Source of the DNA: Novosphingobium sp.
GTDB lineage: Bacteria; Pseudomonadota; Alphaproteobacteria; Sphingomonadales; Sphingomonadaceae
NCBI GenBank assembly: GCA_020446505.1
Contig: JAGREN010000050.1
Location: 8,423-72,422, forward strand
Reading direction: 5' to 3'
DNA: 64,000 nucleotides
Made by a program: the position numbers and the translations under genes. Shown here piece after piece: positions 1 through 64,000 of the stretch; positions within the stretch are counted from its first letter, which is position 1, and each line of letters starts with the position of its first letter. The notes beneath the pieces are model-generated. The model was not told the DNA's origin, did no database searches, and worked only from the letters and a program-made list of their open reading frames with translations.

Positions 1-327
1 CCATCCCGCTACGACCATTCCTGCAAGCGCACAGCCATATTCGAGCACGATCCACTCGGGCGAATTGCGTGACCAGATCGCCACGCGGTCGCCTTGCGAG
101 GCGCGTTCCAGCAACCATGTAGCCACGCGCGCGGCCGCGTCGAACAGTTCGGCGTAGCTCAGGCCTTGAAGCCTATCGCCGTCCAGCCATTTGAGCGCGG
201 GCCGCTCGCCCATCCGTGTGGCCTTGTCGCGCAGACATTCGCCGATGGTCATGTCCAGCAACGGCACGGACGTGTCGGCAGGGATGTAAGCCAGCCCAGT
301 GGCGGGATCGGGTTTGCCGTCAAACAT
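1..327 (-). CDS. Acyl-CoA synthetase (AMP-binding), N-terminal part only; runs off the left edge
   Basis: Not in the ORF track. Manual translation from ATG at 327: MFDGKPDPATGLAYIPADTSVPLLDMTIGECLRDKA...RVAIWSRNSPEWIVLEYGCALAGMVVAGW, open to position 1. Shares IWSRN...CALAGMVV with the ligase at 62882. Confidence 0.8.
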   Translation of the reverse strand, partial: MFDGKPDPATGLAYIPADTSVPLLDMTIGECLRDKATRMGERPALKWLDGDRLQGLSYAELFDAAARVATWLLERASQGDRVAIWSRNSPEWIVLEYGCALAGMVVAGW

Positions 328-369
328 GCGCGAAGCCGGCGATATTGAATCGATTCAGAGTCATTGCCG

Positions 370-1530
370 CTATCTGAACCGGCGGAAGAACTCCCGCAAG
401 TCCCCGACGATCGTATCGGGCACTTCCGCCGGGGCAAAGTGGCCGCCCTTTTCCTCGACCTTCCAGCTCTGGACGTTGTAGACCCGGTCGGCCCACTTGC
501 GCGGCAGGTTCCAGACGTCGCCCTTGAATTGCTGGACGGCCGTGGGGACATCGATAATCGGCGTCTTGTCCGGCACCTTGCCAAGCGCAATACTCTCGTC
601 ACCTGGCGGAGAGAAGTAATGCCGGGCAGAACTGAGATAGGTTTCGGTCAGCCAGTAGAGCATCACATTGTCGATCAGCTCGTCCTTGGACCAGACCGAC
701 TCGATATCGCCGCCCGTATCTCCCCAGTCGCGGCGCTTCTCGACCATCCAGGCCGCCTGGCCAACGGGGGAATCAGTCATCGCATAGGCAATGGTCATCG
801 GCTTGGTGCGCTGGATCTGCATATAGCCCGAGCCGGTTGCGTAGTAGTCCGCCATCTTGGCGCCGCCTGCGAATTCGTGCTCCTCGAAATCCTCCGGCTG
901 CGGATTGCCGCCAAGGAACGGGATAAGCAGGTGCAGATGAACCCCGGTCAGACGGTCGGGATGGGTATAGCCCAGCAGCGTCGAGATCGCCGATCCCATG
1001 TCGCCACCCTGGGTTCCGAACTTGTCATAGCCCAGCTCGTCCATCAGTTTGACGTAGTAGTCTCCGACCCGGTTAAGGCGCAGGTCAGTGGTCAAAGGAC
1101 TCGAAAAGGCAAAGCCGGGAATCGAAGGGCACACCACGTCGAACGAATCCTCCGGATCGCCGCCATAGGCCGCCGGATCGGACAGCGGGCCGATGATCCT
1201 GCGCATGTCCCAGAAGGTCCAGGGCCAGCCGTGATTGATGATCAGCGGCATCGGGTTCGGCCCCTTGCCCTTCGCATGGACGAAGTGGATCGGCACACCG
1301 TCTATGTCAGCCATGAACTGCGGCAGCTTGTTCATCTCGGCTTCGCGCCCGCGCCAGTCATAGGTGTTGAGCCAGTAATTGGTCAGCTCGCGCATGTAGG
1401 CGAGGTTCGCTCCCTGCTGCCAATTGCTGTTGTCGCCAATTTCGGCCGGCCAGCGGGTGCGTTCGAGCCGCTCGCGCAGATCGGTGAGCGCAGCGTCGGG
1501 AATTGCGATCTCAAACGGCTTGATGGTCAT
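370..1530 (-). CDS. Epoxide hydrolase (microsomal/EHN type, alpha/beta fold)
   Basis: N-terminal PFEIAIPD...L..RL...RWP, HGWP oxyanion motif, GGDMG nucleophile Asp, GGHFAPAE catalytic His. Confidence 0.93.
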   Translation of the reverse strand: MTIKPFEIAIPDAALTDLRERLERTRWPAEIGDNSNWQQGANLAYMRELTNYWLNTYDWRGREAEMNKLPQFMADIDGVPIHFVHAKGKGPNPMPLIINHGWPWTFWDMRRIIGPLSDPAAYGGDPEDSFDVVCPSIPGFAFSSPLTTDLRLNRVGDYYVKLMDELGYDKFGTQGGDMGSAISTLLGYTHPDRLTGVHLHLLIPFLGGNPQPEDFEEHEFAGGAKMADYYATGSGYMQIQRTKPMTIAYAMTDSPVGQAAWMVEKRRDWGDTGGDIESVWSKDELIDNVMLYWLTETYLSSARHYFSPPGDESIALGKVPDKTPIIDVPTAVQQFKGDVWNLPRKWADRVYNVQSWKVEEKGGHFAPAEVPDTIVGDLREFFRRFR

Positions 1531-1597
1531 GTGGCTTCCTCTCCTGCCTTGGCCGCTACAGGTATAGCTAATGATACACTGTCGTCCATATCTCTTG

Positions 1598-1614
1598 CGA
1601 TATATTGTGGATCA
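1598..1614. promoter_or_regulatory. Operator-like motif A (CGATATA-TTG-TGGATCA) in the divergent promoter
   Basis: Matches YGATAY-N4-TG(G/C)ATCA copies at 15081, 17195 and 45231 (reverse). Confidence 0.55.
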
Positions 1615-1657
1615 TAGTATGCCGGGCCCGAGAGACCAGAATGGCGAGCGGAGCACC

Positions 1658-2500
1658 ATGAGCAACCTGACCATCAAGAAGATCGACTGGCAGTTTGACG
1701 GCATCGATTTCTACTTCAACCCGAAGCAGCGCAATTTCTCGGCCTTCAACAACATGATCAGCTTCATGGCGCCAGGGATGGAACGCTATTTCTGCAAGGC
1801 GATGAAGGATGCCGAAGAGCACATCACCGATCCGCGCGTGCTTGACGAATGCAAGGACTTCAACCGCCAGGAAATGGAACATTCCAAGGCGCATGTGAAG
1901 CATTGCAAGGCGCTGATTGCCAAATATCCCGGCCTTCAGGAAGCGCTCGACGCTTCGTTCGAGCTGTATGACGAGCATTACAAGGCTCACGATCTGAAAT
2001 ATCACCTGTCCTACATGGGCGGTCTGGAATCGGCCTTCACCCCGCTGTTCGGCACGATCATCAATCATCGCGATCAGCTGTTCGGCGGTAGCGACCCCAG
2101 AGTTTCCTCGCTTTTCCTGTGGCATTATTGCGAGGAGATCGAGCACCGCTCGTCCGCGATCACGGTCTACAACCACGTCATCGGCGACAACAGGTATCGT
2201 ATGCGCAACGTAAAGCCGATGGGCGCCCATGGCCGGATGATCAGCGAAACGCTGATGGAGATTTTCAGCCGGGCTGTTCCGGAATGGGATACGCCCGATG
2301 CGCACCTCAAGTGGGCGGATACCTTGCCCAAGTGGACGAGGCGCATGATGGGACTGAAGATCCTTGCCTCGCAGCTTCCCTATTATCCGCACCAGGCCCA
2401 GCCGCTGCCCAAGTATTTCGCGGAATGGAACCGGCGATACGAAGCGGGCGAGGATATGCGCGTGACCTATCCGGAAACGCCGCTCGCAACCGCAGCCTGA
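1658..2500 (+). CDS. 'Predicted metal-dependent hydrolase' (PF10118-like), ferritin-like diiron protein, copy 1
   Basis: ATG 1658 after GGAG. Ligand-like motifs MERYF, QEMEHSKAH, GLESAF, WHYCEEIEHRS. Paralogue at 15153. Confidence 0.82.
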   Translation: MSNLTIKKIDWQFDGIDFYFNPKQRNFSAFNNMISFMAPGMERYFCKAMKDAEEHITDPRVLDECKDFNRQEMEHSKAHVKHCKALIAKYPGLQEALDASFELYDEHYKAHDLKYHLSYMGGLESAFTPLFGTIINHRDQLFGGSDPRVSSLFLWHYCEEIEHRSSAITVYNHVIGDNRYRMRNVKPMGAHGRMISETLMEIFSRAVPEWDTPDAHLKWADTLPKWTRRMMGLKILASQLPYYPHQAQPLPKYFAEWNRRYEAGEDMRVTYPETPLATAA

Positions 2501-2524
2501 CCGGCTGCGGTTGCACGCCGCAAG

Positions 2525-3997
2525 CTAACCCGCGCGCCAGTAGAGCGTCTCGCCGTCTTTCTCGATCCGGCCCGACGTTCCGACCGGCTCGGTCTTTCCG
2601 TCGGTCAGGAAGGCGATGGTCGCCGCGTCCTCACCCGTTACCTTGGCGACCACGCGCCGCCTGTCAGGCGTGAGCGCAACGATCGTGCCGCCTGTGGGAT
2701 CGCCCTCGCGCGAGTGGAACACGGTGTAGGTCTCGATCTCGGCCGGGCCTTCGTAGGTCTGGTCGTTGGCCGGGATCGGTCCGCGCCGCGCGTCGGCCTC
2801 GGCATCGAACCGGTAGTGCTGCGGGAACGAGACGCCCTCGACCGGCTCGGACGACAGCACCAGCGTGTGGTGGTGCGTGCAATAGCCGCCGTTACCGTAG
2901 AGCAGACCCTTGCCGCCGCCTGCCCTGAGCTTGCCGACCATCGCCGCGGTGGCGTGCATCATGTAGTTGCCGAGCGGCCCGCCACCGAAGGTCAGGCCGC
3001 CGTGGACGGTGAGCGGCTGGTCGTCGCCCACCCCCAGCGAGCGCCGTGCCATCTTGGGTACCACCGGGAAGCAGGAATAAAGCTCGATGTAGTCCATCTC
3101 GCCTGCCGAAAGGTGATTTTCCTCCAGCGCCTTTTCAAGCGAGACATCCATCGCCGGCGTTCCGGTAAAGCTGTCACGCTCCAGCGGCTCTTCCGCCTCG
3201 TAGGCCTGCGCACCAGCACCGATATAGACCAGCCGCGATTCGTCCACGCCAGCCGCACGCGCCGTGGCGAGGCTGGTGACGATCACCGCCGCGCCCTGGT
3301 TCACCGACGAATTGGCGACCTGCAGCTTGGTATAGGGAAATGACAGCGGGCGGTTATCGGCCGTCGGCGTCACGATCTCGTCTGCCTTGCGCGGCTTCTT
3401 GATCCATGCGCCTTCGGCATCGGCGGCGACTTCGGACATCTTTTCCCAGATGCGACCGGATTCGGCCTTCGCCTCGTCGAGCGACTGCCCCCAGGCCGCG
3501 CGCGTCGCGTTTTCGTAAAGTGGATAGATGTCCTGCGGAGCGGTCAGGCCGTAGCGTTGCTGTACGTCGGCCGCGACCATCGCCGCATTGCCGAACAGAC
3601 TGCCGCCACCCTGCGGGCGCTTTGCCGCCGTGCGCAGCGCCTCGCCGCCGCAAGCGATGCACACGCTCGCCTCGCCAGAGGTAACCGCGTTGGCGGCATC
3701 ACTGATAAGCTGGATCGGCGCATCGCCATAGGGCGGCTTCTCGATCCGTGTGGCGGGCGTGATCCCGAGCTGCTGAGGCAACAGCGTCAGCACGTCCATG
3801 CCGCGAAAGGCAATCTGCTGGACGTTGGCGAGCCAGTCGCACCTCTCCAGCCAGCCGCCGCCCGCATCTGCATCGGCCTTGCGAATCGCTTCGGCCATGA
3901 GGCCGACCGAATCGAGGCCCTCCATAGGATCGTCAGGGCGGTCGTTCACCTGGCCCACGCCGATGATGACGGGAATGCGGTTGGGATCGGCGGTCAT
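2525..3997 (-). CDS. Thiolase-like protein (atypical acetyl-CoA acetyltransferase family, with extra C-terminal domain)
   Basis: PVIIGVGQ start, ELYSCFP, TVHGGLTFGGGPLGNY; C-terminal extension GPAEIETYTV. Confidence 0.82.
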   Translation of the reverse strand: MTADPNRIPVIIGVGQVNDRPDDPMEGLDSVGLMAEAIRKADADAGGGWLERCDWLANVQQIAFRGMDVLTLLPQQLGITPATRIEKPPYGDAPIQLISDAANAVTSGEASVCIACGGEALRTAAKRPQGGGSLFGNAAMVAADVQQRYGLTAPQDIYPLYENATRAAWGQSLDEAKAESGRIWEKMSEVAADAEGAWIKKPRKADEIVTPTADNRPLSFPYTKLQVANSSVNQGAAVIVTSLATARAAGVDESRLVYIGAGAQAYEAEEPLERDSFTGTPAMDVSLEKALEENHLSAGEMDYIELYSCFPVVPKMARRSLGVGDDQPLTVHGGLTFGGGPLGNYMMHATAAMVGKLRAGGGKGLLYGNGGYCTHHHTLVLSSEPVEGVSFPQHYRFDAEADARRGPIPANDQTYEGPAEIETYTVFHSREGDPTGGTIVALTPDRRRVVAKVTGEDAATIAFLTDGKTEPVGTSGRIEKDGETLYWRAG

Positions 3998-4323
3998 GTC
4001 AGGTCCTCTTCCAGAATCGTGATTTGTCAGCTTGGCCGGTCATGCGTTTTCGCATCGAGCGCGATCAGTTACCCAATTGGATCGCATGATGCCACCATAT
4101 GCTTGATCTCGTAGCTCGCGATGGGACGATACCATGTAACGCGCGGCTCCTTCACCAGCCGAACGAGAAAGATCCGCGCTTCGGGCATCGAGGGCATGGC
4201 TCCGGGCGAGCGATGCGGGCAGGCACCGACAATCTGGCATGGCGGACCTCCGTGCGGACAATGCGGTCGTCGTGGCCGGGCGCGATCATGTTCGGGATGA
4301 CCTCCTGATGCCTCGGTTATGGT

Positions 4324-4728
4324 CTAGGTGTTCGACATCAGTTCGACGAGATTGCCGTCCGGATCCTTGAAATAGACCGACTGCGCCTGATTGCCTTCGT
4401 TGTCGATGCGCGGTGCCGGGCCTTCGATGATCTCGATGCCGTTCCGTTTGAGCAGTTCCTCGGCTTCCTTGATCGTGCCGCCAAAGCGGAAGCAGATGTC
4501 GACCGAGCCGGGCGTCGGCAGGTCGGCCACGAGATCGATGCCGTTGCCCTGCTGGTGAACGTTGATCCGCACTGCCCCGCCAATGATGACGGTGCGCACC
4601 AGAGTGCGTCCGTCAGGCGCGTGGTCGAACGGCACTTCGGCCCCGAACAACCGGTCATAAAACTGTGTCGTGCGCTCGACGTCGGCAACGGTGATCGCGA
4701 CGTGATCGATGAATTTCAGCAGGGCCAT
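4324..4728 (-). CDS. VOC/glyoxalase family protein (single domain)
   Basis: IDHVAITVAD and SVYFKDPDGNLVEL motifs. Confidence 0.9.
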   Translation of the reverse strand: MALLKFIDHVAITVADVERTTQFYDRLFGAEVPFDHAPDGRTLVRTVIIGGAVRINVHQQGNGIDLVADLPTPGSVDICFRFGGTIKEAEELLKRNGIEIIEGPAPRIDNEGNQAQSVYFKDPDGNLVELMSNT

Positions 4729-4860
4729 GACGAGCCGTTCCCTCTCCCGGTTGAATTAATAGGCCGACATTGCATCATTATGGACACGGCGCGCAATCCA
4801 ATACAGTATGAGCCATTGCATATCGCAGCTTTGGCTGCACTGATTCTCGGGAGAACAATC

Positions 4861-6521
<1,661 letters not shown>

Positions 6522-6525
<4 letters not shown>

Positions 6526-7433
6526 GCGCGATCAGGGAAGGCAACGTCGCCGTCATCACCGGAGCCGCCAGCGGCATCGGCTATGCGCTTGCAGAGGAAG
6601 CCTTGCGGCGCGGCATGAAGGTCGTCGTCTCCGACATACGCGAGGAGGCCCTGGCCGAAGCCGCCGCGAAGCTGACCGGACAGGGTGCGGACGTGCTCGC
6701 CGTTCTGGCTGACGTGACGAGCGAGGAAAACATCATCGCCCTGCGCGACAAGGCGCTCGAAAAGTTCGGCAAGGTCAACCTGCTGATCAACAATGCCGGC
6801 GCCTTCGTCGGCGGCCTCGCCTGGGAAACCAGCGCGCAGCAGATGGACTGGATCGTCGATCTCAACTTCAAGAGCGTCGCGCACGGCATCCGCACCTTCG
6901 TGCCGCAGATGATCGCCCAGGGCGACGAATGCCACGTCATGACCGTGGCATCGGCCGCCGGTCTTTCGGTCTATCCGGGCTATGCGACCTATTCGCCGAC
7001 CAAGCACGCGGCGCTGGCCATCACCGAGGCGCTCTATCTCGATCTCGCCGTCGAGGGCATCGACACCATCGGCGTGACGGTCATCATGCCGGGAATGGTG
7101 CGCACCGACATCATGAACCCCGAAAAGGTCAGCCCGGCGGCGCTGGGTCTGGACCGCGAGGCACGCCACGCCAACGCCACCGTGCGCGGAGTGGAAGCGA
7201 CGATGACCTCTGCGCTGGACGGGGCCATGCCGCCCGAGGAACTGGCGCGCTGCGTGTTCGATGCGGCAGATGCAGGCGAGCTCTACATCCTGCCCAACCA
7301 CGATGCCGAAGGGCCAACTTCGATGGTCAAGGCCATCGCCAACGGCAGAGCTACCGGCACCAATCCGTGGCCTGCTATCATGGGGAGCACCATGACGCGC
7401 ATGTTCGGCAAGACAGAGCCAGCCGACACCTGA
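6522..7433 (+). CDS. Short-chain dehydrogenase/reductase
   Basis: GTG start overlapping the BVMO stop (GTGA). TGAASGIG, NNAG, YSPTK. Confidence 0.92.
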
Positions 7434-7467
7434 ATGAAACGGCGCCGCGTGGCGCGGGAGAGAGAGC

Positions 7468-9243
7468 ATGACACAGCAATTCGATACGGTAATCCGGGGC
7501 GGCCTGATCGTTGACGGGACTGGCGCGGAACCCACCATCGGCGACGTTGCAATCCGTGACGGCGTGATCGTCGCGGTCGGCAAGGTGGATGGTGAGGGTG
7601 CGCAGGAAATCGACGCGACCGGCCTTGCGGTAACGCCCGGCTTCATCGACCTGCACACCCATTACGACGGGCAGGCGATCTGGTCGCAGCGGCTGAACCC
7701 CTCGTCCGGTCACGGCGTCACCACCGTGGTCATGGGCAACTGCGGCGTCGGCTTTGCGCCGTGCCGTCCGTCCGACCGCGACTTGCTCGTGATGACCATG
7801 GAAGGCGTGGAAGACATTCCCGGCGTCGTCATGGCCGAAGGGCTGACATGGGACTGGGAAACCTTCCCCGAATTCATGGCTGCGCTGGACGCACGCAAGC
7901 GCGACATCGACGTGGCCGTCTTCGCTCCCCATTCGCCAATCCGTGTCTATGCAATGGGTGATCGCGGCGCCAATCGTGAGCCGGCGTCGGCAGAAGACCT
8001 CGAAAAAATGCGCGACCTCTCGCGCGAAGCCATCGCGGCAGGTGCCATCGGCGTTGCGACCAGCCGCACCCTGATCGACCGCCGGGCAGACGGCGAGCCG
8101 GTGCCGAGCTTCGATGCACCCACCGAGGAACTGGTAGCTCTCGCCCAAGGCGTCAGAGAAGGCGGCGGCGGCCTGGTCCAAGTCTTGCCCGAGTTCGGCA
8201 TGAACGGAAATCCGCCCGAAGCGGACTTCGAAATCATGCGCTCAGTCGCACAGGCAAGCGGTTTGCCGGTAACATTCAGCATCGTGCCGGGGCGGTCCGA
8301 CAAGGCCAAGAGCTTCTGGCAGGAGCTGATGGACCTCGTGGAAAATTACAACGCCAGTGGCGAAGGCCCCAAGCTGCACCCGCAATTTGCGCCGCGCCCG
8401 GTCGGCATGCTGGCGAGCTTCGATCTCACCAGCAATCCGTGGGCCGATTGCCCGACCTACAAGGCGCTGGCGCATCTCCCGATCGAGGAGCGCGTGAAGG
8501 AACTGAGCAAGCCGGAAGTGAAGGAAAAGATCCTCACCGAAACGCCCGACGAGGCCGTCATTCCGCTCACGGCGCTGACCCGCAACAACTACCATGTGAT
8601 GTTCGAGGTTACCTCCAACCCGAAGTACGAGCCGGAACCGGGTCAGTCGATCAAGGACCGGGCCGAGGCCATGGGCGTCTCGCCCGAGAGCCTCGCCTAT
8701 GACCTGCTGCTGCAGGACAATGGCCGCAACTACCTGCTCGTCGCCTTCGGCAACTATCCCGAGGATACGCTCGACCACCTGTTCCGCTTCTACGACAATC
8801 CCGATGCCGTGATGGGGCTTGGCGACGGCGGCGCGCACTATGGCCTGATCGTCGATTCGACCTATCCGACCTTCGTGCTCCAGCACTGGGCGCGCGACCG
8901 GCAGGGCCGCAGGCTGACGCTCGCACAAGCCGTGCAGGCAATGACGTCACAGCCAGCCGCAGTCATCGGCTTCGACGACCGCGGCGTGATCGCGCCGGGC
9001 AAGAAGGCGGACATCAACGTAATCGACCACAAGGCGATCCGCATGGACGCCCCGCGCGTCGTTTCGGACCTGCCCGGCGGCGGCCGCAGGCTGGACCAGC
9101 AGGCGCACGGCTATCGCTACACGCTGGTCAATGGCGAGGTCATTCTGAAGGACGACCAGCCGACCGGCATATTTCCCGGCAAGGTCGTGAAGGGCGCGGG
9201 CGCGAAGCAAGGCGAAGCGGCTCCGGCGGAGAGCATGGCCTGA
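7468..9243 (+). CDS. N-acyl-D-amino-acid deacylase-like amidohydrolase, copy 1
   Basis: IRGGLIVDGTG, PGFIDLHTHYD, GNCG, GLGDGGAH, G.IAPGKKAD. Confidence 0.9.
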   Translation: MTQQFDTVIRGGLIVDGTGAEPTIGDVAIRDGVIVAVGKVDGEGAQEIDATGLAVTPGFIDLHTHYDGQAIWSQRLNPSSGHGVTTVVMGNCGVGFAPCRPSDRDLLVMTMEGVEDIPGVVMAEGLTWDWETFPEFMAALDARKRDIDVAVFAPHSPIRVYAMGDRGANREPASAEDLEKMRDLSREAIAAGAIGVATSRTLIDRRADGEPVPSFDAPTEELVALAQGVREGGGGLVQVLPEFGMNGNPPEADFEIMRSVAQASGLPVTFSIVPGRSDKAKSFWQELMDLVENYNASGEGPKLHPQFAPRPVGMLASFDLTSNPWADCPTYKALAHLPIEERVKELSKPEVKEKILTETPDEAVIPLTALTRNNYHVMFEVTSNPKYEPEPGQSIKDRAEAMGVSPESLAYDLLLQDNGRNYLLVAFGNYPEDTLDHLFRFYDNPDAVMGLGDGGAHYGLIVDSTYPTFVLQHWARDRQGRRLTLAQAVQAMTSQPAAVIGFDDRGVIAPGKKADINVIDHKAIRMDAPRVVSDLPGGGRRLDQQAHGYRYTLVNGEVILKDDQPTGIFPGKVVKGAGAKQGEAAPAESMA

Positions 9244-10175
9244 TGTCGGACCGCACGCTCCACCCTTTCTGCGCGACCGTCGTCGCCAACCGCAAGGAAG
9301 CGGGCATTCCCGAATATGCCTCGCTGCCTCCCGAGGGCGCGCGCGCACTCATGACCTCGGTCATGGCAGCCGCGCCGCCGCCAACCGACCTGCCCGAACT
9401 GACTGCTGTCAGCAATTTCACGATCCCCGGCCCGCATGGCGACATTCCCGTGCGACGCTACACGCCGCTTGGGGAGGCAAAGGCCACAATCGTCTATTTC
9501 CACGGTGGCGGCTGGGTTCTGGGCGATCTCGAAACCGGCGACGGCATCTGCCGCCGCTGGGCCGGGTGGGCCGGCGTCGAAGTGCTGAGCGTGGACTATC
9601 GCCTCGCGCCCGAATACCCCTTCCCCATCCCGCTCGACGAGTGCTTCGCCGGACTTGAATGGGCCGATCAGAACATGCCCCACCCGCTGTTCATCGCTGG
9701 TGACAGCGCGGGCGGCAACCTCTCCGCAGCTATCGCCATCCGCGCCCGCGACGAAGGTGGTCCGGACCTTGCCGGACAGATCGTGATCTACGGTGCGCTC
9801 GGCCTCGATTACGAGACGGCCTCCTACCGCGAAGTCGGCGACAAGGGCTGGATGCTGTCCGGCAACGACATGGAATATTTCTGGGGCCATTACCTTTCCG
9901 GCGACGGAGAAAACGGCTCTGCGCTGGCGGTTCCGCTGAACCTCAAGTCTGCTTCAGGTCTGGCTCCTGCCTTCATCTGCACCGGAGACTGCGACGTCCT
10001 GTGCGACGACAACCTGGCCTATGCCGACAAGCTGCGCGAAGCTGGCGTGCCAGTCGAACTGCGCGTCGATCCGGGCATGTTCCACGGCTACTATTCGATG
10101 ACCAGTTTCGCCGAACCGGCCAAGGCAACCGTCGACGCAACAGTGCGCTGGATCGGCGAGAGGATCGCTGCCTGA
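9243..10175 (+). CDS. Alpha/beta hydrolase, HSL-family esterase/lactonase
   Basis: HGGGW, DYRLAPE, GDSAGG, D..CDD and HG catalytic motifs. Confidence 0.93.
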   Translation: MSDRTLHPFCATVVANRKEAGIPEYASLPPEGARALMTSVMAAAPPPTDLPELTAVSNFTIPGPHGDIPVRRYTPLGEAKATIVYFHGGGWVLGDLETGDGICRRWAGWAGVEVLSVDYRLAPEYPFPIPLDECFAGLEWADQNMPHPLFIAGDSAGGNLSAAIAIRARDEGGPDLAGQIVIYGALGLDYETASYREVGDKGWMLSGNDMEYFWGHYLSGDGENGSALAVPLNLKSASGLAPAFICTGDCDVLCDDNLAYADKLREAGVPVELRVDPGMFHGYYSMTSFAEPAKATVDATVRWIGERIAA

Positions 10176-10238
10176 GAATCATAGACGCCCGCACCTGCAC
10201 GGGTTAGACCTTCGACCAAATCAACACCTGGAGAGACC

Positions 10239-11324
10239 ATGAAAGCCGCAGTCCTTCGCGAAATCAAAGCGCCGCTCACCATCGAGGACGTCGATCTCGA
10301 CGCCCCTGGCCCAGACGAGGTCCGCATCCGCGTCGTCAGCAGCGGCCTGTGCCATTCGGACTACCACTCGATCTCCGGCGACTTCCCGGTGCCCATGCCG
10401 GCCGTCCTCGGCCACGAGGCAGCGGGCGTGGTCGAAGCGGTCGGCTCGGACGTTACCGAATTCAAGAAAGGCGACGCGGTCGTCTCCTGCGTCTCGATGT
10501 ATTGCGGGCATTGCCGCGAATGCCTCGACGGGCACAACAATGTCTGCGGCGACAAGCCTTCGGCGCGCCCGGCTGACAAGCCTGCGCGCATCACCAAGGG
10601 CTCGGAAGTCTTCAACCAGTACGCCGGGCTTGGCGCCTTTGCCGAGGAAATGCTGGTCCACCGCACCGGCCTGACCAAGATCCCCGAAGGCATGCCGCTG
10701 GAAAAGGCCGGCCTGCTGGGTTGCGCCGTGCTGACCGGCGTTGGCGCTGCACTCAATGGCGCGAAGATCAGGCCCGGCAGCACCGTGGTCGTGGTCGGCG
10801 CAGGCGGCGTCGGCCTTAACGTCATTCAGGGCGCAAAGCTGGCGGGTGCGGCGCGGATCATCGCCGTCGACATCAACGAGCGCAAGTTCGACCTCGCCCG
10901 CGTCTTCGGCGCGACCGACTGCGTCAAGGGCGGGCCGGACGCCATTGCCGAGGTTAAGGAAATGACCGGCGGCGGCGCTGACTATGCCTTCGAGGTGATC
11001 GGCCTGACGCAGACGCAGGAACAGGCGCTGATGATGCTTCGCCGCCTCGGAACGCTGATGATCGTCGGCATGGCGCCGATGACGTCGCAGTTCAAGGTTT
11101 CGGGCGTGATGATGATGGCCCAGCAGCTCGAGATCAGAGGCTCGCTGATGGGTTCCGCCCCGTTCCAGATCGCCATTCCGGAATATGCGCAGCTCTATCT
11201 CGACGGCAAGCTGAAGCTCGACGAGATGATCTCCCAGAACATCAAGCTGGAAGACATCAACGACGGCTACGCCAAGATGATGGCAGGCGACGTGGCGAGG
11301 AGCGTGATCGTCTTCGACAGCTGA
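10239..11324 (+). CDS. Zn-dependent alcohol dehydrogenase
   Basis: GLCHSD, GHEAAG, CGHCRECLDGHNNVC structural Zn site, LGCAVLTG, GAGGVG. Confidence 0.95.
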   Translation: MKAAVLREIKAPLTIEDVDLDAPGPDEVRIRVVSSGLCHSDYHSISGDFPVPMPAVLGHEAAGVVEAVGSDVTEFKKGDAVVSCVSMYCGHCRECLDGHNNVCGDKPSARPADKPARITKGSEVFNQYAGLGAFAEEMLVHRTGLTKIPEGMPLEKAGLLGCAVLTGVGAALNGAKIRPGSTVVVVGAGGVGLNVIQGAKLAGAARIIAVDINERKFDLARVFGATDCVKGGPDAIAEVKEMTGGGADYAFEVIGLTQTQEQALMMLRRLGTLMIVGMAPMTSQFKVSGVMMMAQQLEIRGSLMGSAPFQIAIPEYAQLYLDGKLKLDEMISQNIKLEDINDGYAKMMAGDVARSVIVFDS

Positions 11325-11359
11325 TCGAAATCACGCCAATTTCCACGGGAGAGGAAGCC

Positions 11360-12589
11360 ATGGCGACACAAGCACAGACCGCAAGCACCCCGCCGGGCAT
11401 CGACCCGGCGCTGGTGATCGACTTCGACCTATATGACGACGCGCGCTTCGTCAGCGCGGGCGGCATTTTCGAAGCGATGGGCGAACTGCGCGACCAGGCT
11501 CCGGACGTTTTCTGGAGCACCTCGCTCGGCGGCTACTGGGTGATCCAGGGCTACGACGCCATCGTCGAGGCGGCCAAGCGCGGCGACCTGTTCACCAGCA
11601 GCAGGATGGGCATTCCGCCGACCGAGGACGATGGACGCCAGAGGCGACGACTTGCTCCCCTGAACTACGATCCGCCCGACCACGCGGCGCTGCGTTCGCC
11701 GCTCAACGCCATGTTCACGCCAGCCGCGATGAACAAGTGGTCGGGCCATATCCGCCAGCTTGCAGTCGAACTGATCGAGAAAGTCCGGCCCAATGGCAAG
11801 GCGGACATGTTCGATGAAGTGACCGAGCAGCTTCCGGTCCTGATTTTCATCGACCTGATGGGCCTGAAGCGCGAAGACTATCGCTTCTATCGCGCGCTCG
11901 CCAAGGCGGCTGTCGCCTCGCAGGATCGCGACGAGCGTTACGATGCCATGTTGCAGGCTTACCACCTGCTGAAAGGCGAGATCGCCGATCGCCGCGCCAA
12001 TCCGCGCGAAGACCTCATCAGCCGACTGCTCGATCTCGAGGTCGAGGGCGAGCCGATCACCGACGAGCTGGCGCTGGCCTATCTCGAACTGCTGTTCATT
12101 GCCGGGCTGGACACGGTCGCCAACGCCATGACCTTCGCGGTGCGCTATCTCGCCCTCGATCAGGATCTGCAACAGCGTCTGCGCGACGAGCCGGAGAAGA
12201 TCCCGCACGCGATGGAAGAACTGCTGCGCCGTCATGCGGTCGCCCCGGTAATGCGCTCGGTTACGCACGATTTCGAATGGCGCGGCTTCAATTTCCGCGC
12301 AGGCGATCCGGTGCTGCTCAACTACTCCGCCGCCAACCTCGACGAGCGCATGTTCGAACATGGCCGGGAAGTCGATGTCGATCGCGAACGCATCAACCAC
12401 GTCGCGTTCGGTGCCGGGCACCACCGCTGCCTGGGACGCAATCTCGCACGGATCGAGATCGTGATCTTCTTCGAGGAACTGCTCTCGCGCCTGCCGACCT
12501 TCCGGCTCGCGCCGGGCGAGGAGGTGCCGATGCGCGGCGGAAGCGTGATGTCGATAGGCAGGCTGCCACTGGTGTGGGACGCGAGCTGA
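11360..12589 (+). CDS. Cytochrome P450 (P450cam/CYP101-like architecture), tandem copy 1
   Basis: LVIDFDLY N-terminus, AGLDT I-helix, EELLRR, FGAGHHRCLG heme motif. Confidence 0.96.
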   Translation: MATQAQTASTPPGIDPALVIDFDLYDDARFVSAGGIFEAMGELRDQAPDVFWSTSLGGYWVIQGYDAIVEAAKRGDLFTSSRMGIPPTEDDGRQRRRLAPLNYDPPDHAALRSPLNAMFTPAAMNKWSGHIRQLAVELIEKVRPNGKADMFDEVTEQLPVLIFIDLMGLKREDYRFYRALAKAAVASQDRDERYDAMLQAYHLLKGEIADRRANPREDLISRLLDLEVEGEPITDELALAYLELLFIAGLDTVANAMTFAVRYLALDQDLQQRLRDEPEKIPHAMEELLRRHAVAPVMRSVTHDFEWRGFNFRAGDPVLLNYSAANLDERMFEHGREVDVDRERINHVAFGAGHHRCLGRNLARIEIVIFFEELLSRLPTFRLAPGEEVPMRGGSVMSIGRLPLVWDAS

Positions 12590-12608
12590 GGCAGGAGGAG
12601 CGACGGTC

Positions 12609-13832
12609 ATGGCGACACTGGCGGAACACCCCGTACCAAGGGACATCGATCCGGCGCTGGTGATCGACTACGATTTCTACGACGATGAAATCTACAGGAC
12701 CGCGGGCGGAATACCCGAAGCCATGGTCGAGCTGCGCAAGGCCGCGCCGGACGTGTTCTGGAGCACGGCACTGGGTGGCTACTGGGTCGTTCAGGGCTAC
12801 GAATCGATTGTAGACGCGGCAAAGCGCACCGACCTGTTCAGCAGCGTGAAGATGGGCATTCCCGAACGCCCCGAAGACGCGCAGATGCATCAGTCCGCGC
12901 CGCTGAACTACGACCCGCCCGACCACGCCGCCCTGCGCACGCCGCTCAACACGGTATTTACGCCAACGCAGATGTACCGCCGGGTCGACCAGATCCGGGA
13001 TCTGGCGATCGACCTGATCGAGAGTGTCGCGCCGCTTGGCAAGGCCGACATGTTCGAGGCCGTGACCGAACGGATGCCGGTGCTGATCTTCATCGACCTC
13101 ATGGGTCTGGATCGCGCCGATTTCAAAACCTACCGCACCATTGCGACGGCTGGCATCAGCTCGACCGACATGCAGGAGCGGATCGATGCCGGGCGCGAGG
13201 CGCGCCGGCTGGTTACGCAGTGCATCCGCGAACGCCGGGCCGAACCACGCGACGATCTCATCACCTATATCACCCGGATGGAAGTCAACGGCCAGCCAGT
13301 CGATGACGAACTCGCCCTGTCCTACTGCATCCTGCTGTTTTTCGCGGGGCTCGACACAGTCGCCAATGCCATGGCGTTCTGCCTGCGCTACCTCGCCATG
13401 GACCAGGACCTGCAAGCGCGCCTGCGCCGCGAGCCCGAGAAGATTCCGCATGCCATGGAAGAGCTGCTGCGCCGTCATGCCGTCGCTCCGGTACAGCGCA
13501 CCGTCATGAAGGACGAGTGCTGGCGCGGCTTCAACCTGCGCAAGGGCGACATGGCGCTGCTCAACTATCCGGCCGCCAATATCGACGAGCGGGTTTTCGA
13601 CCATGCCGACCAGGTCGACATAGATCGCGAGCGGATAAACCACATCGCATTCGGTGCAGGCGTTCACCGGTGCGCGGGCAGGCATCTGGCGCGTATCGAA
13701 ATCGTCGTGCTGCTAGAGGAACTGCTGAAGCGCATCGGTACGTTCCGGCTCGATCCGGAAGGCGAGGTCACCATGCGGGGAGGCGCAGTTCTTTCGATCG
13801 GAACCTTGCCGCTGGTGTGGGACACGAACTGA
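12609..13832 (+). CDS. Cytochrome P450, tandem copy 2
   Basis: AGLDT, EELLRR, FGAGVHRCAG. Confidence 0.96.
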   Translation: MATLAEHPVPRDIDPALVIDYDFYDDEIYRTAGGIPEAMVELRKAAPDVFWSTALGGYWVVQGYESIVDAAKRTDLFSSVKMGIPERPEDAQMHQSAPLNYDPPDHAALRTPLNTVFTPTQMYRRVDQIRDLAIDLIESVAPLGKADMFEAVTERMPVLIFIDLMGLDRADFKTYRTIATAGISSTDMQERIDAGREARRLVTQCIRERRAEPRDDLITYITRMEVNGQPVDDELALSYCILLFFAGLDTVANAMAFCLRYLAMDQDLQARLRREPEKIPHAMEELLRRHAVAPVQRTVMKDECWRGFNLRKGDMALLNYPAANIDERVFDHADQVDIDRERINHIAFGAGVHRCAGRHLARIEIVVLLEELLKRIGTFRLDPEGEVTMRGGAVLSIGTLPLVWDTN

Positions 13833-13844
13833 ATAAAGGGTACG

Positions 13845-15071
13845 ATGGCAATGGCGACACTCGCAGAACATCCGGTCCCGAAGGGCATCGACCCGTCGCT
13901 GGTTATCGACTTCGACTACTATTCGGACCGTCGCTACGGTCAGCCCGGCGGCATCCCGCAGGCGATGGCGGACTTGCGCGATGAAGCGCCGGACGCATTC
14001 TGGTCCACGGCCCTCGGTGGCTACTGGGTCGTTCAGGGGCACGAGGCCATCGTCGATGCCGCTGCGCGCACAGACCTGTTCAGCAGCGGCTACATGCGCA
14101 TACCTGCGCGGCCCGACCTGCCCGAACCACCCAAGAACATCCCGCTCCAGCTCGACCCGCCCAACCACGCCGCGTTCCGGGCACCGCTCAACAAGGTGTT
14201 CACGCCGACGCAGATGTATCGCCGGGTCGACCAGATCCGGGCGCTGGCCGTCGAACTGATCGACGCGATTGCTCCGCTGGGCGAGGCGGACTTCTTCGAT
14301 ACGGTCGCCGAGAAGCTGCCGGTGCTGATCTTCATCGACATCATGGGGCTCGATCGCGCGCATTTCCGGCAATACCGCGACATGGCCAAGGCAGCCGCGA
14401 GCGAACCCGATCAGGAGATCAGGCTCAAGGCCGTCCACGACGGCTCCGAACTTCTGGCGGGCGTGATCGCGGATCGTCGGGCCAATCCGCGCGACGATCT
14501 CATCTCCTATCTGCTCGATCTGGAGATCGAGGGCGCGCCGGTCAGCGACGACATGGTGCTCGGCTATTGCAAGCTGCTGTTCTTCGCCGGCCTCGATACC
14601 GTCGCCAATGCCATGTCCTTCATCATGTACTACCTCGCCAGGGATCAGGCGCTGCAGGAGCGGTTGCGGCGCGAGCCAGACAAGATCCCGCACGCGATGG
14701 AGGAGCTGATCCGCCGCCACGCCGTCGCCCCCGTCGTCAGGATCATCGCCAAGGACGAGGTCTGGCGCGGCCTGCCGCTGAGCAAGGGTGACATGGCGCT
14801 GCTCAACTATCCTGCCGCCAACATCGACCCGCGGGTTTTCGATCACCCGGACGAGGTCGATATCGACCGTGAGCGCATCAACCACATCGCTTTCGGCTCC
14901 GGCCCGCACCGCTGCCTCGGCCGCCATCTGGCGCGGATCGAGATGGTCGTGCTGCTGGAAGAAGCCCTGAGCCGCCTGCCGACTTTCCGTCTGGCGGAAG
15001 GCAAGCCGGTGCCCATGCGTGGCGGCGGCGTGCTGACAGTCGAATCTCTTCCGCTGGTCTGGGATCGCTGA
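13845..15071 (+). CDS. Cytochrome P450, tandem copy 3 (alternative start 13851)
   Basis: AGLDT, EELIRR, FGSGPHRCLG. Confidence 0.96.
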   Translation: MAMATLAEHPVPKGIDPSLVIDFDYYSDRRYGQPGGIPQAMADLRDEAPDAFWSTALGGYWVVQGHEAIVDAAARTDLFSSGYMRIPARPDLPEPPKNIPLQLDPPNHAAFRAPLNKVFTPTQMYRRVDQIRALAVELIDAIAPLGEADFFDTVAEKLPVLIFIDIMGLDRAHFRQYRDMAKAAASEPDQEIRLKAVHDGSELLAGVIADRRANPRDDLISYLLDLEIEGAPVSDDMVLGYCKLLFFAGLDTVANAMSFIMYYLARDQALQERLRREPDKIPHAMEELIRRHAVAPVVRIIAKDEVWRGLPLSKGDMALLNYPAANIDPRVFDHPDEVDIDRERINHIAFGSGPHRCLGRHLARIEMVVLLEEALSRLPTFRLAEGKPVPMRGGGVLTVESLPLVWDR

Positions 15072-15080
15072 TCGATTCTA

Positions 15081-15097
15081 CGATACTCGATGCATCA
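15081..15097. promoter_or_regulatory. Operator-like motif A (CGATACT-CGA-TGCATCA), overlapping the palindrome TCATAG-TGG-CTATGA at 15095-15109
   Basis: Intergenic, upstream of diiron copy 2; matches 1598, 17195 and 45231. Confidence 0.55.
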
Positions 15098-15152
15098 TAG
15101 TGGCTATGACGTACAAATTATCGAATCGAAATCGAAAAACAGGACACTGGAA

Positions 15153-15971
15153 ATGACTAACCTGGTCGTGCGCAAGATGCCGTTCGAATTCGAAGGCTGC
15201 GACTTCATCTGGAATCCGGCAAATCCCGGGTTTTCCGTGATGATGAATGCAGTTACGTTTCAGGCAATCGCGTTCGAGAAATACATCTGCAAGGCGATGA
15301 ACGCTGCCGAGAAGATTTCCCGCAAGCCCGAGATTACCGAGGAAATTCGCGCCTTCAACGCACAGGAGATGGTGCATAGCCAGGCCCACCGCAAACATGC
15401 GAAGGCGCTTGTCGACCAGTATCCCGGTCTGCAGGAGGCGCTCGATTTCTGCGATGCCGAGTACGAAAAGCTCTACGCCGAACGCGACCTGAAATATCAC
15501 CTGTCCTACTGCGCCAACATCGAGGCGACCTTCACGCCGCTGTTCGGCAACATCATCGAGCAGCGCGAGCTTCTGTTCACGGGCGGCGATCCGCGCATAT
15601 CCTCGCTGTTCCTCTGGCACTTCGTCGAAGAGATGGAACATCGGGCCTCTGCCCACGTCATCTACAACGACATCGTGCGCAATCCGTTCACGCGCTTCTT
15701 CAAATTGCGCAGCGTATTCGGTCACACCAAGGTGCTGGCCGAGAAAATCTACGAGGTGTTTCACGAGAACGTGCCTGAGTCGCGCTCCTACGGACTGGGC
15801 GAAGGCATGAACGCGATTCCCAAGCCCGTACTCAAGAAAATGCGAAACGGAATCCTCACCTCGCAAATGCCGTGGCACCGTCCCGGCAGCGCCAAGGTGC
15901 CAGCCTATTTCGAGGAATGGGTAGGGCGCTATAACGCGGGCGAAGACATGCGCTTTGCCTATTCGGCCTGA
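15153..15971 (+). CDS. 'Predicted metal-dependent hydrolase' (PF10118-like), ferritin-like diiron protein, copy 2
   Basis: Start chosen by alignment to copy 1 (MTNLVVRK vs MSNLTIKK). FEKYI, QEMVHSQAH, NIEATF, WHFVEEMEHRAS. Confidence 0.82.
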   Translation: MTNLVVRKMPFEFEGCDFIWNPANPGFSVMMNAVTFQAIAFEKYICKAMNAAEKISRKPEITEEIRAFNAQEMVHSQAHRKHAKALVDQYPGLQEALDFCDAEYEKLYAERDLKYHLSYCANIEATFTPLFGNIIEQRELLFTGGDPRISSLFLWHFVEEMEHRASAHVIYNDIVRNPFTRFFKLRSVFGHTKVLAEKIYEVFHENVPESRSYGLGEGMNAIPKPVLKKMRNGILTSQMPWHRPGSAKVPAYFEEWVGRYNAGEDMRFAYSA

Positions 15972-16009
15972 CAGGCAAAACCAGAGAACATCACCTTCCG
16001 GAGAGATAC

Positions 16010-17155
16010 ATGGCATTTGAAGCACGCCCGTTCACTGTCGAAATTCCCCAGTCCGAACTCGACGATCTCGCCAAGCGGCTCGATCTGGTGCGCTGGCCCG
16101 AAAAGGAGACGGTGACCGACTGGACGCAGGGCGTTCCGCTGGCCGAGGCACGGCGTGTCGTCGATTATTGGCGCAACAGCTACGACTGGCGACGGTGCGA
16201 GGCGCAGATCAATTCGCACGACAACTTCCTTGCCGAGATCGACGGTCTGGACATCCATTTCATCCATGTCCGCTCGAAGCACGAGGATGCCCTGCCGCTG
16301 ATCCTTACGCATGGCTGGCCCGGATCGGTGATCGAGTTCCTCAATGTCATCGCCCCGCTAACCGATCCCACCGCGCACGGCGGCACGGCAGATCAGGCGT
16401 TCCATGTCGTGATCCCCTCGCTGCCGGGCTATGGCTTTTCCGGCAAGCCGACGGGGACCGGCTGGGGCGTGCAGCACACGTCCGAAGCCTGGCACAAACT
16501 GATGCTCGGCCTCGGTTACGACCGCTATGTCGCGCAGGGCGGCGACTGGGGTTCGGCAGTTACCACGGCAATGGCGATCAACAGGCCGGAAGGTCTGGCC
16601 GGGATCCATCTCAACATGATCGTCGGGGCGCCGCGCACCGATACGCAGATGGCCGATCTCACCGACGATGAGAAAGCCAAGCTGCAAAAGATGCAACACT
16701 GGAGCGCGAAGGAACGCGGCTATTCGGAGGAACAGTCCACCAAGCCGCAGACGCTTGGCTATTCGCTGGTCGATTCGCCGGTCGGGCAGGCCATGTGGAT
16801 CTACGAAAAATTCCACGGCTGGACCGACCGCACGACGGACAGCCCTGCCGACTCGTTCTCGCTCGACGAGATCCTCGACAACATCATGGTCTACTGGCTG
16901 ACCGCCACCGGCGCGTCATCGGCGCGCATGTACTGGGAGAGCCTGAACAAGTGGCCGAGCGACATGAACGATCTGCCAACGGCATACAGCGCTTTTCCCG
17001 GCGAAATCTTCGTTCCGGCGCGGCGCTGGGTCGAAAATCGCCATTCGAATATCGTCTATTGGGGTGAGCTCGACAAAGGCGGACACTTTGCCGCTTTCGA
17101 ACAGCCGGAAGCCTTCGTGGCCGAACTGCGCAAGGCCTTTGCAACCATGCGTTGA
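16010..17155 (+). CDS. Epoxide hydrolase (microsomal/EHN type), copy 2
   Basis: HGWPGS, GGDWGS, SSARMYWE, GGHFAAFE. Confidence 0.94.
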   Translation: MAFEARPFTVEIPQSELDDLAKRLDLVRWPEKETVTDWTQGVPLAEARRVVDYWRNSYDWRRCEAQINSHDNFLAEIDGLDIHFIHVRSKHEDALPLILTHGWPGSVIEFLNVIAPLTDPTAHGGTADQAFHVVIPSLPGYGFSGKPTGTGWGVQHTSEAWHKLMLGLGYDRYVAQGGDWGSAVTTAMAINRPEGLAGIHLNMIVGAPRTDTQMADLTDDEKAKLQKMQHWSAKERGYSEEQSTKPQTLGYSLVDSPVGQAMWIYEKFHGWTDRTTDSPADSFSLDEILDNIMVYWLTATGASSARMYWESLNKWPSDMNDLPTAYSAFPGEIFVPARRWVENRHSNIVYWGELDKGGHFAAFEQPEAFVAELRKAFATMR

Positions 17156-17194
17156 CGAGGCCTGAGCGCGCGCCGGATCGCGTTCGCGGATTAT

Positions 17195-17211
17195 TGATAC
17201 GGCATGGATCA
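17195..17211. promoter_or_regulatory. Operator-like motif A (TGATACG-GCA-TGGATCA)
   Basis: Intergenic, upstream of deacylase copy 2; 14/17 identical to the reverse site at 45231. Confidence 0.55.
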
Positions 17212-17252
17212 TTTGCTATGGTCGCAAGCGACCTATTCGGGAGAGACGTGAT

Positions 17253-19019
17253 ATGTTCGATACGATCATCAGGGGCGGCAAGATCGCCGATGGCAGCGGC
17301 GACGACAGCTTCAACGCCGATATCGCCATCAAGGACGGCGTCATTGCCGAAATCGGCAAGGTTTCCGGCACTGCCACCAACGAGATCGACGCCGATGGCG
17401 CCCTGGTCACTCCCGGCTTCATCGACCTTCACACCCACTACGACGGCCAGTTCGTCTGGGACGACACCATCGACCCCAGCTTCTCGCATGGCGTGACCAC
17501 GGCGATCGGCGGCAACTGCGGCGTCGGCTTCGCCCCGGTCGAAAAGGAATTCCGGCGTCCGCTGGTCGAAATGATGGAAGGCGTCGAGGAAATCCCCGGC
17601 ATCGTCATCGACGAAGGACTGGACTGGAACTGGCGCAGCTTCGGCGACTATCTCGATCGCCTTGAGCAGAACAGGTTCTCGATGGACGTCGCCAGCCACA
17701 TCACCCACGCGCCGCTGCGCGTGTTCGCGATGGGCGAACGCGCCATCAACCACGAGAAGGCGACTCCCGAAGACATCGAAGTCATGGCCCGCCTCGTGCG
17801 CGAAGCCATGGATGCGGGCGCGGTCGGCTTTTCGAGCGGTCGGCTGCTTGAGCACCTGTCCAGCATTGGCGATCACGTGCCCGGCACCTTTGCCAATGAC
17901 GACGAACTGCTCGCCATCGCCAGCGCCATGGGCTCATCGGGCCACGGCGTGTTCCAGATGATCCCCAAGGGCGCGATCGGCAACATCATCGATCAGGACG
18001 ACATGACCAACAACCGGGTCGCCGAGATGGAGCGTCTGGTTCGCCTGACTCGCGCAGCGGGCCGTCCTTCGACCTACACGGTCATCGAGTTCTCCGACGA
18101 GCCGGAAAACCGCAAGTTCCTCGTCAGCGAAACCGACCGTATCCTCAAGGAAAACCCATCGCTCGAGATGCACCCGCAATGCGCCTCGCGCGGTGTCGGC
18201 TCGATCATGATGCTCGATTCGCATCACCCCTTCAAGTTCAAGCCCGCCTACCTCGAGATCGAAGGCCTGCCAGCGGCGCAGCGTGCCACGGCGATGCGCG
18301 ACCCGGCGCGGCGCGCGGCCATTCTCTCTCAGGAAGATGCTCCGCCCGCGGGCAGCGACCCGATGATCGTGCGGATGGTTTCGCGCATGCCGATGACTTC
18401 GCCCAGGTTCATCCTGATCCGCGATCGCGTGGACTACGAACCGCTGCCCGATCAGACGATCGGCGCGCTTGCCGCCGCTGCGGGCGTGACTCCGCTCGAA
18501 TACCTCTACGATCACATCACTGCTGGCGACGGCACCAATTCCGCGATCTCGTTCTTCCTCAACTACAACGAGGGCAACCTCGACGAAACCTACGAGATGA
18601 TGTCCAACCCCAATGTCATCAGCGGCCTCGGGGACGGCGGTGCGCACGTCCGTCTGATCTGCGACGCCTCGCAGACGACCTTCCAGCTCGCCTTCTGGAC
18701 TCGCGATCGCACGCGCGGCCCGAAGCTGCCGCTCGAATATGTCGTCCGCAAGATGACGCACGACAGCGCGCGGCTCTACGGCATGAACGACCGTGGCCTG
18801 CTCAAGGTCGGCAAGCGGGCGGACATCAATATCCTGGACTACGAAAACCTGAACGTCGGCGTGCCGAAGATGTATTTCGACCTGCCGAGCGGCGCGCCGC
18901 GCATGCATCAGCCTTCGACCGGCTATCTCGCCACCATGGTCAACGGTGAGGTTACGCGCCGCAACGATGCTGACACCGGTGCTCGTCCGGGCCGCCTCTA
19001 TCGCAGCCGCCCGAACTGA
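17253..19019 (+). CDS. N-acyl-D-amino-acid deacylase-like amidohydrolase, copy 2
   Basis: PGFIDLHTHYD, GGNCG, GLGDGGAH, G.LKVGKRAD. Confidence 0.9.
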   Translation: MFDTIIRGGKIADGSGDDSFNADIAIKDGVIAEIGKVSGTATNEIDADGALVTPGFIDLHTHYDGQFVWDDTIDPSFSHGVTTAIGGNCGVGFAPVEKEFRRPLVEMMEGVEEIPGIVIDEGLDWNWRSFGDYLDRLEQNRFSMDVASHITHAPLRVFAMGERAINHEKATPEDIEVMARLVREAMDAGAVGFSSGRLLEHLSSIGDHVPGTFANDDELLAIASAMGSSGHGVFQMIPKGAIGNIIDQDDMTNNRVAEMERLVRLTRAAGRPSTYTVIEFSDEPENRKFLVSETDRILKENPSLEMHPQCASRGVGSIMMLDSHHPFKFKPAYLEIEGLPAAQRATAMRDPARRAAILSQEDAPPAGSDPMIVRMVSRMPMTSPRFILIRDRVDYEPLPDQTIGALAAAAGVTPLEYLYDHITAGDGTNSAISFFLNYNEGNLDETYEMMSNPNVISGLGDGGAHVRLICDASQTTFQLAFWTRDRTRGPKLPLEYVVRKMTHDSARLYGMNDRGLLKVGKRADINILDYENLNVGVPKMYFDLPSGAPRMHQPSTGYLATMVNGEVTRRNDADTGARPGRLYRSRPN

Positions 19020-19038
19020 TCATACCCTGAAACACAGC

Positions 19039-19070
19039 GCGGCCAGTCTGCCTTACGGCGGGCTGGCCGC
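19039..19070 (+). terminator. GC-rich stem-loop (probable terminator or intercistronic hairpin)
   Basis: GCGGCCAGTCTGCC-TTAC-GGCGGGCTGGCCGC, followed by AGTCATTTT. Confidence 0.55.
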
Positions 19071-19091
19071 AGTCATTTTGGCGAGAGACGC

Positions 19092-20105
19092 ATGGCAACG
19101 ATGAAAGAATGGGTGCTTCGCCACCGTCCCGACGGCGATGTCGGACCTGACGACCTCGAATACGTCGAGAACGCTATCCCCCAATTGGCGGACGGCGATG
19201 TGCTGTTGCGCACGATTTACCTCTCGCTCGACCCCACCAACCGCATCTGGATGAGCGATCGCGACCAGTACATGCCGCCCGTCAGGATCGGCGACCGAAT
19301 GCGTGGCGGCAACATATGCGTTGTCGAACAGTCGCGTTCTGACAATCTCGCTCCCGGCGATATTGTCAGCTATTTCGGCGGCTGGGGCACGCACAGCGTT
19401 ACGCCTGCTGCGATGTGCAAGAAGCTGACGGCGATCCCCGGCGTGCCGCTCACGGCATTCCAGTCAGTGTTCGGCGGAACCGGCATTACCGCATGGTTCG
19501 GCCTCAAGGATGTGGGTCAGCCCAAGCCGGGCGAAACCGTCGTGGTCACATCGGCGGCAGGCGCTGTCGGCTCGATCGTCTGCCAGCTTGCGAAGCTTGA
19601 AGGCTGCCGCGTGATCGGCATTGCCGGCGGCGCGGAAAAGTGCCGCTGGCTGGTCGAGGAACTCGGCATCGACGGCGCCATCGACTATCGCAGCGAGGAC
19701 GTCGGTGCGGCGCTTGACCGACTGTGTCCCGATGGCATCGATGTCGACTTCGAGAATGTCGGCGGCGAGATCATGGACGCCATTATTGCGCGCATGAACA
19801 ACCACGGTCGTCTGGCCCTGTGCGGCATGATCGCGACCTACAACGACGATGGCCCCGTCCCCGGCCCGCGCGATTTCGCGCCGGTCCTGATGCACCGCCT
19901 GCGTATCGAAGGCTTCATCATCACCGATTACATGCACCGCGCCCAGGAAGCAGTCGAAGGGCTGGCCAGGCTGGTGGTCGAAGGCAAGCTGAAGTGGCAG
20001 GACCACGTCGACCAGGGCCTGGAGAACGCGCTGCAATCGCTCGACAAGCTGTTCACCGGCGGCAACCGGGGCAAGCTGCTCGTGCAGGTTTCGCCGGAGC
20101 CTTGA
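19092..20105 (+). CDS. NADP-dependent oxidoreductase (CurA/prostaglandin reductase-like alkenal/enone reductase)
   Basis: YLSLDPTNR, TAWFGL, TSAAGAVGS, FENVGG, LCGMIATYN. Confidence 0.92.
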   Translation: MATMKEWVLRHRPDGDVGPDDLEYVENAIPQLADGDVLLRTIYLSLDPTNRIWMSDRDQYMPPVRIGDRMRGGNICVVEQSRSDNLAPGDIVSYFGGWGTHSVTPAAMCKKLTAIPGVPLTAFQSVFGGTGITAWFGLKDVGQPKPGETVVVTSAAGAVGSIVCQLAKLEGCRVIGIAGGAEKCRWLVEELGIDGAIDYRSEDVGAALDRLCPDGIDVDFENVGGEIMDAIIARMNNHGRLALCGMIATYNDDGPVPGPRDFAPVLMHRLRIEGFIITDYMHRAQEAVEGLARLVVEGKLKWQDHVDQGLENALQSLDKLFTGGNRGKLLVQVSPEP

Positions 20106-20118
20106 GGACAAAAGCGCG

Positions 20119-20481
20119 ATGATAAAACTGACGATGCTGATCCGCCGCAAGGACGGAATGACGCGTGAAGAGTTTCGCGAATACTACGAGACCAACCACA
20201 TCCCGCTGGCCGAAGCGCACACGCCCTATCTCGTCGGCTACAAGCGCAACTTCATCGTCGATCAGTTCGCTGGCGAGGACCAGTTCGACTGCATCACCGA
20301 ATTCTGGTTCGATGTGGAGGGCGATTACGCCGAGGTCCGCGCGACCCTGTTTCCCGCCGATGTCCAAAAGATGATGGCCGAGGATGAAGCGAACTTCATC
20401 GACCGCTCCAGGAGCCAGCTCTTCCTGATCGACGAACAGGCCAGCCCGCCGGAGAACCTTCAGGGCTACTCCGGCGGCTGA
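20119..20481 (+). CDS. EthD-domain protein
   Basis: RKDGMTREEFREYYETNHIPL...FDCITEFWF...DEANFID pattern. Confidence 0.85.
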   Translation: MIKLTMLIRRKDGMTREEFREYYETNHIPLAEAHTPYLVGYKRNFIVDQFAGEDQFDCITEFWFDVEGDYAEVRATLFPADVQKMMAEDEANFIDRSRSQLFLIDEQASPPENLQGYSGG

Positions 20482-20531
20482 TCTTACTTCCCAGCACCCA
20501 AAGATACTGACGTATCAGGCGCTGGCTATGC

Positions 20532-21743
20532 TCAGGCGGCGCGCTCGAAGATCGCGGCGATGCCCTGCCCGCCGCCGATGCACATCGTCTCAAGTGCATA
20601 GCGGCCCTGCATGCGCTCCAGCTCGTAGAGCATGGTCGCGAGGATGCGTCCGCCGGTTGCGCCGATGGGGTGGCCGAGCGAAATGCCCGAGCCGTTGGGG
20701 TTGAGAATTTCGTGGCGCGAATCGTCCTCGCTCCAGCCCCAGCCCTTGAGCACGCCGAGAACCTGCGGCGCGAAGGCTTCATTGAGCTCGACCAGATCGA
20801 TGTCGTTCCAGCCCATGCCGGTGCGGGCGAACAGGCGTTCGACCGCAGGGACCGGGCCGATGCCCATGCGCGATGGCTCGCAGCCAGCCGCCGCCCACGA
20901 ATGGAACCATGCCATCGGCGTGAGGCCGAGTTCCTCCAGCTTGTCTTCTGCGACGACAAGGCAGGCCGAAGCCGCATCGCTCTGCTGGCTGGCATTGCCG
21001 GCGGTTACGACGCCACCCTCTTCCATGGCCTTCAGCTTGCCGAGCGATTCGGGCGTCGAATCGCCGCGCACGCCTTCGTCTTCGGCAAACACGATCGGAT
21101 CGCCCTTGCGCTGCGGAATCGTGATGGGGACCATTTCCTTGTCGAACTTGCCGTCCGCCCAGGCCTTGGCGGCGCGCTGCTGGCTGCGCGCGGCGAACAC
21201 GTCGCATTCCTCGCGCGTGATGCCGTAGTCGCGCGCGACATTGTCAGCCGTTTCGATCATGCCGGTGATGACGCCGAACCGCTCGACCGGCTGAGACATG
21301 ACGCGGCCACGCGCGAGCCGGTCGAACAGCTCGATACCGCCCGCCTTCACGCCGGTGCGGCCCTTGATCGTGTAGTGCTCGACCTGACTCATCGATTCGC
21401 AGCCGCCCGCGATGACGACATCGGCTGCGCCGGTCTGGATCATCATGGCCGCATCGACCACGGCCTGAACGCCGGAGCCGCAGCGACGGTCAAGCTGATA
21501 GCCCGGCACGCTGACCGGAAGGCCGGCCGCGAGTGCCGACCAGCGGCCAATCGCCGGAGCCTCGCCGTTGCCGTAGCCTTGCGAGAACACCACGTCGTCG
21601 ATCCGCTCCGGGTCAACGCCACTGCGCTCCATCAGCGCGCGGATGATGATCGCGCCCAACTCGCCTGCGGGAATGCCCGACAGCTTGCCGAGGAACTTGC
21701 CCACGCCGGTACGGACGGGGCTGACGATGGCGGCTCTACGCAT
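20532..21743 (-). CDS. Acetyl-CoA C-acyltransferase (thiolase)
   Basis: RRCGSG nucleophile Cys, NEAF, GHPIGATG, MCIGGGQG. Confidence 0.95.
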   Translation of the reverse strand: MRRAAIVSPVRTGVGKFLGKLSGIPAGELGAIIIRALMERSGVDPERIDDVVFSQGYGNGEAPAIGRWSALAAGLPVSVPGYQLDRRCGSGVQAVVDAAMMIQTGAADVVIAGGCESMSQVEHYTIKGRTGVKAGGIELFDRLARGRVMSQPVERFGVITGMIETADNVARDYGITREECDVFAARSQQRAAKAWADGKFDKEMVPITIPQRKGDPIVFAEDEGVRGDSTPESLGKLKAMEEGGVVTAGNASQQSDAASACLVVAEDKLEELGLTPMAWFHSWAAAGCEPSRMGIGPVPAVERLFARTGMGWNDIDLVELNEAFAPQVLGVLKGWGWSEDDSRHEILNPNGSGISLGHPIGATGGRILATMLYELERMQGRYALETMCIGGGQGIAAIFERAA

Positions 21744-21787
21744 GATGTGTCCTTGAAAATCGTGTTTATGACGGTGGGGCGCGCGTC

Positions 21788-23314
21788 TTATGCGCTCTCG
21801 AAAAGTTTGCGAAGCTCCGGCTGCGAGACCTTGAGCGAAGGCGTGCGCGGGAAATCCTCCATGCAGCGCATCTGGACCGGCACCTGATAGGGCATCAGCC
21901 GTTCCTTGAGGAATGCCTTCAGGTCCTCCTCGCTGGGCGCGCTGGCTCCGGCCTTGAGCAGGTATCCGGCGACCGGCACCTCGCCAAGGCGCTTGTCGGG
22001 CAGGCCGACGACCGAGGCTTCGCGAATCGCGGGATGGGCTTCCATGGCTGTCGCCACGTCGGTCGGCTGGATCTTGAAACCGCCACGGATGATCGCGCCG
22101 TCGTAGCGGCCGCGGATATAGAGGAAGTTGTCCTCGTCCAGTTCGGCAAGGTCGGTGGTGCGGGTCCAGTCCTTCGAGCCGGAATTGCCGCCGCGCAGTT
22201 CGAGCAGGCCCTGCTCGCCCGGTGCCAGCACTTCGCCGCTTTCGGGATCGACGATGCGGGCGTCGACGCCCTTGTTCACCCGGCCCACCGCGCCGCGCTT
22301 GGTTTTCCAGTGGTCCTTGAAGTCCTGCAGGGTCCAGCCAGCGACGCCGCCTGCGAACTCAGTCGCGCCGTAGGCCTGGAGGACGGGCACGCCGTAGCGA
22401 TCGTAGAACGCATCGGCGAGATCGGGATCGAGCGGTGCGGTGCCGGTGCGATAGGCCAAAAGGCTGGAGTAAGTATCGTCGGGCAGGTCCGCGTCGAGCA
22501 GCATGCGCAGCGCGGCGGGCGGCGCACCCGCGACCTTGGGCCGGTGGCGCACCAGCGCCCCGGCAAATCCGTCGACGGTGAACTTCTCGATCACGCAGAT
22601 CTTCCGGCCGCCGAGGAAATTGTTCATCACATGGGTGATGCCCGAGATATGGGCGAGCGGGTTGGTGATGATCTGCACGCCGCTGCGCAACTTGGGCTTC
22701 TGTGCCGGATCGCGGCCCTTCTCGAAAGCGGCAGCGCCTTGCAGCGCCTTGGCGAACCGGTCGCGCGGCAGCGGGATGCGCTTGGGCGTGCCGGTGGTGC
22801 CGCTCGACAGCATCTCGATGGCAACGCCGGGCGCGTCGGGATTTTCCCATTTGGCCTTGTCGCCGGGCAGGCCATCGATCAGGCGCGGCTTCTCGGTCAG
22901 TTCAGCGGGGAGCACGACGCCGAGCGCGCCGATTTTCGCAGCCGCTTCCTTGAGGCCCGCACGCTGCCACTCTTCATCGAGAGCGACGACAACCGGCACC
23001 TTCGACTTGAGCAGATCTTCCACCAGCTTGTCGTCAGGCGCGGAAGCATTGATGCTGGCAACGCAGCGGCCCGAGCGGAACATGGCGATCAACGCAGGCA
23101 CCATCGGCGCGGAATTGCGCAGCATCATGCCGACGCGCATGTCGGGGCCGATGCCGTTGGCTTCGAGGATCGCGACGAGGGCTTCGCTCGCATCCATGAT
23201 CTCGCGCCAGGTGTACCAAGTCTCGCCGACTTCGAGTTCGGGCGCATCGGGATCGATGCTGGCGTAAAGGTCGATCTGTTCGCTGAGCCACGAACGTTCG
23301 GTCGTTTCGGACAT
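21788..23314 (-). CDS. Acyl-CoA synthetase (class I adenylate-forming)
   Basis: SSGTTGTPK, YGATE, RTTD, GR.D, PRTPSLK. Confidence 0.92.
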   Translation of the reverse strand: MSETTERSWLSEQIDLYASIDPDAPELEVGETWYTWREIMDASEALVAILEANGIGPDMRVGMMLRNSAPMVPALIAMFRSGRCVASINASAPDDKLVEDLLKSKVPVVVALDEEWQRAGLKEAAAKIGALGVVLPAELTEKPRLIDGLPGDKAKWENPDAPGVAIEMLSSGTTGTPKRIPLPRDRFAKALQGAAAFEKGRDPAQKPKLRSGVQIITNPLAHISGITHVMNNFLGGRKICVIEKFTVDGFAGALVRHRPKVAGAPPAALRMLLDADLPDDTYSSLLAYRTGTAPLDPDLADAFYDRYGVPVLQAYGATEFAGGVAGWTLQDFKDHWKTKRGAVGRVNKGVDARIVDPESGEVLAPGEQGLLELRGGNSGSKDWTRTTDLAELDEDNFLYIRGRYDGAIIRGGFKIQPTDVATAMEAHPAIREASVVGLPDKRLGEVPVAGYLLKAGASAPSEEDLKAFLKERLMPYQVPVQMRCMEDFPRTPSLKVSQPELRKLFESA

Positions 23315-23383
23315 CCTTGCTGTCGCTTTCCTGCTTGTTATCGGGCGCCAGTCCCTGACGCGGCCATAGTTGCGGACTTTGCG

Positions 23384-24136
23384 CTAGTCCATCGTCTCGC
23401 CGTCAAAAGTACGGCCCTTGAAATCCTGTTCGAACCATTCGTCGACGAGCTCGGAGCAACGGCGACTGGTGAGCTGCGCCAGTTCGGCGTCGCCATCGAT
23501 CACCGCGCGAGCGAGGCGCGCGCGCATCCGGCGATAGGCCTGCACGCGCTCTGGCCGGTCGATCAGCACGTCTTCGCTGCGCGAGGCGAGCGCGGCGAAA
23601 TCGTAGAGGATCGCCATCAGCAGGTTCAGCACCGAATTGTCCGCCAGAGCGCTGATAAGCTGGAGAAACTCGCGCTCGCTCTTGAGGAAGGCGCGATAAC
23701 CGTGCGCCATTTCCAGGGGTGCGGCCTCGTCCTGCGCGGCAAATTCTTCGAGCCGGGCGAGCAGAACCGGATCGCGGTTGCGACTCGCAAGGACCGCGAG
23801 TTCGGCTTTCAACGGGCCGATGCCGTGGGTGATCTCGGTAAAGTCCGCATCATGCGCGCGCAGGTACAGCGCGGCCATGCGCGTGACATTCATCGTGCTG
23901 GGGCGAGCCGAAAAGTAGCCGCCACCGACGCCGCGCCTGACCGTGACGAAATTTTCCTGCGCGACTCGGCTCGCAGCCTGACGAAGTGTTGCCCGGCTGA
24001 CGTCGAGCTTGGCGATCATGTCGTCTTCGGAACCGAGAAACGTGCCTTCCGAGCTGTCCAGTGAGAGCACCCGCAATGCCTCGGCGGCGCGGTCGACAAC
24101 CGAGCGATTCTGTCCGGACACTGCAGGCTCGCTCAT
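23384..24136 (-). CDS. GntR/FadR family transcriptional regulator, copy 1
   Basis: Start MSEPAVS at 24136. Winged HTH SEDDMIAKLDVSRATLRQA...RRGVGGG plus an FCD-like C-terminus. Confidence 0.88.
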   Translation of the reverse strand: MSEPAVSGQNRSVVDRAAEALRVLSLDSSEGTFLGSEDDMIAKLDVSRATLRQAASRVAQENFVTVRRGVGGGYFSARPSTMNVTRMAALYLRAHDADFTEITHGIGPLKAELAVLASRNRDPVLLARLEEFAAQDEAAPLEMAHGYRAFLKSEREFLQLISALADNSVLNLLMAILYDFAALASRSEDVLIDRPERVQAYRRMRARLARAVIDGDAELAQLTSRRCSELVDEWFEQDFKGRTFDGETMD

Positions 24137-24207
24137 AGACCATCCTTTTTCTGCCGCAGGGCGCGTCCGGATACAGCAGGGATCGACTGGATTCGCATGG
24201 GCAAGCC

Positions 24208-24226
24208 TTATTGAGTGTCCTTTATT
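24208..24226. promoter_or_regulatory. Operator-like motif B (reverse strand AATAAAGGACACTCAATAA)
   Basis: 15/19 match to the copy at 35668; lies in the divergent promoter of regulator 1. Confidence 0.5.
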
Positions 24227-24278
24227 ATTGCAAACCCCGAATGATCCTGCAATGACGCAGCGCAACATGGAGGCAGGC

Positions 24279-25130
24279 ATGGGCCTTGGCGGGAAGACTG
24301 TATTCATCAGCGGCGGCAGCCGCGGCATTGGCCATGCCGTGGCCCTGCGCGCAGCTCGCGACGGCGCAAATATCGTCGTCGCCGCCAAGACAGCAGAGCC
24401 ACATCCGCACTTGCCAGGCACGATCTACACCGCCGCTGAGGAGATCGAGTCGGCAGGCGGCAAGGCGCTTCCGATCGTGCTCGATATCCGCGATGTCGAT
24501 GCTGTCGAAGCCGCAATGGCCAAGGCAGCCGACCACTTCGGCGGCATCGACGTGCTGATCAATAATGCTTCTGCCATCAGCAAGACGCCGACAACGGAAA
24601 CCGAGCCCAAGCGCTACGACCTGATGCACGACATCAACGCGCGCGGGACGTTCTTCGTGTCGAAGGCAGCGATCCCCTACCTGCGCAAGTCGGACAATCC
24701 GCACGTCCTGACCATGTCGCCGCCGATCAATCTCGACCCGGCCTGGTTCGCGCCGCACGTCGCCTACACCATGAGCAAATATGCGATGTCGATGACGGTG
24801 CTGGGCATGGCGGAGGAATTCCGCGGCGAAGGCATTGCCTTCAATTCCCTGTGGCCGCGCTACGGCATCGCCACTGCCGCCATCGAGTTCGCTGCCGCAG
24901 ACGCCGACCAGCTCAAGCACTGCCGCACGCCGGAAATCATGGCCGATGCTGCCTACGAGATCCTGACGCGGCCCTCACGCGAGTGTACCGGCAATTTCTT
25001 CATCGACGACACGCTGCTGGCCGAAACCGGCGTGACCGACTTCACGAAGTACCGTGTCGATCCCACGCAATCGCTGCGCATCGGCATGTTCTTCAAGGAC
25101 GACGACCTGCCGCCGCCGGGCAAGCACTGA
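24279..25130 (+). CDS. SDR oxidoreductase, HSDL2/AtuG-like
   Basis: ATG after GGAGG. SGGSRGIG, AAKTAEPHPHLPGTI, NNAS, YTMSK. Confidence 0.9.
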   Translation: MGLGGKTVFISGGSRGIGHAVALRAARDGANIVVAAKTAEPHPHLPGTIYTAAEEIESAGGKALPIVLDIRDVDAVEAAMAKAADHFGGIDVLINNASAISKTPTTETEPKRYDLMHDINARGTFFVSKAAIPYLRKSDNPHVLTMSPPINLDPAWFAPHVAYTMSKYAMSMTVLGMAEEFRGEGIAFNSLWPRYGIATAAIEFAAADADQLKHCRTPEIMADAAYEILTRPSRECTGNFFIDDTLLAETGVTDFTKYRVDPTQSLRIGMFFKDDDLPPPGKH

Positions 25131-25134
25131 TCAT

Positions 25135-26316
25135 TCAGACGACCCCGGCCGTTTTCAGCGCGCCGATTTCCGCTTCGCTGTAGCCCAGTTCGCCCAGGAT
25201 CTCGGCGTTGTGCGCGCCGACCGCCGCCGGCGGGGTGCGGATTTCGGCAGGATGGCCGCCGAGTTCCACTGGCGCGCGGGTAAGCGGCGCTTCCTTGCCG
25301 ATGCTCGGCACGAAGGTCGGCTGGACGATGCCCAGCCCCTCGACCTGTTCGTGGCTGCGAATCTCCTTTGGCGAGAGCACCGGGCCTGCGGGAAGGTGCG
25401 CGGCGGCCAGTTCGCTCAGTGCCTGCTGCGAAGTGCGGGTCGAACACCAGTACTGCATGGTCTTCGACAGGAACTCGCCCTCCTCTGCCCGCGCCTCGTC
25501 GCTGCCGAATCGCGGATCGTCAGCCCATTCCGGCTTGCCCATCAGTTCGGCCCAGCGTGCGAAGATCGGATTGCCGACGATCTGCGTTACGATCCAACCG
25601 TCCTTGGTACGAAACGAATCGGTCGGCCCGTTGAGGAAGCTGCGGTTACCGATCGCCTTGCGCCCGATCCCGGTCATCGCTTCCTCGATCATCGCGGTGG
25701 ACGCAAAAGCCAGCCCGGTGCCGAGCAGGTTGGCGTCCACTTCCTGCCCCTTGCCGGTGCGCGTGCGCTCGAACAGCGCCATCATCACGCCGTAGGCGGC
25801 GAACAATCCGGTCGAGTGATCGACCCAGGTAATCGGTGTGCGGAACGGCACCTCTCCGGTGCCGGTCAGGTACTGCGATCCGCTCATCGCCTGACCGACA
25901 GAATCGAATCCGGGGCGGCTCGCCCACGGGCCTCGCGTACCGAACGAGGAGATGTTGGCGAGCACGATGTCCGGCTTGATTCTGCACAACGATGCATAAT
26001 CTATTCCCATTCGCTTCAAGGCGTTGGCAGGCACGTTGGCGACCACCACGTCGGCGCTGGCGACCAGACGCGAGAGCACCCCGCTCGCCCCTTCGGCGCG
26101 CGGATTGAAGGTCATGCAGCGCTTGTTGCGGGCAAGCTGGAGGAACCCTGCACCGTCCCCGGATTCCGCGACAGGGCCGATAAACCGGTCCTCGCCACCG
26201 CCCGGCTTCTCGATGCGGATCACGTCCGCGCCGAAATCGGCGAGCAGGGTCGCGCAATAAGGGCCGGACACATAGCGTCCGAAATCGAGCACGCGGATAC
26301 CGTCAAGCGCGGCCAT
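25135..26316 (-). CDS. Family III (CaiB/BaiF) CoA-transferase
   Basis: RVLDFGRYVSGP, GADVIRIE, RNKR; catalytic Asp in WVDHSTG. Confidence 0.93.
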   Translation of the reverse strand: MAALDGIRVLDFGRYVSGPYCATLLADFGADVIRIEKPGGGEDRFIGPVAESGDGAGFLQLARNKRCMTFNPRAEGASGVLSRLVASADVVVANVPANALKRMGIDYASLCRIKPDIVLANISSFGTRGPWASRPGFDSVGQAMSGSQYLTGTGEVPFRTPITWVDHSTGLFAAYGVMMALFERTRTGKGQEVDANLLGTGLAFASTAMIEEAMTGIGRKAIGNRSFLNGPTDSFRTKDGWIVTQIVGNPIFARWAELMGKPEWADDPRFGSDEARAEEGEFLSKTMQYWCSTRTSQQALSELAAAHLPAGPVLSPKEIRSHEQVEGLGIVQPTFVPSIGKEAPLTRAPVELGGHPAEIRTPPAAVGAHNAEILGELGYSEAEIGALKTAGVV

Positions 26317-26368
26317 TCACATCACCTGTCCATAGGGTCACTGCAAGGACGGCGGGCCTTGCATATCG

Positions 26369-26383
26369 TTGCGATTCTCGCAA
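26369..26383. promoter_or_regulatory. Palindrome TTGCGA-TTC-TCGCAA (motif D) in the divergent promoter
   Basis: Perfect 6-bp arms; related sites at 53441 and 53458. Confidence 0.4.
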
Positions 26384-26448
26384 TAGCGGCCCCAATTCCC
26401 GCCCCCTAACCCGCAGATCGTATTGCGGGGCCAAACCGGAGAGCCTCT

Positions 26449-27600
26449 TTGGATCAGGAAACCTTCGCCCTCTTGCGCGAGACAGTGCGTCGCTTCGTTG
26501 ACGAGCGTCTCATTCCCAACGAGGACCGCGTCGAGGAAGAAGACGCCGTCCCCGCCGAAATCATCGAGGAGATGAAGGAACTGGGCCTGTTCGGCCTCAC
26601 CGTTCCCGAGGAATACGGCGGGCTTGGCCTGACATCGTCCGAGGAAATCCAGGTCATCTACGAACTGGGCCGCACCAGCTTTGCCTATCGCTCCGTCATC
26701 GGCACGACCGTCGGCATCGGCAGCCAGGGCATCGTCATGGACGGCACCGAGGAGCAGAAGCAGGAATGGCTGCCCAAGCTGGCCGAAGGCATGTTCGCCA
26801 GCTTCGCGCTGACCGAGCCTGACGCAGGCTCCGACGCCGGTTCGATCAAGACCCTCGCCATCCGCGAAGGCGACAACTACCGCGTCAACGGCACCAAGCG
26901 TTACATCACCAACGCGCCGCGCGCGGGCATGTTCACGCTGATGGCGCGCACCCAGCCCGACGTGAAGGGCGGCGCGGGCGTCACTGCCTTCATCCTGCCC
27001 GCCGACACGCCAGGCATCAGCTTCGGCAAGCTCGACAAGAAGATGGGCCAGAAGGGCACGATGACCTGCGACGTCATTTTCGACGACGTCATCATCCCAG
27101 CCTCCAACATCATCGGCGGCGTCCCCGAGCGCGGCTTCAAGACCGCGATGAAGGTGCTCGACCGTGGCCGTATCCACCTCTCCGCCCTGTCGAGCGGCAT
27201 GTGCGACCGTCTGGTCAAGGAAAGCGTGCAGTACGCGGTCGACCGCAAGCAGTTCGGCCAGCCGATCGGCGCCTTCCAGCTCGTGCAGGGCATGATCGCT
27301 GACAGCCGCACCGATGCCTATGCCGCATGGCTGATGACGCAGGACGTCGCCCGCCGCTTCGACGAAGGCGACAAGGTTTCCGCCGATGTCGCCTCGACCA
27401 AGTATTTCGCCAGCGAGGCGCTGGGCCGCGTGGCGGACCGCGCCGTGCAGATCCACGGCGGCGCCGGCTACATGGCCGAATACAAGGTGGAACGCTTCTA
27501 CCGCGACGTGCGCCTGATGCGCATCTACGAAGGCACCAGCCAGATTCAGCAGACCATCATCGCCAAGGCACTGCTGCGCGAAGCCGGCCTCAAGGTCTGA
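26449..27600 (+). CDS. Acyl-CoA dehydrogenase
   Basis: TTG start after GGAGA. FALTEPDAGSD, QIHGGAGY, IYEGTSQIQ catalytic Glu. Confidence 0.95.
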   Translation: MDQETFALLRETVRRFVDERLIPNEDRVEEEDAVPAEIIEEMKELGLFGLTVPEEYGGLGLTSSEEIQVIYELGRTSFAYRSVIGTTVGIGSQGIVMDGTEEQKQEWLPKLAEGMFASFALTEPDAGSDAGSIKTLAIREGDNYRVNGTKRYITNAPRAGMFTLMARTQPDVKGGAGVTAFILPADTPGISFGKLDKKMGQKGTMTCDVIFDDVIIPASNIIGGVPERGFKTAMKVLDRGRIHLSALSSGMCDRLVKESVQYAVDRKQFGQPIGAFQLVQGMIADSRTDAYAAWLMTQDVARRFDEGDKVSADVASTKYFASEALGRVADRAVQIHGGAGYMAEYKVERFYRDVRLMRIYEGTSQIQQTIIAKALLREAGLKV

Positions 27601-27619
27601 CAGGGACAGGATTGATTCA

Positions 27620-29092
27620 ATGAGTGACGTGAAAACGCTTGGCGTCGTCGGCGCCGGACCGATGGGTCAGGGCATCGCCCAGATCGGCCTCCAGTCGGGC
27701 CTCAATGTCGTGCTGTACGACCTCAACCGCGAGGCGCTGGAGAAGTCGGCAGCGACCATGTTCGGCTTCATCCAGAAGCTGGAAGACAAGGGCAAGCTGG
27801 AGCCGGGCGCGACCGAAAGCGCGAAGGCGCGGCTCAAACTCGCCGACGGCGTGGCCGATTTCGCGCCGTGCGAAGCCGTGATCGAAGCGATCATCGAGCG
27901 GCTTGAACCCAAGCAGAGCCTGTTCGCAGAACTGGAAGGTGTCGTCGCTCCCGATGCGATCATCGCCAGCAACACCTCGTCGCTGTCGGTCGCGGAGATC
28001 GCGGCGGGCTGCAAGACCAAGGACCGCATCTGCGGCCTGCACTTCTTCAACCCCGTCCCGCTGATGCGTCTGGTCGAAGTCGTCGTCGCGCCCGGCACCA
28101 GCCAGGAAGTGGCCGACCGCGCCGTCGCGCTGTCGCACAAGATCGGCAAGGATCCCGTCGTCGTGAAGGACGGCCCCGGCTTCCTCGTGAATCTTCAAGG
28201 CCGCGCGCTGCCGCAGGAAGGCCTGCAGATCGTGCAGGACGGCGTGAGCGATCCCGGCACGGTCGACCGGATCATGCGCGACGCCATGAATTTCCGCATG
28301 GGTCCGTTCGAGCTGATGGACCTGACCGGTATCGACGTGAACTTCCCGGCCTCGACCTACATCTACGAAGGCTACCAGCACGATCCGCGTCTCAAGACGA
28401 CGACGCTGCACGCGCTGATGCGCTACTCCGGCAACCTCGGCCGCAAGACCGGGTCGGGCTTCTTCGACTATTCGGGCGATGCGGGCTTCCCGACCTCGCC
28501 CGAGGCATCGGCCAATCCGCCTTCGTTCAGCCCCCGTATCGGCGAGGCCTCCGCCGATCTCGACGCGCTCGGCAAGGACGTGGGCTGGACCGAAGGCAGT
28601 GACGTTACCCTGATCGCGCCCATCGGCGAGGATTGCTCGACCGCTTGCGCAAGGCTCGGCCTCGATCCGAAGACCACCGTCGCGGTGGACTGCACCGCGC
28701 GCACCAACATGCACCTCACCGTCATGGCTGCACCCGGTGGCGGCGAACTGGCCGCACAGGTGGCGGACTGGCTGCGCTCGAAGGGCTTCAAGGTCGAGGC
28801 GATCAAGGATTCACCCGGCTTCGTGTTGCAGCGCATTCTCGGCATGATCGCCAACCTCGGCTGCGAACTGGCGCAGATCGGCGTGGGCACGCCTGCCGAC
28901 ATCGACCTCGCCATGAAGCTGGCGCAGAACTATCCCAAGGGTCCGATGGAAATCGCCGATTGGCTCGGGCTGGAAAAGCTGCACACCATCATGCGCACCA
29001 TGCAGGAAATCACCGGATCGGACCGCTACCGCCCCGCGCTGTGGCTGCGCCGCCGCGCCATGCTGGGCCTGTCGGTTTACACCGCCGACTGA
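27620..29092 (+). CDS. 3-hydroxyacyl-CoA dehydrogenase (PaaH-like, duplicated C-terminal domain)
   Basis: GAGPMG, EAIIE, ASNTSS, GLHFFNP, MGPFELMD. Confidence 0.93.
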   Translation: MSDVKTLGVVGAGPMGQGIAQIGLQSGLNVVLYDLNREALEKSAATMFGFIQKLEDKGKLEPGATESAKARLKLADGVADFAPCEAVIEAIIERLEPKQSLFAELEGVVAPDAIIASNTSSLSVAEIAAGCKTKDRICGLHFFNPVPLMRLVEVVVAPGTSQEVADRAVALSHKIGKDPVVVKDGPGFLVNLQGRALPQEGLQIVQDGVSDPGTVDRIMRDAMNFRMGPFELMDLTGIDVNFPASTYIYEGYQHDPRLKTTTLHALMRYSGNLGRKTGSGFFDYSGDAGFPTSPEASANPPSFSPRIGEASADLDALGKDVGWTEGSDVTLIAPIGEDCSTACARLGLDPKTTVAVDCTARTNMHLTVMAAPGGGELAAQVADWLRSKGFKVEAIKDSPGFVLQRILGMIANLGCELAQIGVGTPADIDLAMKLAQNYPKGPMEIADWLGLEKLHTIMRTMQEITGSDRYRPALWLRRRAMLGLSVYTAD

Positions 29093-29103
29093 GGGACGAC
29101 TGC

Positions 29104-30306
29104 ATGTACAACCTGCTAAGCGGCATGACCGTAGTCGAAGGCGCGGCGTTCATCGCCGGGCCGAGCTGCGGCCTCTACCTTGCGCAAATGGGCGCACAGG
29201 TGATCCGCTTCGATGCCATCGGCGGCGGGCCGGATTCCAAGCGCTGGCCGCTCGGCAAGCAGGGGCAGAGCCTCTACTGGGAAGGGCTGAACAAGGGAAA
29301 GCGCTCGATTGCGCTCAACCTCGGCAAGCCCGAAGGGCGCGAACTCGCGCAGCGCATCGCCACCAGCGGCGACGGCCTGTTCGTCACCAATTTCCCGGTC
29401 AACGGCTTCCTTTCCTACGAGGCTCTCTCGGCCCTGCGCTCGGACCTCATCGCCCTGCGCGTGATGGGCTGGGCGGACGGCAGCCCGGCCGTGGACTACA
29501 CGATCAACGCCAGCGTCGGCGTTCCCTACATGACCGGGCCTGCCGACGATGACCGCCCGGTCAATCACGTTCTTCCCGCATGGGACTTGCTCGCAGGTGG
29601 CTACGGCGCTTTCGCCCTGCTCGCTGCCGAGCGCGAGCGGGCGAAATCCGGCAAGGGCCGCGAAGTGCGTCTCTCGCTCTCCGACCTTGCGGCAGCGACC
29701 ATGGGCAACCTCGGCAATGTCGCCGAAGTGCTTTCAACCGGCGCTGACCGATCACGCAGCGGAAACAACCTGTTTGGAGCCTTCGGGCGCGATTTCGTCA
29801 GTGCCGACGGCGTTCGCGTGATGCTCGTGGCGATCACGCCGAAGCAGTGGAACGGCCTTGTCTCCGCGCTCGGCATCGAAAGCGAGATGACGGCTCTGGA
29901 AAGCGAACTCGGCGTTTCGCTGGCGAAGGACGAAGGTGCGCGCTTCACCCATCGCTCCAGGGTCGATCCGGTGTTCGAAAAGGCCATCGCGACTTTCCCC
30001 TTCGAGAAGCTGGGGCCGATGTTCGACGAGGCGGGCTGCACCTGGTCGGTCTACCGCTCGCTTCACGAAGCACTCTCGACTGAGCCGCGCCTGTTCGGCG
30101 ACAATCCGATCTTCTCGGACGTCACCCATGCCGGCGGCATGACCTACCCCACGCCGGGAGCCTTCGCGCGCATCCCCTCCGACGAGCGCGAACCAGCCGC
30201 ACCCAGCCCCGCGATCGGCCAGCACACCGACGAAGTGCTGGCGGAACTGCTTGGCCTGTCGAGCGGCGAAATCGGCGCATTGCATGACCAGGGCCTCGTG
30301 GCCTGA
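29104..30306 (+). CDS. mct: Mesaconyl-CoA C1-C4 CoA-transferase (2-methylfumaryl-CoA isomerase) homologue
   Basis: [65 protein letters not shown] match the recalled Chloroflexus Mct along the whole length. Confidence 0.85.
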
Positions 30307-30337
30307 CCCTCCTGACCTGACGGAAAGCGACGTTACC

Positions 30338-31981
30338 ATGACTGACTGGATCGCCCTTGCATCGAGCGCCGCCGAAGCCGCTCGCGCCTATGCCGAAGCC
30401 GCGCGGGCGAAGACTGCCGCCGCCATCGCGCCCGAGGGCAAGATCGACGCTGCCAGGGCCGATGCCGAGCAGCGCATCGTCCACGGCTTCGCCTGGATCG
30501 CGACAACGGCCGAGGCGCTCGCCGCGACTGCCGACTGGGCCGAACGCGCCAAGGCCGCCGGTCACTTCGGCGAGATCGAGGAACTGACCCTTCGCGTGGG
30601 CTTTGGCGAATATCTCGCGCAGCTTCTGGGCGGCGTGCCGATGAGCCAGAACGAGATCGTGCGCCCCGGCGAGCTTGGCCTCACCGACGCCGCCTCGGCG
30701 CTCGCCGCCGATCCCGCAGCCGCGCAGTTCCTCGCAGAGGGAAATACGGCCACCACGCGCGCTGCTCTGGCGAAGATGCTGGCGGACGGCATGGTCCCCA
30801 ACGAATCGCTCGGCGACGAAACTCTCGACATGATCCGCGACCAGTTCCGCTCCTTCGCGGCGGACCGGATCGCGCCCAAGGCGCACGAATGGCATCTCGC
30901 CGACGACCTCATCCCCGATGAAGTGGTCAACGAGATGGCCGAATTGGGCGTGTTCGGCGTCTGCATCAAGGAAGAGTACGGCGGCCTTGGCATGGGCAAG
31001 CTCGCCATGGTGCTCGTCTCCGAAGAACTGTCGCGCGGCTGGATCTGCGCCGGTTCGCTCGGCACCCGCTCGGAAATCGCGGGTGAGCTGATCGGCGAGA
31101 ACGGCACCGAGGAGCAGAAGCGCAAGTGGCTGCCTGCCCTTGCCGACGGCTCTGTGCTGCCGACTGCCGTGTTCACAGAACCCGATACCGGCTCCGACCT
31201 CGCTTCGGTGCGCACCCGTGCGATCATGGGTGACGACGGCTCGTTCACGATCCAGGGCGCGAAGAACTGGATCACCCACGCCGCGCGCACCGATCTGATG
31301 ACGGTGTTGTGCCGCACCGATCCCGATACGCCCGGCCACCGGGGCCTGTCGATGCTTCTGGCCAGCAAGACCCGCGGCACCGAAGCGACGCCCTTCCCCG
31401 ACGAAGGGCTCGACGGCAGCGAGATCGAAGTGCTCGGCTATCGCGGCATGAAGGAATATGCCCTGTCGTTCGACGGCTTCCCGGTCGCGGCGGAAGGGCT
31501 GCTCGGCGGCGAGCAGGGCAAGGGCTTCGTGCAGCTCATGCAGACCTTCGAAGGCGCCCGCATCCAGACGGCCGCGCGCGCCATCGGCGTGGGCTGGAAC
31601 GCCTATGACCTCGCGCTGCGCTACGCGCTCGACCGCAAGCAGTTCGGTGAGCCACTGATCCGCTTCCCGCGCGTTGCCGACAAGCTGGCGATGATGGTGG
31701 CCGAACTGGTCATGGCCCGCGAGCTGACCTATTCGGCAGCGCGCCACAAGGACAGCGGCAAACGCTGCGACATCGAGGCCGGCATGGCCAAGCTGATCGG
31801 CGCGCGCGTGGCATGGACCAATGCCGACAATGCCGTGCAGATCCACGGCGGCAACGGCTATGCGCTGGAATATCAGGTGAGCCGCGTGCTGTGCGACGCG
31901 CGCATCCTCAACATCTTCGAGGGCGCGGCGGAAATCCAGGCACACGTCATCGGGCGCGGACTGGTATCCTCGCGCAACTGA
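30338..31981 (+). CDS. mcd: (2S)-methylsuccinyl-CoA dehydrogenase homologue
   Basis: N-terminal extension (FGEYLAQ..GG.PMSQ.E), [39 protein letters not shown] match the recalled Rhodobacter Mcd. Confidence 0.87.
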
Positions 31982-31989
31982 CGCGAAAA

Positions 31990-32012
31990 GGGCGGCCCCA
32001 ACGGGACCGCCC
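31990..32012. terminator. Stem-loop between convergent genes
   Basis: AAAA-GGGCGGCCCC-AAC-GGGACCGCCC, between the mcd stop and the convergent ACAD stop. Confidence 0.55.
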
Positions 32013-32038
32013 ATTCCAGTTCAGTATTCGGTCTCAGG

Positions 32039-32980
32039 TCAGGCCGTCAGCGCCGCGCGCCGCGCGCGGGCATCGCTGCCCAGCATGTCCATCACCATTG
32101 CGCGCTTCAGGAACAGGTGCGCATCGCACTCGTCGGTGAAGCCCATGCCGCCGTGGGTCTGGATGTTGGCCTTGGCGTTCTCGAATGAAGCGCGCTTGGC
32201 GAGCGTACGGGCAGCGGCGGCTTCCACCGCATCGTCCATGCCAGCACCGAACACGGTGGCGGCGAACAACGTCTGCGTGTCGGCAGCAGAAGCCCGCGTC
32301 GCCATGTCGGCGCATGAGTGCTTGATCGCCTGAAACGCGCCGATCGGCTGGCCGAACTGCTCGCGCTGCTTGGCATAGTCCACGGCCATGTCAGTCGTCG
32401 CCTGCGCAATGCCAGTGAGGTAGGCCGCGATCAGAACTTCAAGGCGAAGCGCAGGCTGGGCGTTGCCTGCCCCGCCCTCGATCCGCTCGAAGGTCATGGT
32501 GTGATCGAGCCCGCCGTCAGTCGCTGCCAGCGACAGGTCGGACCGGGCACGCAGTGACGCTCCGCCGGGACCGAAGACGACGATCCATTCAGCCCCCTCG
32601 CCATCAAGCACATAACCATCGGCAATACCGAAGGTGGCGCGCGCCTCGCCCGAGATCAGCGCATCGCGCGTGGCTTCGTCGGTCGCGAGATGCGGCGCGC
32701 AAAGCTGGGCAAGCACGCCGGGCGAAACGAGATTGCGGCCCAGCGCACGGGCGACCAGCGCCTCTTCGGGCAGGCCGAGGCCAAGACCGCCCTGATCCTC
32801 GGGCAGGCCGAGGCCGAACAGGCCAAGCTCGCAAATCTGACCCCAGACTTCGGCTTCCGCCGCACCGCCATGAGCCTTCGCGTCGCGCAGCCGTTCGACC
32901 GGCAGCACGTCTGCAAGGAATGAGACGATCGTATCCTCGATCGCGCTCTGGTCTTCATCGGGAATGAGATCGACGATCAT
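32039..32980 (-). CDS. Acyl-CoA dehydrogenase family, short non-catalytic beta-type subunit
   Basis: Start overlaps the partner stop (ATGA). Lacks the SEP.AGSD motif; keeps REQFGQPIGAFQAIKH and QTHGGMGFT. Confidence 0.86.
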   Translation of the reverse strand: MIVDLIPDEDQSAIEDTIVSFLADVLPVERLRDAKAHGGAAEAEVWGQICELGLFGLGLPEDQGGLGLGLPEEALVARALGRNLVSPGVLAQLCAPHLATDEATRDALISGEARATFGIADGYVLDGEGAEWIVVFGPGGASLRARSDLSLAATDGGLDHTMTFERIEGGAGNAQPALRLEVLIAAYLTGIAQATTDMAVDYAKQREQFGQPIGAFQAIKHSCADMATRASAADTQTLFAATVFGAGMDDAVEAAAARTLAKRASFENAKANIQTHGGMGFTDECDAHLFLKRAMVMDMLGSDARARRAALTA

Positions 32981-34128
32981 ACCGCTTTTGGTCCTTTCGG
33001 CAGGCCGAGCACACGCTCGCCGATGGTGTTGCGCCGGATTTCGGAGGTGCCTCCGCCGATTGCCCACTTGAAGCATTCGAGGAAGTGCGCCGGATAGTTG
33101 TAGCCCGCTCGTTCGAGCGAGTGCGGGCCGAGCAGGTCGAAGGCAGCTGCATTCACCCGGCGGGTCAGTTCACCGAAATAGAGCGCGACGATATTGCCTT
33201 CCGCGCCCGGCACCGTTTCGTGCATGCCGCGCGAGATCGACGCTGCCGTCAGCGAGCGAAGCGCCATGACTTCGGACTTCAGACCCGCGAGCATTTCAAG
33301 CTGCACATCGTCCGCGCCGCCGGGGAACGACTTCACCGCCTCGATCACGCGGTCGACTCGAGTTGCCAGTTCGATCTGGTGCGCCACGGTGCCGGTGCCG
33401 CGTTCGAAACCGAGCGTGGTCATCGCCGTCTTCCAGCCCTGATTGACCTCGCCGACCACGTTCTTCAGCGGGATGCGCACGTCATCGTAGAAGCACTGGG
33501 CGAAGTGTTCGAGGCCCGCCATGGTCTTGATCGGGCGCACTTCGAGGCCGGGAGCCTTCATGTCGCCGACGATCCAGGTGAGACCGCGATGCCGCGTCTC
33601 GTTGGGATCGGTGCGCACCAGCAGTTCCTGCCAGCGGGCGTGCTGGGCATAGGTCGTCCAGATCTTGGTGCCGTTGATGACGAGATCGTCGCCGTCGATC
33701 TCGCCCTTGCATTTCAGGCTGGCAAGGTCCGATCCCGCGCCCGGCTCGGAAAAGCCCTGGCACCAGTTTTCGGTGCCGTTGAGAATCGTCGGCAGATACT
33801 TCGATTTCTGCTCTTCGTTGCCCGAGACGATCATGGTCGGCCCGGCATGGCTCAGCGCCACGAACATGCAGCCGGATGGCGGGCCGCCAGCCAGCGCATA
33901 TTCCTCGTGCCAGATCAGCTGTTCGAGCACGGATGCGCCGCGTCCGCCATATTCCGTGGGCCAGTTGATGCCGGCCCAGCCGCCTTCGAATTGCTTGGCC
34001 TGCCAGGCAAGGTCGAACTCGCGCATGGCATCGCCGTCGTCGGGGCGGTTCTTCGGGACGTTGTCCTGCAGCCAGTCGCGGCATTGCTCGCGGAAGCTGG
34101 CAAGCTCAGCGGATTCGACGATCTTCAT
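32977..34128 (-). CDS. Acyl-CoA dehydrogenase, catalytic alpha-type subunit (ChsE/FadE-like)
   Basis: WCQGFSEPGAGSDLASL, LGFERG, IGGGTSEI. Confidence 0.92.
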   Translation of the reverse strand: MKIVESAELASFREQCRDWLQDNVPKNRPDDGDAMREFDLAWQAKQFEGGWAGINWPTEYGGRGASVLEQLIWHEEYALAGGPPSGCMFVALSHAGPTMIVSGNEEQKSKYLPTILNGTENWCQGFSEPGAGSDLASLKCKGEIDGDDLVINGTKIWTTYAQHARWQELLVRTDPNETRHRGLTWIVGDMKAPGLEVRPIKTMAGLEHFAQCFYDDVRIPLKNVVGEVNQGWKTAMTTLGFERGTGTVAHQIELATRVDRVIEAVKSFPGGADDVQLEMLAGLKSEVMALRSLTAASISRGMHETVPGAEGNIVALYFGELTRRVNAAAFDLLGPHSLERAGYNYPAHFLECFKWAIGGGTSEIRRNTIGERVLGLPKGPKAV

Positions 34129-35579
34129 TGAAACAGCACCTTCAGCTCTCCCAGAGCGACTTTGAGCGATTGATTGCGCGGTAGCGCGTCAAGAATGCGG
34201 ATGTCTACCGGTTGCTGCCATGCGAGCAACCTGTCGGAAAGGAACGCGCGCAGTTCTTCGGCGGTGGCCGATGTTCCAGGCGCGAGTTCGACGGCCGCGA
34301 CCGGCACCTCGCCCAGCCGCGAATCGGCAATGCCCAGCGCCGCCGCATCGGCCACGGCGGGATGCTGGCAAAGGGCATCGGCGATGGTCTCGGGCAGCAC
34401 CTTGAACCCGCCCCGGTTGATCGCGCCGTCGGCGCGGCCATGCAGGAACAGGAAGCCGTCGGTATCGATGTGGGCAAGATCAGTAGTGCGAATCCAGTCC
34501 GGCCCGATGCGTTCGGCCTGGACTTCGAGAACGCCTTCCTCGCCCGAGGGGAGTGGCACTCCGGTTTCAGCATCGACCACCCGCAACTTTGCCGTGGGGA
34601 TCGCGCGCCCGCTGCTGCCGCGCTTGGCCGCGCCGAATTCGCGGTAGAGGTCGACCGTCCAGGCTGCGACCACGCCTGCGAACTCCGTCGCGCCATAAGC
34701 AAGTGTCATGGCGACGCCGAAACGCTCTTCGAATGCGGCCTGTTCGTCGGGATCGACCTTGCCGCCGCCTACGCCGACCACTTCGAGCGAGGACAGCCAT
34801 TCCGCCGGAACGTCGCTGTCGAGCATCATGCGGATTCCCGCAGGGGGGAGAGAGCCACGCGTCGGCTTGAAATCACGGATCGCCTCCGCCCATTCCCTTG
34901 GCCGGAACCTGTCGAGCAGGACGAGCGGCTGGCGGTTCATCAGCGGCGGCATGGCATAGCCAAGGCCGGATATGTTGCCGAGCGGGGCTGCCATGATCTG
35001 CGGCTTCGCACCGTCGCTGCCCGCATACATGGTGCCGCTGGCAGCAAGCGTGCGCGCGATCGTCTCGCGGCTGAGCGGCACCTGCTTGGGCGCGCCGGTC
35101 GTACCGGACGACAGCAGTTCGAGCCCGGTCCCGGCTGGCGGTTCCTGAAAAGGACTGTCTCCACGCGGCAGCAACACTTCGACCTGTGCGCTATCCTGCC
35201 CACCCGATACAGCAATGGCGGCACAGCCGACGGCACGCGCAGCCGCAAGCGTTTCCTCGGTCCAGTCCTCACGCTGCGCCACTACGGCGGGACGGCGAAG
35301 CCGTTCGATGTCGGCGGCGAGGCGAGCCGGGCTTTGCGCGGAATGGATCATCGTCAATGGACGGCCCGCATCGAGCGCGCCTGCCATTGTCGCGACATGC
35401 GCTGGACGATTGCGAGCGACAAGCGCAAGAGCACCATCCGTTCCAGCGGCTGCCAGCACCTCACGCGCGGTCCGCACCATCCAGTCACGGCTGTGCCAAT
35501 GGCCCGCGAAATGCACGCAAGGCTCCTTGCCAGCGGAGAGTAGCGACGGAATCACCGGGTTGGATGCAGTCTCGGACAC
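34125..35579 (-). CDS. Acyl-CoA synthetase, paralogue of 21788-23314
   Basis: LLSSGTTGAPK, YGATEFAG, RTTD, GRADGAINRGGFK, PRNQSLK. Confidence 0.9.
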   Translation of the reverse strand: MSETASNPVIPSLLSAGKEPCVHFAGHWHSRDWMVRTAREVLAAAGTDGALALVARNRPAHVATMAGALDAGRPLTMIHSAQSPARLAADIERLRRPAVVAQREDWTEETLAAARAVGCAAIAVSGGQDSAQVEVLLPRGDSPFQEPPAGTGLELLSSGTTGAPKQVPLSRETIARTLAASGTMYAGSDGAKPQIMAAPLGNISGLGYAMPPLMNRQPLVLLDRFRPREWAEAIRDFKPTRGSLPPAGIRMMLDSDVPAEWLSSLEVVGVGGGKVDPDEQAAFEERFGVAMTLAYGATEFAGVVAAWTVDLYREFGAAKRGSSGRAIPTAKLRVVDAETGVPLPSGEEGVLEVQAERIGPDWIRTTDLAHIDTDGFLFLHGRADGAINRGGFKVLPETIADALCQHPAVADAAALGIADSRLGEVPVAAVELAPGTSATAEELRAFLSDRLLAWQQPVDIRILDALPRNQSLKVALGELKVLFQ

Positions 35580-35593
35580 GCGTTTGCCCTATC

Positions 35594-35685
35594 TCCGTCA
35601 TGACGGAAGTGCAATAGAGGACCCTCTATTAGCCAATTTGGACTCGACATGCCCCCCGAATCGCGCCAATAGAGGACACCCTATT
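35594..35685. promoter_or_regulatory. Divergent promoter with three palindromes: TCCGTCATGACGGA (35594-35607), AATAGAGG-AC-CCTCTATT (35613-35630) and AATAGAGG-AC-ACCCTATT (35668-35685)
   Basis: Read directly; the two motif B copies start 55 bp apart. Confidence 0.65.
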
Positions 35686-35703
35686 ACGGCGAGGAGCTGA
35701 AAA

Positions 35704-36966
35704 ATGGCCACCAAGAGTGAAGAGACAAAGGACGACGGCCTCGTCCGCAGCATGCTGACCGACGAATCGATCCAGTTGATGCGCGACCGCATCGGTTTCC
35801 CCAATCCCACCGTCCGCACCGGCTTCACCGACGAGCCGTGGAACACCATCGCAACGGCAGACGCGATGCGCCGCTTCTCGTACTGCATCGGTGACGACAA
35901 CCCGCTGTACTGCGATCCCGAGTACGCGAAAAACACCCGCTGGGGCGAAACCATTGCTCCGCCTGCCTTCGAGAAGTCGATGGGCATTATGGGCAATGCG
36001 CTCATGGAAGACCCGGAGTGGGAAAAGGCAACCTCCAAGGCCCTGCGCGGCGTGCAGCTGTTCCACTCGGGCGGCGAGAACTTCTACTGGGCCCCGATCA
36101 CCGAGGGCGTGAAGCTGTGGCGTTCGCGCTACGTCAAGCAGGTCGACGTCAAGGAATCGGAATATGCCGGCCGCTCGGCCATCGTCACCAACGGCCTGTG
36201 CATGTGGGACGAGAACGACAAGGTCTACGTCGATGGCGTCGACTGGTTCGTCCACGCCGAACGCAAGAAGCGCACCGACAGCAAGTCGAAATACGCCAAG
36301 GAAGAGCCTGCCTTCTACACCGACGAGGAAATGAAGGAGATCGAGGACTGCTACGATAACGAATATCGTCGCGGCGCCGACACGCTCTATTACGAAGATG
36401 TCGAAGTCGGCACCTCGCTGCCCAAGATGGTCAAGGGTCCGTTCCAGATCACCGACCTCATCAACATGCACATGGGCACTGGCTGGATCCTTTACGGCTG
36501 CTGGCCGAACCGCCTCGCCTATGAAGGCCGCAAGAAGCTGCGCGGCTTCTACACCCGCGACGAGTTCAATGCGTGGGATTCGCTGCAGCGCGTCCACTGG
36601 GACAAGGATCTTGCCGACAAGGTCGGCGTGAAGATGATGTACGACATCGGCGCGGTCCGTCAGTTCCACGTTTCGAACTACCTGACCAACTATGCCGGTG
36701 ACGATGCCTTCATCCACCGCATCAAGTTCGAGTTCCGCCGCTTCAACTACACGGGCGACGTGACCTGGATGACCGGCGAGATCGTCGACAAGCGGATCGA
36801 TCCCAAGCTCGGCCCGGTGATCGAGGTCGTCCTGCGCGGCACCAACCAGCGCGGCAACGACAACATCAACGCGACATCGACCATCATGGTCGCCAGCCGC
36901 GAGCATGGTCCGGTCAAGCTGCCCGAACCGCCCGCGCCGACGCCGCACCGCCGGCCGACGCCCTGA
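35704..36966 (+). CDS. Double hot-dog (FAS1-like/MaoC) acyl-CoA hydratase/dehydratase
   Basis: IGDDNPLYCDPEYAKNTRWG..IAPP N-domain; DSLQRVHWD...G..Y..G and FEFRRFNYTGD C-domain. Confidence 0.82.
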   Translation: MATKSEETKDDGLVRSMLTDESIQLMRDRIGFPNPTVRTGFTDEPWNTIATADAMRRFSYCIGDDNPLYCDPEYAKNTRWGETIAPPAFEKSMGIMGNALMEDPEWEKATSKALRGVQLFHSGGENFYWAPITEGVKLWRSRYVKQVDVKESEYAGRSAIVTNGLCMWDENDKVYVDGVDWFVHAERKKRTDSKSKYAKEEPAFYTDEEMKEIEDCYDNEYRRGADTLYYEDVEVGTSLPKMVKGPFQITDLINMHMGTGWILYGCWPNRLAYEGRKKLRGFYTRDEFNAWDSLQRVHWDKDLADKVGVKMMYDIGAVRQFHVSNYLTNYAGDDAFIHRIKFEFRRFNYTGDVTWMTGEIVDKRIDPKLGPVIEVVLRGTNQRGNDNINATSTIMVASREHGPVKLPEPPAPTPHRRPTP

Positions 36967-36984
36967 GTTCCTTGGGAGAGGACG

Positions 36985-37015
36985 CGCCGGTTCGGCCCTT
37001 CGGGTCGGACCGGCG
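36985..37015 (+). other. Intercistronic hairpin with a C(UUCG)G tetraloop
   Basis: CGCCGGTTCGGCCC-TTCG-GGTCGGACCGGCG. Confidence 0.55.
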
Positions 37016-37033
37016 TAATCCGTTGAGAGGTAG

Positions 37034-37831
37034 ATGATGTCTGACGCGATCGCCTGGCTGCGCGAGGAATGCGAAGAGCTGGAAGGCCTGCTTCAGGGCC
37101 TTTCTGAAGCCGAATGGAACCTTGTCACCGATTACAAGGACTGGACGATCGCCGATCAGGTGATGCACCTGCATCAGGTCGATGGGTGGGGCGGCAAGGC
37201 CGCCACCGATCCCGAAGGCTGGCCCGATTTCGTCAAGAGCGTGCGCGCCTATCAGGCCGAGGGCAAGACGCATTACGATGTGGCGCGCGAGCTGTTCGGG
37301 CATCTGGCCGGAGCGGACCTGCTGGCGCTGTGGAGCAAGGGCTGGCGCGAACTGATCGGCAAGCTCGAAGCGGTAGTCGGCGACGACAAGCTGCCGTGGT
37401 TCGGCCCGCCGATGCGGCCCGATTCCTTTGCCGGAGCCCGGCAGATGGAAACCTGGGCGCACGGCCAGCGCGTGTGGGACGTTCTGGGCAAGACCCGCGA
37501 GCCAAAGGAACGCATCAAGGGCATCTGCGAACTGGGCGTGCGCACGCAGGGCTGGACTTTCGCCAATCGCAAGATCGACCGTCCGCCTGTGGCACGCGTG
37601 GAACTGACCTCCCCTTCGGGCGAGGAATGGGTCTGGAACCCGGACGCCGAAGGGCTGGTCAAAGGCACCGCGCTCGATTTCGCGCTGGTCGTGGTCCAGT
37701 CGCGCAACGTCGCCGATACCGGTTTGAAATTGGAAGGCGACAATGCCAAGGCATGGATGGCGATTGCCCAGGCCTATGCCGGGGTGCCCGCCGATCCGCC
37801 CAAGCCAGGCACGCTCAAGGTGCCGAAATAA
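37034..37831 (+). CDS. DinB/maleylpyruvate-isomerase superfamily protein (TIGR03084-like)
   Basis: WTIADQVMHL, WFGPPM, ARQMETWAHGQ, LTSPSGEEW, TALDFALVVVQ. Confidence 0.8.
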   Translation: MMSDAIAWLREECEELEGLLQGLSEAEWNLVTDYKDWTIADQVMHLHQVDGWGGKAATDPEGWPDFVKSVRAYQAEGKTHYDVARELFGHLAGADLLALWSKGWRELIGKLEAVVGDDKLPWFGPPMRPDSFAGARQMETWAHGQRVWDVLGKTREPKERIKGICELGVRTQGWTFANRKIDRPPVARVELTSPSGEEWVWNPDAEGLVKGTALDFALVVVQSRNVADTGLKLEGDNAKAWMAIAQAYAGVPADPPKPGTLKVPK

Positions 37832-37850
37832 GAGTTTACCGGGAGCACCC

Positions 37851-38621
37851 ATGGCCGAAGTCACGCTGAGCCGTCCATCCGATCACGTCGCCGTCATTCG
37901 TATCGACCGTCCCGAGGCAATGAACGCGCTGAGCCTCGACGTGCGCCAGCAGATCGCGGCGATCCTGCACGAACTCAACGAAGACGACGAGACCCGCGTC
38001 ATCGTGCTGACCGGCGGCGAGAAAGTGTTCGCGGCGGGCGCGGACGTTGCCGAACTCAACAAGCGCGACATTCTGAGCAAACAGTTCCGGCTTTCGCGGG
38101 TCGCCTGGGACGCGCTCGATTCCTGCCGCAAGCCGATCATCGCGGCCGTCAACGGCTATGCACTGGGCGGCGGCTGCGAGATGGCGCTTCATTGCGACAT
38201 CATCATCGCAGGCGACGAGACCAAGCTTGGCCAGCCCGAAGTGCGGCTCGGCATCATGCCGGGCGCTGGCGGCACCCAGCGGTTCGTTCGCGCGGCCGGC
38301 AAGTATCAGGCAATGCGCTGGCTTATGACCGGCGACCAGATTCCGGCGCAGACCGCTTACGAAATCGGCCTCGTCTCCGAAGTCGTGCCTGAAGCCGAGG
38401 TGCAGGGCCACGCGCTCAAGCTGGCGGAAAAGATCGCGCGCCTGCCTCCGCTCGCCATCGAGGGCAGCAAGCAGGCCGTCATCATGGGCGCGGAAGCCTC
38501 ATTGCCGACGGCCCTCGCCTTCGAGAACAAGATCTTCCAGCTGCTGTTCGCCAGCGAAGACAAGGCCGAAGGCACCAGCGCCTTCCTCGAAAAGCGCAAG
38601 CCCGAATTCAAGGGGCGTTAG
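37851..38621 (+). CDS. Enoyl-CoA hydratase (both catalytic Glu present)
   Basis: FAAGAD, GGGCEMA, GQPEVRLG. Confidence 0.93.
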   Translation: MAEVTLSRPSDHVAVIRIDRPEAMNALSLDVRQQIAAILHELNEDDETRVIVLTGGEKVFAAGADVAELNKRDILSKQFRLSRVAWDALDSCRKPIIAAVNGYALGGGCEMALHCDIIIAGDETKLGQPEVRLGIMPGAGGTQRFVRAAGKYQAMRWLMTGDQIPAQTAYEIGLVSEVVPEAEVQGHALKLAEKIARLPPLAIEGSKQAVIMGAEASLPTALAFENKIFQLLFASEDKAEGTSAFLEKRKPEFKGR

Positions 38622-38708
38622 TGCGTTACCCGTCCAGGCTGAAGCCGACGGGAAAGCAACGCTCAAACGCCGCGCGGGCTTAAGTTCCGCGCAGTGAACG
38701 TCCGGAAA

Positions 38709-39770
38709 TTAAAGTTCCATCATGCTCGCATAGCGTTCGACCTGCGCGCCGGCACCGCCGTGGCGCATCTCGAAAGCGATAAGCTGGCGGAAGTGGTGGC
38801 CGACCGGATATTCCTCGGTCACGCCGATGCCGCCGTGAAGCTGGATGCCCTGCGCGCCGACGAAGTGGCCTGCCTGCGCGACCTTGACGCGGCAGGCCGC
38901 TGCCATTGCGGACCGGTCAGGGCCGTTACGCACCAGCGCATCGAGCCCGCGCAAGACCACCGAACGCGCCTGTTCCAGCTCGATGAACATGTCGGCGAGC
39001 CGATGCTGAAGCGCCTGGAACTGGCCAATTAGCTGGCCGTATTGTTGTCGGGTGTTGAGATAGTCCTTCGTGAGGTCGAAAGCGGTCTGCATCACGCCAA
39101 CCGCTTCGGCGCTTTCGACGACGTGTTCGCAATCGAGGGCGAATTCGATGGCGGAAAGCGCGTCACTAGAGATCAGCGTGGCTGGCGTTGCATCTAGCAC
39201 TAGATCGCCAGCAGGGCGCATGTCGAACAGCAGGTATTCGCGCACTTTCGCCGCGTCGGCGGCCACTTCGAACAAGCCGATCTTGCCGTCAGGCGTCCTT
39301 GCCGAGACGAGGAAGCTCGTCGCCAGCGGTGCGCCGATAATCGCGGTCTTGGTGCCCGTCAGCGACCAGCCGTCGCCCGCCTGCGTTGCCGTAGTCTCGA
39401 CCCAGGACGGATCGCCGCCCTGCCCCGCCTCGACATGCGCGACGAGAGGAATTTCCTCGCCGGAAGCCACAGCCTCGGCGCGCTCGGGCGCCAGTGCCAG
39501 CAGCAGTTGCGTGGCAGTCACCGCGACACCGACATAGGGCGCCGCGACCAGCCCCTTGCCCAGTTCCTCGGCGATGATGGCGTTGTCGTAGACGTTGCCG
39601 TCAAGCCCGCCCTGATCCTCCGGAATGGCGACCATCAGCCAGCCGAGTTCGGCAAACTGGCCCCACTGCGCAGCCATGTCCGCGCCCGAGCCAGCTTCCT
39701 GCTCGACCCAGCGCGCCGCCGCGTCGCGGAACATCACCTGTTCTTCGGTGGGAAGTACCTTCATGCCCAT
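38709..39770 (-). CDS. Acyl-CoA dehydrogenase beta-type subunit (PimD-like)
   Basis: RQQYGQLIGQFQALQHRLADM, QLHGGIGVTEE; lacks SEP.AGSD; GAGGA RBS. Confidence 0.88.
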   Translation of the reverse strand: MGMKVLPTEEQVMFRDAAARWVEQEAGSGADMAAQWGQFAELGWLMVAIPEDQGGLDGNVYDNAIIAEELGKGLVAAPYVGVAVTATQLLLALAPERAEAVASGEEIPLVAHVEAGQGGDPSWVETTATQAGDGWSLTGTKTAIIGAPLATSFLVSARTPDGKIGLFEVAADAAKVREYLLFDMRPAGDLVLDATPATLISSDALSAIEFALDCEHVVESAEAVGVMQTAFDLTKDYLNTRQQYGQLIGQFQALQHRLADMFIELEQARSVVLRGLDALVRNGPDRSAMAAACRVKVAQAGHFVGAQGIQLHGGIGVTEEYPVGHHFRQLIAFEMRHGGAGAQVERYASMMEL

Positions 39771-39774
39771 CGCG

Positions 39775-41004
39775 TCAATTCCTCAGCAGCTGGCCGGCGA
39801 TGATATTGCGCTGGACCTCGTTCGACCCGCCGTAGATCGTCAGCGAGCGGCGGAACATGAAGTCCGACGAGACGCCATAGGCATCCGGACGTCCCGGCGG
39901 ATCGGCGGGCTCGGTCAGGAAATAGTCGTGCTCCGCGTAATAGGGCAGGCCCGCTTCTTCCAGCGCCTCGATCATCAGAGCGCCAAGCCGCTGCACCAGT
40001 TCGGTGCCGCGCACCTTGAGGATCGACGGGGTCGGCGCGGCGCCGAGAATACCCGCCTCTTCCTCCGCCACCACGCGCCACAGAGTCGCTTCGTGGGCCA
40101 GAACCTCGATCTCCAGTTGCGCCAGACGGCGCTGGAAATGCGGGTCCTCGATCAGCGGACGACCGCGGATTTTGGTTTCGCGAGCGATGTTCTTGATGCG
40201 GCGAAGCTGGCCCTTGTGGCGCTTGACCTCGGCGCTGAAGGTGCGCTCCTCGGCCAGCAGTTCCTTCGCATAGGTCCAGCCCTTGTTCTCCTCGCCGACG
40301 AGGTTGCTTGCTGGAACGCGCACATCCTCGAAGAACACTTCGTTCAGTTCATGCCCGCCGTCGATCGAGATGATCGGACGGATGGTGATGCCGGGCGTAT
40401 CGAGATCGATCAGCAGGAAGGAAATGCCCGCCTGCTTCTTGCCCTCGGTCGAGGTGCGCACCAGCATGAACACCCATTCGGAATAGTGCGCTTCGCTGGT
40501 CCAGATCTTCTGGCCGTTGACAACGTATTCGTCGCCGTCCCGCACCGCGCGGCATTGCAGGGCGGCAAGGTCGGATCCGGCGTTCGGCTCGGAGAAGCCC
40601 TGCGCCCACATGATCTCGCCCGAGCGGATCTTTGGCAGGTGGAAGTCCTTCTGCTCGGGCGTGCCGTAGTGGCAGATCACCGGCCCGACAAGCGTGAGTC
40701 CCTGCGGACTGAGCGCGGGGCACCCGGCGAGGAATACCTCTTCCTCGAAGATGTGGCGCTGCGCAATGGTCCAGTCCGGCCCGCCGTATTCGACCGGCCA
40801 GCCGGGCACCGACCAGCCCACTTCGTTGAGCTTGCTCGTCCACCAGACCACGTCCGGCTTGTACGGGTGGTACATCTTCTTCCACCGCGCGGCCATTTCA
40901 GGCGGCAGGTTCTCGCTGATGAAGTCGCGCACCATCTGGCGAAACTGGTCTTCTGACATTTTCGAATAGTCGGTCACGGGTCTGTCCTGCGTCGAGGTGC
41001 TCAT
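39775..41004 (-). CDS. Acyl-CoA dehydrogenase alpha-type subunit (PimC-like)
   Basis: Start overlaps the ligase stop (ATGA). WAQGFSEPNAGSDLA, ELNEVFF, LAEERT, TIYGGSNEVQRNII. Confidence 0.92.
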   Translation of the reverse strand: MSTSTQDRPVTDYSKMSEDQFRQMVRDFISENLPPEMAARWKKMYHPYKPDVVWWTSKLNEVGWSVPGWPVEYGGPDWTIAQRHIFEEEVFLAGCPALSPQGLTLVGPVICHYGTPEQKDFHLPKIRSGEIMWAQGFSEPNAGSDLAALQCRAVRDGDEYVVNGQKIWTSEAHYSEWVFMLVRTSTEGKKQAGISFLLIDLDTPGITIRPIISIDGGHELNEVFFEDVRVPASNLVGEENKGWTYAKELLAEERTFSAEVKRHKGQLRRIKNIARETKIRGRPLIEDPHFQRRLAQLEIEVLAHEATLWRVVAEEEAGILGAAPTPSILKVRGTELVQRLGALMIEALEEAGLPYYAEHDYFLTEPADPPGRPDAYGVSSDFMFRRSLTIYGGSNEVQRNIIAGQLLRN

Positions 41005-42548
41005 ACGGGCAGCTTGAATTTCTGGACCTTGCCGGTCGGGGTGGTCGGCAAGCTGTCGCAGACCACCACCTTGCGCGGCACCTTGTAGTTGGCCATGCGC
41101 TCGCGGCTCCAGGCGATCAGCTCGTCCTCTTCGATGGTCATGCCTTCTTTCGGAACGACATAGACGCAGCACACCTCGCCCATGCGTTCGTCGGGAATGC
41201 CGACAACCGCGACCTGGAAAATGGCCGGATGCGCGATCAGCATGCGTTCGACTTCGGCCGGATAGACGTTGAAGCCGCCGGTGATGAACATTTCCTTCTT
41301 GCGGTCGGTGATCGCAACATAGCCCTGTTCGTCCATGAAGCCGATGTCGCCCGAGTGGAGCCAGCCGTCGGGCGTGATCGTCGCCTTCGTCGCTTCGGGA
41401 TCGTCGAGATAGCCGATCATGACGCTGATGCCGCGGATCATGACCTCGCCGGTTTCGCCGCGCGGCACGATGTTGAGGTCGTCGTCCATGATCTCGACCT
41501 CGACGCCTTCGATCGCCTTGCCCGCGGTGTTGACGATCGTCTCGGGCGGGTCGCCCACGCTCGACATGGTCGCGGTGCCGCTGCACTCGGTCAGGCCGTA
41601 GCCGGTCAGCACCGTGGGAACGCCCAGATCGTTCTGGATTGCCTCGATCAGCGACGGGCCGACTGAGGCCGCGCCAGTCACCGAGACTCGCACCGAATCG
41701 AGCGCGCCCGGCTTCCGGTCCGGCATGGCCAGCAGGGTCTGGAACAGAGTCGGCGGCCCCGGCATGAAGGTCGCCTTGTCGCGCTCCACCCGCTCAAGCA
41801 GTTTCGGTCCGTCGAGCACGGGCTCGGGCAGCGCCGCACCGCCCATAGCCATGCAGACGACCCAGCCGGCCTTGTATCCGGCAGAGTGGAAATAGGGCCA
41901 CAGCAGCAGGAACCTGTCGCGATAGCCGAACGAGGTCGCCTTGGCCCACAGCCGCGCGGTCTTGACCGTCTGGCCATGCGCGGAGAGCACGCCCTTTGGC
42001 TCACCCGTGGTGCCGCTGGTGAACATGATATCGCACAGGTCTTCGGGTTTCAGAGCAGCAAGGCGCGCCTCTGCCTCCTTACGGTCAGCTGCCGATGCCC
42101 CGGCGATGAAAGCCTGCCAGCCATCGCCGCTCAGATCGACAGTCTTGCGCAACAGCGGCAGGTCCAGCCCGCGCACAATATCCGCATGACGCACGCCGAG
42201 AAATTCCGGGGCTGCGACCGCCATGATCGCCTTCGCCTTGGCGAGCGCAAATTGCACTTCGCCGCCCTTGAAGCGGGTGTTGAGCGGAACCATCACTCCG
42301 CCCGCAGCCTGTATGCCGAGGCAGGCGATCATCCATGCCGCCGAATTCGGCCCCCACAGCCCGACGCGCTCACCCGGCTTGAGCCCGGCAGCCACGAAGG
42401 CGGCGGCTGTTTCCAACATTCTTTGTTCAAGCTGCGCGAATGTCAGATGCAGGTCGCCGTCGATGGTCGCGAGATCGTCGGGCCACAGTTTCGCCGCGTC
42501 GGTTACCAGACCAGGTATCGTCAGGGCAGTGGTAGTCGGCGCGCTCAT
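41001..42548 (-). CDS. FadD3-family acyl-CoA ligase
   Basis: TIPGL...D...TFAQL, WGPNS, VPLNTRFKG, FTSGTTGEPKG, YGLTE, GGFNVYPAEVE, GKVQK. Confidence 0.88.
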   Translation of the reverse strand: MSAPTTTALTIPGLVTDAAKLWPDDLATIDGDLHLTFAQLEQRMLETAAAFVAAGLKPGERVGLWGPNSAAWMIACLGIQAAGGVMVPLNTRFKGGEVQFALAKAKAIMAVAAPEFLGVRHADIVRGLDLPLLRKTVDLSGDGWQAFIAGASAADRKEAEARLAALKPEDLCDIMFTSGTTGEPKGVLSAHGQTVKTARLWAKATSFGYRDRFLLLWPYFHSAGYKAGWVVCMAMGGAALPEPVLDGPKLLERVERDKATFMPGPPTLFQTLLAMPDRKPGALDSVRVSVTGAASVGPSLIEAIQNDLGVPTVLTGYGLTECSGTATMSSVGDPPETIVNTAGKAIEGVEVEIMDDDLNIVPRGETGEVMIRGISVMIGYLDDPEATKATITPDGWLHSGDIGFMDEQGYVAITDRKKEMFITGGFNVYPAEVERMLIAHPAIFQVAVVGIPDERMGEVCCVYVVPKEGMTIEEDELIAWSRERMANYKVPRKVVVCDSLPTTPTGKVQKFKLPV

Positions 42549-43336
42549 TTCGCCTCCTGGCGCTTGCGCATCTCGGTGATCGCGGCGCGGCAGAGCATCA
42601 GGTTGCGCGATTCGAACTCGATCGCCTGTTCCAGCGTCTGGTGCAGCACCGCGTTGAGATTAGTCTTGGCATAATACATGCCCTTGGCAGGCATGGAGGC
42701 GAGCTTGCTGGCCAATTCCATCGTCTCGGCCTCGAGCGCGTCGTCGGCGCAGATCTGGTCGATCAGCCCGAATTCGAGCGCTTCCTCGGCATTGCGCTTC
42801 TTGTCGATGAAGAACAGTTGCCGCGCCTTGCCGGTGCCGAGAATCTGGGTCCACAGCCAGTTGCCGCCGTAGTCGCTCGACAGGCCCATGGCGATGAAGG
42901 CGGAGCGAAACCGCGCCGACGCCCCGGCATAGCGGATGTCGCAGGCACCAGCGAGATTGAGGCCCGCACCCGCGCAGGCGCCGTTGATCATCGCGATCAC
43001 CGGCTTGGGCGCCTGGTGCAGAATGCGGCTCGCCTGAGAGCATTTGGCGAGCCAGGCTGTGCGCTTTTCGAAGCTCGACTTGGGCGGAGCCGCACTCTTG
43101 ACCTGATCGTCGGCCATCTTGCCGATGGCGCGGGTGTCGCCGCCCGCGCAGAACACGTCGCCAGCACCGGTCAGCACGATGCAGCGCACGTCCTCGTCCT
43201 CGGCCAGTTCCCGGGCAGCATGGGGCAGTTCGCGCATCAGGTCGCCGTTGAGCGAGTTCATGGCATCAGGACGATTCAGCGTCAGCACGGCAACGCCGTC
43301 GTCGCGCCGGTCGATCAGGACATTTTCGTAAGGCAT
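42545..43336 (-). CDS. Crotonase-fold protein, PaaG-like isomerase type
   Basis: FCAGGD, GAGLNLA (no Glu), AFIAMGLSSDYGG (Asp). Confidence 0.88.
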   Translation of the reverse strand: MPYENVLIDRRDDGVAVLTLNRPDAMNSLNGDLMRELPHAARELAEDEDVRCIVLTGAGDVFCAGGDTRAIGKMADDQVKSAAPPKSSFEKRTAWLAKCSQASRILHQAPKPVIAMINGACAGAGLNLAGACDIRYAGASARFRSAFIAMGLSSDYGGNWLWTQILGTGKARQLFFIDKKRNAEEALEFGLIDQICADDALEAETMELASKLASMPAKGMYYAKTNLNAVLHQTLEQAIEFESRNLMLCRAAITEMRKRQEAK

Positions 43337-43457
43337 CTGGCTTTTCAGGACTCCGCTCGGTGCAAGGCACCTTTAATTAGAGTGCACTGAATTGCAAGGT
43401 GGCCGCAGGCCGCTCCGCACCGGGTCCGCAACGGCCCGGCGCGGCGCTACTTCGCGA

Positions 43458-45134
43458 TCAGCTCAGTTCCCTGGCCTTGTCGAGCACGAAGCCTTCGTAA
43501 CCCTTGGCGGCCACCTCTTCGGTTTCCGCCTTGTAGCCCGGATAGCCGGCCACATAGAGCAGGAACCGGCGCGGCTTGCCCGGAATGTTGGAGCCGAGAT
43601 ACCAGCTGTCGCCCTTGGTATAGATCGTCGCGTCGGCAAGCTCGTTGCAGCGGTTGACCCAGGCATTCTCCGCCTCGATCGTCGGCTCGATGGACGTATA
43701 ACCGTTGTCGTCGAGCCAGGTGATCGCCTTGCAGATCCAGTCGACCTGCTGCTCGTTGGCGGTAATGACGTTGGCGAGAGCCGAGCAGCTCTGCGGTCCG
43801 CCGATGACGAACATGCCCGGAAATCCATTGATCATGATGCCAAGGTAGGACTTCGGACCGTCCGCCCACGCATCCTTGAGCAGCAGGCCGTCGCGCCCGC
43901 GAATCTCCATGCGAGTCAGCGATCCGGTCATCGCGTCGAAACCGGTGGCGCAAACGATCATGTCCGCCTCGATCTCGCGGCCTGACTTCAGACGCACGCC
44001 GGTTTCCGTGATCCGGTCGATCGGATCGCCCTTCACGTCCACCAGTTCGACATTGTCCTGATTGAAGATCGAATAGTAATTGGTGTCGAGGATCACGCGC
44101 TTGGTGCCGAAATACTGCGTGGAGATCAGCTTCTCGGCGGTTGCGGGGTCTTTGACCGTCTCACGAATCTTCGAAGCGATATAGTCTCCTGCCAGCGTGC
44201 TTGCCTCCTTGGTCTTGAGCGCGTCGGGAAAGGCGCGCTGGAAGGCATAGCCGCCATAGGCCCAGGCACCGTCGAAGATCTTCTTCCGTTCCTCGGCCGT
44301 GACATCGAAGATCGACTTGTCGCCGGGGACGAGCGGGGGATCGCTGGGCAGGCTCTGGTAGAAGGTCGCGCCGATCAGGGTCTGCCAGAAATCGCGAAGC
44401 TCCGGATAACGGCGCTTGATCTCTTCCTGCTCGCCGGGGTTGAGCGGACGGTTGCCGGCCGGGATGATGTGGTGGGCGGTGCGTTGCAGCACATAATGCT
44501 GCGCGGCATCCTTGGAGATTTCCTGCGCGATCTGCACGCCGGACGATCCGGTGCCGATCTGCACGACGCGCTTGCCCGCAAAGCTGACCGGCTCCTTGGG
44601 CCACATGCCGGTATGGTAGAATTCGCCCTTGAAGGTATCGAGACCGGGGAAGTCGGGAATGTTCGGCGTCGACAGCGGGCCTGCCGCCATGATCAACCAG
44701 CGGCAGCGATAGACCTCGCCCTGTTCGGTCGTGACAGCCCAGCTATCGTCTTGGTCATTATGGATGGCCGAAGCGACACGCGTGTTGAAATCAATGTCCC
44801 TGGCGAGATCCAGCCGGTCAACCGCGAACTGCGTATAGCGCAGAATCTCGTCCTGCGTGGCGAACCGCTCGCTCCAGTTCCATTCCTGCTCAACCTCGGG
44901 CGAAATCGCGAGCGAATACTGCAGGCTCTCCACGTCGCAGCGAGCACCGGGATAGCGGTTCCAGTACCAAGTGCCGCCAGCCTGCGAGCCGGCCTCGATC
45001 ACGCGGGTTTTGTAGCCCATCTTCTCGCGCAGGTAGTGCAGCGCGGCAAGGCCCGCGAACCCGGCTCCGACGACAACGACGTCGAACTCCTTCACGCCTG
45101 CGCTCTTCCCCGCTTCGCTCGAAACCATATCCAT
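43458..45134 (-). CDS. Type I Baeyer-Villiger monooxygenase, copy 2
   Basis: GAGFAG, GGTWYWNRYPGARCDVES, canonical FKGEFYHTGMWP, GTGSSG, GTKR. Confidence 0.94.
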   Translation of the reverse strand: MDMVSSEAGKSAGVKEFDVVVVGAGFAGLAALHYLREKMGYKTRVIEAGSQAGGTWYWNRYPGARCDVESLQYSLAISPEVEQEWNWSERFATQDEILRYTQFAVDRLDLARDIDFNTRVASAIHNDQDDSWAVTTEQGEVYRCRWLIMAAGPLSTPNIPDFPGLDTFKGEFYHTGMWPKEPVSFAGKRVVQIGTGSSGVQIAQEISKDAAQHYVLQRTAHHIIPAGNRPLNPGEQEEIKRRYPELRDFWQTLIGATFYQSLPSDPPLVPGDKSIFDVTAEERKKIFDGAWAYGGYAFQRAFPDALKTKEASTLAGDYIASKIRETVKDPATAEKLISTQYFGTKRVILDTNYYSIFNQDNVELVDVKGDPIDRITETGVRLKSGREIEADMIVCATGFDAMTGSLTRMEIRGRDGLLLKDAWADGPKSYLGIMINGFPGMFVIGGPQSCSALANVITANEQQVDWICKAITWLDDNGYTSIEPTIEAENAWVNRCNELADATIYTKGDSWYLGSNIPGKPRRFLLYVAGYPGYKAETEEVAAKGYEGFVLDKARELS

Positions 45135-45230
45135 CTCTGTTCCTCGTCCCGGCAAAATGCCATTTAACTTTCGGTGGCCGAATCGTGGCGCAAATCGCAT
45201 CGCGGGCGCCAGTCGCCGCCGCCTACAAAA

Positions 45231-45344
45231 TGCACCATGCGGTATCAATCATTGATCGCGCGCAAACCCGATTGATCGCTCATGCATCGAATTGTGCAAG
45301 TGCCGTCGCGTAATCCGTAATTACGGCTCTGCAATTATCTAACC
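45231..45344. promoter_or_regulatory. Motif-rich divergent promoter: motif A reverse (45231-45247), ATCAAT-C-ATTGAT palindrome (45244-45256), ATTGATCGC direct repeat (45251, 45271), CCGTAATTACGG (45315-45326), CAATTATCTAACC (45332-45344)
   Basis: Read directly; the last two motifs recur at 60722-60770. Confidence 0.6.
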
Positions 45345-45440
45345 TGTTCACGGCTGGAAATTGCCAAGCGCATGTGCCAGAGCCAATAGTCTGCCCGATT
45401 CCCGTCGGGAAAGCAAAACCTGTCAAAGCGGAGATGGACG

Positions 45441-46259
45441 ATGTCCGAATTGGTACTCTACGACGTGAAAGATCGCGTTGCCACGATCACTCTCAACCGC
45501 CCGGAACGGCGCAACGCGCAGAATCCGGAGCTGCTCGACCTGCTGAACGATTGCTGGGAGCGGGCAGCGGCTGACGACGAGGTTCGCGTGATCCTGTTGC
45601 GCGCCGAAGGACCGCACTTCTCCGCCGGACACGATATGTCGGGCGTGAGGGACGAGAAGTCGCTCAGCTCGATCAGCGATTCGATCAAGGAAACCGGCAC
45701 GCTCGGCCTCTATCGCTGGGAATCGAAGCGTTACCTTGGCTATTCGCGGCGCTGGCGCGAGATTCCCAAGCCTTCGATCGCTGCCGTTCAGGGCGCCTGC
45801 ATTGCCGGCGCGCTGCTGCTGGTCTGGCCCTGCGACCTCATCATCGCGGCCGAGAACGCACGCTTCTCCGATCCGGTCGTCATGATGGGCATCGGCGGCG
45901 TCGAATATCATGGCCACACCTGGGAACTGGGCGCCCGCAAGGCCAAGGAAATGTTGTTCACCGCCAAGCCGATCCTTGCCGACGAGGCGGAGCGTCGCGG
46001 CATGGTCAACAAGGTCGTGCCGGTCGAGGAACTCGACAACGCCGCTCGCGAAATGGCGCTCGAAATCGCGCAGATGCACCCGCATGCACTCGAAATGGCC
46101 AAGCGCGTCGTCAACCAGACGCTCGACATCCAGGGCCAGTATGCCGCGATCCAGTCGTGCTTCGACATCCACCACCTCGGCCACAACTCGGCCTATGTGC
46201 AGACCGGACAGTTCGTGCTGGTCGATCACACCGCGGTGAAGGCAGCCGGCAAGGTCTGA
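45441..46259 (+). CDS. Crotonase-fold protein (EchA13-like subfamily)
   Basis: LNRPERRNAQ, FSAGHD, AGALLLVWPCD, FSDPVV.MGIGGVEY. Confidence 0.88.
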   Translation: MSELVLYDVKDRVATITLNRPERRNAQNPELLDLLNDCWERAAADDEVRVILLRAEGPHFSAGHDMSGVRDEKSLSSISDSIKETGTLGLYRWESKRYLGYSRRWREIPKPSIAAVQGACIAGALLLVWPCDLIIAAENARFSDPVVMMGIGGVEYHGHTWELGARKAKEMLFTAKPILADEAERRGMVNKVVPVEELDNAAREMALEIAQMHPHALEMAKRVVNQTLDIQGQYAAIQSCFDIHHLGHNSAYVQTGQFVLVDHTAVKAAGKV

Positions 46260-46287
46260 CCGGGCCGGCTTGGGAGAGGACAAAGGC

Positions 46288-47112
46288 ATGAGCGACAACA
46301 CCGATCTCCTCGTCACCGACGAGGGCGGCGTGATGACCGTCACGCTCAACCGGCCCGACCGGCTGAACACGCTGACCTGGGCCATGGTCGAGGAACTGGA
46401 CCAGCTTGTCGCTCGCGCCAATCGCGATCCCGGCGTCAAGGTCTTCGTCCTGCAGGGCGCGGGGCGCGGGTTCTGCGCCGGGCACGACCTGTCGGCGATG
46501 GGCGATGGCGATGAACTGTCCGACAAGTGGAAGGACGATCCGATCTGGTTCGAGCCCGAGCAGGTCGCGGCGCGCATGCTGCAGGACAGCCAGATCTTCA
46601 TCAACCTGTTCCGCATGAACAAGCCGACAATGGCGGTCATGCGCGGCCCGGCGGCAGGCAGCGGCCTGGCGCTTGCCACTGCCTGCGACCTTCGGATCGT
46701 TTCGGAGACGGCCTTCTTCAAGACCTCCTATGCCAGCGCAGGTCGTTGCGGCGAGCCGGGATCGGCCTTTCTCCTGCAACGGCTGGTCGGCCCTGCCAAG
46801 GCGCGGGAATTCATGCTGCTCGATGAAAAGATCGATGCGCAGACTGCCCTTGCCTATGGCCTTGCCAACAAGGTCTTTGCCGACGACGCGCTCGATGCAG
46901 AGGCGGCCAGGATCGCTGCCAGGTTCGCGAATGGTCCGGGCATGTCCTATGCCGGTATCAAGCGTAATCTCAACGCGGCAGAGCGCATGTCGTTCGAAGA
47001 CACGGTCTCGACCGAAGCCATGCAGAACGCGCGTGCCTCCATGTCGCACGACGGCAAGGAAGCAGGCATGGCCTTCATGGAAAAGAGGGCGCCGGCGTTC
47101 CGGGGTTACTGA
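46288..47112 (+). CDS. Crotonase-fold protein (isomerase-like)
   Basis: LNRPDRLN, FCAGHD, GSGLALA, SYASAGRCGEPG. Confidence 0.88.
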   Translation: MSDNTDLLVTDEGGVMTVTLNRPDRLNTLTWAMVEELDQLVARANRDPGVKVFVLQGAGRGFCAGHDLSAMGDGDELSDKWKDDPIWFEPEQVAARMLQDSQIFINLFRMNKPTMAVMRGPAAGSGLALATACDLRIVSETAFFKTSYASAGRCGEPGSAFLLQRLVGPAKAREFMLLDEKIDAQTALAYGLANKVFADDALDAEAARIAARFANGPGMSYAGIKRNLNAAERMSFEDTVSTEAMQNARASMSHDGKEAGMAFMEKRAPAFRGY

Positions 47113-47127
47113 CGAAAGGGCACAGAC

Positions 47128-47565
47128 ATGGGCAAACGCAAGGCAAAGGCCGACGTGCGCGAGGTAGTCGATGGCTATTCGGGCGCTGCAAGCCGCCTCG
47201 ATATCGACGAATTCCTGACCTATTTCGTCGATGACGCGCAAGTCCACGGCGTGCTCGAACTGTTCGGGCAGACCGGCCCGATGGTCGGCAAGGAAGCCCT
47301 GCGCGCCTTCTTCGGCCCGGCTCTGGGCGGTCTGGACTGGTTGATGCAGCACAATTCGATCACCGATGTGAACATCGGCAAGGACGGCAAGACCGCGACG
47401 ACCAGCCTTGCGGTGCAAGAGCGAGCCAGCGGTCCGAATGGCGAGATCATCATGCTCGGCCGCTATGATGACAAGTTGATGCTGACTGACGATGGCTGGA
47501 AATTTACCGAGCGTCGGCTTACCGTCTACAAGTTCGCGCCGGTTACGGATGCTGGCGCGGCGTAA
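47128..47565 (+). CDS. NTF2/SnoaL-like protein
   Basis: D.DEF..YF..DA, G.EAL, GRYDDK...TDDGWKFTER. Confidence 0.85.
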   Translation: MGKRKAKADVREVVDGYSGAASRLDIDEFLTYFVDDAQVHGVLELFGQTGPMVGKEALRAFFGPALGGLDWLMQHNSITDVNIGKDGKTATTSLAVQERASGPNGEIIMLGRYDDKLMLTDDGWKFTERRLTVYKFAPVTDAGAA

Positions 47566-47611
47566 GCCGGAGAATACAGGGGGAGCAACAATTGACAGGC
47601 CACGAGCGTCC

Positions 47612-48442
47612 ATGTCGAAGCTGAGAAAGAGCGCTGCCGACGAAGCGGCGCCGGGCGGCGCGGATCGCTCCCAGCCGAAGGTAAAGATCGCCGGACGAGT
47701 CGCCGCCGAACTGCGCCGCGAGATCGTGACCGGCAAGTTGCGTCTCGGTGACAAGCTGCACAACGAGCGCGAGTTGCAGGAACAGTTCGATATCTCCCGC
47801 CCGACCCTGCGCGAAGCCCTGCGCATGCTCGAATCCGAATCGCTGATTGTCGTCACCCGTGGCCAGCACGGCGGCGCCCGCGTGCAGGAGCCGGAGCCGA
47901 CCGTGCTCGCCCGTCAGGTCGGAGCGTTCCTGCAGATGAAGGGCGCGACCCTGCGCGATGTCTGGACGGCGCGCACGCTGATCGAGCCAGGCGCGGCGCG
48001 GATGCTGGCTGAAAGCCGCTCGGCAGAAGCGGTCGATGCCATGCGCGACAATATCCGGCGCGCGACAGAGGCGCTCGACGATCCTGTCGCTTACGGTCAT
48101 CTGACCAACGATTTCTCGCTGATCCTTACGCGCTACTGCGGCAGCCTGACGCTCGACATGTTCGCAACGCTGATTCAGGACATCGTCGCCGCCCAGCACG
48201 TCGATGTGACCGTGCGCACCTATTCGAAGGCAGGGGGCAGCCGCATGCGCGAGCTGAACATCCGCAGCCGCGAGAAACTGATCGGCCTTGTCGAGGCTGG
48301 CGACGCCGCCGGAGCAGAGGCATTCTGGCGCGAGCACCTCGAAGAAAGCGGCAAGGTGGTGTTCAGCGCCTATCAGGCCGGAATGCCCATCGACATGGTG
48401 CCCGTGCCCGAACAGGGCGAACCGCGAAAGGCGGCTGGCTAG
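47612..48442 (+). CDS. GntR/FadR family transcriptional regulator, copy 2
   Basis: LHNERELQEQFDISRPTLREAL...RGQHGG HTH plus an FCD-like C-terminus; start approximate. Confidence 0.9.
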   Translation: MSKLRKSAADEAAPGGADRSQPKVKIAGRVAAELRREIVTGKLRLGDKLHNERELQEQFDISRPTLREALRMLESESLIVVTRGQHGGARVQEPEPTVLARQVGAFLQMKGATLRDVWTARTLIEPGAARMLAESRSAEAVDAMRDNIRRATEALDDPVAYGHLTNDFSLILTRYCGSLTLDMFATLIQDIVAAQHVDVTVRTYSKAGGSRMRELNIRSREKLIGLVEAGDAAGAEAFWREHLEESGKVVFSAYQAGMPIDMVPVPEQGEPRKAAG

Positions 48443-48490
48443 GCCGCACCTTCCGGCCCATCGCCAGTCTGAAGGAGAGCAGACGACCCC

Positions 48491-49348
48491 ATGCGCACCG
48501 TCCATTCCGGCATCGTCGACACGCTGATCGGCTTCCGTTCGCACCGGGTGACACCCGCAGTGGCCGCCCTGCGCCAGAGCGACAAGGCCGCCCATCATCC
48601 TCATGGCTACATGTTCAAGGACGTGCCCGAGGAACTGGACCAGGACAGCGAGTTCGACTCGGTCGCCGAGACCATCGCGCTGATGGACCAGTACGGCATC
48701 GAGGTCGGCCTTGTCAGCCACAGCATGGATCAGACGCCTGAGGCCCTGCGCCGCTATCCCGGCCGGTTCGTCGGCAGTCTCGCGATCGACGGCAATCGCG
48801 GCATGGACCAGATCCGCGAGATCGTCGCCATGCATGGCGAAGGCAGCATCGGCGCGGTCACGACCTTTCCGGCAGGGGTCCACCCGCAGATCCCGATCAA
48901 CGACAAGCTGTGGTATCCGATCTATGCCAAGTGCATCGAACTGGACATTCCCGTGTTCGTCGCCGTCGGCGTGCCCGGCCCGCGCGTGAAGATGATGCCG
49001 CAGTGGCCCGGCTATCTCGACGAGGTCTGCTACGATTTTCCCGAGCTGAAGATCGTCATGCGCCACGGTGCCGAGCCGTGGGCAGACCTTGCCGTCAAGC
49101 TGATGCTCAAATGGCCGAACCTGCACTATTCGACCTCGGGCTTCGCGCCCAGGCACCTGCCGCGCGAAGTGATCGACTTCGCCAACACGCGCGGGCGGGA
49201 AAAATTCATCTACGCAGGCTACTTCCCGTTCGGCCTCGAACTCGAACGAACTTTTCGGGAGCTTGACGAACTCCCCCTTCGTGAGGAAGTCTGGCCGGCA
49301 TTCATGCGCGACAATGCCCGGCGAGTGCTCAATCTCGACAAGGATTGA
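48491..49348 (+). CDS. Amidohydrolase_2-like TIM-barrel protein with atypical metal site
   Basis: YPIYAKCIELDIP, GVPGP, FPELKIVMRHG.EPW, NLHYSTS, YAGYFP. Confidence 0.8.
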   Translation: MRTVHSGIVDTLIGFRSHRVTPAVAALRQSDKAAHHPHGYMFKDVPEELDQDSEFDSVAETIALMDQYGIEVGLVSHSMDQTPEALRRYPGRFVGSLAIDGNRGMDQIREIVAMHGEGSIGAVTTFPAGVHPQIPINDKLWYPIYAKCIELDIPVFVAVGVPGPRVKMMPQWPGYLDEVCYDFPELKIVMRHGAEPWADLAVKLMLKWPNLHYSTSGFAPRHLPREVIDFANTRGREKFIYAGYFPFGLELERTFRELDELPLREEVWPAFMRDNARRVLNLDKD

Positions 49349-49382
49349 ACACCGGGGCTGATCGTTACCGGGAGAGACAAGC

Positions 49383-51905
49383 ATGAGCGGTATCCTTTCT
49401 GACCTGCGCGTGCTCGATCTCAGCCGCGGCATTGCCGGGCCGATGACCGGCATGATGCTCGGCGATCATGGCGCCGACGTCATCCGTATTGAGCCGCCGG
49501 GCGGCGACTGGCTGGAAGAGGTCGGCCGCTGTCGCCTCGGATACCGCACATGGCATCGCGGCAAGCGGTCCATCGCCCTTGACTTCACGGATGATGCCGA
49601 CCGCGAGGTGTTTCTCGCACTTGCCGCCCATGCCGACGTGCTGATCGAGAATTACCCGGTGGGAACGGCGCGAAAACTGGGCGTCGACTACGACAGGCTC
49701 AGCGAGATCAACCCGCGCCTGATCCACACCTCGATCGACGGCTACCGCGACACCTCAAACCGCGACCGGCCAGCTTACGACCTCCTCGTAGCAGCCCGCA
49801 TGGGTCTGCAGTGGGAACACCGGTCCTGGCCGGAGACATCGCTTTACCGCATGGCCAAGGCGCCGGACCCATTCCCCGACTTCGACGTGGACTGGGATCT
49901 GAAGCAGGGGCCGCCGCGCGAAGGTCCGTTGCTTGCAGGCGTGCCGACTGCCTCGCTTGGCACCTTCTACGGCGCGATCTCTGCCATCTGCGCCGCGCTC
50001 ATCGCGCGCGAGAACAGCGGGCGCGGACAGCACATCCAGACCAGCATGATGCAGGGCTGCGCCTATGCCGCCCAGACCGTGTGGCAGCGCGCCGAAGACT
50101 ACGAAGCGCCCGGATTCGCCACCTGGATCTACGGCAGCAAGGCGCCCAAGGGGCATTTCAGGTGCGCGGACGGTCGCTGGATTCACCAATGGGTGCCCAA
50201 CCCGCGCTTCATGCTCGGCGCGTCGGCCGGCGATACGCTCAACGCCACGCCCGATCTGTCAACGCGCGACGATCCCGACCGCCTCGGCACGGCGATCGAG
50301 GAAACCTTCGTCGTCGCCTACTACAACGAGCAGATAGCCCCGCAGGTCGCCAAGTTCGACAGCGAGGAATGGGTCAAGGCCGGAGCGATTGCCGACATCC
50401 CCCTGCAGATTGCCCGCCCTCCCGAAGAGGCGCTGACCGATCCGCTGTTCATGGACTATGGCGCGGTGCGCGAAGTCGACGATCCGGTGTTCGGACCGGT
50501 GCGGCAGGCCGGACGCTTCATTGAATACACGGTCTCGCCCAGCGAACCGTCCGGCGTCGCGCCCCTGCCAAACCAGCACGAGGAAGAAATTCGCGCCGAA
50601 GCCGCGCAGCTTGCCTCGAAGCCCCGCCCTGTTCCCGCAAGCGCCGCTCCAGCCGCAGCGAAACCTCCGCTCGACGGCGTGCGCGTGATCGATTTCGGGC
50701 TGGCGCTTGCCGGCCCCTACGGCACCCAGACGCTCGGCGATCTTGGCGCGGACGTCATCAAGGTCGGCGCGTTCCATGACGCCTACTGGCACCGCAACCA
50801 CATCGCCATGTGCTGCAACCGCTCCAAGCGCAGCCTGTGCATCGACCTCAAGCATCCCGGTTCGCGCGAGGTGCTGCACCGGCTGGTGGCAGGCGCCGAT
50901 ATTGTCCAGCACAACATGCGCTATGAAGCGGCAGAGCGGCTCGGCATCGACTACGAGAGCCTCAGGGCGGTGCGGCCGGACCTGATCTACTGCCACACGC
51001 TCGGCTTCCTGCCCGGCCCCGACGAGAAACTGCCCGGCAACGAACAGACCGGCGCCTGTCAGGCAGGCGTCGAATACGAGGACGGCGGCATGGCGCGCGG
51101 CGGCAAGCCGATCTGGACGATGACCCAGTACGGCGACACCGGCAATGGTCTGCTGTCGGCCATCGGCATGATGAACGCCCTGCGCCACCGGATGCGCACG
51201 GGCGAGGGTCAGTTCCTGCGCACCTCCATCGTCAATGCGCAGATGCTCAACATGTCGCATGTCATGGCCCGGCCCGATGGCGAGGCGATGGACCGCTGGC
51301 TGCTCGACGGCATGCAGATGTATTTCACCGCCCTCTACGGCCTCTATCCCACCGCGGACGGCTGGCTGGCGCTGGCGGTGCTGACCGAGGATCAATGGCG
51401 GCGGCTGGCTGGCGTGCTGCCCGACCTTGCCAACGAGCAATTCGCCGATGCCGACAAGCGCAAGGCCAGTGACGATGCGCTCAGAGCCGTGCTTGAAGCG
51501 ACATTCGCGACGCGCCCGGCTGCCGAATGGTTCGCCCTGCTCGATAAAGCAGGCGTGCCGTGCGAAGTCAGCGATCCGACCTACGGCCAGAATTTCCACG
51601 ACGATCCCGAGATCGAGGCGATGGGCCTGACCGCCCGGTTCCACAGTCCGATCGTTGGCAGGTTCGATCAGGTTGGCCTGTCCTACGCCCTGTCGGACAC
51701 GCCCGTCCATATCCCGCACGGCCCCATCGTGCTGGGCGAGGGAAGCGAGGCAATCCTTGGCCAACTCGACTACACCGGGGCCGAGATCGAGGCGCTGGCT
51801 GCGGACAAGGTCGTGGGCCTGTGGTCACCGGGCATGCCGATGCTCGAGGGTCGGCGCTTGCTTGGCGCGGGCAAGGCAGCCAAGGAAAACGAGGGCGCGG
51901 GCTAG
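49383..51905 (+). CDS. Tandem double-domain family III (CaiB/BaiF) CoA-transferase
   Basis: Two RVLD/RVID...AGP...LGD.GADVI repeats in an 840-aa ORF. Confidence 0.92.
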   Translation: MSGILSDLRVLDLSRGIAGPMTGMMLGDHGADVIRIEPPGGDWLEEVGRCRLGYRTWHRGKRSIALDFTDDADREVFLALAAHADVLIENYPVGTARKLGVDYDRLSEINPRLIHTSIDGYRDTSNRDRPAYDLLVAARMGLQWEHRSWPETSLYRMAKAPDPFPDFDVDWDLKQGPPREGPLLAGVPTASLGTFYGAISAICAALIARENSGRGQHIQTSMMQGCAYAAQTVWQRAEDYEAPGFATWIYGSKAPKGHFRCADGRWIHQWVPNPRFMLGASAGDTLNATPDLSTRDDPDRLGTAIEETFVVAYYNEQIAPQVAKFDSEEWVKAGAIADIPLQIARPPEEALTDPLFMDYGAVREVDDPVFGPVRQAGRFIEYTVSPSEPSGVAPLPNQHEEEIRAEAAQLASKPRPVPASAAPAAAKPPLDGVRVIDFGLALAGPYGTQTLGDLGADVIKVGAFHDAYWHRNHIAMCCNRSKRSLCIDLKHPGSREVLHRLVAGADIVQHNMRYEAAERLGIDYESLRAVRPDLIYCHTLGFLPGPDEKLPGNEQTGACQAGVEYEDGGMARGGKPIWTMTQYGDTGNGLLSAIGMMNALRHRMRTGEGQFLRTSIVNAQMLNMSHVMARPDGEAMDRWLLDGMQMYFTALYGLYPTADGWLALAVLTEDQWRRLAGVLPDLANEQFADADKRKASDDALRAVLEATFATRPAAEWFALLDKAGVPCEVSDPTYGQNFHDDPEIEAMGLTARFHSPIVGRFDQVGLSYALSDTPVHIPHGPIVLGEGSEAILGQLDYTGAEIEALAADKVVGLWSPGMPMLEGRRLLGAGKAAKENEGAG

Positions 51906-51906
51906 A

Positions 51907-53046
51907 TCACTCCCGCGCCAGCACCATGCCGCATTGCCGCCCCGCGCACAGCGCGATCTTCGCCTCCGCTATCTGGTTCGGCGAGGTACCGCGCATCTGC
52001 CGCACGCATTCCGCCGCGTTGTTGAGGCCGTGGAGATAGGCTTCGCCGATCAGGCCGCCATTGGTGTTGACCGGAGTCGAACCGCCCGGCCCCAGTTCGC
52101 CTGCGCGGATCGCATCGCCCACCTCGCCCCGCCCGCACAGGCCATAGCCTTCGTAGGAGATCGGGATCGAGGACGAGAAATTGTCGTAGATCGTCGAGAC
52201 GTCGATCTCGGCAGGTGACAGGCCTGTCTGTTCCCACAACGCCTCTGCCACGCGCACGGTATCCTCCGGGAATACGAGGTCCTGCTTGTAGTAATTGTAC
52301 ATCATCGTCTCGCCGAGCGGCCAGCACTGCTGCACGCCGAGCACCCGCACCACCGGCCTGCCAGAAGCGCGCGCCTTGTCCAGCCGCGAGACGACGAAGG
52401 CTACGCCGCCATCCGTCTCCTGGCAGAAATCGTAGAGCCGCAGCACCGGCTCGACGATCCAGCGCGACCGCTGGTGGTCCTCCAGCGTGATCGGCCGCCC
52501 GTAGAACCATGCAGCGGGATTGTTCGCCGCCCACGCGCGCATCTGCACGACGAGCAGGCCAAGATCCTCGTTGGTCATGCCGCGAGCATCGAGAAACGGC
52601 TTGTGCCAAAGGGCATAGACCTGACCCGGCGTGACAAGGCCAAGGCTCTTGTGGAAGCCGCGCATCGATCCGGCGTTGTAACTGGGCTGACCGAAACGGG
52701 ATTCCGACCTCTCGTTGAACGCGCGGAAGATCAGCACGTTGTTCGCCTGTCCGCTCTCGATCGCGGCGGCGGCAAGCTGGAAGGTGGCATAGGCGCCCTC
52801 GCCGCCGAACGGCGCCTTGGCGGTGTAGCGCACCATCGGCAGGCCGAGCGCGGTCTGCAGATCGTGGTCCGAATTGGTGTCCATTGTGAAGCTGACCAGG
52901 CCGTCGATGTCGCCCGGTTCGAGCCCGGCATCGGCAATCGCCTGGGCGCTGGCTTCGGCGCACAGCGACATGACGGTGCGGCCCGATTCCTTGGTGTAGG
53001 CGGTCTGCCCGATTCCGGTGATCGCGGTCTGTCCGGCGGCGCTCAT
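51907..53046 (-). CDS. Thiolase-fold Ltp2-like (retro-)aldolase
   Basis: AITGIGQT, FRAFNERS, LYDFCQETDGG, IYDNF and GEAYLHG tyrosines; no N-terminal nucleophile Cys. Confidence 0.87.
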   Translation of the reverse strand: MSAAGQTAITGIGQTAYTKESGRTVMSLCAEASAQAIADAGLEPGDIDGLVSFTMDTNSDHDLQTALGLPMVRYTAKAPFGGEGAYATFQLAAAAIESGQANNVLIFRAFNERSESRFGQPSYNAGSMRGFHKSLGLVTPGQVYALWHKPFLDARGMTNEDLGLLVVQMRAWAANNPAAWFYGRPITLEDHQRSRWIVEPVLRLYDFCQETDGGVAFVVSRLDKARASGRPVVRVLGVQQCWPLGETMMYNYYKQDLVFPEDTVRVAEALWEQTGLSPAEIDVSTIYDNFSSSIPISYEGYGLCGRGEVGDAIRAGELGPGGSTPVNTNGGLIGEAYLHGLNNAAECVRQMRGTSPNQIAEAKIALCAGRQCGMVLARE

Positions 53047-53420
53047 TGCCCGGCCTCCACGGTGCGGATCAGCGGCAGCATCTGTCCGTCATAGTCAGCG
53101 ATCTCGAAGCGGACCGCCGCGCCGTTGACCGCGTTTTCCGGGTCGATGAGGCTGGAGACCATCCGCAGCCCCTCGGGCAGATCGACAAGACACACACAGC
53201 GCGAATTCTCGTCGCGGCGCGAGGGGTGGACCGAATCGATGAAGGCGAGGATCCGGCCTTCTCCAGAGAGCGGCACCGCGCTCCATTCGTCCGAACCACA
53301 GGCAGCGCACCGCGCCGCAGGCGGATGGCGCAAGGTCGCGCACGCGTCGCATTTCTGGGCAAGCAGCTCGCCCCGGTCGATCCCTTCCCAGAAGAAATCC
53401 TGATCGCGTTTGGCCTGCAT
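53043..53420 (-). CDS. DUF35 Zn-ribbon/OB-fold protein
   Basis: FFWEG...ELLAQKCDAC...HPP..RCAAC; stop overlaps the Ltp2-like start (ATGA). Confidence 0.9.
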   Translation of the reverse strand: MQAKRDQDFFWEGIDRGELLAQKCDACATLRHPPAARCAACGSDEWSAVPLSGEGRILAFIDSVHPSRRDENSRCVCLVDLPEGLRMVSSLIDPENAVNGAAVRFEIADYDGQMLPLIRTVEAGQ

Positions 53421-53473
53421 CGCTCTCCCCTTTGATTTCCTTGCGAAATTCGCGCCATTGCGAATTTCGATAG

Positions 53474-53555
53474 CGGCACCGGCCCACTCCCCCGCCCGGC
53501 CACCCAACGAGACGATATGCCTTGGGTGGCCGGGCGGGGGAGTGGGCCGGTGCCG
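53474..53555. repeat. Perfect 34-bp inverted repeat with a 14-nt loop (REP-like palindrome)
   Basis: CGGCACCGGCCCACTCCCCCGCCCGGCCACCCAA (53474-53507) and its exact reverse complement (53522-53555). Confidence 0.9.
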
Positions 53556-53696
53556 AACGATCCGAACCGCCAGAGGCGGAGTCGGATCAGACATTTCACG
53601 TTTCCGATGTAGCCGTTGACAGTCAAGCCCGGCGATGAAATTGAGGCCCGGCGGGCCGATTTCCGGGATGGAACATGGCCGGACGGGAGAGCCAGA

Positions 53697-54518
53697 TTGA
53701 CCAAAGTTACGCCAGGGCGCCTCAGCCACATGAACGCCGTCATCGACAACTATCAGGATGCGGTGAAGCACTTCGTCGACGTTTACGACGGCAACTTCAT
53801 GCTCGACCTTCCGGGGCCGAACTGGAACGCCTGCCTGATCGAGATCGGCGGCGTCATTACCGAGTTCTTCGGACCCTTCAATTTCATGCTCAACACGCGC
53901 AACGGCGCGCACTGGCTCGGCGTCGAATACGAAGCGCCGATGAAGGAAAGCCGCGCTGCCGTCGCGGCCAACAACATTCGCATCTATCGCGATCTGGAAG
54001 TCGCCTTCCACACCAATCCGGCTGACGGTTTCGGCGTCGATTACGAGCTTTACGAAGGCACCTTCTTCGGCCCTGACGCGCCGAACGTCCAGACGCATTC
54101 CCGTGACCCCGGCTACTGGCGCAACGAACACCCGGCAGGCATGACCGGCATCGTCGGCTACACCCATGTCGTCGCCGACCTCGACGCCACCGGCACTTTC
54201 CTCGAAAACCTGTTCGGTTCGAAGAAGGTCTATGACGCGGAGCGTCCGGCGCTCGGCGCAATCGCACGCGGCTACGAAGTTTCCGACCACGTCGTCGAAC
54301 TGCTTCAGCCCAGCGGCCCCGGCCCGCTGCTGAGCGAGATGATGCGCACTGGCGAAGGTATCCGCTCAAGTATCATCGGCGTTGCGGACCTCGCCAAGGC
54401 GCAGGCTCATTTCGAAAGCAAAGGCCTGCCGATCATCGCCGGAACCCAACCCGACAGCTTTGCCATCGATCCAGAGGCCAATTTCGGACTGCTGTTCGAA
54501 TTCGCGCTCAAGCCATGA
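53697..54518 (+). CDS. Two-domain VOC/glyoxalase-like protein
   Basis: TTG after GGGAGAG. SHMNAVIDNY, HWLGVEY, YTHVVADLD, VVELLQP, LLFEF. Confidence 0.72.
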   Translation: MTKVTPGRLSHMNAVIDNYQDAVKHFVDVYDGNFMLDLPGPNWNACLIEIGGVITEFFGPFNFMLNTRNGAHWLGVEYEAPMKESRAAVAANNIRIYRDLEVAFHTNPADGFGVDYELYEGTFFGPDAPNVQTHSRDPGYWRNEHPAGMTGIVGYTHVVADLDATGTFLENLFGSKKVYDAERPALGAIARGYEVSDHVVELLQPSGPGPLLSEMMRTGEGIRSSIIGVADLAKAQAHFESKGLPIIAGTQPDSFAIDPEANFGLLFEFALKP

Positions 54519-54525
54519 GCCGTCG

Positions 54526-55302
54526 ATGACAGGCGACATCCTGCGCGAAGATCGCGACGGCGTGATCGTCGTCACGCTCGCGCGCCCGGAAAAGCGCAAC
54601 GCCATGACCATCGCCATGCGCGAGGTGCTGTTCGGCGCGGTGGATGACCTGCGTGACCGGGACGACCTGCGTGTCCTGCTGATCCGTGCCGAAGGGCCGG
54701 TGTTCACCGCAGGCCTCGACATCAAGGAACACCACGAACGCTTTCCCGCCACGCGCGGCATGCAGGAATTCCGCCGCGACTATCGCCGCAACATCCACCG
54801 CTATCTCGACGAGATGGAGGCGGTCGAAAAGCCGGTCGTCATGGCCATCGACGGCATGTGCCTTGGCCTCGGCCTCGAAATGGCAGGCGCGGTCGATTTC
54901 CGGCTGGCTTCGAGCCGTGCCTCTTTCGGCCTGCCCGAGGTCGACATGGGCATCATCGCGGGCAGCGGAGGCACCAGCCGGATCGTGCGGCTGTGCGGTG
55001 TAGGCTGGGCCAAGTGGCTGGGCATGGCAGGCGAGCGCATTGATGCGGAAACCGCGCTCAAGGCGGGCCTCGTTCAGGCCGTCTGGGAACCGGAAGGCTT
55101 TGACAAGCAGGCGCTCGATTTCTGCCGCCGCCTTGCCGCAAAGCCCGCCGATGCGGTCGGCGTGGCGAAGCTCGCCATCGACCTGTGCGTCGATCTCGAC
55201 CGCGCGGGCGGGCGCACCGTGGAGCGCCTGGCCAATACGCCACTGATTCTCGATTCGAACAGGCGCCTGCCCGGTCTTGGCGGCGAGGGAGACGACACAT
55301 GA
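54526..55302 (+). CDS. Enoyl-CoA hydratase (both catalytic Glu present)
   Basis: FTAGLD, GLGLEMA, GLPEVDMG. Confidence 0.9.
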   Translation: MTGDILREDRDGVIVVTLARPEKRNAMTIAMREVLFGAVDDLRDRDDLRVLLIRAEGPVFTAGLDIKEHHERFPATRGMQEFRRDYRRNIHRYLDEMEAVEKPVVMAIDGMCLGLGLEMAGAVDFRLASSRASFGLPEVDMGIIAGSGGTSRIVRLCGVGWAKWLGMAGERIDAETALKAGLVQAVWEPEGFDKQALDFCRRLAAKPADAVGVAKLAIDLCVDLDRAGGRTVERLANTPLILDSNRRLPGLGGEGDDT

Positions 55303-56126
55303 GCTGGAATACCCTGCTTTACGAGAAGCGCGGGCATGCCGCCTGCATCACGCTCAACCGCCCGGACAAGATGAATGCCGTCTCGATCGAGATGATGAAG
55401 GAGCTCGCCCGGCTCTATCGCGAGGTCGAGGAAGACGACGAGGTCTGGACGCTGATCGTGACCGGCGCGGGGCAAAAGGCGCTGTGCACCGGCGCGGACA
55501 TGAACGTGTTCGAACTGACCAAGAAGGGTGAACACATCACCGGCATCGACATGTGGGGCGAGCCGATGCTGGCCAACCGCCGCCAGTGGGAAGTGCCGCA
55601 GGAAGCCACGCCTCCCTACATGGAAATGACCAAGCCCATCATCTGCGCGGTGAACGGCGTTGCTTGCGGCGCGGGCCTCGATCTCGTGTCGACAGCCGAC
55701 GTAGCCATTGCCGCAGACCATGCGACCTTCTTCGATCCGCACGTCTCGATCGGCGTCGTCTCGGGGCGCGAAATGGTGCGCATGGCGCGTGTCCTGCCGC
55801 TGCCGATCGCGATGCGCATGGCACTGATGGGCAAGCACGAACAGCTTAGCGCCCAGCGCGCCTACGAGATCGGCCTGATTACCGAGGTCGTGCCGAAAGA
55901 CGCCCTGATGGACCGTGCCTGGGAACTGGCGGAGATCATCAACCGCAACGCGCCGCTGGCCGTGCGCGGCACCCGCATGGCGATCCGCAAGGGTCTGTCG
56001 CTGCCGATCTACGAGGCCGAATTGCTGGCCGAAAGCTACCGCGTGCGCTGCGCGCAGACCGACGATGCGGAGGAAGGCCCGACAGCCTTCATCGAAAAAC
56101 GCGATCCCGTCTGGAAGGGTCGATAG
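55299..56126 (+). CDS. Crotonase-fold protein, non-canonical (Asp/His)
   Basis: LCTGAD, GAGLDLV, FFDPHVSIG. Confidence 0.88.
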   Translation: MSWNTLLYEKRGHAACITLNRPDKMNAVSIEMMKELARLYREVEEDDEVWTLIVTGAGQKALCTGADMNVFELTKKGEHITGIDMWGEPMLANRRQWEVPQEATPPYMEMTKPIICAVNGVACGAGLDLVSTADVAIAADHATFFDPHVSIGVVSGREMVRMARVLPLPIAMRMALMGKHEQLSAQRAYEIGLITEVVPKDALMDRAWELAEIINRNAPLAVRGTRMAIRKGLSLPIYEAELLAESYRVRCAQTDDAEEGPTAFIEKRDPVWKGR

Positions 56127-56135
56127 GAGCAGAAT

Positions 56136-57323
56136 GTGAAACAGGTATTCGAAGGGCTGCGCGTCCTGGATTTCGGACGATTCATCGCCGCACCGTGGTG
56201 CGCCGCGATCTTTGCCGACCTCGGCGCGGACGTCATCAGGGTGGAGCGGCGCGAGGGCGGCGAGGACCGCTATGTCCAGCCGCTCGAACTACCCGATGGC
56301 AGCGGCGCAGGCTACCTGCCCAATAACCGCGGCAAGCGCGGCATCACGCTCGACACCAGCACCGAGGAAGGGCGCAAGATCGCGCACGAGCTGGTGAAAA
56401 CCGCCGATGTCGTCATCATCAACATGCCCGACCGGGTGATGGAAGCGCACGGGCTCGACTACGAGACGCTCAAGAGCGTCAAGCCAGACATCATCCTTGC
56501 CAGTGCCACGGCCTACGGGCGTGGCGGTCCCTATTCCAACCGCATCGGTTTCGACGGCATCGGGCAGGTCATGTCGGGCGCGGTCTATCGCACCGGGCCG
56601 GAGGAACAGCCCTACCGCTTCATGGTCCCCTACGTCGACTATGCCACGGCCCAGAACCTCGCCATCGCGACCATGGCGGCGATCATCCACCGCGACAGGA
56701 CGGGCGAGGGCCAGCATGTCGAAGCCTCGCTGCTGCTCTCCGCGCTTGCCGTATCCGACGCCCTGCTGATCGATCAGGCGATCCTCGAGCCAGACCACGG
56801 CCGCATCGGAAATCGCGGACTTGCGGTGGGCCCGTGCGACTTGTTCGAGATCGAGGGCCGGTGGATCCTCGTGCAGGTCACTGGCACACCGCTGTTCCAC
56901 CGCTGGTGCAAGATGGTGGGCGAGGAAGGCTGGATCACCGACCCGCGCTATGCCCGCGACGAACAGCGTGCCGCCGCTGGCAAGGTGCTCAACGCCCGCA
57001 TGCAGCAATGGTGCGACACCCAGAAATTCGACGAAGCAATGGAAGTGCTGGAAGCGAACCGCATTCCCGCCGCCGAGGTTCTCTCGCCGCGTCAGGTGCT
57101 GGAACAGGAGCACATCAAGGCGATGGAATACCTCAAGCCGGTCGACTATCCCGGCCTGCCAAAGCCTGCTCCGGTGATCCAGACTCCGTTCGAGATGTCG
57201 GAAACGCCCGGCCAGATCGCGCACCGCGCGCCGCTGCTGGGCGAGCATAACGACGAGATCTACGGCGAACTTGGCTATGATGCAGCGACGATTGAAAGCC
57301 TGCGCGAAAAGGGCGTGATCTAG
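56136..57323 (+). CDS. Family III (CaiB/BaiF) CoA-transferase
   Basis: GTG start after GGAG. RVLDFGRFIAAP, NRGKR, catalytic Asp in YVDYATA. Confidence 0.93.
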   Translation: MKQVFEGLRVLDFGRFIAAPWCAAIFADLGADVIRVERREGGEDRYVQPLELPDGSGAGYLPNNRGKRGITLDTSTEEGRKIAHELVKTADVVIINMPDRVMEAHGLDYETLKSVKPDIILASATAYGRGGPYSNRIGFDGIGQVMSGAVYRTGPEEQPYRFMVPYVDYATAQNLAIATMAAIIHRDRTGEGQHVEASLLLSALAVSDALLIDQAILEPDHGRIGNRGLAVGPCDLFEIEGRWILVQVTGTPLFHRWCKMVGEEGWITDPRYARDEQRAAAGKVLNARMQQWCDTQKFDEAMEVLEANRIPAAEVLSPRQVLEQEHIKAMEYLKPVDYPGLPKPAPVIQTPFEMSETPGQIAHRAPLLGEHNDEIYGELGYDAATIESLREKGVI

Positions 57324-57338
57324 GAGGGAGACTCAGGG

Positions 57339-57836
57339 ATGTTCGGTGGACCACGCATCGTCGATACCGAGGAGGTGAAGGAACGCGAAGTCGTGCGCAT
57401 CGAATTCGATGACGGACGCAGCGCCTCGATCTGGGAACGGTTCCTGCTGCCCTCGCCCAGCATGTTCACCTTCTACAACAGGTGGGATCCCGGCATGATC
57501 TCGCTGCGCCACGGGCATCAGTCGGACCACGTCGTCTACGTTCTCTCTGGTGAGGTCATGGTCGGCGACCGGCTGTGCAAGAAGGGCGCGCATATCTACC
57601 TGATCCACGGCGACCGCTTCGGCCCGTGGATCGCGGGGCCCAAAGGCTGCGAACTGCTCGGCGTGCTGAAAGGACCGGGCGTGGCAGCCTTCTGGAGCCC
57701 CGAGGACATGCAGGAATATATCGACCTGCTCGCCAGACACGGCGCCAGGCAGGGCGAAGTGCCGCCTCTCACCGTGGACGAACCGTGGATGGCGCCCCCC
57801 GCAGCGGCGCTGCCGAGCCCGATCAAGGAGGATTGA
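57339..57836 (+). CDS. Cupin-fold protein of unknown function
   Basis: PGMISLRHGHQSDHVVYVLSGE motif 1; GPWIAGPKGCELL. Confidence 0.7.
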   Translation: MFGGPRIVDTEEVKEREVVRIEFDDGRSASIWERFLLPSPSMFTFYNRWDPGMISLRHGHQSDHVVYVLSGEVMVGDRLCKKGAHIYLIHGDRFGPWIAGPKGCELLGVLKGPGVAAFWSPEDMQEYIDLLARHGARQGEVPPLTVDEPWMAPPAAALPSPIKED

Positions 57837-57982
57837 GTAGCCCGCTGGCGGGGCTCACTCCCGGAGCCTTGTTCATGCGTAGGCTGGCCGCGTTACCTCG
57901 CCACAGCTGCCCATCCGGCTTCGCAGCTGGCTCACGGGTTTTCGCTTGCGGCACCGTTTGATTGTAGACTACCCGAAGGGGC

Positions 57983-58867
57983 ATGACGCCACCCCCTCCG
58001 CGCTTCCTTCTCGGCATCGGTTGTCAGAAGGCCGGCACGTCCTGGCTCTACGATCACCTTCGGACCCATCCGGAAGTTTTCCTGCCCTCACCCAAGGAAC
58101 TGCATGTCTTCGACGCCGCGCTCAGGCCCGACATGTTCAGCGAGTTCTACGAGCGGGCCAGATACGAGCACGCCGCAAGGAGCTGGCACCGCAAGCTCAG
58201 GGACCGGCTGGGACTAACGAAGGCCGGTGGCCGCGTTCTCGGCCCGGGAGAGCGGGTCGCGATGATTTCCGATCCCGAGGTCTATGCGAGGTATTTTGCG
58301 GAATGGTCGCGCCAGTACCCGGTGGTCGGAGAAATCACGCCGTCCTACGCCGCGCTGTCGGCCGACGACTTCGGGTATATCCGCGAGCTGCTCGAACCCC
58401 GCTTCGATCTGCGTGTCGTGCTCCTGCTTCGCGACCCCGTCCAGCGCGCCTGGTCCGCGGCCCGCCATTTCCGGAAGATAAATCGGGGCCATCTCAACGT
58501 TGCCGTGAGAGGCAACGACAACGACCTGTTCGCGCGGCTCTATGATACGCCCTACATCCGGGAGCGGGCCGACTACCGGCGCATCCTGTCTGATCTGAAA
58601 ACCGCACTGCCCAGCACGCAGGTTCATGTCGAATTCTATGAGCGCCTGTTCACCCAGGACGCGATCTCGAAACTGTGCGATTTCCTCGGGATCGAGACAC
58701 GGCAGGCCGAGTTCGGAAAAATGGTCAATGTCTCACCCAGGCCGATCGATCTCGATCCCGATCTGGCAGCAGCCGCGCGCAAGGCCTATGCGCCCATCTA
58801 CGAATTCTGCGCAGACTGGTTCGGCCAGGCCGAAATAGACCGCTTGTGGCCTGCTGGCGCCGTTTAG
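57983..58867 (+). CDS. PAPS-dependent sulfotransferase
   Basis: GIGCQKAGTSWL 5'-PSB loop, KELHVFD, GEITPSY, LRDPVQRAWS 3'-PB motif. Confidence 0.9.
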   Translation: MTPPPPRFLLGIGCQKAGTSWLYDHLRTHPEVFLPSPKELHVFDAALRPDMFSEFYERARYEHAARSWHRKLRDRLGLTKAGGRVLGPGERVAMISDPEVYARYFAEWSRQYPVVGEITPSYAALSADDFGYIRELLEPRFDLRVVLLLRDPVQRAWSAARHFRKINRGHLNVAVRGNDNDLFARLYDTPYIRERADYRRILSDLKTALPSTQVHVEFYERLFTQDAISKLCDFLGIETRQAEFGKMVNVSPRPIDLDPDLAAAARKAYAPIYEFCADWFGQAEIDRLWPAGAV

Positions 58868-58874
58868 GTGAGGC

Positions 58875-59621
58875 TCACTGCCGCTCGAACAGGTCCGCCC
58901 GGTCGGCCAGCGGCCCCGCGCCGGAACTGAAATCGACGTCGGCGCCGGGTTTGCGGCGTGCCTCGTCGGCGCGGCCCGGCTGGAAGGTATGGCACGAGCC
59001 GATCATGCCAATGTCGCTGCCGACCATCCCGGCAGGCATCGCGATGCCTCTACCGCCTGCAACCATCGAGGCCCAGCGCAGCACGCGGGCAGCTTCCTCG
59101 GTCTGCGGATCGAGCGTCGCTATCCAGTCGCTGACGCCGGTGAGCACCTTGCCCGCCACAACTTCAGGCGTGACGAACCTGCCCTCTGCCAGGGTCCATT
59201 CGAGCAGCATGTCGCCGTTGCGGCGCAGGCGCGTGACCACCAGCCCGTCGACAGGATCGCTGGTGAATATCTCGTAGGTGATCCGCGCGTCTTCGCCAGC
59301 ATGGGCCGCACAGAACGTGGCGAGATCATAGAGGTGCGTGCAGTTCAGCGCCTTGGTTCGCTTGAACGACGGATCGTCGAGCCGCTTTCCGGCAAAGGTA
59401 TCGACCAGCGCCGCCCTTGCCCCCTCGCAGGTCGTCCACGGCCCGCGCTTCATTTCGCTCTCGACGCCGGTGATCGTCTCGCCATCGTGCCGAAGTGTCA
59501 CGACCATCCGGTGATAGTCGTCTTCCAGCTCGGACGTAACCGAGCCGGGCGAAGGTTCGATGACCACGCGGCGGCGATAGCCGGGGACTTTCTCGGGGTC
59601 GGGGAGCGGGCGGGATGTCAT
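58875..59621 (-). CDS. DUF2889-like protein
   Basis: YRRRVVI, LEDDYH.M, R.PWTTCEGA, NCTHLYDLA, GSCHTFQP. Confidence 0.72.
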   Translation of the reverse strand: MTSRPLPDPEKVPGYRRRVVIEPSPGSVTSELEDDYHRMVVTLRHDGETITGVESEMKRGPWTTCEGARAALVDTFAGKRLDDPSFKRTKALNCTHLYDLATFCAAHAGEDARITYEIFTSDPVDGLVVTRLRRNGDMLLEWTLAEGRFVTPEVVAGKVLTGVSDWIATLDPQTEEAARVLRWASMVAGGRGIAMPAGMVGSDIGMIGSCHTFQPGRADEARRKPGADVDFSSGAGPLADRADLFERQ

Positions 59622-59658
59622 CCAGCCGCTATTGCAGCACTGGGTCCCGCCAGCAAGA

Positions 59659-60570
59659 TCAGTCGAAGCCAAGATCCTTGAAGATCTTGTTGAGCTTCTT
59701 CCAGACGGTCTTGTTATCGCCTGCCTTGTTGCGCTCGTTGAGGAAGTTGAACTCGTCGTCGCGCCAGACGATGTTGGTGAACAGCGGGTGGCCGATCGAG
59801 GCGAAGTTCTGGAAGGCCGCGATGCCGAGGCCGTGCAGGTACTGGTGCATGGCCCGTTTGCTCAGCATCAGGCCGTCGGTCGACAGCGCGGCAACGGCGC
59901 GAGCGAAGCGCATCGCCTCGTCATCGAGCTGGTCTGCCGGCACGACCGAATTGGCGATGCCCCATTCCTTCATCTCGTCCGCATAGACAGAACGCCCGGT
60001 AAGCTGGATTTCCATGCCGCGATTGAGGCCCATCTTGAGCAGGGCAATCGGCAGCTGGCCGTCGAAGGCGCCAAAGCCGATGCGCGACTGGCGGCGCGCG
60101 AAGCGGGCATTGTCTGAACAGACCATCATGTCGCAGGCGAGAGCGAGCGACATGCCCAGCCCCATGACGTTGCCCTGACAGGCCGCGATGGTCACCTTGT
60201 CGCCCCAGATCATGCCGCGCTGCAATGTCTCGTAGGTGTGGCGCATGTTGCGCATGCGGATCGACTGCGGCAGGCGCGCGCCCTTCTTGAGGCCCATGCT
60301 TTCGATCGGGGTCTTGCGGGTGTCTTCCCCGGCGCAGAAGTCCGGACCATTGGCGCGCAGCACGATGACCTTGACCATGTCGTCGTCCTGCGCACGCTCG
60401 AAATGCTGGTGCAGCAGGTCGTTCATGCCGGGGATGGCGATAGCGTTGCGACGATCTTCGCGGTTGAGCGAGATCAGGCAGATGTGGTCTTCCACCACCT
60501 CATAGGTCACGCTGTTGGAAAGATCCTCGTGCGCAAAACCTGCGCCGACCTTGGGATCGCTGTCACTCAT
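59659..60570 (-). CDS. Crotonase-fold protein, non-canonical
   Basis: LNREDRRNA, FCAGED, GLGMSLA (no Glu), RQSRIGFGAFD. Confidence 0.87.
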   Translation of the reverse strand: MSDSDPKVGAGFAHEDLSNSVTYEVVEDHICLISLNREDRRNAIAIPGMNDLLHQHFERAQDDDMVKVIVLRANGPDFCAGEDTRKTPIESMGLKKGARLPQSIRMRNMRHTYETLQRGMIWGDKVTIAACQGNVMGLGMSLALACDMMVCSDNARFARRQSRIGFGAFDGQLPIALLKMGLNRGMEIQLTGRSVYADEMKEWGIANSVVPADQLDDEAMRFARAVAALSTDGLMLSKRAMHQYLHGLGIAAFQNFASIGHPLFTNIVWRDDEFNFLNERNKAGDNKTVWKKLNKIFKDLGFD

Positions 60571-60721
60571 TCGCCCGGCTCCTCGGCCCTCAATCATATA
60601 ACCTTTACGATGGCCGCTATTCGCCAAGCGACCGCAATTGTCAAATGGCAACTCGGGCATGGTGACATACGGACCGACGAGCAAGCCCGACCGATGGGCA
60701 GTTGCCTCCTTGACGGCTAAT

Positions 60722-60770
60722 GGTTAGATAATTGAAAGGCGTCAGCAGCAAGGTTCCGTAATTGCCGATT
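60722..60770. promoter_or_regulatory. Motif C pair: GGTTAGATAATTG (60722-60734) and CCGTAATTGCCGATT (60756-60770)
   Basis: 13/13 and 13/15 matches to the reverse strand of 45312-45344. Confidence 0.6.
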
Positions 60771-60816
60771 CGGCAGTGCGGGTCTAGGCTGCGACCATAA
60801 TTCAAGGAGAGCGATC

Positions 60817-62061
60817 ATGACCGCGCAAGCAACTCTGGAGCGGTTTCCCGAACAGGCTGAAGGCGTGAAGGTCGACCCTCGTCTCGGCTATGCCGTGTTC
60901 GACGCGGACAACCACTATTACGAGGCCGAGGACGCGCTCACCCGGCACCTTCCTGCCGAATGGAAGCGCCGCGGCCCGAAGTGGATCGAGATGAACGGGC
61001 GCAAGCGCCTCATGCTGGGCGACAAGCTCTACCAGTTCATTCCCAACCCGACCTTTGATCCCATCGCCAAGCCGGGCTGCCTGCACGACTATTTCGCGGC
61101 CAAGCTCGACGGCGCCGATCTCAAGACGGCGATGGGCGATCTCGAACCGCTGAGTAGCCGCCCCGAATACCTGAACCGCGACGCCCGCCTCGCCGTGATG
61201 GACGAGCAGGGCGTTGGCGCGACATGGCTGTTCCCGACTTTGGGCGTCACCTTTGAAGTGCCGATGCAGCCCGACATTCCGGCCGTGCTGGCGACTTTCC
61301 GCGCCTTCAACCGCTGGCTGGAGGAAGACTGGGGCTTTGCCTACAAGGACCGCCTGTTCGGCGTCCCGGTCGTCTCGCTGTCCGATCCGGACTGGGCCGT
61401 CGAGGAAGTGGAGTGGGCGATCCGGCAAGGCGCGAAAGTCATCTCGCTGCGCAATGGCCCGGTCTACACCGCCACCGGCACGACCTCGCCCGGTGCGCCG
61501 GAATACGATCCGTTCTGGGCGCGCTGTCAGGAAGCCAATCTCGTCGTCGCCCCGCATGCCGGCAACGACGGCTACGACTTCCTCGGCGACATGTGGGAGC
61601 CTTGGGGCGGCTATGGCGCCTTCAGCGTCTCGCCGATGCACAAGGTCGTCACCTCGCAGCGCGCGGTGCCGGACTTCTTCGCCGCGCTGGTCTGCCACAA
61701 GGTATTCGAACGCTTCCCGCGCCTGCGCGTCGCATCGGTCGAGAACGGGGCAAGCTGGATCAGGCCGCTGCTCACCCGCCTGTTCCGCGGTCATGCCCAG
61801 ACCAAGGGCTATTACAAGACCAACCCGGTCGACCAGTTCCGCGAGCACATCTGGGTCACGCCGTTCTGGGAAGACAACGTCGAGGAACTGGTCGAATATG
61901 TGCCCATCGACCGCATCATCTTCGGCAGCGACTGGCCGCATACCGAAGGCGTCGAGAAGCCACTCGACTTCCTCGACAGCCTGTCGAGCCTCAACGCCGA
62001 GGACACGCGCAAGGTGATGCGCGACAACGTGGCCGAACTGACGGCGTCTTCCAACCCGTGA
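60817..62061 (+). CDS. Amidohydrolase_2 family protein
   Basis: VFDADNHYYE, AFNRWL, PH, VENG, FGSDWPHTEG. Confidence 0.9.
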   Translation: MTAQATLERFPEQAEGVKVDPRLGYAVFDADNHYYEAEDALTRHLPAEWKRRGPKWIEMNGRKRLMLGDKLYQFIPNPTFDPIAKPGCLHDYFAAKLDGADLKTAMGDLEPLSSRPEYLNRDARLAVMDEQGVGATWLFPTLGVTFEVPMQPDIPAVLATFRAFNRWLEEDWGFAYKDRLFGVPVVSLSDPDWAVEEVEWAIRQGAKVISLRNGPVYTATGTTSPGAPEYDPFWARCQEANLVVAPHAGNDGYDFLGDMWEPWGGYGAFSVSPMHKVVTSQRAVPDFFAALVCHKVFERFPRLRVASVENGASWIRPLLTRLFRGHAQTKGYYKTNPVDQFREHIWVTPFWEDNVEELVEYVPIDRIIFGSDWPHTEGVEKPLDFLDSLSSLNAEDTRKVMRDNVAELTASSNP

Positions 62062-62885
62062 GCGAGCCGGGAGAGGAAACACCGGTCCTTAGCCAAGTCG
62101 CCGACGGGGTCGGGCTGATTACGCTCAACCGGCCGGACAGGCTCAACGCATGGACCCCGGCGATGCGCCTCGCCTATTTCGACACGCTCGAAAGGTTCGG
62201 GCGCGATCCCGAGGTGCGCGCCATTGTGGTGCGCGGCGCGGGACGCGGGTTCTGCGCTGGCGCGGACCTTTCGCTGATCCGCGCGCCCGATGCCGAGAGC
62301 GAGGCCCTGCGAGAGGCGGAGAGCCGCGAATACTGGTTCCCGCTTTCGGTGGGCAAACCCATCGTCGCCGCAATCCACGGGCCGTGCCTCGGCATCGGTC
62401 TGCAGCAGGCGATGTTCTGCGACATCCGCTTCGCCGCGCGGGATGCAAAGATCGGCGCGCCTTATGTCCGTCGCGGGATCGTCGGCGAGATGGGCATTAC
62501 CTGGATGCTTTCGCGTCTGGTCGGAGTCGGGCCGGCGAACGACATCATGCTTTCTGGCCGCATGCTCTCGGGCGACGAGGCAGCCGCCATCGGTCTCGTC
62601 AATGCTGCGCTCGAGCCGGATGCAGTGTTCGATCACGCCATGGCCTATGCCCGCGACCTTGCCGCCAACTGCTCGCCGCTCGCCATGCGCACGGTCAAGA
62701 TGCAGATGTACCAGGATCTGATGGACGGCTTCACGCCCAGCTTCGCCCGGTCCGAACGCCTGCTCGACGAAGTCCTGCGCGGCGAGGACGTGAAGGAGGG
62801 CATTGCTGCCGTGCGCGAGAAGCGGCCCGTCCGCTTCCCCGGACTGGACCCAGACCTTGCCCTGAGCGGAGACTGGCCATCGTGA
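62058..62885 (+). CDS. Crotonase-fold protein, non-canonical
   Basis: GTG overlapping the previous stop. LNRPDRLNAW, FCAGAD, GIGLQQA, PYVRRGIVGE. Confidence 0.87.
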   Translation: MSEPGEETPVLSQVADGVGLITLNRPDRLNAWTPAMRLAYFDTLERFGRDPEVRAIVVRGAGRGFCAGADLSLIRAPDAESEALREAESREYWFPLSVGKPIVAAIHGPCLGIGLQQAMFCDIRFAARDAKIGAPYVRRGIVGEMGITWMLSRLVGVGPANDIMLSGRMLSGDEAAAIGLVNAALEPDAVFDHAMAYARDLAANCSPLAMRTVKMQMYQDLMDGFTPSFARSERLLDEVLRGEDVKEGIAAVREKRPVRFPGLDPDLALSGDWPS

Positions 62886-64000
62886 CCCAGAGCGTGACCG
62901 ATACCGCGACCGGAACGGCTCTCTCGATCCGCTACGGCGGCGACGAACCGCCGATCCCCGAAGGATCGCTGGCGGCAATGCTGCGCAGGCAGGCAGCCAA
63001 ATTCGGCGACCGCCCCGCCATGCTGGTGCCGCAGGACAGCGGAGGCGTAGCGCCGATCACCTATGCCGAGATGGTTGGCCGCGCCGAAAACGTCGCGCGC
63101 TGGCTCAGGCAGCGGTGCGAGCCGGGCTCGCGGATTGCGATCTGGTCGCGCAATGCCGTCGAGAGCGTAATCGTCCAGCATGCCTGCGCGCTGGCGGGCA
63201 TGGTGGTCGCTCATTTCAACACCGGCTGGACCGATGCGGAGGTGCGCCACGCCTGCGACCTGGTCGAGCCTTCGCTCGGCTTCGCGGGCCTTGGCTTTCG
63301 CGATGCCGACCTGCTGACCCGCCTTGCCGGGATCGCCAGCTTTCCGGTCGTTCCGCTGACCGACGTCGAGGCCATCGGCGAGATCGAGCAAAGCGGCGAC
63401 CTGCCCGATCCGGGGCCGGACGCGCCCTACCTCATTCAGTTCACCAGCGGCACCACCGGCAAGAGCAAGGGCGCGCTGCTTTCGCAGAAATGCGTTTTAT
63501 ATGGCGGCTGGATTCGCCCGGCGGTCTATGGCGGTAACGAGTACGACGTGTGGCTCAACGCGGTGCCGTACCACCATATCGGCGGCTCCATCGCGATCAT
63601 CGTCGGCGCGCTCGCCACTGGCAGCGCCTTCACCGTGCTCGAACGCTACGACCGCGACCAGACCGTGCGCCTGATGCGCGAAATCCGGCCCTCCCGCATG
63701 GGCGGCGTTCCGACCATGTGGCACGACATCCTGTCCTCGCCAGACCTGCCTTCCGATCGGGCGGTGCGGCTGGTGACGCTCGGCGGCGCGACGGTCCCGC
63801 CCTCGATCATCCGCGCCGTGCAGGACAAGACCGGGGCCACCAGCGCCATCGGCTATGGCCAGTCGGAGAGCGGCGGCATCACCAATACCGTGCTCGACGA
63901 TCCGATCGACAAGCTGTGCGAGACGATCGGCCGCCCCTCGCCCCATACCGAAGTGATGATCGCTGACAGCGAGACGGGCCAGCCGGTGCCGCTGGGTCAG
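62882..64000 (+). CDS. Acyl-CoA synthetase, partial; runs off the right edge
   Basis: Not in the ORF track. GTG at 62882, open to the end; IWSRN, QFTSGTTGKSKG, YGQSE. Confidence 0.88.
   Translation, partial: MTQSVTDTATGTALSIRYGGDEPPIPEGSLAAMLRRQAAKFGDRPAMLVPQDSGGVAPITYAEMVGRAENVARWLRQRCEPGSRIAIWSRNAVESVIVQHACALAGMVVAHFNTGWTDAEVRHACDLVEPSLGFAGLGFRDADLLTRLAGIASFPVVPLTDVEAIGEIEQSGDLPDPGPDAPYLIQFTSGTTGKSKGALLSQKCVLYGGWIRPAVYGGNEYDVWLNAVPYHHIGGSIAIIVGALATGSAFTVLERYDRDQTVRLMREIRPSRMGGVPTMWHDILSSPDLPSDRAVRLVTLGGATVPPSIIRAVQDKTGATSAIGYGQSESGGITNTVLDDPIDKLCETIGRPSPHTEVMIADSETGQPVPLGQ

Follow-up and report, generated by a model that had tools for sequence, protein, structure and literature searches.

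A conserved 17-bp dyad, most likely a TetR-type operator, in promoters of PF10118, epoxide hydrolase, amidohydrolase and BVMO genes of an uncultured Novosphingobium

Known pairs of TetR repressors and operators in catabolic operons include CamR (of the camphor operon of Pseudomonas putida), PsrA and KstR, and it is usual for TetR repressors of such operons to be released by a ligand, a compound of the pathway that they control. The operators of FadR-subfamily GntR regulators (FadR, PdhR and LldR) follow the consensus TNGT-N(0-3)-ACNA. Here we describe a 64 kb stretch of DNA (the window) from an uncultured wastewater Novosphingobium; the sequencing runs in which it was found are DNA runs from activated sludge, with no RNA run among them. 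A sequence-only reading of this DNA had proposed that a 17-bp repressor site recurs before its oxidative entry genes and had named two GntR proteins as candidate binders. We followed that site, which we call motif A, through the window, through its relatives and through distant loci with homologous genes.

Gene assignments were made by Pfam scans of the window and revealed a large catabolic island; the features that concern motif A are collected in Table 1. Motif A is an imperfect 17-bp dyad of the form yGATAy-N4-TGGmTCA. It was found in the promoter regions of three conserved units, with one further lineage-specific internal site before PF10118 protein 2. The first unit is PF10118 protein 1, probably together with the divergent epoxide hydrolase 1, the second comprises the glyoxalase-TLP1 genes and the divergent BVMO1 operon, and the third is amidohydrolase 2-oxidoreductase-EthD, beyond which many CoA-dependent enzymes are encoded. 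The long gene run that starts with BVMO1 continues with an SDR, amidohydrolase 1, an esterase, an ADH, three P450s, PF10118 protein 2 and epoxide hydrolase 2. Non-coding DNA of 326 bp (3998-4323) separates the glyoxalase gene from that of TLP1. The same place in relatives holds a Coq4-like gene (L007), a P450 gene (L006) or only 22 bp (L003), and a tblastn search of the window gap detected no remnant of a Coq4-like gene.

Table 1. Motif A sites and neighbouring genes in the 64 kb window
Feature	Position	Strand	Context
Motif A site 1, CGATATATTGTGGATCA	1598-1614	+	epoxide hydrolase 1 / PF10118 protein 1 divergent region
Motif A site 2, CGATACTCGATGCATCA	15081-15097	+	81-nt gap between third P450 and PF10118 protein 2
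Motif A site 3, TGATACGGCATGGATCA	17195-17211	+	41 nt before amidohydrolase 2
Motif A-like site 4, TGATACCGCATGGTGCA	45231-45247	-	about 100 nt before BVMO2; doubtful
Motif A site 5, CGATATGCAATGGCTCA	4809-4825	-	glyoxalase/BVMO1 divergent region
Half-site A', TGATACACTGTCGTCCA	1572-1588	+	left half is TGATACA; right half ends GTCCA
Epoxide hydrolase 1 (EHN + alpha/beta hydrolase)	370-1530	-	divergent from site 1
PF10118 'Metal_hydrol' protein 1 ('diiron' in the sequence-only reading)	1658-2500	+	downstream of site 1
Glyoxalase-fold protein (4324-4728) and thiolase-like TLP1 (2525-3997)	2525-4728	-	faced by site 5
Gene run from BVMO1 to epoxide hydrolase 2	4861-17155	+	site 5 just upstream, site 2 internal
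Amidohydrolase 2, zinc-type oxidoreductase, EthD protein	17253-20481	+	downstream of site 3
BVMO2	43458-45128	-	Pfam
GntR/FCD regulator 1	23384-24139	-	Pfam
GntR/FCD regulator 2	47612-48442	+	Pfam

All four 17-mers listed in the sequence-only reading were found exactly where it had placed them. Its weaker fifth site, given as 4799 on the plus strand, exists, but the minus strand gives the better reading, as site 5, where it shows one mismatch to the core pattern GATAYNNNNTGSATCA and scores 23-25 bits. The distance to the start codon is 41-55 nt for sites 1, 2 and 3 (43 nt from site 1 to PF10118 protein 1) and about 80-100 nt for sites 5 and 4; site 5 lies 80 nt from the glyoxalase start and 36 nt from the BVMO1 start. 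An invariant TTG (1595-1597) precedes site 1. Half-site A' retains TGATAC in five of nine lineages and GTCCA in eight of nine, and this GTCCA may be what remains of a TGGACA/TGTCCA operator or may serve the hydrolase promoter as its -35 element. Just 3' of site 2 (15115-15137) the window carries a short run of ATCGAA-like units (tatcgaatcgaaatcgaaaaa), which is absent from relatives.

The pattern proposed in the sequence-only reading had four matches in the window against 0.02 expected from shuffled sequence, a ratio to be read with the pattern being post hoc and fitted to those same sites. Matrices from other sources recovered the same positions. When the matrix was built from the site 1 orthologues of other assemblies only, 4809(-), 17195 and 15081 took ranks 2-4 among the ~128,000 positions of the window. 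The same ranks went to 15081, 1598 and 17195 when orthologues of the 4809 site supplied the matrix. A third matrix, made only from palindromes of distant TetR-bearing clusters (described below), had 15081, 1598, 17195 and 1572 as its top four positions in the window. All these matches were intergenic, and intergenic DNA makes up 5.7% of the window. A matrix whose training set consisted of the conserved sites alone gave the five sites 27.2, 25.3, 23.1, 18.0 and 13.4 bits, and the best match in coding DNA reached 11.5 bits, so that site 4 (13.4 bits) stands just above it. The 18.0 bits of site 2 were obtained with a matrix that excluded this site, which was also the top match of the distant-palindrome matrix. 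In ~1.1 Mb of loci from unrelated lineages only one match of at least 18 bits was detected outside TetR-alpha clusters, and the other promoters within the window lacked motif A. We put the probability that motif A is a transcription-factor operator at roughly 0.85.

Syntenic loci were gathered by protein identity and by collection scans, and the nearest relatives proved to be uncultured Novosphingobium from lakes and sludge. Site 1 was kept in eight other lineages (L001, L003, L005, L006, L007, L033, L036 and L037), its counterpart in L006 being CGATCTATCATGTATCA. Across the nine lineages, in which the PF10118 protein has 63-83% identity, the sequence cTTG-CGAwAy-A-nnn-TGGATCA-TA was retained between flanks that could not be aligned, and the bases TTG, CGA, TG and ATCA were invariant. 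Conservation extended over four lineages for site 5, which was kept in L003/L034, L007/L035 and L033, and over six for site 3, which was found at the same position in L009/L021, L018/L019, L020, L022 and L023 in the conserved form TTGATAC-N5-yGGmTCATTTG. Site 2 was lineage-specific: the P450 and PF10118-2 genes overlap in L009/L021, and L019 has a 132-nt gap without the motif. Site 4 was absent from the five orthologous BVMO2/ECH intergenic regions (L010, L012, L013, L014 and L015), which have unrelated sequence at that place and keep other blocks, including TCCGTAAnTACGG.

Conservation in orthologous promoters was thus seen for sites 1, 5 and 3, amid diverged flanks, but not for sites 2 and 4. 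This narrows the earlier proposal that the diiron/EH pairs and the BVMOs form one regulon. A shared cis site does exist, and the link to BVMO1 is upheld by position, the palindrome of distant relatives heading a TetR-BVMO1-SDR-amidohydrolase-ADH operon. The site before the second diiron/EH copy (15081) is present in the window, but in this lineage only, and the BVMO2 site (45231) is an unconserved match of 13.4 bits; BVMO2 is probably outside the regulon. The small regulon with a shared operator is real.

Near-perfect 17-bp palindromes were detected in four distant loci when 80 loci encoding PF10118 homologues were scanned (an alignment-based collection scan). Two of these loci belong to uncultured Alphaproteobacteria (L041 and L058), one to another Novosphingobium (L044) and one to Caulobacteraceae (L061); TGATACAAATTGTATCA, TGATACACAATGTTTCA and TGATACATCGTGTTTCA are examples of their palindromes. 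Genes for PF10118-2-like, epoxide hydrolase 2-like, BVMO1, SDR, amidohydrolase 1 and ADH proteins are present in the four loci, with identities of 55-66%. The palindrome occupies two places in them, the hydrolase/PF10118 divergent region and the position directly upstream of an operon that begins with or contains a gene for a TetR_N (PF00440) protein of 223-259 aa. In L041, L044 and L058 it heads a TetR-BVMO1 operon. As site 5 is the positional counterpart of that palindrome, it may control both divergent units, glyoxalase-TLP1 and the BVMO1 operon.

We named the TetR subfamily of these loci TetR-alpha, and a collection scan with its alignment yielded 43 loci. Orthologues (59-100% identity) have a TGATACA-type palindrome ~97 nt before the TetR gene; in L117 the palindrome lies ~1100 nt before it, upstream of an intervening PF10118 gene. 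Paralogues (44-54%) are encoded in a two-gene unit, an amidohydrolase-like gene followed by the TetR gene, with TGTTACA-N3-TGTAACA ~55 nt before the amidohydrolase gene (about -1850 from the co-transcribed TetR). A palindrome with at most three mismatches occurred at one of these fixed offsets in 27 of the 43 TetR-alpha loci, and the control, 369 kb of unrelated loci, gave seven scattered matches. The arrangement of TetR-alpha and palindrome was observed again in a metagenome scan. The TetR gene is adjacent to the operator or co-transcribed from it in L041, L044, L058, L061 and L113-L117, and the operator of the alpha loci can be written as TG(A/T)TACA-N3-TGTA(T/A)CA. The best PDB and NCBIfam matches of the subfamily cover the HTH only, with no characterised or solved member among them, and a text search of the literature with the half-site words and TetR gave nothing relevant. 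The unit of amidohydrolase and TetR-alpha paralogue (L119-L155 and L193-L205) is widespread in Alphaproteobacteria, Gammaproteobacteria and Nocardia, and its Amidohydro_3-like gene shows ~28% identity to the copies in the window.

A second type of regulator gene, TetR-beta, was found between the epoxide hydrolase and PF10118 genes of ~18 alphaproteobacterial loci (among L038-L087, e.g. L042 7880-8000). These loci lack motif A and carry a tandem TGGACA-N3-TGTCCA, exact in 13 of the 18. Since alpha and beta loci carry different palindromes, the type of operator tracks the type of TetR. The matrix from the window clade in turn detects TetR-alpha operators. This tracking and the reciprocal matrix matches together argue that motif A is a degenerate, asymmetric operator of the TetR-alpha type, and letter by letter it reads as a degenerate form of TGATACA-N3-TGTATCA: the left half (y)GATAC(r) nearly matches TGATACA, and the right half TGGmTCA appears to be TGTATCA with G/C at position 13. 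The site 3 dyad, TGATnC-N5-GnATCA, pairs at five of eight positions. The TACA/TGTA core, which all TetR-alpha operators keep, is altered in sites 1 and 5, and the consistent G at position 13 in the clade (TGG, not TGT) suggests that the specificity of the regulator has shifted. On the strength of co-localisation we hold, with moderate confidence, that the binder of motif A would be a TetR-family repressor related to TetR-alpha.

Some half-sites of the beta type are left in the window clade, namely GTCCA at 1585-1589 near site 1 and ATGGACA at ~4771-4777 near BVMO1, and in L006 a complete TGGACATAGCGTCCA survives upstream of BVMO1 (14053-14067). In a more distant Sphingomonadaceae locus (L024, 5129-6000), epoxide hydrolase 2 and amidohydrolase 2 are separated by an inserted TetR-beta-like gene. 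This region has lost motif A and has in its stead AT-rich DNA that contains the inverted repeat TTCACT-N6-AGTGAA.

The window contains no PF00440 or TetR gene, and tblastn detected no TetR homologue in the loci of close relatives (L001-L037) apart from the TetR-beta gene of L024. The flanks of the cluster in relatives gave the same result: no TetR homologue was present in ~12 kb to the right, and in ~20 kb to the left the only regulators were of the IclR and XRE types, next to isocitrate lyase. The list of protein homologues contained only distant PF10118 clusters and no TetR in the clade, and collection scans with the TetR alignment were likewise negative for the clade. A scan for signature peptides of TetR-alpha returned no locus from six related Novosphingobium assemblies, which is a weak negative because those assemblies are incomplete and exact 8-mers were needed. 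Since the TetR gene is missing from the window and from the clusters of close relatives, the regulator is probably encoded elsewhere, and it would act on motif A in trans from another location in the genome. It is a matter of speculation whether a shifted recognition helix lies behind both the changed half-site and the failed signature scan.

The same absence of a cognate TetR gene from the clade is compatible with a regulator of another family that is encoded elsewhere, for example an IclR-type protein. The boxes of KdgR-type IclR proteins have similar half-sites (TGAAACA/TGTTTCA), an IclR gene lies ~17 kb upstream of the cluster in one relative, and TGGATCA, the half-site specific to the clade, differs from the core of TetR-alpha operators. 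However, KdgR boxes differ in the spacing of their half-sites, motif A was found neither near the IclR gene nor elsewhere within the 20 kb on the left side, and co-localisation in other lineages points to TetR. We consider a binder from another family unlikely.

When window 370-20481 was compared with L039-L087 and L041/L058/L061, the genes of the cluster were seen to occur elsewhere as two separate modules. The beta-type module comprises epoxide hydrolase 1, PF10118-1 and amidohydrolase 2, and the alpha-type module comprises PF10118-2, epoxide hydrolase 2, BVMO1, SDR, amidohydrolase 1 and ADH. The cluster of the window, from which both TetR genes are absent, looks like a fusion of the two. 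Its history could be one in which both cis-encoded TetR genes were lost, the alpha-derived operator spread and one trans-acting regulator remained, which we rate as rather improbable. In such a history the ancestral control would have been by TGGACA palindromes for the beta module and by TGATACA for the alpha module, and the alpha-derived operator, with its half-site shifted to TGGATCA, would have spread to the promoters of the beta module. The trans regulator might then be a non-homologous protein that captured the operator, such as GntR-1.

Binding of motif A by either GntR/FCD regulator of the window, as the sequence-only reading had proposed, has some points in its favour: this pair are the only regulators found in the 64 kb, the GntR-1 gene lies 4.4 kb downstream of the amidohydrolase-2 unit, and GntR-1-like paralogues are found near paralogous amidohydrolase pairs with a yGATACA half-motif. 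Yet motif A has an AC...GT arrangement (ATAC-N5-GGAT; ancestral ACA-N3-TGT) and not GT-Nx-AC, and the promoters of the regulators themselves carry other motifs. The GntR-1/SDR divergent promoter has a different conserved motif of the AATAGAGG-N3-CCTCTATT type, the promoter of the GntR-2 operon has the conserved palindrome TCCGTAATTACGG (45314-45326), which fits GT-Nx-AC, and 45231, the sole site near GntR-2 that resembles motif A, is unconserved. Furthermore, L041, L044, L058 and L061 contain the same palindrome and a TetR gene but no GntR homologue, and L024 has kept GntR-1 but lost site 3. Because the GT-Nx-AC core is absent, the promoters of their own genes differ, the palindrome occurs in GntR-free loci and L024 shows the pattern just described, the GntR proteins are poor candidates, and we judge their binding of motif A very unlikely.

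The palindrome of the AATAGAGG-N3-CCTCTATT type has two copies in the acyl-CoA ligase / MaoC divergent region (35611-35631 and 35666-35686) and a degenerate copy in the GntR-1/SDR divergent region (24205-24232), a region that is well conserved in L009; this palindrome is probably the operator of GntR-1. In the BVMO2/ECH intergenic region the blocks ATCATTGATCGCGCGCAAA, TCCGTAATTACGG, GCAATyATCTAACC and CTGTGCCAGAGCC are kept in five orthologous loci, TCCGTAATTACGG lying upstream of the operon that contains GntR-2 and the other block coordinates being 45262-45278, 45331-45343 and 45355-45367. Loci L026-L031, from the same Novosphingobium assemblies, represent a paralogous cluster with a GntR-1-like gene and two amidohydrolase paralogues. 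A conserved gaaAyGATACAnGGyAGACCg is present between the two amidohydrolase genes (~7800-7830), and TTAGACCATTGTCTTATC is present upstream of the GntR-1-like gene.

A TTG precedes or overlaps every conserved site (TTGCGATA at site 1, CTGCGATA at site 5 and TTGATAC at site 3). Site 3 overlaps the sigma-70-like TTGATA-17-TATGGT, and a scan for E. coli-type promoters gave a match at this site only, with no consensus match at sites 1 and 5. The TTG, the sigma-70-like match of site 3 and the lack of a TetR gene in the cluster could be accounted for without any dedicated regulator, motif A being either a promoter architecture (-35 TTG and spacer) common to strongly expressed genes or a relic of operators whose TetR vanished. 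However, GATAy-N5-GGmTCA keeps its internal spacing, while its register to TTG in site 3 is offset by 2 nt from that in sites 1/5, which argues that the motif is an entity apart from the promoter hexamers. TGGATCA, which lies in the spacer, is as conserved as TTG, although promoters need no such spacer bases, and the remaining promoters of the window do without the motif. Neutral decay is argued against by conservation across the 63-83% range of protein identity. The absence of a dedicated regulator is, in our judgement, quite improbable.

The (C/G)TATG that had been put forward as a -10 element does follow the three forward sites of the window, yet it is not conserved in orthologues, where only TA remains, 17 nt from TTG. 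A plain sigma-70 promoter was rejected on account of the conserved TGGATCA in the spacer, the shift in register and the retention of only TA in the putative -10. Inspection by eye also disposed of a sigma-54 promoter (GG-N10-GC), an extended -10 and an 11-bp direct repeat (OmpR/PhoB-like), the required bases or spacing of which are not kept in orthologues.

We return to motif A as the operator of a TetR-type protein. Its earlier description as a repressor site is in keeping with our results, as an overlap with a TTG-type -35 and spacer suits a repressor. A dimeric repressor bound to motif A would cover the -35 TTG and the spacer and would block RNA polymerase; at BVMO1 the bound repressor would cover the start region. 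A substrate or intermediate of the pathway would then release it. Such a mechanism would be an ordinary one, since catabolic clusters are commonly controlled by TetR repressors that bind operators in their promoters. The regulon links the uncharacterised trio of PF10118 protein, epoxide hydrolase and amidohydrolase with the BVMO-P450 operon, and its being shared and conserved supports the view that the trio and the operon act in one pathway. The assignment of the regulator is corrected from GntR to, most likely, a TetR-type protein, and the operator together with the candidate TetR subfamily offers a handle for finding the inducing substrate. What is new is a consensus for the operator of a TetR subfamily that is so far uncharacterised, its tie to the set of PF10118, epoxide hydrolase, amidohydrolase and BVMO genes and its persistence in a clade whose cluster no longer holds the regulator gene, the operator having outlived the loss of its neighbour.

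Compared with the operators of the FadR subfamily, motif A is likewise a short dyad near CoA-linked catabolic promoters, in a window with GntR/FCD genes, but its core dinucleotides are reversed, the GntR promoters carry other motifs and the motif occurs elsewhere without GntR genes. The CamR, PsrA and KstR systems resemble it in form: they too have a palindrome of ~17 bp with two 7-bp half-sites in or near the promoters of catabolic oxygenase operons, and in the distant relatives the TetR gene sits under the same palindrome, where it would be autoregulated. Unlike in these systems, the regulator gene of the window is not in cis and the operator is asymmetric (TGATAC / TGGATCA). From the TetR-alpha operators motif A differs in having G/C in place of T at position 13, in overlapping a TTG -35, whereas the TetR-alpha palindrome runs across a TACAnn -10 placed 17 nt downstream of TTTACG, and in the TetR gene, which is adjacent in the TetR-alpha loci and absent in the window. 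With the same operators (TGATACA-N3-TGTnTCA in L041, L044, L058 and L061) it shares its length, its left half-site and its positions, both at the PF10118/epoxide hydrolase pair and at the BVMO1 operon; the matrix matches between the two are reciprocal.

Follow-up and report, generated by a model that had tools for sequence, protein, structure and literature searches.

P450cam-type enzymes are the textbook model of the P450 mechanism and workhorses for selective C-H oxidation. Their substrates are selected and oriented by the B-C/B' loop and the F-G lid, and the B' and F-G regions are also where P450s in general vary most and are under the least constraint. Sphingomonads encode several paralogous CYP101 hydroxylases of terpenoids and norisoprenoids per genome, which share one ferredoxin system encoded elsewhere, and it is common for P450s to expand in tandem and diverge in their loops. 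In camphor catabolism, Baeyer-Villiger oxygenation and CoA activation are later steps, and the cleavage of subterminal or acetyl side chains proceeds from alcohol to ketone to ester and then to acid plus alcohol. Here we describe three tandem P450 genes from Novosphingobium sp. and compare them with these systems; the window is the whole 64-kb stretch of DNA that was analysed.

The P450 array and its operon

The three P450 genes are intact and lie on the same strand at exactly the coordinates given in a preliminary description made from the sequence alone. They form part of a series of co-directional, tightly spaced genes extending from a Baeyer-Villiger monooxygenase (BVMO) gene to a second amidohydrolase gene:

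4780..6525, + strand: type I BVMO, first operon gene, start inferred (Pfam FMO-like, Pyr_redox_3)
6522..7433, + strand: short-chain dehydrogenase (SDR), GTG start overlapping the BVMO stop codon (Pfam adh_short, E 1e-44)
7468..9243, + strand: Amidohydrolase_3 protein with a D-aminoacylase-like fold (Pfam; PDB D-aminoacylases, E 4e-33)
9243..10175, + strand: Abhydrolase_3 esterase/lipase (Pfam PF07859, E 6e-62; synteny)
10239..11324, + strand: Zn-dependent alcohol dehydrogenase, Zn-ADH (Pfam ADH_N, ADH_zinc_N; PDB liver-type ADHs, E 7e-79)
11360..12589, + strand: P450 paralogue 1, 409 aa, orthogroup A (Pfam PF00067, E 7e-28)
12609..13832, + strand: P450 paralogue 2, 407 aa, orthogroup B (Pfam PF00067, E 1e-24)
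13845..15071, + strand: P450 paralogue 3, 408 aa, orthogroup C, alternative start 13851 (Pfam PF00067, E 1e-25)
15090..15971, + strand: PF10118 "predicted metal-dependent hydrolase" (Pfam, E 5e-31)
16010..17155, + strand: epoxide hydrolase, EHN plus alpha/beta hydrolase (Pfam EHN, E 2e-41)
17253..19019, + strand: second Amidohydrolase_3 protein, last gene before the hairpin (Pfam; synteny, 78-95 % identity)
19039..19070, + strand: terminator-like hairpin, 14 bp with 11 G-C pairs, then a T-rich tail (terminator scan)
19092-20105, + strand: CurA-like NADPH enone reductase (Pfam ADH_N_2)
20119-20481, + strand: EthD-domain protein (Pfam EthD)

The P450 proteins score 87-98 bits against PF00067 (cut-off 22.8) and carry haem-thiolate loops of the FxxGxxxCxG type (FGAGHHRCLG, FGAGVHRCAG and FGSGPHRCLG; pattern FG(A/S)GxHRCxG). 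The K-helix EELLRR/EELIRR and the I-helix AGLDTV are invariant in the trio and across its clade, and the residues aligned to D251, T252, R112 and C357 of P450cam are retained. All scaffold motifs quoted in the preliminary description (APDxFWSTxLGGYWV, PVLIFIDxMGL, AGLDTVANAM, IPHAMEELxRRHAVAPV and ERINHxAFG) and its three B-C loop strings were recovered in the translated paralogues. Codon GC content in the P450 genes is 0.80-0.84 at the third position versus 0.41-0.42 at position 2, Shine-Dalgarno-like sequences precede all three starts, and the intergenic gaps within the array are 19 and 12 nt. Translation of gene 3 may begin at the second ATG (13851), which would give the N-terminus MATLA found in gene 2 and the orthologues. 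The array is not an assembly artefact, because the junctions between genes 1 and 2, genes 2 and 3, and gene 3 and the next gene are spanned without mismatch by independent ENA contigs and by Logan contigs from activated-sludge runs. An identical copy of the paralogue 2 protein is encoded on four independent metagenome contigs, and a search of RNA runs found none holding the locus.

In the PDB, the operon BVMO, which is syntenic in relatives, matches phenylacetone monooxygenase (PAMO, E 3e-177) and steroid monooxygenase (E 1e-167), and the Abhydrolase_3 esterase is a candidate hydrolase for its ester product. The SDR reading frame listed from position 6126 is over-extended, as judged from third-position GC content and start analysis. 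No PDB relative was found for the PF10118 protein. The hairpin, a match to the terminator consensus only, probably marks where the BVMO-to-amidohydrolase operon ends. The CurA-like reductase beyond it scores 355 bits against the NCBIfam curcumin reductase model, below the 440-bit cut-off, and forms with the EthD gene a variable add-on, which is missing from four related clusters (L001, L002, L005 and L007) and represented by EthD only in L003. Altogether the window encodes two BVMOs and two epoxide hydrolases, and its remainder holds genes for CoA ligases, acyl-CoA dehydrogenases, hydratases and thiolases. The preliminary description had remarked on a missing aldehyde dehydrogenase (ALDH), and indeed none was detected in the window by Pfam scans of about 55 ORFs or by six-frame searches with PROSITE ALDH motifs.

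Family placement and history of the paralogues

The suggestion that identity to P450cam is low, made by eye in the preliminary description, agrees with the computed values of 35, 33 and 34 % for paralogues 1, 2 and 3. P450cam was the best PDB match of paralogue 1 (E 2e-70) and paralogue 2 (E 1e-63), and for paralogue 3 P450cam and CYP101D1 were about equal (E 2e-67). Sphingomonad CYP101s were the next-best matches of the trio (CYP101D1, E 1e-57 to 3e-67), with identities to CYP101D1 of 31.5, 32.0 and 33.6 %; in phmmer searches CYP101C1, D2, D5 and J2 scored below CYP101A1 and CYP101D1. Since identity to both CYP101 members aligned stays below the 40 % line for a CYP family (33-35 % to CYP101A1, 31.5-33.6 % to CYP101D1), the separate family proposed earlier is plausible, and the trio probably represents an unnamed CYP family or a set of subfamilies. 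An AF2 model of paralogue 1, the only one modelled, had a pLDDT of 84.9 and a pTM of 0.87 and gave P450cam as its best fold match in Foldseek (TM 0.87-0.90); the model is unreliable at residues 82-106, the B' loop, where pLDDT is below 50.

All eight of the P450cam substrate contacts compared (F87, Y96, T101, T185, V247, V295, D297 and I395) are replaced in the window proteins. Camphor-specific residues are changed to R/H/P (Y96) and G/G/R (F87) in paralogues 1/2/3, to A (V295) and to V (D297), in an alignment that contains indels around positions 87-101. CYP101D1 keeps Y96, T101, T185, V295, D297 and also I395, with F87 replaced by W and V247 by L. Among the paralogues themselves, five of 12 positions aligned to substrate contacts differ (87, 96, 185, 247 and 395). 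Members of the clade at 48 % identity or more to the trio are metagenome sequences only, and the nearest proteins found in cultured strains come from Sphingobium sp. C100 (about 40 % identical) and from a plasmid (39 %).

The three proteins are genuine paralogues that share a P450cam-like scaffold, with pairwise identities of 65 % (1 versus 2), 61 % (1 versus 3) and 67 % (2 versus 3). Separate orthologues of each are present in Novosphingobium/Sphingomonadaceae MAGs and fall into orthogroups A (81-92 % identical, bootstrap 100), B (83-87 %, bootstrap 100) and C (79-92 %, bootstrap 99). The genes are old tandem duplicates with no recent copies among them: dS between paralogues is 0.92-0.96, which indicates long co-existence. 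Purifying selection maintains every copy, with omega between orthologues of 0.10-0.13 (nine pairs), well below 1.

Loop divergence and the variable P450 slot

The preliminary description held that the paralogues had diverged mainly at substrate-recognition sites (SRS). This is correct for the B-C/B' loop, with a three-way identity of 20 %, and for the F-G/H region (25-40 %), but SRS4 and SRS5 rank with the best-conserved segments (75-85 %), and of the 50 lineage-fixed differences 30 fall elsewhere than in the SRS windows. Overall, three-way identity is 45 % within SRS windows versus 55 % outside (p=0.08). In broad windows lineage-fixed differences are enriched about twofold (20/100 versus 30/311 outside, p=0.008), as are positions fixed differently in all three lineages (8/100 versus 5/311, p=0.004); narrow windows give weaker enrichment (p 0.06 and 0.14), and the windows were set by the analyst, so that this result is sensitive to how they are drawn. 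In a comparison by region, as proposed earlier, SRS windows evolve more slowly within orthogroups (omega 0.04-0.09 versus 0.12-0.16 for the rest) and faster between paralogues (pN 0.30-0.37 versus 0.20-0.24), a pattern that fits specialization.

Each orthogroup has its own fixed B' signature, read from a paralogue alignment with indels in this loop. Orthogroup A carries an Arg triad (RRRL-APLN) kept in 11 of 12 orthologues, orthogroup B the signature M(T/H)(Q/K)(S/A)APLN, and orthogroup C PP(K/L)NIPLQ; paralogue 3 has Arg at the position aligned to F87 of P450cam. The residue after HAVAPV is M, Q or V within the window, as first described, but it is lineage-specific only for gene 3 (fixed V); orthologues of genes 1 and 2 mostly have M in both groups.

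The array occupies a slot between two conserved flanks, the Zn-ADH gene 35 nt upstream (80-91 % identical, syntenic in L001-L008) and the epoxide hydrolase gene (71-74 % identical, syntenic in relatives). Across seven syntenic clusters the P450 content of this interval is {A}, {E}, {A,B}, {D,B}, {A,C} or {A,B,C}, so that one, two or three P450s per genome are present between constant flanking genes. Single P450s are found in L005 (type A) and L007 (type E), which also lack the first Amidohydrolase_3 gene (7468..9243), and differing pairs in L001, L003 and L006. Type B is found without C and type C without B, but in these seven clusters neither is seen without A or its sister D. The PF10118 gene is confined to clusters with an orthogroup-C P450: in the window, L001 and L002 it comes after that P450, and L003, L005, L006 and L007 lack it at this position. 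More distant clade members (52-55 % identity) again adjoin Amidohydro_3, PF10118 and EHN or ZnADH genes.

Proposed function and comparison with known systems

On balance we favour the view that the trio are three functional class-I P450cam-fold monooxygenases, which specialized after old duplications within a catabolic operon and act in parallel on different related substrates or positions. With regard to class I, no genes for a cognate [2Fe-2S] ferredoxin and FAD reductase adjoin the P450s, and neither Pfam scans of the ORFs nor a six-frame search for Cys motifs found a ferredoxin or ferredoxin reductase in the 64 kb. The residue aligned to R112, which serves ferredoxin docking in P450cam, is kept, so that a redox partner encoded elsewhere is assumed; such a ferredoxin and reductase would supply the electrons. 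The lineages have all preserved their catalytic core and the walls of the inner active site (I-helix/SRS4, SRS5), and each has fixed a B-C/B' loop and F-G lid of its own. Each enzyme would hydroxylate (one possibly epoxidize) a different hydrophobic alicyclic, terpenoid-like or alkyl substrate, or a different position. We infer these parallel roles, the substrate class and, from gene content only, the order of the steps that follow. All P450 products would enter the common downstream enzymes: the ADH or SDR would convert alcohol to ketone, the PAMO/steroid-monooxygenase-like BVMO would convert ketone to ester or lactone, the esterase or an amidohydrolase would release acid and alcohol, and the CoA ligases and large beta-oxidation island found elsewhere in the window would carry on from there.

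Of the two roles offered in the preliminary description, coverage of related substrates is favoured over sequential oxidation of one carbon. A division of the steps from methyl to alcohol, aldehyde and acid among the three P450s would replace the ALDH missing from the window, and some P450s (CYP125, CYP142) provide a precedent by taking a methyl group through to the acid. However, to our knowledge one enzyme performs all steps of such chemistry, an ALDH could be encoded elsewhere in the genome, and the BVMO, esterase, ADH and SDR of the operon already offer an ALDH-free route to carboxylates. Because related clusters exist with one P450 only (L005 and L007), in which the supposed partners are missing, we regard this split as very unlikely. 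The occurrence of B and C only alongside A or D would also fit their acting on the product of A: after A has hydroxylated a polycyclic or terpenoid molecule, they might oxidize other carbons of it, or epoxidize a double bond for the neighbouring epoxide hydrolase, so that more than one ring or chain would be made ready for Baeyer-Villiger cleavage. The two BVMOs and two epoxide hydrolases of the window and the constant pairing of group-C P450s with a PF10118 gene, like a two-gene module, are in keeping with serial action. Yet seven genomes are too few to establish dependence, B and C are each found without the other, and the extra oxidations are not obligatory, because the single-P450 clusters keep the same downstream genes; we consider such tailoring unlikely.

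It is most improbable that the genes are redundant dosage copies or pseudogenes in the making, with loops diverging under relaxed constraint only. Although B' and F-G loops are generally where constraint is lowest, all three reading frames are intact and their catalytic motifs complete, each copy is kept across species at the omega values given above, the divergent regions are the most conserved ones within orthogroups, and the paralogue dS points to long co-existence. A speculative extension, which we think unlikely, treats the slot as modular: uncultured wastewater and lake Novosphingobium would swap CYPs of the unnamed family, one of them paired with the uncharacterized PF10118 gene as a unit of two, and so retarget a single uncharacterized BVMO-esterase-beta-oxidation pathway to different alicyclic, terpenoid or steroid-like compounds, and group A, the core paralogue, might bind an anionic substrate through its conserved Arg triad. 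The anion might be a carboxylate or sulfate ester, or even a CoA thioester, and such a substrate, if real, would be unusual for a P450cam-type enzyme.

With parallel action as the preferred reading, the trio probably widens the range of compounds or positions open to the pathway, and its variable-copy slot in a conserved operon offers a clean example of how catabolic pathways broaden their intake. The trio belongs to a P450 lineage that had not been studied so far; as a gene-family expansion it is ordinary, and it does not overturn current understanding. This lineage, 31-35 % identical to the solved CYP101s and seen in metagenomes only, would add new specificities, and its three natural variants, with differing fixed B'/F-G elements on a shared scaffold, constitute a ready-made system in which to study how replacing loops retunes specificity. 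The locus also points to an uncharacterized route of degradation in bacteria that are common members of activated sludge.

Among known systems, the steroid monooxygenase/PAMO and esterase modules resemble the operon in the strong BVMO match, in the predicted co-transcription of the BVMO with an esterase, SDR and ADH, and in the chemical logic from alcohol through ketone and ester to acid plus alcohol, but a P450 array is not part of them. Pfam scans of the window found no 9,10-seco steroid genes (KshA, KstD or meta-cleavage enzymes), and the known bile-salt clusters of Sphingomonadaceae use Rieske oxygenases instead (bioRxiv 10.1101/2021.06.24.449856).

P450cam shares with the trio the D251-T252 acid-alcohol pair, the Cys ligand loop and the R112-aligned residue, whereas the B-C loop of the window proteins has 2-3 more residues and an unrelated sequence. 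The position of the Zn-ADH gene directly upstream of the P450s recalls camD before camC in the camDCAB operon of the Pseudomonas putida CAM plasmid; in contrast, that operon has one P450 rather than three paralogues, and the window P450s have no adjacent putidaredoxin or reductase genes. The sphingomonad CYP101s (CYP101D1, D2 and C1 of Novosphingobium aromaticivorans, CYP101D5, and CYP101J2 of Sphingobium yanoikuyae) have the same fold and come from the same bacterial family. However, CYP101A1 and CYP101D1 are 44.7 % identical to each other, while the trio has 31.5-33.6 % identity to CYP101D1, and the window P450s differ further in forming a tandem array within one operon.

Three tandem P450 genes in a co-directional block

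Three ORFs of 409, 407 and 408 amino acids (paralogues 1, 2 and 3) lie in one orientation within 11360-15071; all of them are cytochromes P450 (Pfam, E 7e-28 to 1e-24) with a complete EELxRR motif, a complete I-helix acid-alcohol pair (AGLDT) and the Cys loop FG(A/S)GxHRCxG including the proximal Cys. The genes are separated by 19 nt (1-2) and 12 nt (2-3), each start has a Shine-Dalgarno-like sequence 5' of it, and the GC content at third positions (0.80-0.84) backs the reading frames. The proteins share 65% (1 and 2), 61% (1 and 3) and 67% (2 and 3) identity, and every motif and loop string of the preliminary description was found in them. The junctions from the ADH gene through P450_1 and P450_2 to the start of P450_3, and from the end of P450_1 through P450_2 to P450_3, were the same on independent metagenome contigs, and activated-sludge Logan contigs cross the 1/2, 2/3 and 3/next-gene junctions with 0 mismatches. 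Thus, the array is real, confirming the earlier observation of three tandem paralogues. Near-identical DNA was present at low depth (~4-5x) in numerous metagenome runs of activated sludge and wastewater, drawn from several studies; related MAGs come mostly from lakes (by record titles), and no RNA sequencing runs with the locus were found.

The three genes are located inside a tightly packed co-directional block (4780-19070).

Genes and features of the block and its downstream flank
4780-6525, + strand: PAMO/steroid-monooxygenase-like BVMO (PDB E 3e-177 / 1e-167)
6522-7433, + strand: SDR, start overlapping the BVMO stop
7468-9243, + strand: Amidohydrolase_3 protein (Pfam)
9243-10175, + strand: Abhydrolase_3 esterase (Pfam)
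10239-11324, + strand: Zn-ADH (Pfam and PDB match)
11360-15071, + strand: three P450s (Pfam)
15090-15971, + strand: PF10118 protein ("metal-dependent hydrolase"; Pfam)
16010-17155, + strand: epoxide hydrolase, EHN-type (Pfam)
17253-19019, + strand: second Amidohydrolase_3 protein (Pfam)
19039-19070, + strand: terminator-like hairpin, 14 bp (terminator scan)
within 19039-20481, past the strong hairpin: CurA-like enone reductase and EthD protein (Pfam, NCBIfam)

As listed, the SDR ORF (start 6126) has a 400-nt overlap with the BVMO gene (6126-6525), a stretch in which the BVMO frame has a third-position GC of 0.81 and the SDR frame 0.43. The likely SDR start is a GTG at 6522 with GGAGGA in front of it. 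Its overlap with the BVMO stop (GTGA) suggests that the two genes are translationally coupled. The CurA-like/EthD pair is missing from most syntenic clusters, with EthD only in the related MAG locus L003; EthD is known as an uncharacterised protein associated with P450s.

According to Pfam scans, a dense beta-oxidation island fills the remainder of the 64 kb, with three AMP ligases, about seven acyl-CoA dehydrogenases, eight enoyl-CoA hydratases, five family-III CoA-transferases, thiolases, thiolase-like proteins, a ChsH2-type zinc-ribbon protein and a second BVMO. A second pair of PF10118 (1571-2500) and EHN-type epoxide hydrolase (370-1530) genes was also identified by Pfam. One of the five CoA-transferases is an 840-aa ORF (49383-51905) with two family-III domains, apparently the result of fusion or duplication, and a sulfotransferase-family gene (57983-58867) is an odd companion within the island. 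No ferredoxin, ferredoxin reductase or aldehyde dehydrogenase was detected in the 64-kb window by motif and Pfam scans.

Family placement and age of the copies

The best solved relatives of the trio are variants of P450cam (CYP101A1; E 2e-70, 1e-63 and 2e-67 for paralogues 1, 2 and 3), with CYP101D1 matching paralogue 3 about as well, followed in the PDB by CYP101D2, C1, D5, J2, P450cin and CYP125. An AlphaFold model of paralogue 1 (pLDDT 84.9, pTM 0.87) superimposes on P450cam with TM 0.87-0.90. Paralogues 1, 2 and 3 are 35, 33 and 34% identical to CYP101A1 and 31.5, 32.0 and 33.6% identical to CYP101D1; these two references share 44.7% identity. By the 40% amino-acid identity rule, applied here as the CYP family criterion against CYP101A1 and CYP101D1, the trio probably falls outside CYP101 and represents an unnamed family, so the earlier proposal of a separate family is a reasonable one. 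With 61-67% mutual identity, the paralogues would form one subfamily or closely related subfamilies. NCBIfam has no equivalog for them, every match being far under its cut-off, and the supplements of an Alphaproteobacteria P450 survey (PMC8197338) contained no clade-specific peptides that could supply a CYP name. Literature searches returned nothing relevant on this cluster, on tandem CYP101 in Novosphingobium or on 2-methylisoborneol degradation.

In a collection of 5.8 billion proteins, all relatives above ~44% identity are metagenome or MAG sequences. In a set of 185,579 species-representative genomes, only eight loci, all in Novosphingobium/Sphingomonadaceae MAGs, make up the clade with more than 60% identity; the next matches (40-42%) include Sphingobium sp. 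C100. The best P450 on a plasmid is 39% identical, and a 16-kb megablast against PLSDB, which gave only short single-gene matches (72-84% identity), spoke against a known plasmid.

In the clade tree, genes 1, 2 and 3 fall into orthogroups A, B and C, respectively (bootstraps 100, 100 and 99%), and two additional lineages, D and E, are present. The entire expansion is monophyletic (100% bootstrap) with a weak deeper branch order (46-66%). Each window gene has orthologues in other MAGs with ~81-92% identity. Since dS between paralogues (0.92-0.96) is near saturation, dN/dS (omega) was taken from orthologue pairs instead, and it is 0.10-0.13 in each lineage. Therefore, all three copies have been retained under purifying selection over a long time. 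No clear evidence of gene conversion between paralogues was found, with sliding third-position identity ranging from 0.24 to 0.80 and no extended tract.

Divergence of the paralogues

The alignment was placed on P450cam numbering with our own approximate substrate-recognition site (SRS) windows (78-104, 173-190, 191-202, 240-258, 290-300 and 391-400). Three-way identity was 45% within these windows versus 55% outside (p=0.08), and SRS4 and SRS5 rank among the best-conserved segments; therefore, the claim that the paralogues diverged mainly at substrate-recognition sites was overstated. Divergence peaks in the B-C/B' loop (20% three-way identity), from the end of helix F through G and H (25-40%) and in a beta-segment past SRS5 (35%). 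Sites fixed per orthogroup yet differing between orthogroups are more frequent in SRS windows (20/100 versus 30/311 elsewhere, p=0.008), as are three-way fixed sites (8/100 versus 5/311, p=0.004), a trend that is weaker with narrower windows (p=0.06 and 0.14). Fixed B' signatures are RRRL-APLN in group A, M(T/H)(Q/K)(S/A)-APLN in group B and PP(K/L)N-IPLQ in group C, whereas the residue after HAVAPV, previously offered as a separator, does not tell A and B apart, being mostly M in both.

The regional comparison of pairwise identity (61-67% overall) and dN/dS suggested in the preliminary description was run and gave a contrast between SRS windows and the rest. Between paralogues, pN is 0.30-0.37 in SRS windows versus 0.20-0.24 for the rest, whereas between close orthologues omega is 0.04-0.09 versus 0.12-0.16. 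The strong constraint on the divergent regions within each lineage thus favours specialisation over relaxed loops. This is the most informative divergence result, a tidy one although unsurprising to a specialist.

Every camphor contact of P450cam is replaced in paralogues 1/2/3 (F87 by G/G/R, Y96 by R/H/P, T101 by L, T185 by V/I/A, V247 by I/F/F, V295 by A, D297 by V and I395 by S/A/G), indicating that camphor is not the substrate. Several of these changes introduce smaller residues and would give a larger pocket. Relative to P450cam, the B-C loop has 2-3 extra residues, and the paralogue 1 model is confident except in the B-C/B' loop (pLDDT < 50, residues 82-106, window 11600-11680), so that residue-level statements in this loop are uncertain; the same segment is the most divergent between paralogues and carries a conserved Arg triad.

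Variable P450 slot and predicted pathway

Seven syntenic clusters keep the flanks, with BVMO, SDR and ZnADH on one side and epoxide hydrolase, Amidohydrolase_3, thiolase and ligase on the other, and differ in the P450 content of the ZnADH-epoxide hydrolase interval.

P450 slot content of the window and related MAG loci (L numbers)
Window and L002: A, B, C and PF10118
L001: A, C and PF10118
L003: A, B
L006: D, B
L005: A only
L007: E only

More distant members of the clade (52-55% identity) are again found beside Amidohydrolase_3 and PF10118 genes together with EHN or ZnADH genes, which indicates that the association with this enzyme set predates the triplication; one distant neighbourhood adds BKACE, a KshA-like Rieske oxygenase and an ADH_N_2 reductase. 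The PF10118 copy of the operon was seen only alongside a group-C P450, and the family is also found beside a clade member of 52% identity (P0032); it has no PDB relative, and no literature on its function was found. An unrelated actinobacterial MAG (Acidimicrobiia, DQOF01000152) also has three tandem P450s (870-2066, 2462-3640 and 3730-4908 of its locus L009), which are only ~30% identical to the trio and so form an independent array.

In the predicted pathway, a P450 would hydroxylate an unactivated C-H, or epoxidise and feed the epoxide hydrolase. The ADH or SDR would oxidise the alcohol to a ketone and the BVMO would insert oxygen, after which the esterase or an amidohydrolase would hydrolyse the product to acid and alcohol, ahead of CoA activation and beta-oxidation. 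This P450-ADH-BVMO-hydrolase logic parallels the camphor, cineole, subterminal-alkane and steroid side-chain routes. Our guess at the substrate class is hydrophobic alicyclic, terpenoid/norisoprenoid, or steroid-like/alkyl ketone-forming compounds.

The preliminary description proposed either sequential oxidation of one carbon, replacing the missing aldehyde dehydrogenase, or coverage of related substrates. L005 and L007 show that a cluster with one P450 is viable, and the single P450 differs between them (A versus E), which speaks against an obligatory relay of three enzymes on a single carbon; in addition, the predicted BVMO-esterase route to the acid would need no local aldehyde dehydrogenase, making the first proposal unlikely. 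The single-P450 and variable slots favour accessory copies that widen substrate range or regiochemistry, and the second proposal is reasonable. The preliminary interpretation is supported in part. However, B and C occur only together with A or D in the seven clusters, so serial action, with B and C oxidising other positions of the same scaffold, is possible. The variable slot is tidy, but no surprise to a specialist.

A steroid/bile-salt pathway was considered on account of the label 'Novosphingobium sp. Chol11' on one of the related MAGs and of the heteromeric ACAD-like and ChsH2/Ltp-like genes. At 51907-54290 (- strand), a thiolase-like protein (Thiolase_C_1) adjoins a protein with the ChsH2-type zinc ribbon, a pair resembling steroid/branched side-chain aldolase/hydratase pairs. 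The pathway was not adopted, as the window has no steroid ring-cleavage genes and the described Chol11 side-chain cluster differs, using a Rieske oxygenase and amidases, with its single P450 undetected in proteomes (bioRxiv 10.1101/2021.06.24.449856). The described Sphingomonadaceae bile-salt pathway is different from the one proposed here (bioRxiv 10.1101/2021.06.24.449856). The trio represents a lineage that is new and uncultured, within a kind of enzyme that is very well known, and its expansion is of a common type.

Follow-up and report, generated by a model that had tools for sequence, protein, structure and literature searches.

Linked methylsuccinyl-CoA dehydrogenase and mesaconyl-CoA transferase homologues in Alphaproteobacteria suggest an undescribed breakdown route for methyl-branched dicarboxylic acids

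This locus raises the question of why homologues of methylsuccinyl-CoA dehydrogenase (Mcd), an enzyme of the ethylmalonyl-CoA (EMC) pathway, and of mesaconyl-CoA C1-C4 transferase (Mct), an enzyme of the 3-hydroxypropionate (3HP) bi-cycle, should be encoded side by side among β-oxidation genes. The host is a sphingomonad from activated sludge. The window, by which we mean the whole 64-kb stretch of DNA analysed, is a catabolic island with P450s, BVMOs, epoxide hydrolases and numerous acyl-CoA dehydrogenase (ACAD), enoyl-CoA hydratase (ECH) and ligase genes. The original prediction had placed the two homologues at 26449-31981, next to an ACAD and a PaaH-like dehydrogenase. Those coordinates proved exact, extending from the start codon of acd to the stop codon of mcd, and four genes indeed follow one another there in close succession on the plus strand:

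26359-26387, plus strand: promoter-like element TTGCAT-N17-AATAGC, as read from the sequence in a 132-nt divergent intergenic region
26369-26383: palindrome TTGCGATTCTCGCAA in the spacer of the promoter-like element, a candidate operator
26449-27600, plus strand: acd, TTG start, 383 aa, with three ACAD domains (Pfam Acyl-CoA_dh_N/M/1)
27620-29092, plus strand: hbd, 490 aa, with Pfam 3HCDH_N and two 3HCDH stretches
29104-30306, plus strand: mct-like gene, ATG start, 400 aa, with a CoA_transf_3 domain
30338-31981, plus strand: mcd, ATG start, 547 aa

All four genes lie on a single strand with intergenic gaps of 19, 11 and 31 nt, and this spacing, together with the conserved gene order described below, suggests that they are co-transcribed. 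A sequence scan found no plus-strand terminator-like site within the operon. The element upstream of acd may be its promoter and the palindrome an operator: a similar TTGCA-N17-(A)ATAG motif precedes acd in several relatives (loci L001, L005-L008, L010, L014 and L018), while a consensus promoter scanner made no call at this site.

The product of mcd aligns with the Paracoccus Mcd (PDB 6es9; 654 bits) across chain residues 14-550, and its ACAD core is preceded by the N-terminal extension, which is about 170 residues long. Over the whole alignment 59% of the residues are identical, compared with 67% for the core and 39% for the extension. It retains all 12 of the residues compared, which the literature lists as structural or active-site positions, namely S248, R252, A285, F287, Y375, R376, K379, E380, T418, R421, F534 and E535. 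In the characterized enzyme Arg252, Arg376 and Arg421 form the carboxylate cluster, Ala285 and Phe287 line the methyl pocket and Glu535 is catalytic (PMC5798300). Hence, mcd encodes a (2S)-methylsuccinyl-CoA dehydrogenase homologue, which presumably catalyzes the same reaction to yield mesaconyl-C1-CoA.

By its sequence, acd is a generic short/medium-chain acyl-CoA dehydrogenase: it reaches no NCBIfam equivalog cut-off, has FadE3 (4iv6; 274 bits) as its best PDB match, lacks the arginine triad of Mcd and offers no clue to a dicarboxylate substrate, and it is 91% identical to its Novosphingobium pentaromativorans orthologue. The product of hbd, with its 490 aa and two 3HCDH stretches, is comparable to PaaH-type enzymes, which run to about 480-500 aa and carry the C-terminal domain in duplicate; it narrowly passes the cut-off of PRK08268 (509 versus 508 bits), scores 364 bits against the TIGR02279 PaaH model, under the cut-off of 669, and matches 3mog over its full length (271 bits) as the best PDB hit. 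We read it as a probable PaaH-type NAD-dependent 3-hydroxyacyl-CoA dehydrogenase, PaaH itself being the 3-hydroxyadipyl-CoA dehydrogenase. Candidate partners are encoded outside the operon, among them the thiolase and the CoA-transferase that had been noted nearby, both of which are real:

20532-21743, minus strand: thiolase (Pfam Thiolase_N/C), 4.7 kb off on the opposite strand
25135-26316, minus strand: family III CoA-transferase (Pfam CoA_transf_3, 358 bits), divergent from acd
37851-38621, plus strand: crotonase-type ECH (PRK08138, 360 bits, cut-off 355)

The best NCBIfam match of the divergent CoA-transferase is the succinate-glutarate CoA-transferase (207 bits, under cut-off) and its best PDB match is SUGCT (9br7, 182 bits), making it a candidate activator of a free dicarboxylate with succinyl-CoA as the CoA donor; a homologue lies beside acd in loci L003, L005-L009, L012, L014, L015, L018 and L020. 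The thiolase exceeds the cut-off of PRK06205 (657 versus 551 bits), while scoring 370-380 bits against the 3-oxoadipyl-CoA thiolase models, under their cut-offs. With the thiolase encoded after mcd in N. pentaromativorans it shares 50% identity; its position is kept in L005-L008, and it is the likely partner for the thiolytic step. The ECH falls under the cut-off of the PaaF model (290 versus 371 bits), the protein to which it is closest; it is 62% identical to the product of an ech gene situated between acd and hbd in L003, is conserved in L005-L007 and is the likely partner for hydration. The PaaH-type dehydrogenase, the PaaF-like hydratase and the SUGCT-like CoA-transferase would all fit a β-oxidation round acting on a dicarboxylyl-CoA.

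These assignments bear on an alternative in which mcd serves acetate assimilation through the ethylmalonyl-CoA pathway, with hbd, acd and the thiolase feeding crotonyl-CoA and with ccr, ecm, mch and mcl located elsewhere; in a variant of it, Mct would divert mesaconyl-CoA to pyruvate and acetyl-CoA. The identity of 59% to a proven enzyme of that pathway and the identical active site favour this explanation, as does the potential of the thiolase and Hbd to yield 3-hydroxybutyryl-CoA, and ethylmalonyl-CoA pathway genes are often scattered in Alphaproteobacteria. Nevertheless, we regard it as quite unlikely: Pfam scans of all large ORFs in the 64-kb window detected no ccr, ecm (MM_CoA_mutase), mch or mcl, confirming the predicted lack of the first three, and neither did the Pfam annotation of five related loci. 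Moreover, Hbd is of the PaaH type rather than the 280-aa butyryl type, the cluster sits with a dicarboxylate-type CoA-transferase inside a catabolic island, and in Parasphingopyxis it is adjoined by an isocitrate lyase gene.

The third gene of the operon encodes a predicted family III CoA-transferase that belongs to the lineage of mesaconyl-CoA C1-C4 transferases; an ORF start at 28633 was rejected as an upstream over-extension. The HMM check of Mct proposed along with the original prediction succeeded in part, in that the mesaconyl-CoA isomerase family TIGR04253 is the top NCBIfam match at 395.4 bits, far ahead of the runner-up at 107 bits, but the curated equivalog cut-off of 725 was missed. 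Among PDB entries it matches 7xkg (397 bits) and 8apq (381 bits), the latter being the Chloroflexus aurantiacus Mct with which it shares 46% identity; both alignments are full-length and near-gapless, with only four indels of 1-2 residues and no inserted loop, and the flexible glycine-rich loop of Frc-type intermolecular transferases is absent from them. D161, R47 and Y132 of the window protein correspond to Asp165, Arg47 and Tyr136, of which the first is catalytic and the other two hold the free carboxylate of mesaconate (PMC9813914), and these are invariant in all 121 members of the Mct clade that were examined. Asp135, Asn100 and Phe101 are also kept in the window protein. Thus, the homologies of both Mct and Mcd are strong and, on residue comparison, specific at the level of the active site. 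Among the functional positions compared, three differ from Mct: Leu43 is replaced by Pro, Arg75 by Gly and Arg104 by Asn, the two arginines being CoA-phosphate-binding residues. Leu or Ile at position 43 narrows the active-site opening and is present in all four characterized intramolecular Mcts (PMC9813914), whereas Pro43 is shared by the window protein and 119 of the 121 clade members. Because of Pro43 and the loss of both arginines, the mode of transfer or the substrate could differ.

The gene neighbourhoods of relatives were surveyed across 80 species-level loci that contain an Mct relative, and the 17 closest were considered as a subset. Within a distance of 10 kb, mct is accompanied by a Mcd homologue in 32 of the 80 loci, and the same is true of 16 among the 17 closest; mct directly adjoins mcd in 19 of the 80; such recurrence indicates that the adjacency is not due to chance. 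The linkage is spread through many Alphaproteobacteria, and acd is found in 13 of those 17 closest loci. It is conceivable that there is no functional coupling at all and that four independent paralogues came to lie together in an island crowded with such genes, given that ACAD genes number at least 6 and ECH genes at least 8 in the window, along with 5 family III CoA-transferase domains. However, the gene order is kept from Novosphingobium to Erythrobacter, Sphingosinicella and a MAG labelled Bradyrhizobium despite varying flanks, which makes this explanation exceedingly improbable.

The same survey bears on the current reading of the Erythrobacteraceae Mct genes as part of a partial 3-hydroxypropionate bi-cycle, proposed for Erythrobacter sp. 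NAP1 and Porphyrobacter (PMC10674011), to which the Mct considered here could belong in co-assimilating glyoxylate, propionate or CO2, its neighbours being coincidental. While it agrees with that published interpretation, we find it very unlikely for this locus, as mcl and mch were not found in the window or the annotated related loci, Mcd has no role in such a bi-cycle, yet 16 of the 17 closest loci link it to mct, and the neighbours are β-oxidation genes. Judged by domain content rather than by sequence search, no large ORF in the window carries an mcr- or pcs-like domain set, and the window has no paa or mml genes.

Further hints to the fate of the Mct product come from the additional genes found in relatives. 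In 25 of the 80 loci, mct is directly followed by a homologue of the itaconyl-/mesaconyl-C4-CoA hydratase (Ich/Meh type), which matches the itaconyl-CoA hydratase structure 8khg with 170 bits, and in a few loci a citramalyl-CoA-lyase-like gene, whose best match is RipC/Ccl, and a thiolase also follow. In N. pentaromativorans the order is acd-hbd-mct-hydratase-mcd-thiolase-lyase, a complete chain that recurs in N. bradum. The mct, hydratase and lyase genes occur together in L001, L009, L013 and L015, and L013 (Sphingobium tyrosinilyticum) holds them as an isolated trio. By comparison, tblastn searches (E<=1) detected no homologue of the mesaconyl-C4-CoA hydratase or the citramalyl-CoA lyase in the 64-kb window. 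For the nearest relatives, L005-L008, as well as L010, L012, L016 and L021, a range of 10 kb likewise yielded neither gene, and half of the closest clusters are without the hydratase. Hence, the exit from methylsuccinyl-CoA is incomplete in the window, and these two steps must be encoded elsewhere or replaced in this organism.

The patchy presence of the hydratase is one of the points behind a further alternative, namely that the Mct-like enzyme repositions CoA on a saturated dicarboxylyl-CoA instead of mesaconyl-CoA, either between C1 and C4 of methylsuccinyl-CoA or from the β-methyl-blocked end of 3-methyladipyl-CoA to its open end. It parallels ThnP, an intramolecular CoA-transferase that acts with an ACAD after thiolysis (PMC11659651), and would agree with Pro43 in place of Leu/Ile, the loss of Arg75 and Arg104 and the score below the equivalog cut-off. 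On the other hand, the mesaconate-holding Arg47 and Tyr136 are invariant and the Ich/Meh-type hydratase is the tightest partner of mct across the 80 loci. A hydratase placed directly after mct makes mesaconyl-C4-CoA the only sensible reading of the Mct product; hence, we consider a saturated substrate unlikely.

Taken together, we think it probable, with some reservation, that the operon specifies the central steps in the breakdown of a methyl-branched dicarboxylic acid. The free diacid would be activated, probably by the divergent SUGCT-like CoA-transferase, and Acd would perform the first oxidation of the incoming acyl-CoA. A single β-oxidation round comprising Acd, the PaaF-like hydratase, the PaaH-like Hbd and the thiolase would then release acetyl-CoA and methylsuccinyl-C1-CoA, which Mcd would oxidize to mesaconyl-C1-CoA. 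The Mct-like enzyme would shift the CoA intramolecularly from C1 to C4, and the resulting mesaconyl-C4-CoA would be converted by an Ich/Meh-type hydratase to citramalyl-CoA and by citramalyl-CoA lyase to pyruvate and acetyl-CoA. We infer all these activities, as well as the action of Mcd before Mct, from homology and gene context. 3-methyladipate would suit as a substrate if CoA were attached to the carboxyl farther from the methyl group, though this is a single guess where methylsuccinyl-CoA could have many origins. The original idea of a degradative hybrid of two assimilation pathways is thus partly supported: the homologies, the linkage and the predicted hydratase and lyase in the operons of relatives speak for it, and a window devoid of the latter two genes and an Mct under its cut-off speak against it. 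The predicted chain from methylsuccinyl-CoA to pyruvate and acetyl-CoA is mirrored by the gene order of some relatives, and since many related bacteria pair these genes too, a breakdown route for methyl-branched dicarboxylic acids that has so far gone undescribed is suggested. More broadly, we see about an even chance that the EMC-type Mcd and the Pro43-bearing Mct clade, in most cases joined by an Ich-type hydratase and a Ccl-type lyase, make up a widespread undescribed alphaproteobacterial module by which methyl-branched dicarboxylate β-oxidation exits to pyruvate and two acetyl-CoA; it might act on 3-methyladipate of isoprenoid or alicyclic origin. If so, most genes taken as Mct or 3HP bi-cycle markers in heterotrophic Alphaproteobacteria and metagenomes would be catabolic and no signal of carbon fixation.

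Among known systems, the Mcd of the Paracoccus/Rhodobacter ethylmalonyl-CoA pathway (6es9) resembles the window protein in architecture, active site and its 59% identity. However, mcd here lies beside mct in a β-oxidation operon of a catabolic island, away from any ccr, ecm, mch or mcl, and methylsuccinyl-CoA is proposed to arise by thiolysis rather than from ethylmalonyl-CoA mutase. The Mct of the Chloroflexus bi-cycle shares 46% identity, the catalytic Asp and the mesaconate-binding residues, and the succession of mct, a hot-dog hydratase and a CitE-type lyase in relatives recapitulates the chemistry of its second cycle. Yet, of that set (mct, a mesaconyl-C4-CoA hydratase plus an (S)-citramalyl-CoA lyase) only mct is present in the window, the host is a heterotrophic alphaproteobacterium, and mesaconyl-CoA would come from Mcd instead of Mch. 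A pseudomonad route likewise takes methylsuccinate via mesaconyl-C4-CoA and citramalyl-CoA to pyruvate and acetyl-CoA, and shares with the relatives a hydratase homologous to itaconyl-CoA hydratase and a lyase closest to RipC/Ccl. It uses another ACAD and makes the C4 thioester directly, therefore needing no Mct, whereas here the combination of a C1-type Mcd with an intramolecular transferase would arrive at that intermediate. A round on a C6 dicarboxylyl-CoA, as in the lower phenylacetate/adipate pathway (PaaF, PaaH, PaaJ), would suit the PaaH-type dehydrogenase, the PaaF-like hydratase and the thiolase, but in contrast to the phenylacetate and 3-oxoadipate pathways the window proteins miss the equivalog cut-offs for PaaH, PaaF and PcaF. 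In the modified 3-oxoadipate pathway for 4-methylcatechol, thiolysis of 4-methyl-3-oxoadipyl-CoA reportedly gives methylsuccinyl-CoA. Finally, in the ThnP/ThnO system of anaerobic naphthalene degradation, the thioester of a post-thiolysis dicarboxylyl-CoA sits on an inconvenient carboxyl and is moved intramolecularly without ATP (PMC11659651). The logic of resetting the thioester after thiolysis is the same, but ThnP is a family I enzyme that precedes the dehydrogenase and acts on a cyclohexane dicarboxylate (PMC11659651).

The interval 26449-31981, in which the original prediction had placed an acd-hbd-mct-mcd operon, is filled exactly by four plus-strand genes. Gene calls in the window (GC ~64%) rest on a codon-position GC filter combined with searches of Pfam, NCBIfam and PDB. 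The CoA-transferase and thiolase expected nearby are likewise present (25135-26316 and 20532-21743).

Genes of the operon and the divergent CoA-transferase
25135-26316, divergent from acd and upstream of it: family III CoA-transferase; 132-nt spacer
26449-27600, +: acd, 383 aa; TTG start, GGAGAG ribosome-binding site upstream
27620-29092, +: hbd, 490 aa
29104-30306, +: mct-like, 400 aa; ATG at 29104
30338-31981, +: mcd, 547 aa; ATG at 30338

An mct-like ORF opening at 28633 is an over-extension, since homology begins at the ATG at 29104, directly past the hbd stop. The intergenic gaps are 19, 11 and 31 nt and the gene downstream of mcd is convergent; the four genes are probably co-transcribed. 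A promoter-like TTGCAT-N17-AATAGC lies upstream of acd (26359-26387), and its spacer holds a perfect palindrome, TTGCGATTCTCGCAA (26369-26383), which is nearly conserved as GTGCGATTCTCGCAA in three of the nearest relatives (L005-L007) and may be an operator for the FCD/GntR-type regulator encoded at 23384-24421. A similar -35/-10 pair precedes acd in several relatives; a generic consensus scan called no promoters, and its terminator-like sites were outnumbered by those in shuffled sequences. A search of RNA runs for the sequence gave no match. The Mct-like protein has its best homologues (84-95% identity) in Novosphingobium or Sphingomonadaceae MAGs, and DNA of the window was detected in activated-sludge metagenomes; the host is accordingly an uncultured sphingomonad. 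An actinobacterial origin, to which the MDMPI_N domain, the paired ACADs and the 64% GC had seemed to point, was rejected because every close homologue is from Sphingomonadaceae.

At the sequence level, the protein encoded at 30338-31981 is a (2S)-methylsuccinyl-CoA dehydrogenase (Mcd). It aligns with chain residues 14-550 of the Paracoccus denitrificans Mcd 6es9 at 654 bits; the two proteins are 59% identical overall, the ACAD core (67%) being better conserved than the N-terminal extension (39%). In the crystallised enzyme, whose numbering is used here, the terminal carboxylate is held by Arg252, Arg376 and Arg421, the C2-methyl pocket is formed by Ala285 and a shifted Phe287, the catalytic base is Glu535, and Ser248, Thr418, Glu380, Tyr375 and Lys379 provide structural support (PMC5798300). 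The alignment to 6es9 shows all of these residues kept, together with two second-shell changes (Tyr243 to Trp and Ser283 to Pro); the match and the conserved active site thus bear out the predicted Mcd homologue.

The predicted mesaconyl-CoA C1-C4 transferase (Mct) came through the HMM check in part: TIGR04253 (2-methylfumaryl-CoA isomerase) is indeed its top family, at 395 bits against 107 bits for the next, but this score falls below the curated cut-off of 725. Its alignments with the Mct of Roseiflexus (7xkg, 397 bits) and of Chloroflexus (8apq, 381 bits, 46% identity) are nearly gap-free. In Mct, numbered after the Chloroflexus enzyme, Asp165 is catalytic, Arg47 and Tyr136 bind mesaconate, and Arg75 and Arg104 both sit on the adenosine phosphate (PMC9813914). 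The window's protein keeps Asp165, Arg47, Tyr136, Asp135, Asn100 and Phe101, and has Pro for Leu43, Gly for Arg75 and Asn for Arg104. Across 121 members of this alphaproteobacterial clade, Asp165, Arg47 and Tyr136 are invariant, the 'gate' at position 43 (Leu/Ile in Mct) is Pro in 119, and the CoA-phosphate arginines are variable, position 75 still being Arg in 23. Retention of the acyl-pocket residues alongside the changes at 43, 75 and 104 suggests that the acyl pocket is Mct-like and that the 'cork' surrounding the CoA nucleotide is not.

The remaining proteins are of broader families. Acd is a generic ACAD that, when aligned with Mcd, is devoid of the Mcd arginines; Hbd has the long PaaH architecture, matches 3mog over its full length and narrowly passes the PRK08268 cut-off. 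The divergent CoA-transferase is nearest to succinyl-CoA:glutarate-type enzymes such as SUGCT. The thiolase passes PRK06205 and is similar to 3-oxoadipyl-CoA thiolases, and a crotonase (37851-38621) is similar to PaaF; both are homologues of genes found inside the operon in other species. We also observed that acd is 91% identical to its counterpart in Novosphingobium pentaromativorans, far above the 69-78% of its operon partners hbd, mct and mcd.

Scanning the Mct-like protein against one genome per species gave 80 loci, in which the cluster genes were tabulated by tblastn. Where the lineage is named these are almost always alphaproteobacterial, with one labelled Gammaproteobacteria and a few MAGs labelled to phylum level only. 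An Mcd homologue, counted at an identity of at least 55%, occurs within 10 kb of mct in 32 of the 80 loci, and in 19 it follows mct directly or after one small gene; with one mcd copy per 4-Mb genome, chance alone would give ~0.5%. The association was also tabulated for a close subset.

Cluster genes among the 17 loci with an Mct at least 66% identical to that of the window
mcd: 16 of 17
acd: 13 of 17
thiolase: 13 of 17
hbd: 11 of 17
small gene after mct: 9 of 17
CitE/HpcH lyase: 3 of 17

The small gene encodes a protein of 269-278 aa with weak hot-dog Pfam matches that matches PDB 8khg, 'itaconyl-CoA hydratase', at 170 bits; such a hydratase-like gene directly follows mct in 25 of the 80 loci. 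Itaconyl-CoA hydratase also converts mesaconyl-C4-CoA to (S)-citramalyl-CoA (PMC12290011). The lyase of the relatives scores best against RipC/Ccl, the citramalyl-CoA lyase that acts in itaconate degradation, but its 182 bits stay under the cut-off. The fullest arrangement is the co-directional acd-hbd-mct-hydratase-mcd-thiolase-lyase of N. pentaromativorans, repeated in N. bradum. Erythrobacter litoralis has acd-x-hbd-mct-hydratase-mcd-ech-thiolase, and a MAG labelled Bradyrhizobium has acd-ech-hbd-mct-hydratase-mcd and shares with the window a divergent CoA-transferase, an FCD regulator and an MDMPI gene. In Sphingobium tyrosinilyticum the mct-hydratase-lyase trio stands by itself. Taken together, these arrangements spell out a round of beta-oxidation followed by conversion of methylsuccinyl-CoA to pyruvate and acetyl-CoA.

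Two further contexts of mct were seen among the 80 loci. In the second cluster type (Sphingobium and others), the order is mct-hydratase-acd'-thiolase ... CoA-transferase ... mcd', where mcd' is ~59-61% identical to the window's Mcd and is usually found 6-9 kb downstream of mct (~3-4 kb in L070 and L077). The third, in Phenylobacterium, is acd''-mct-ech (acd'' ~32% and ech ~43% identity), with neither Mcd nor hydratase within reach of mct, which suggests yet another use of the Mct-like clade.

Loci of the two further contexts
Second cluster type: L025-L028, L034, L035, L042, L050, L058, L064, L070, L077, L078
Third context: L041, L045-L048, L052, L056, L059, L062, L063, L065, L066, L068

We regard a catabolic Mcd-Mct route as a candidate that is well supported by gene context, its copy in the window being incomplete. 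In this route one round of beta-oxidation would yield methylsuccinyl-CoA, which would pass through mesaconyl-C1-CoA to mesaconyl-C4-CoA, and the latter through citramalyl-CoA to pyruvate and acetyl-CoA. The gene orders of the relatives spell out this predicted chain, but the window itself is missing the hydratase and the lyase: tblastn (E<=1) found no homologue of either in the whole 64 kb, nor within 10 kb in the nearest relatives (L005-L008, syntenic with the window from thiolase through ech) or in L010, L012, L016 and L021. In this lineage the last two steps would hence be encoded elsewhere, or the transferase is used otherwise. One such use, by analogy with ThnP, the family I CoA-transferase of anaerobic naphthalene degradation (cf. 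PMC11659651), would be to act on a saturated diacyl-CoA. This would account for both the Pro43 difference and the clusters that lack a hydratase, but we consider it rather improbable, since the residues that bind mesaconate are invariant and mct is tightly paired with the hydratase gene.

A 420-aa double hot-dog protein (35704-36966) was rejected as a stand-in hydratase, as it is not similar to the Ich/Meh-like protein (itaconyl-/mesaconyl-C4-CoA hydratase); its PDB matches are faint and to MaoC/ChsH1. It probably belongs to another system, because its gene neighbours encode an AMP-ligase and a heteromeric ACAD pair. The minus strand carries two pairs of adjacent ACAD genes (32039-34128 and 38709-40956), each with one short or degenerate member and each adjoining an AMP-ligase gene. 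This is the pattern of the heteromeric alpha2-beta2 ACADs, which are known in steroid and terpenoid side-chain degradation.

That the cluster instead serves the ethylmalonyl-CoA pathway is unlikely: ccr, ecm and mch are, as predicted, absent from all 64 kb, mcl is absent too, and none of the four occurs in five related loci with Pfam annotation. Moreover, Parasphingopyxis lamellibrachiae (L086) carries an isocitrate lyase gene (20854-21203 of the locus) ~7 kb downstream of mct-hydratase-mcd-thiolase, and is thus probably independent of that pathway. In Erythrobacteraceae, Mct genes have been read in the literature as part of an incomplete 3-hydroxypropionate bi-cycle that serves co-assimilation (PMC10674011); however, such a cycle requires mcl and mch, both absent from the window and the five annotated loci, and leaves Mcd without a role, which makes it highly improbable here.

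As to the substrate of the proposed catabolic route, for thiolysis to give methylsuccinyl-C1-CoA, C4 of the 3-oxoacyl-CoA must carry the methyl group. On these chemical grounds, we infer an acid of the 3-methyladipate type, with activation at the carboxyl farther from the methyl. The island encodes three P450s, two Baeyer-Villiger monooxygenases, two epoxide hydrolases and several alcohol dehydrogenases, a content compatible with, and non-diagnostic of, a terpenoid or alicyclic source; AtuA and carotenoid-oxygenase genes near the cluster in two relatives are equally non-diagnostic. Relative L007 is labelled Novosphingobium sp. Chol11, but a connection with the bile-salt clusters of that strain was rejected, as the published clusters differ in content.

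Other features observed in the island
370-2500 and 15072-17155: duplicated epoxide hydrolase and 'Metal_hydrol' pairs
4309-6525 and 43458-45248: duplicated Baeyer-Villiger-type monooxygenases
7438-9243 and 17253-19019: duplicated Amidohydro_3 proteins, ~600 aa each
~11330-15071: three tandem P450 genes
49362-51905, +: 847-aa protein with two fused family III CoA-transferase domains (two Pfam stretches, 507 bits)
57968-58867, +: sulfotransferase-family gene among ECH/CoA-transferase genes
53613-54518 and 57324-57836, +: Pfam-less ORFs with coding-like codon bias, in the same setting

Family III CoA-transferases usually form homodimers, or heterodimers encoded by two genes, as in BbsEF.

In the searchable library no literature was found that connects Mcd with Mct in catabolism, or the two with beta-oxidation or methyladipate. 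If correct, the route would show how cells handle methylsuccinyl-C1-CoA that does not derive from the ethylmalonyl-CoA pathway. It would also supply the downstream steps for routes expected to finish at methylsuccinyl-CoA, namely those for methyl-branched diacids from isoprenoids, methyl-substituted alicyclics and methylaromatics. For synthetic pathways joining C1- and C4-ester chemistry, the window's Mcd and the Pro43 Mct clade would be ready parts. Metagenome surveys take the KEGG orthologue '2-methylfumaryl-CoA isomerase' to mark the 3-hydroxypropionate bi-cycle, and Mct in Erythrobacteraceae has been interpreted as CO2 co-assimilation (PMC10674011), a common annotation habit that the route would correct. 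According to a 2025 paper on methylsuccinate degradation in pseudomonads, the ethylmalonyl-CoA pathway enzyme had until then been the only Mcd known (PMC12290011). The route proposed here would be the first catabolic role for both Mcd and Mct, each of which is so far known from a single assimilation pathway.
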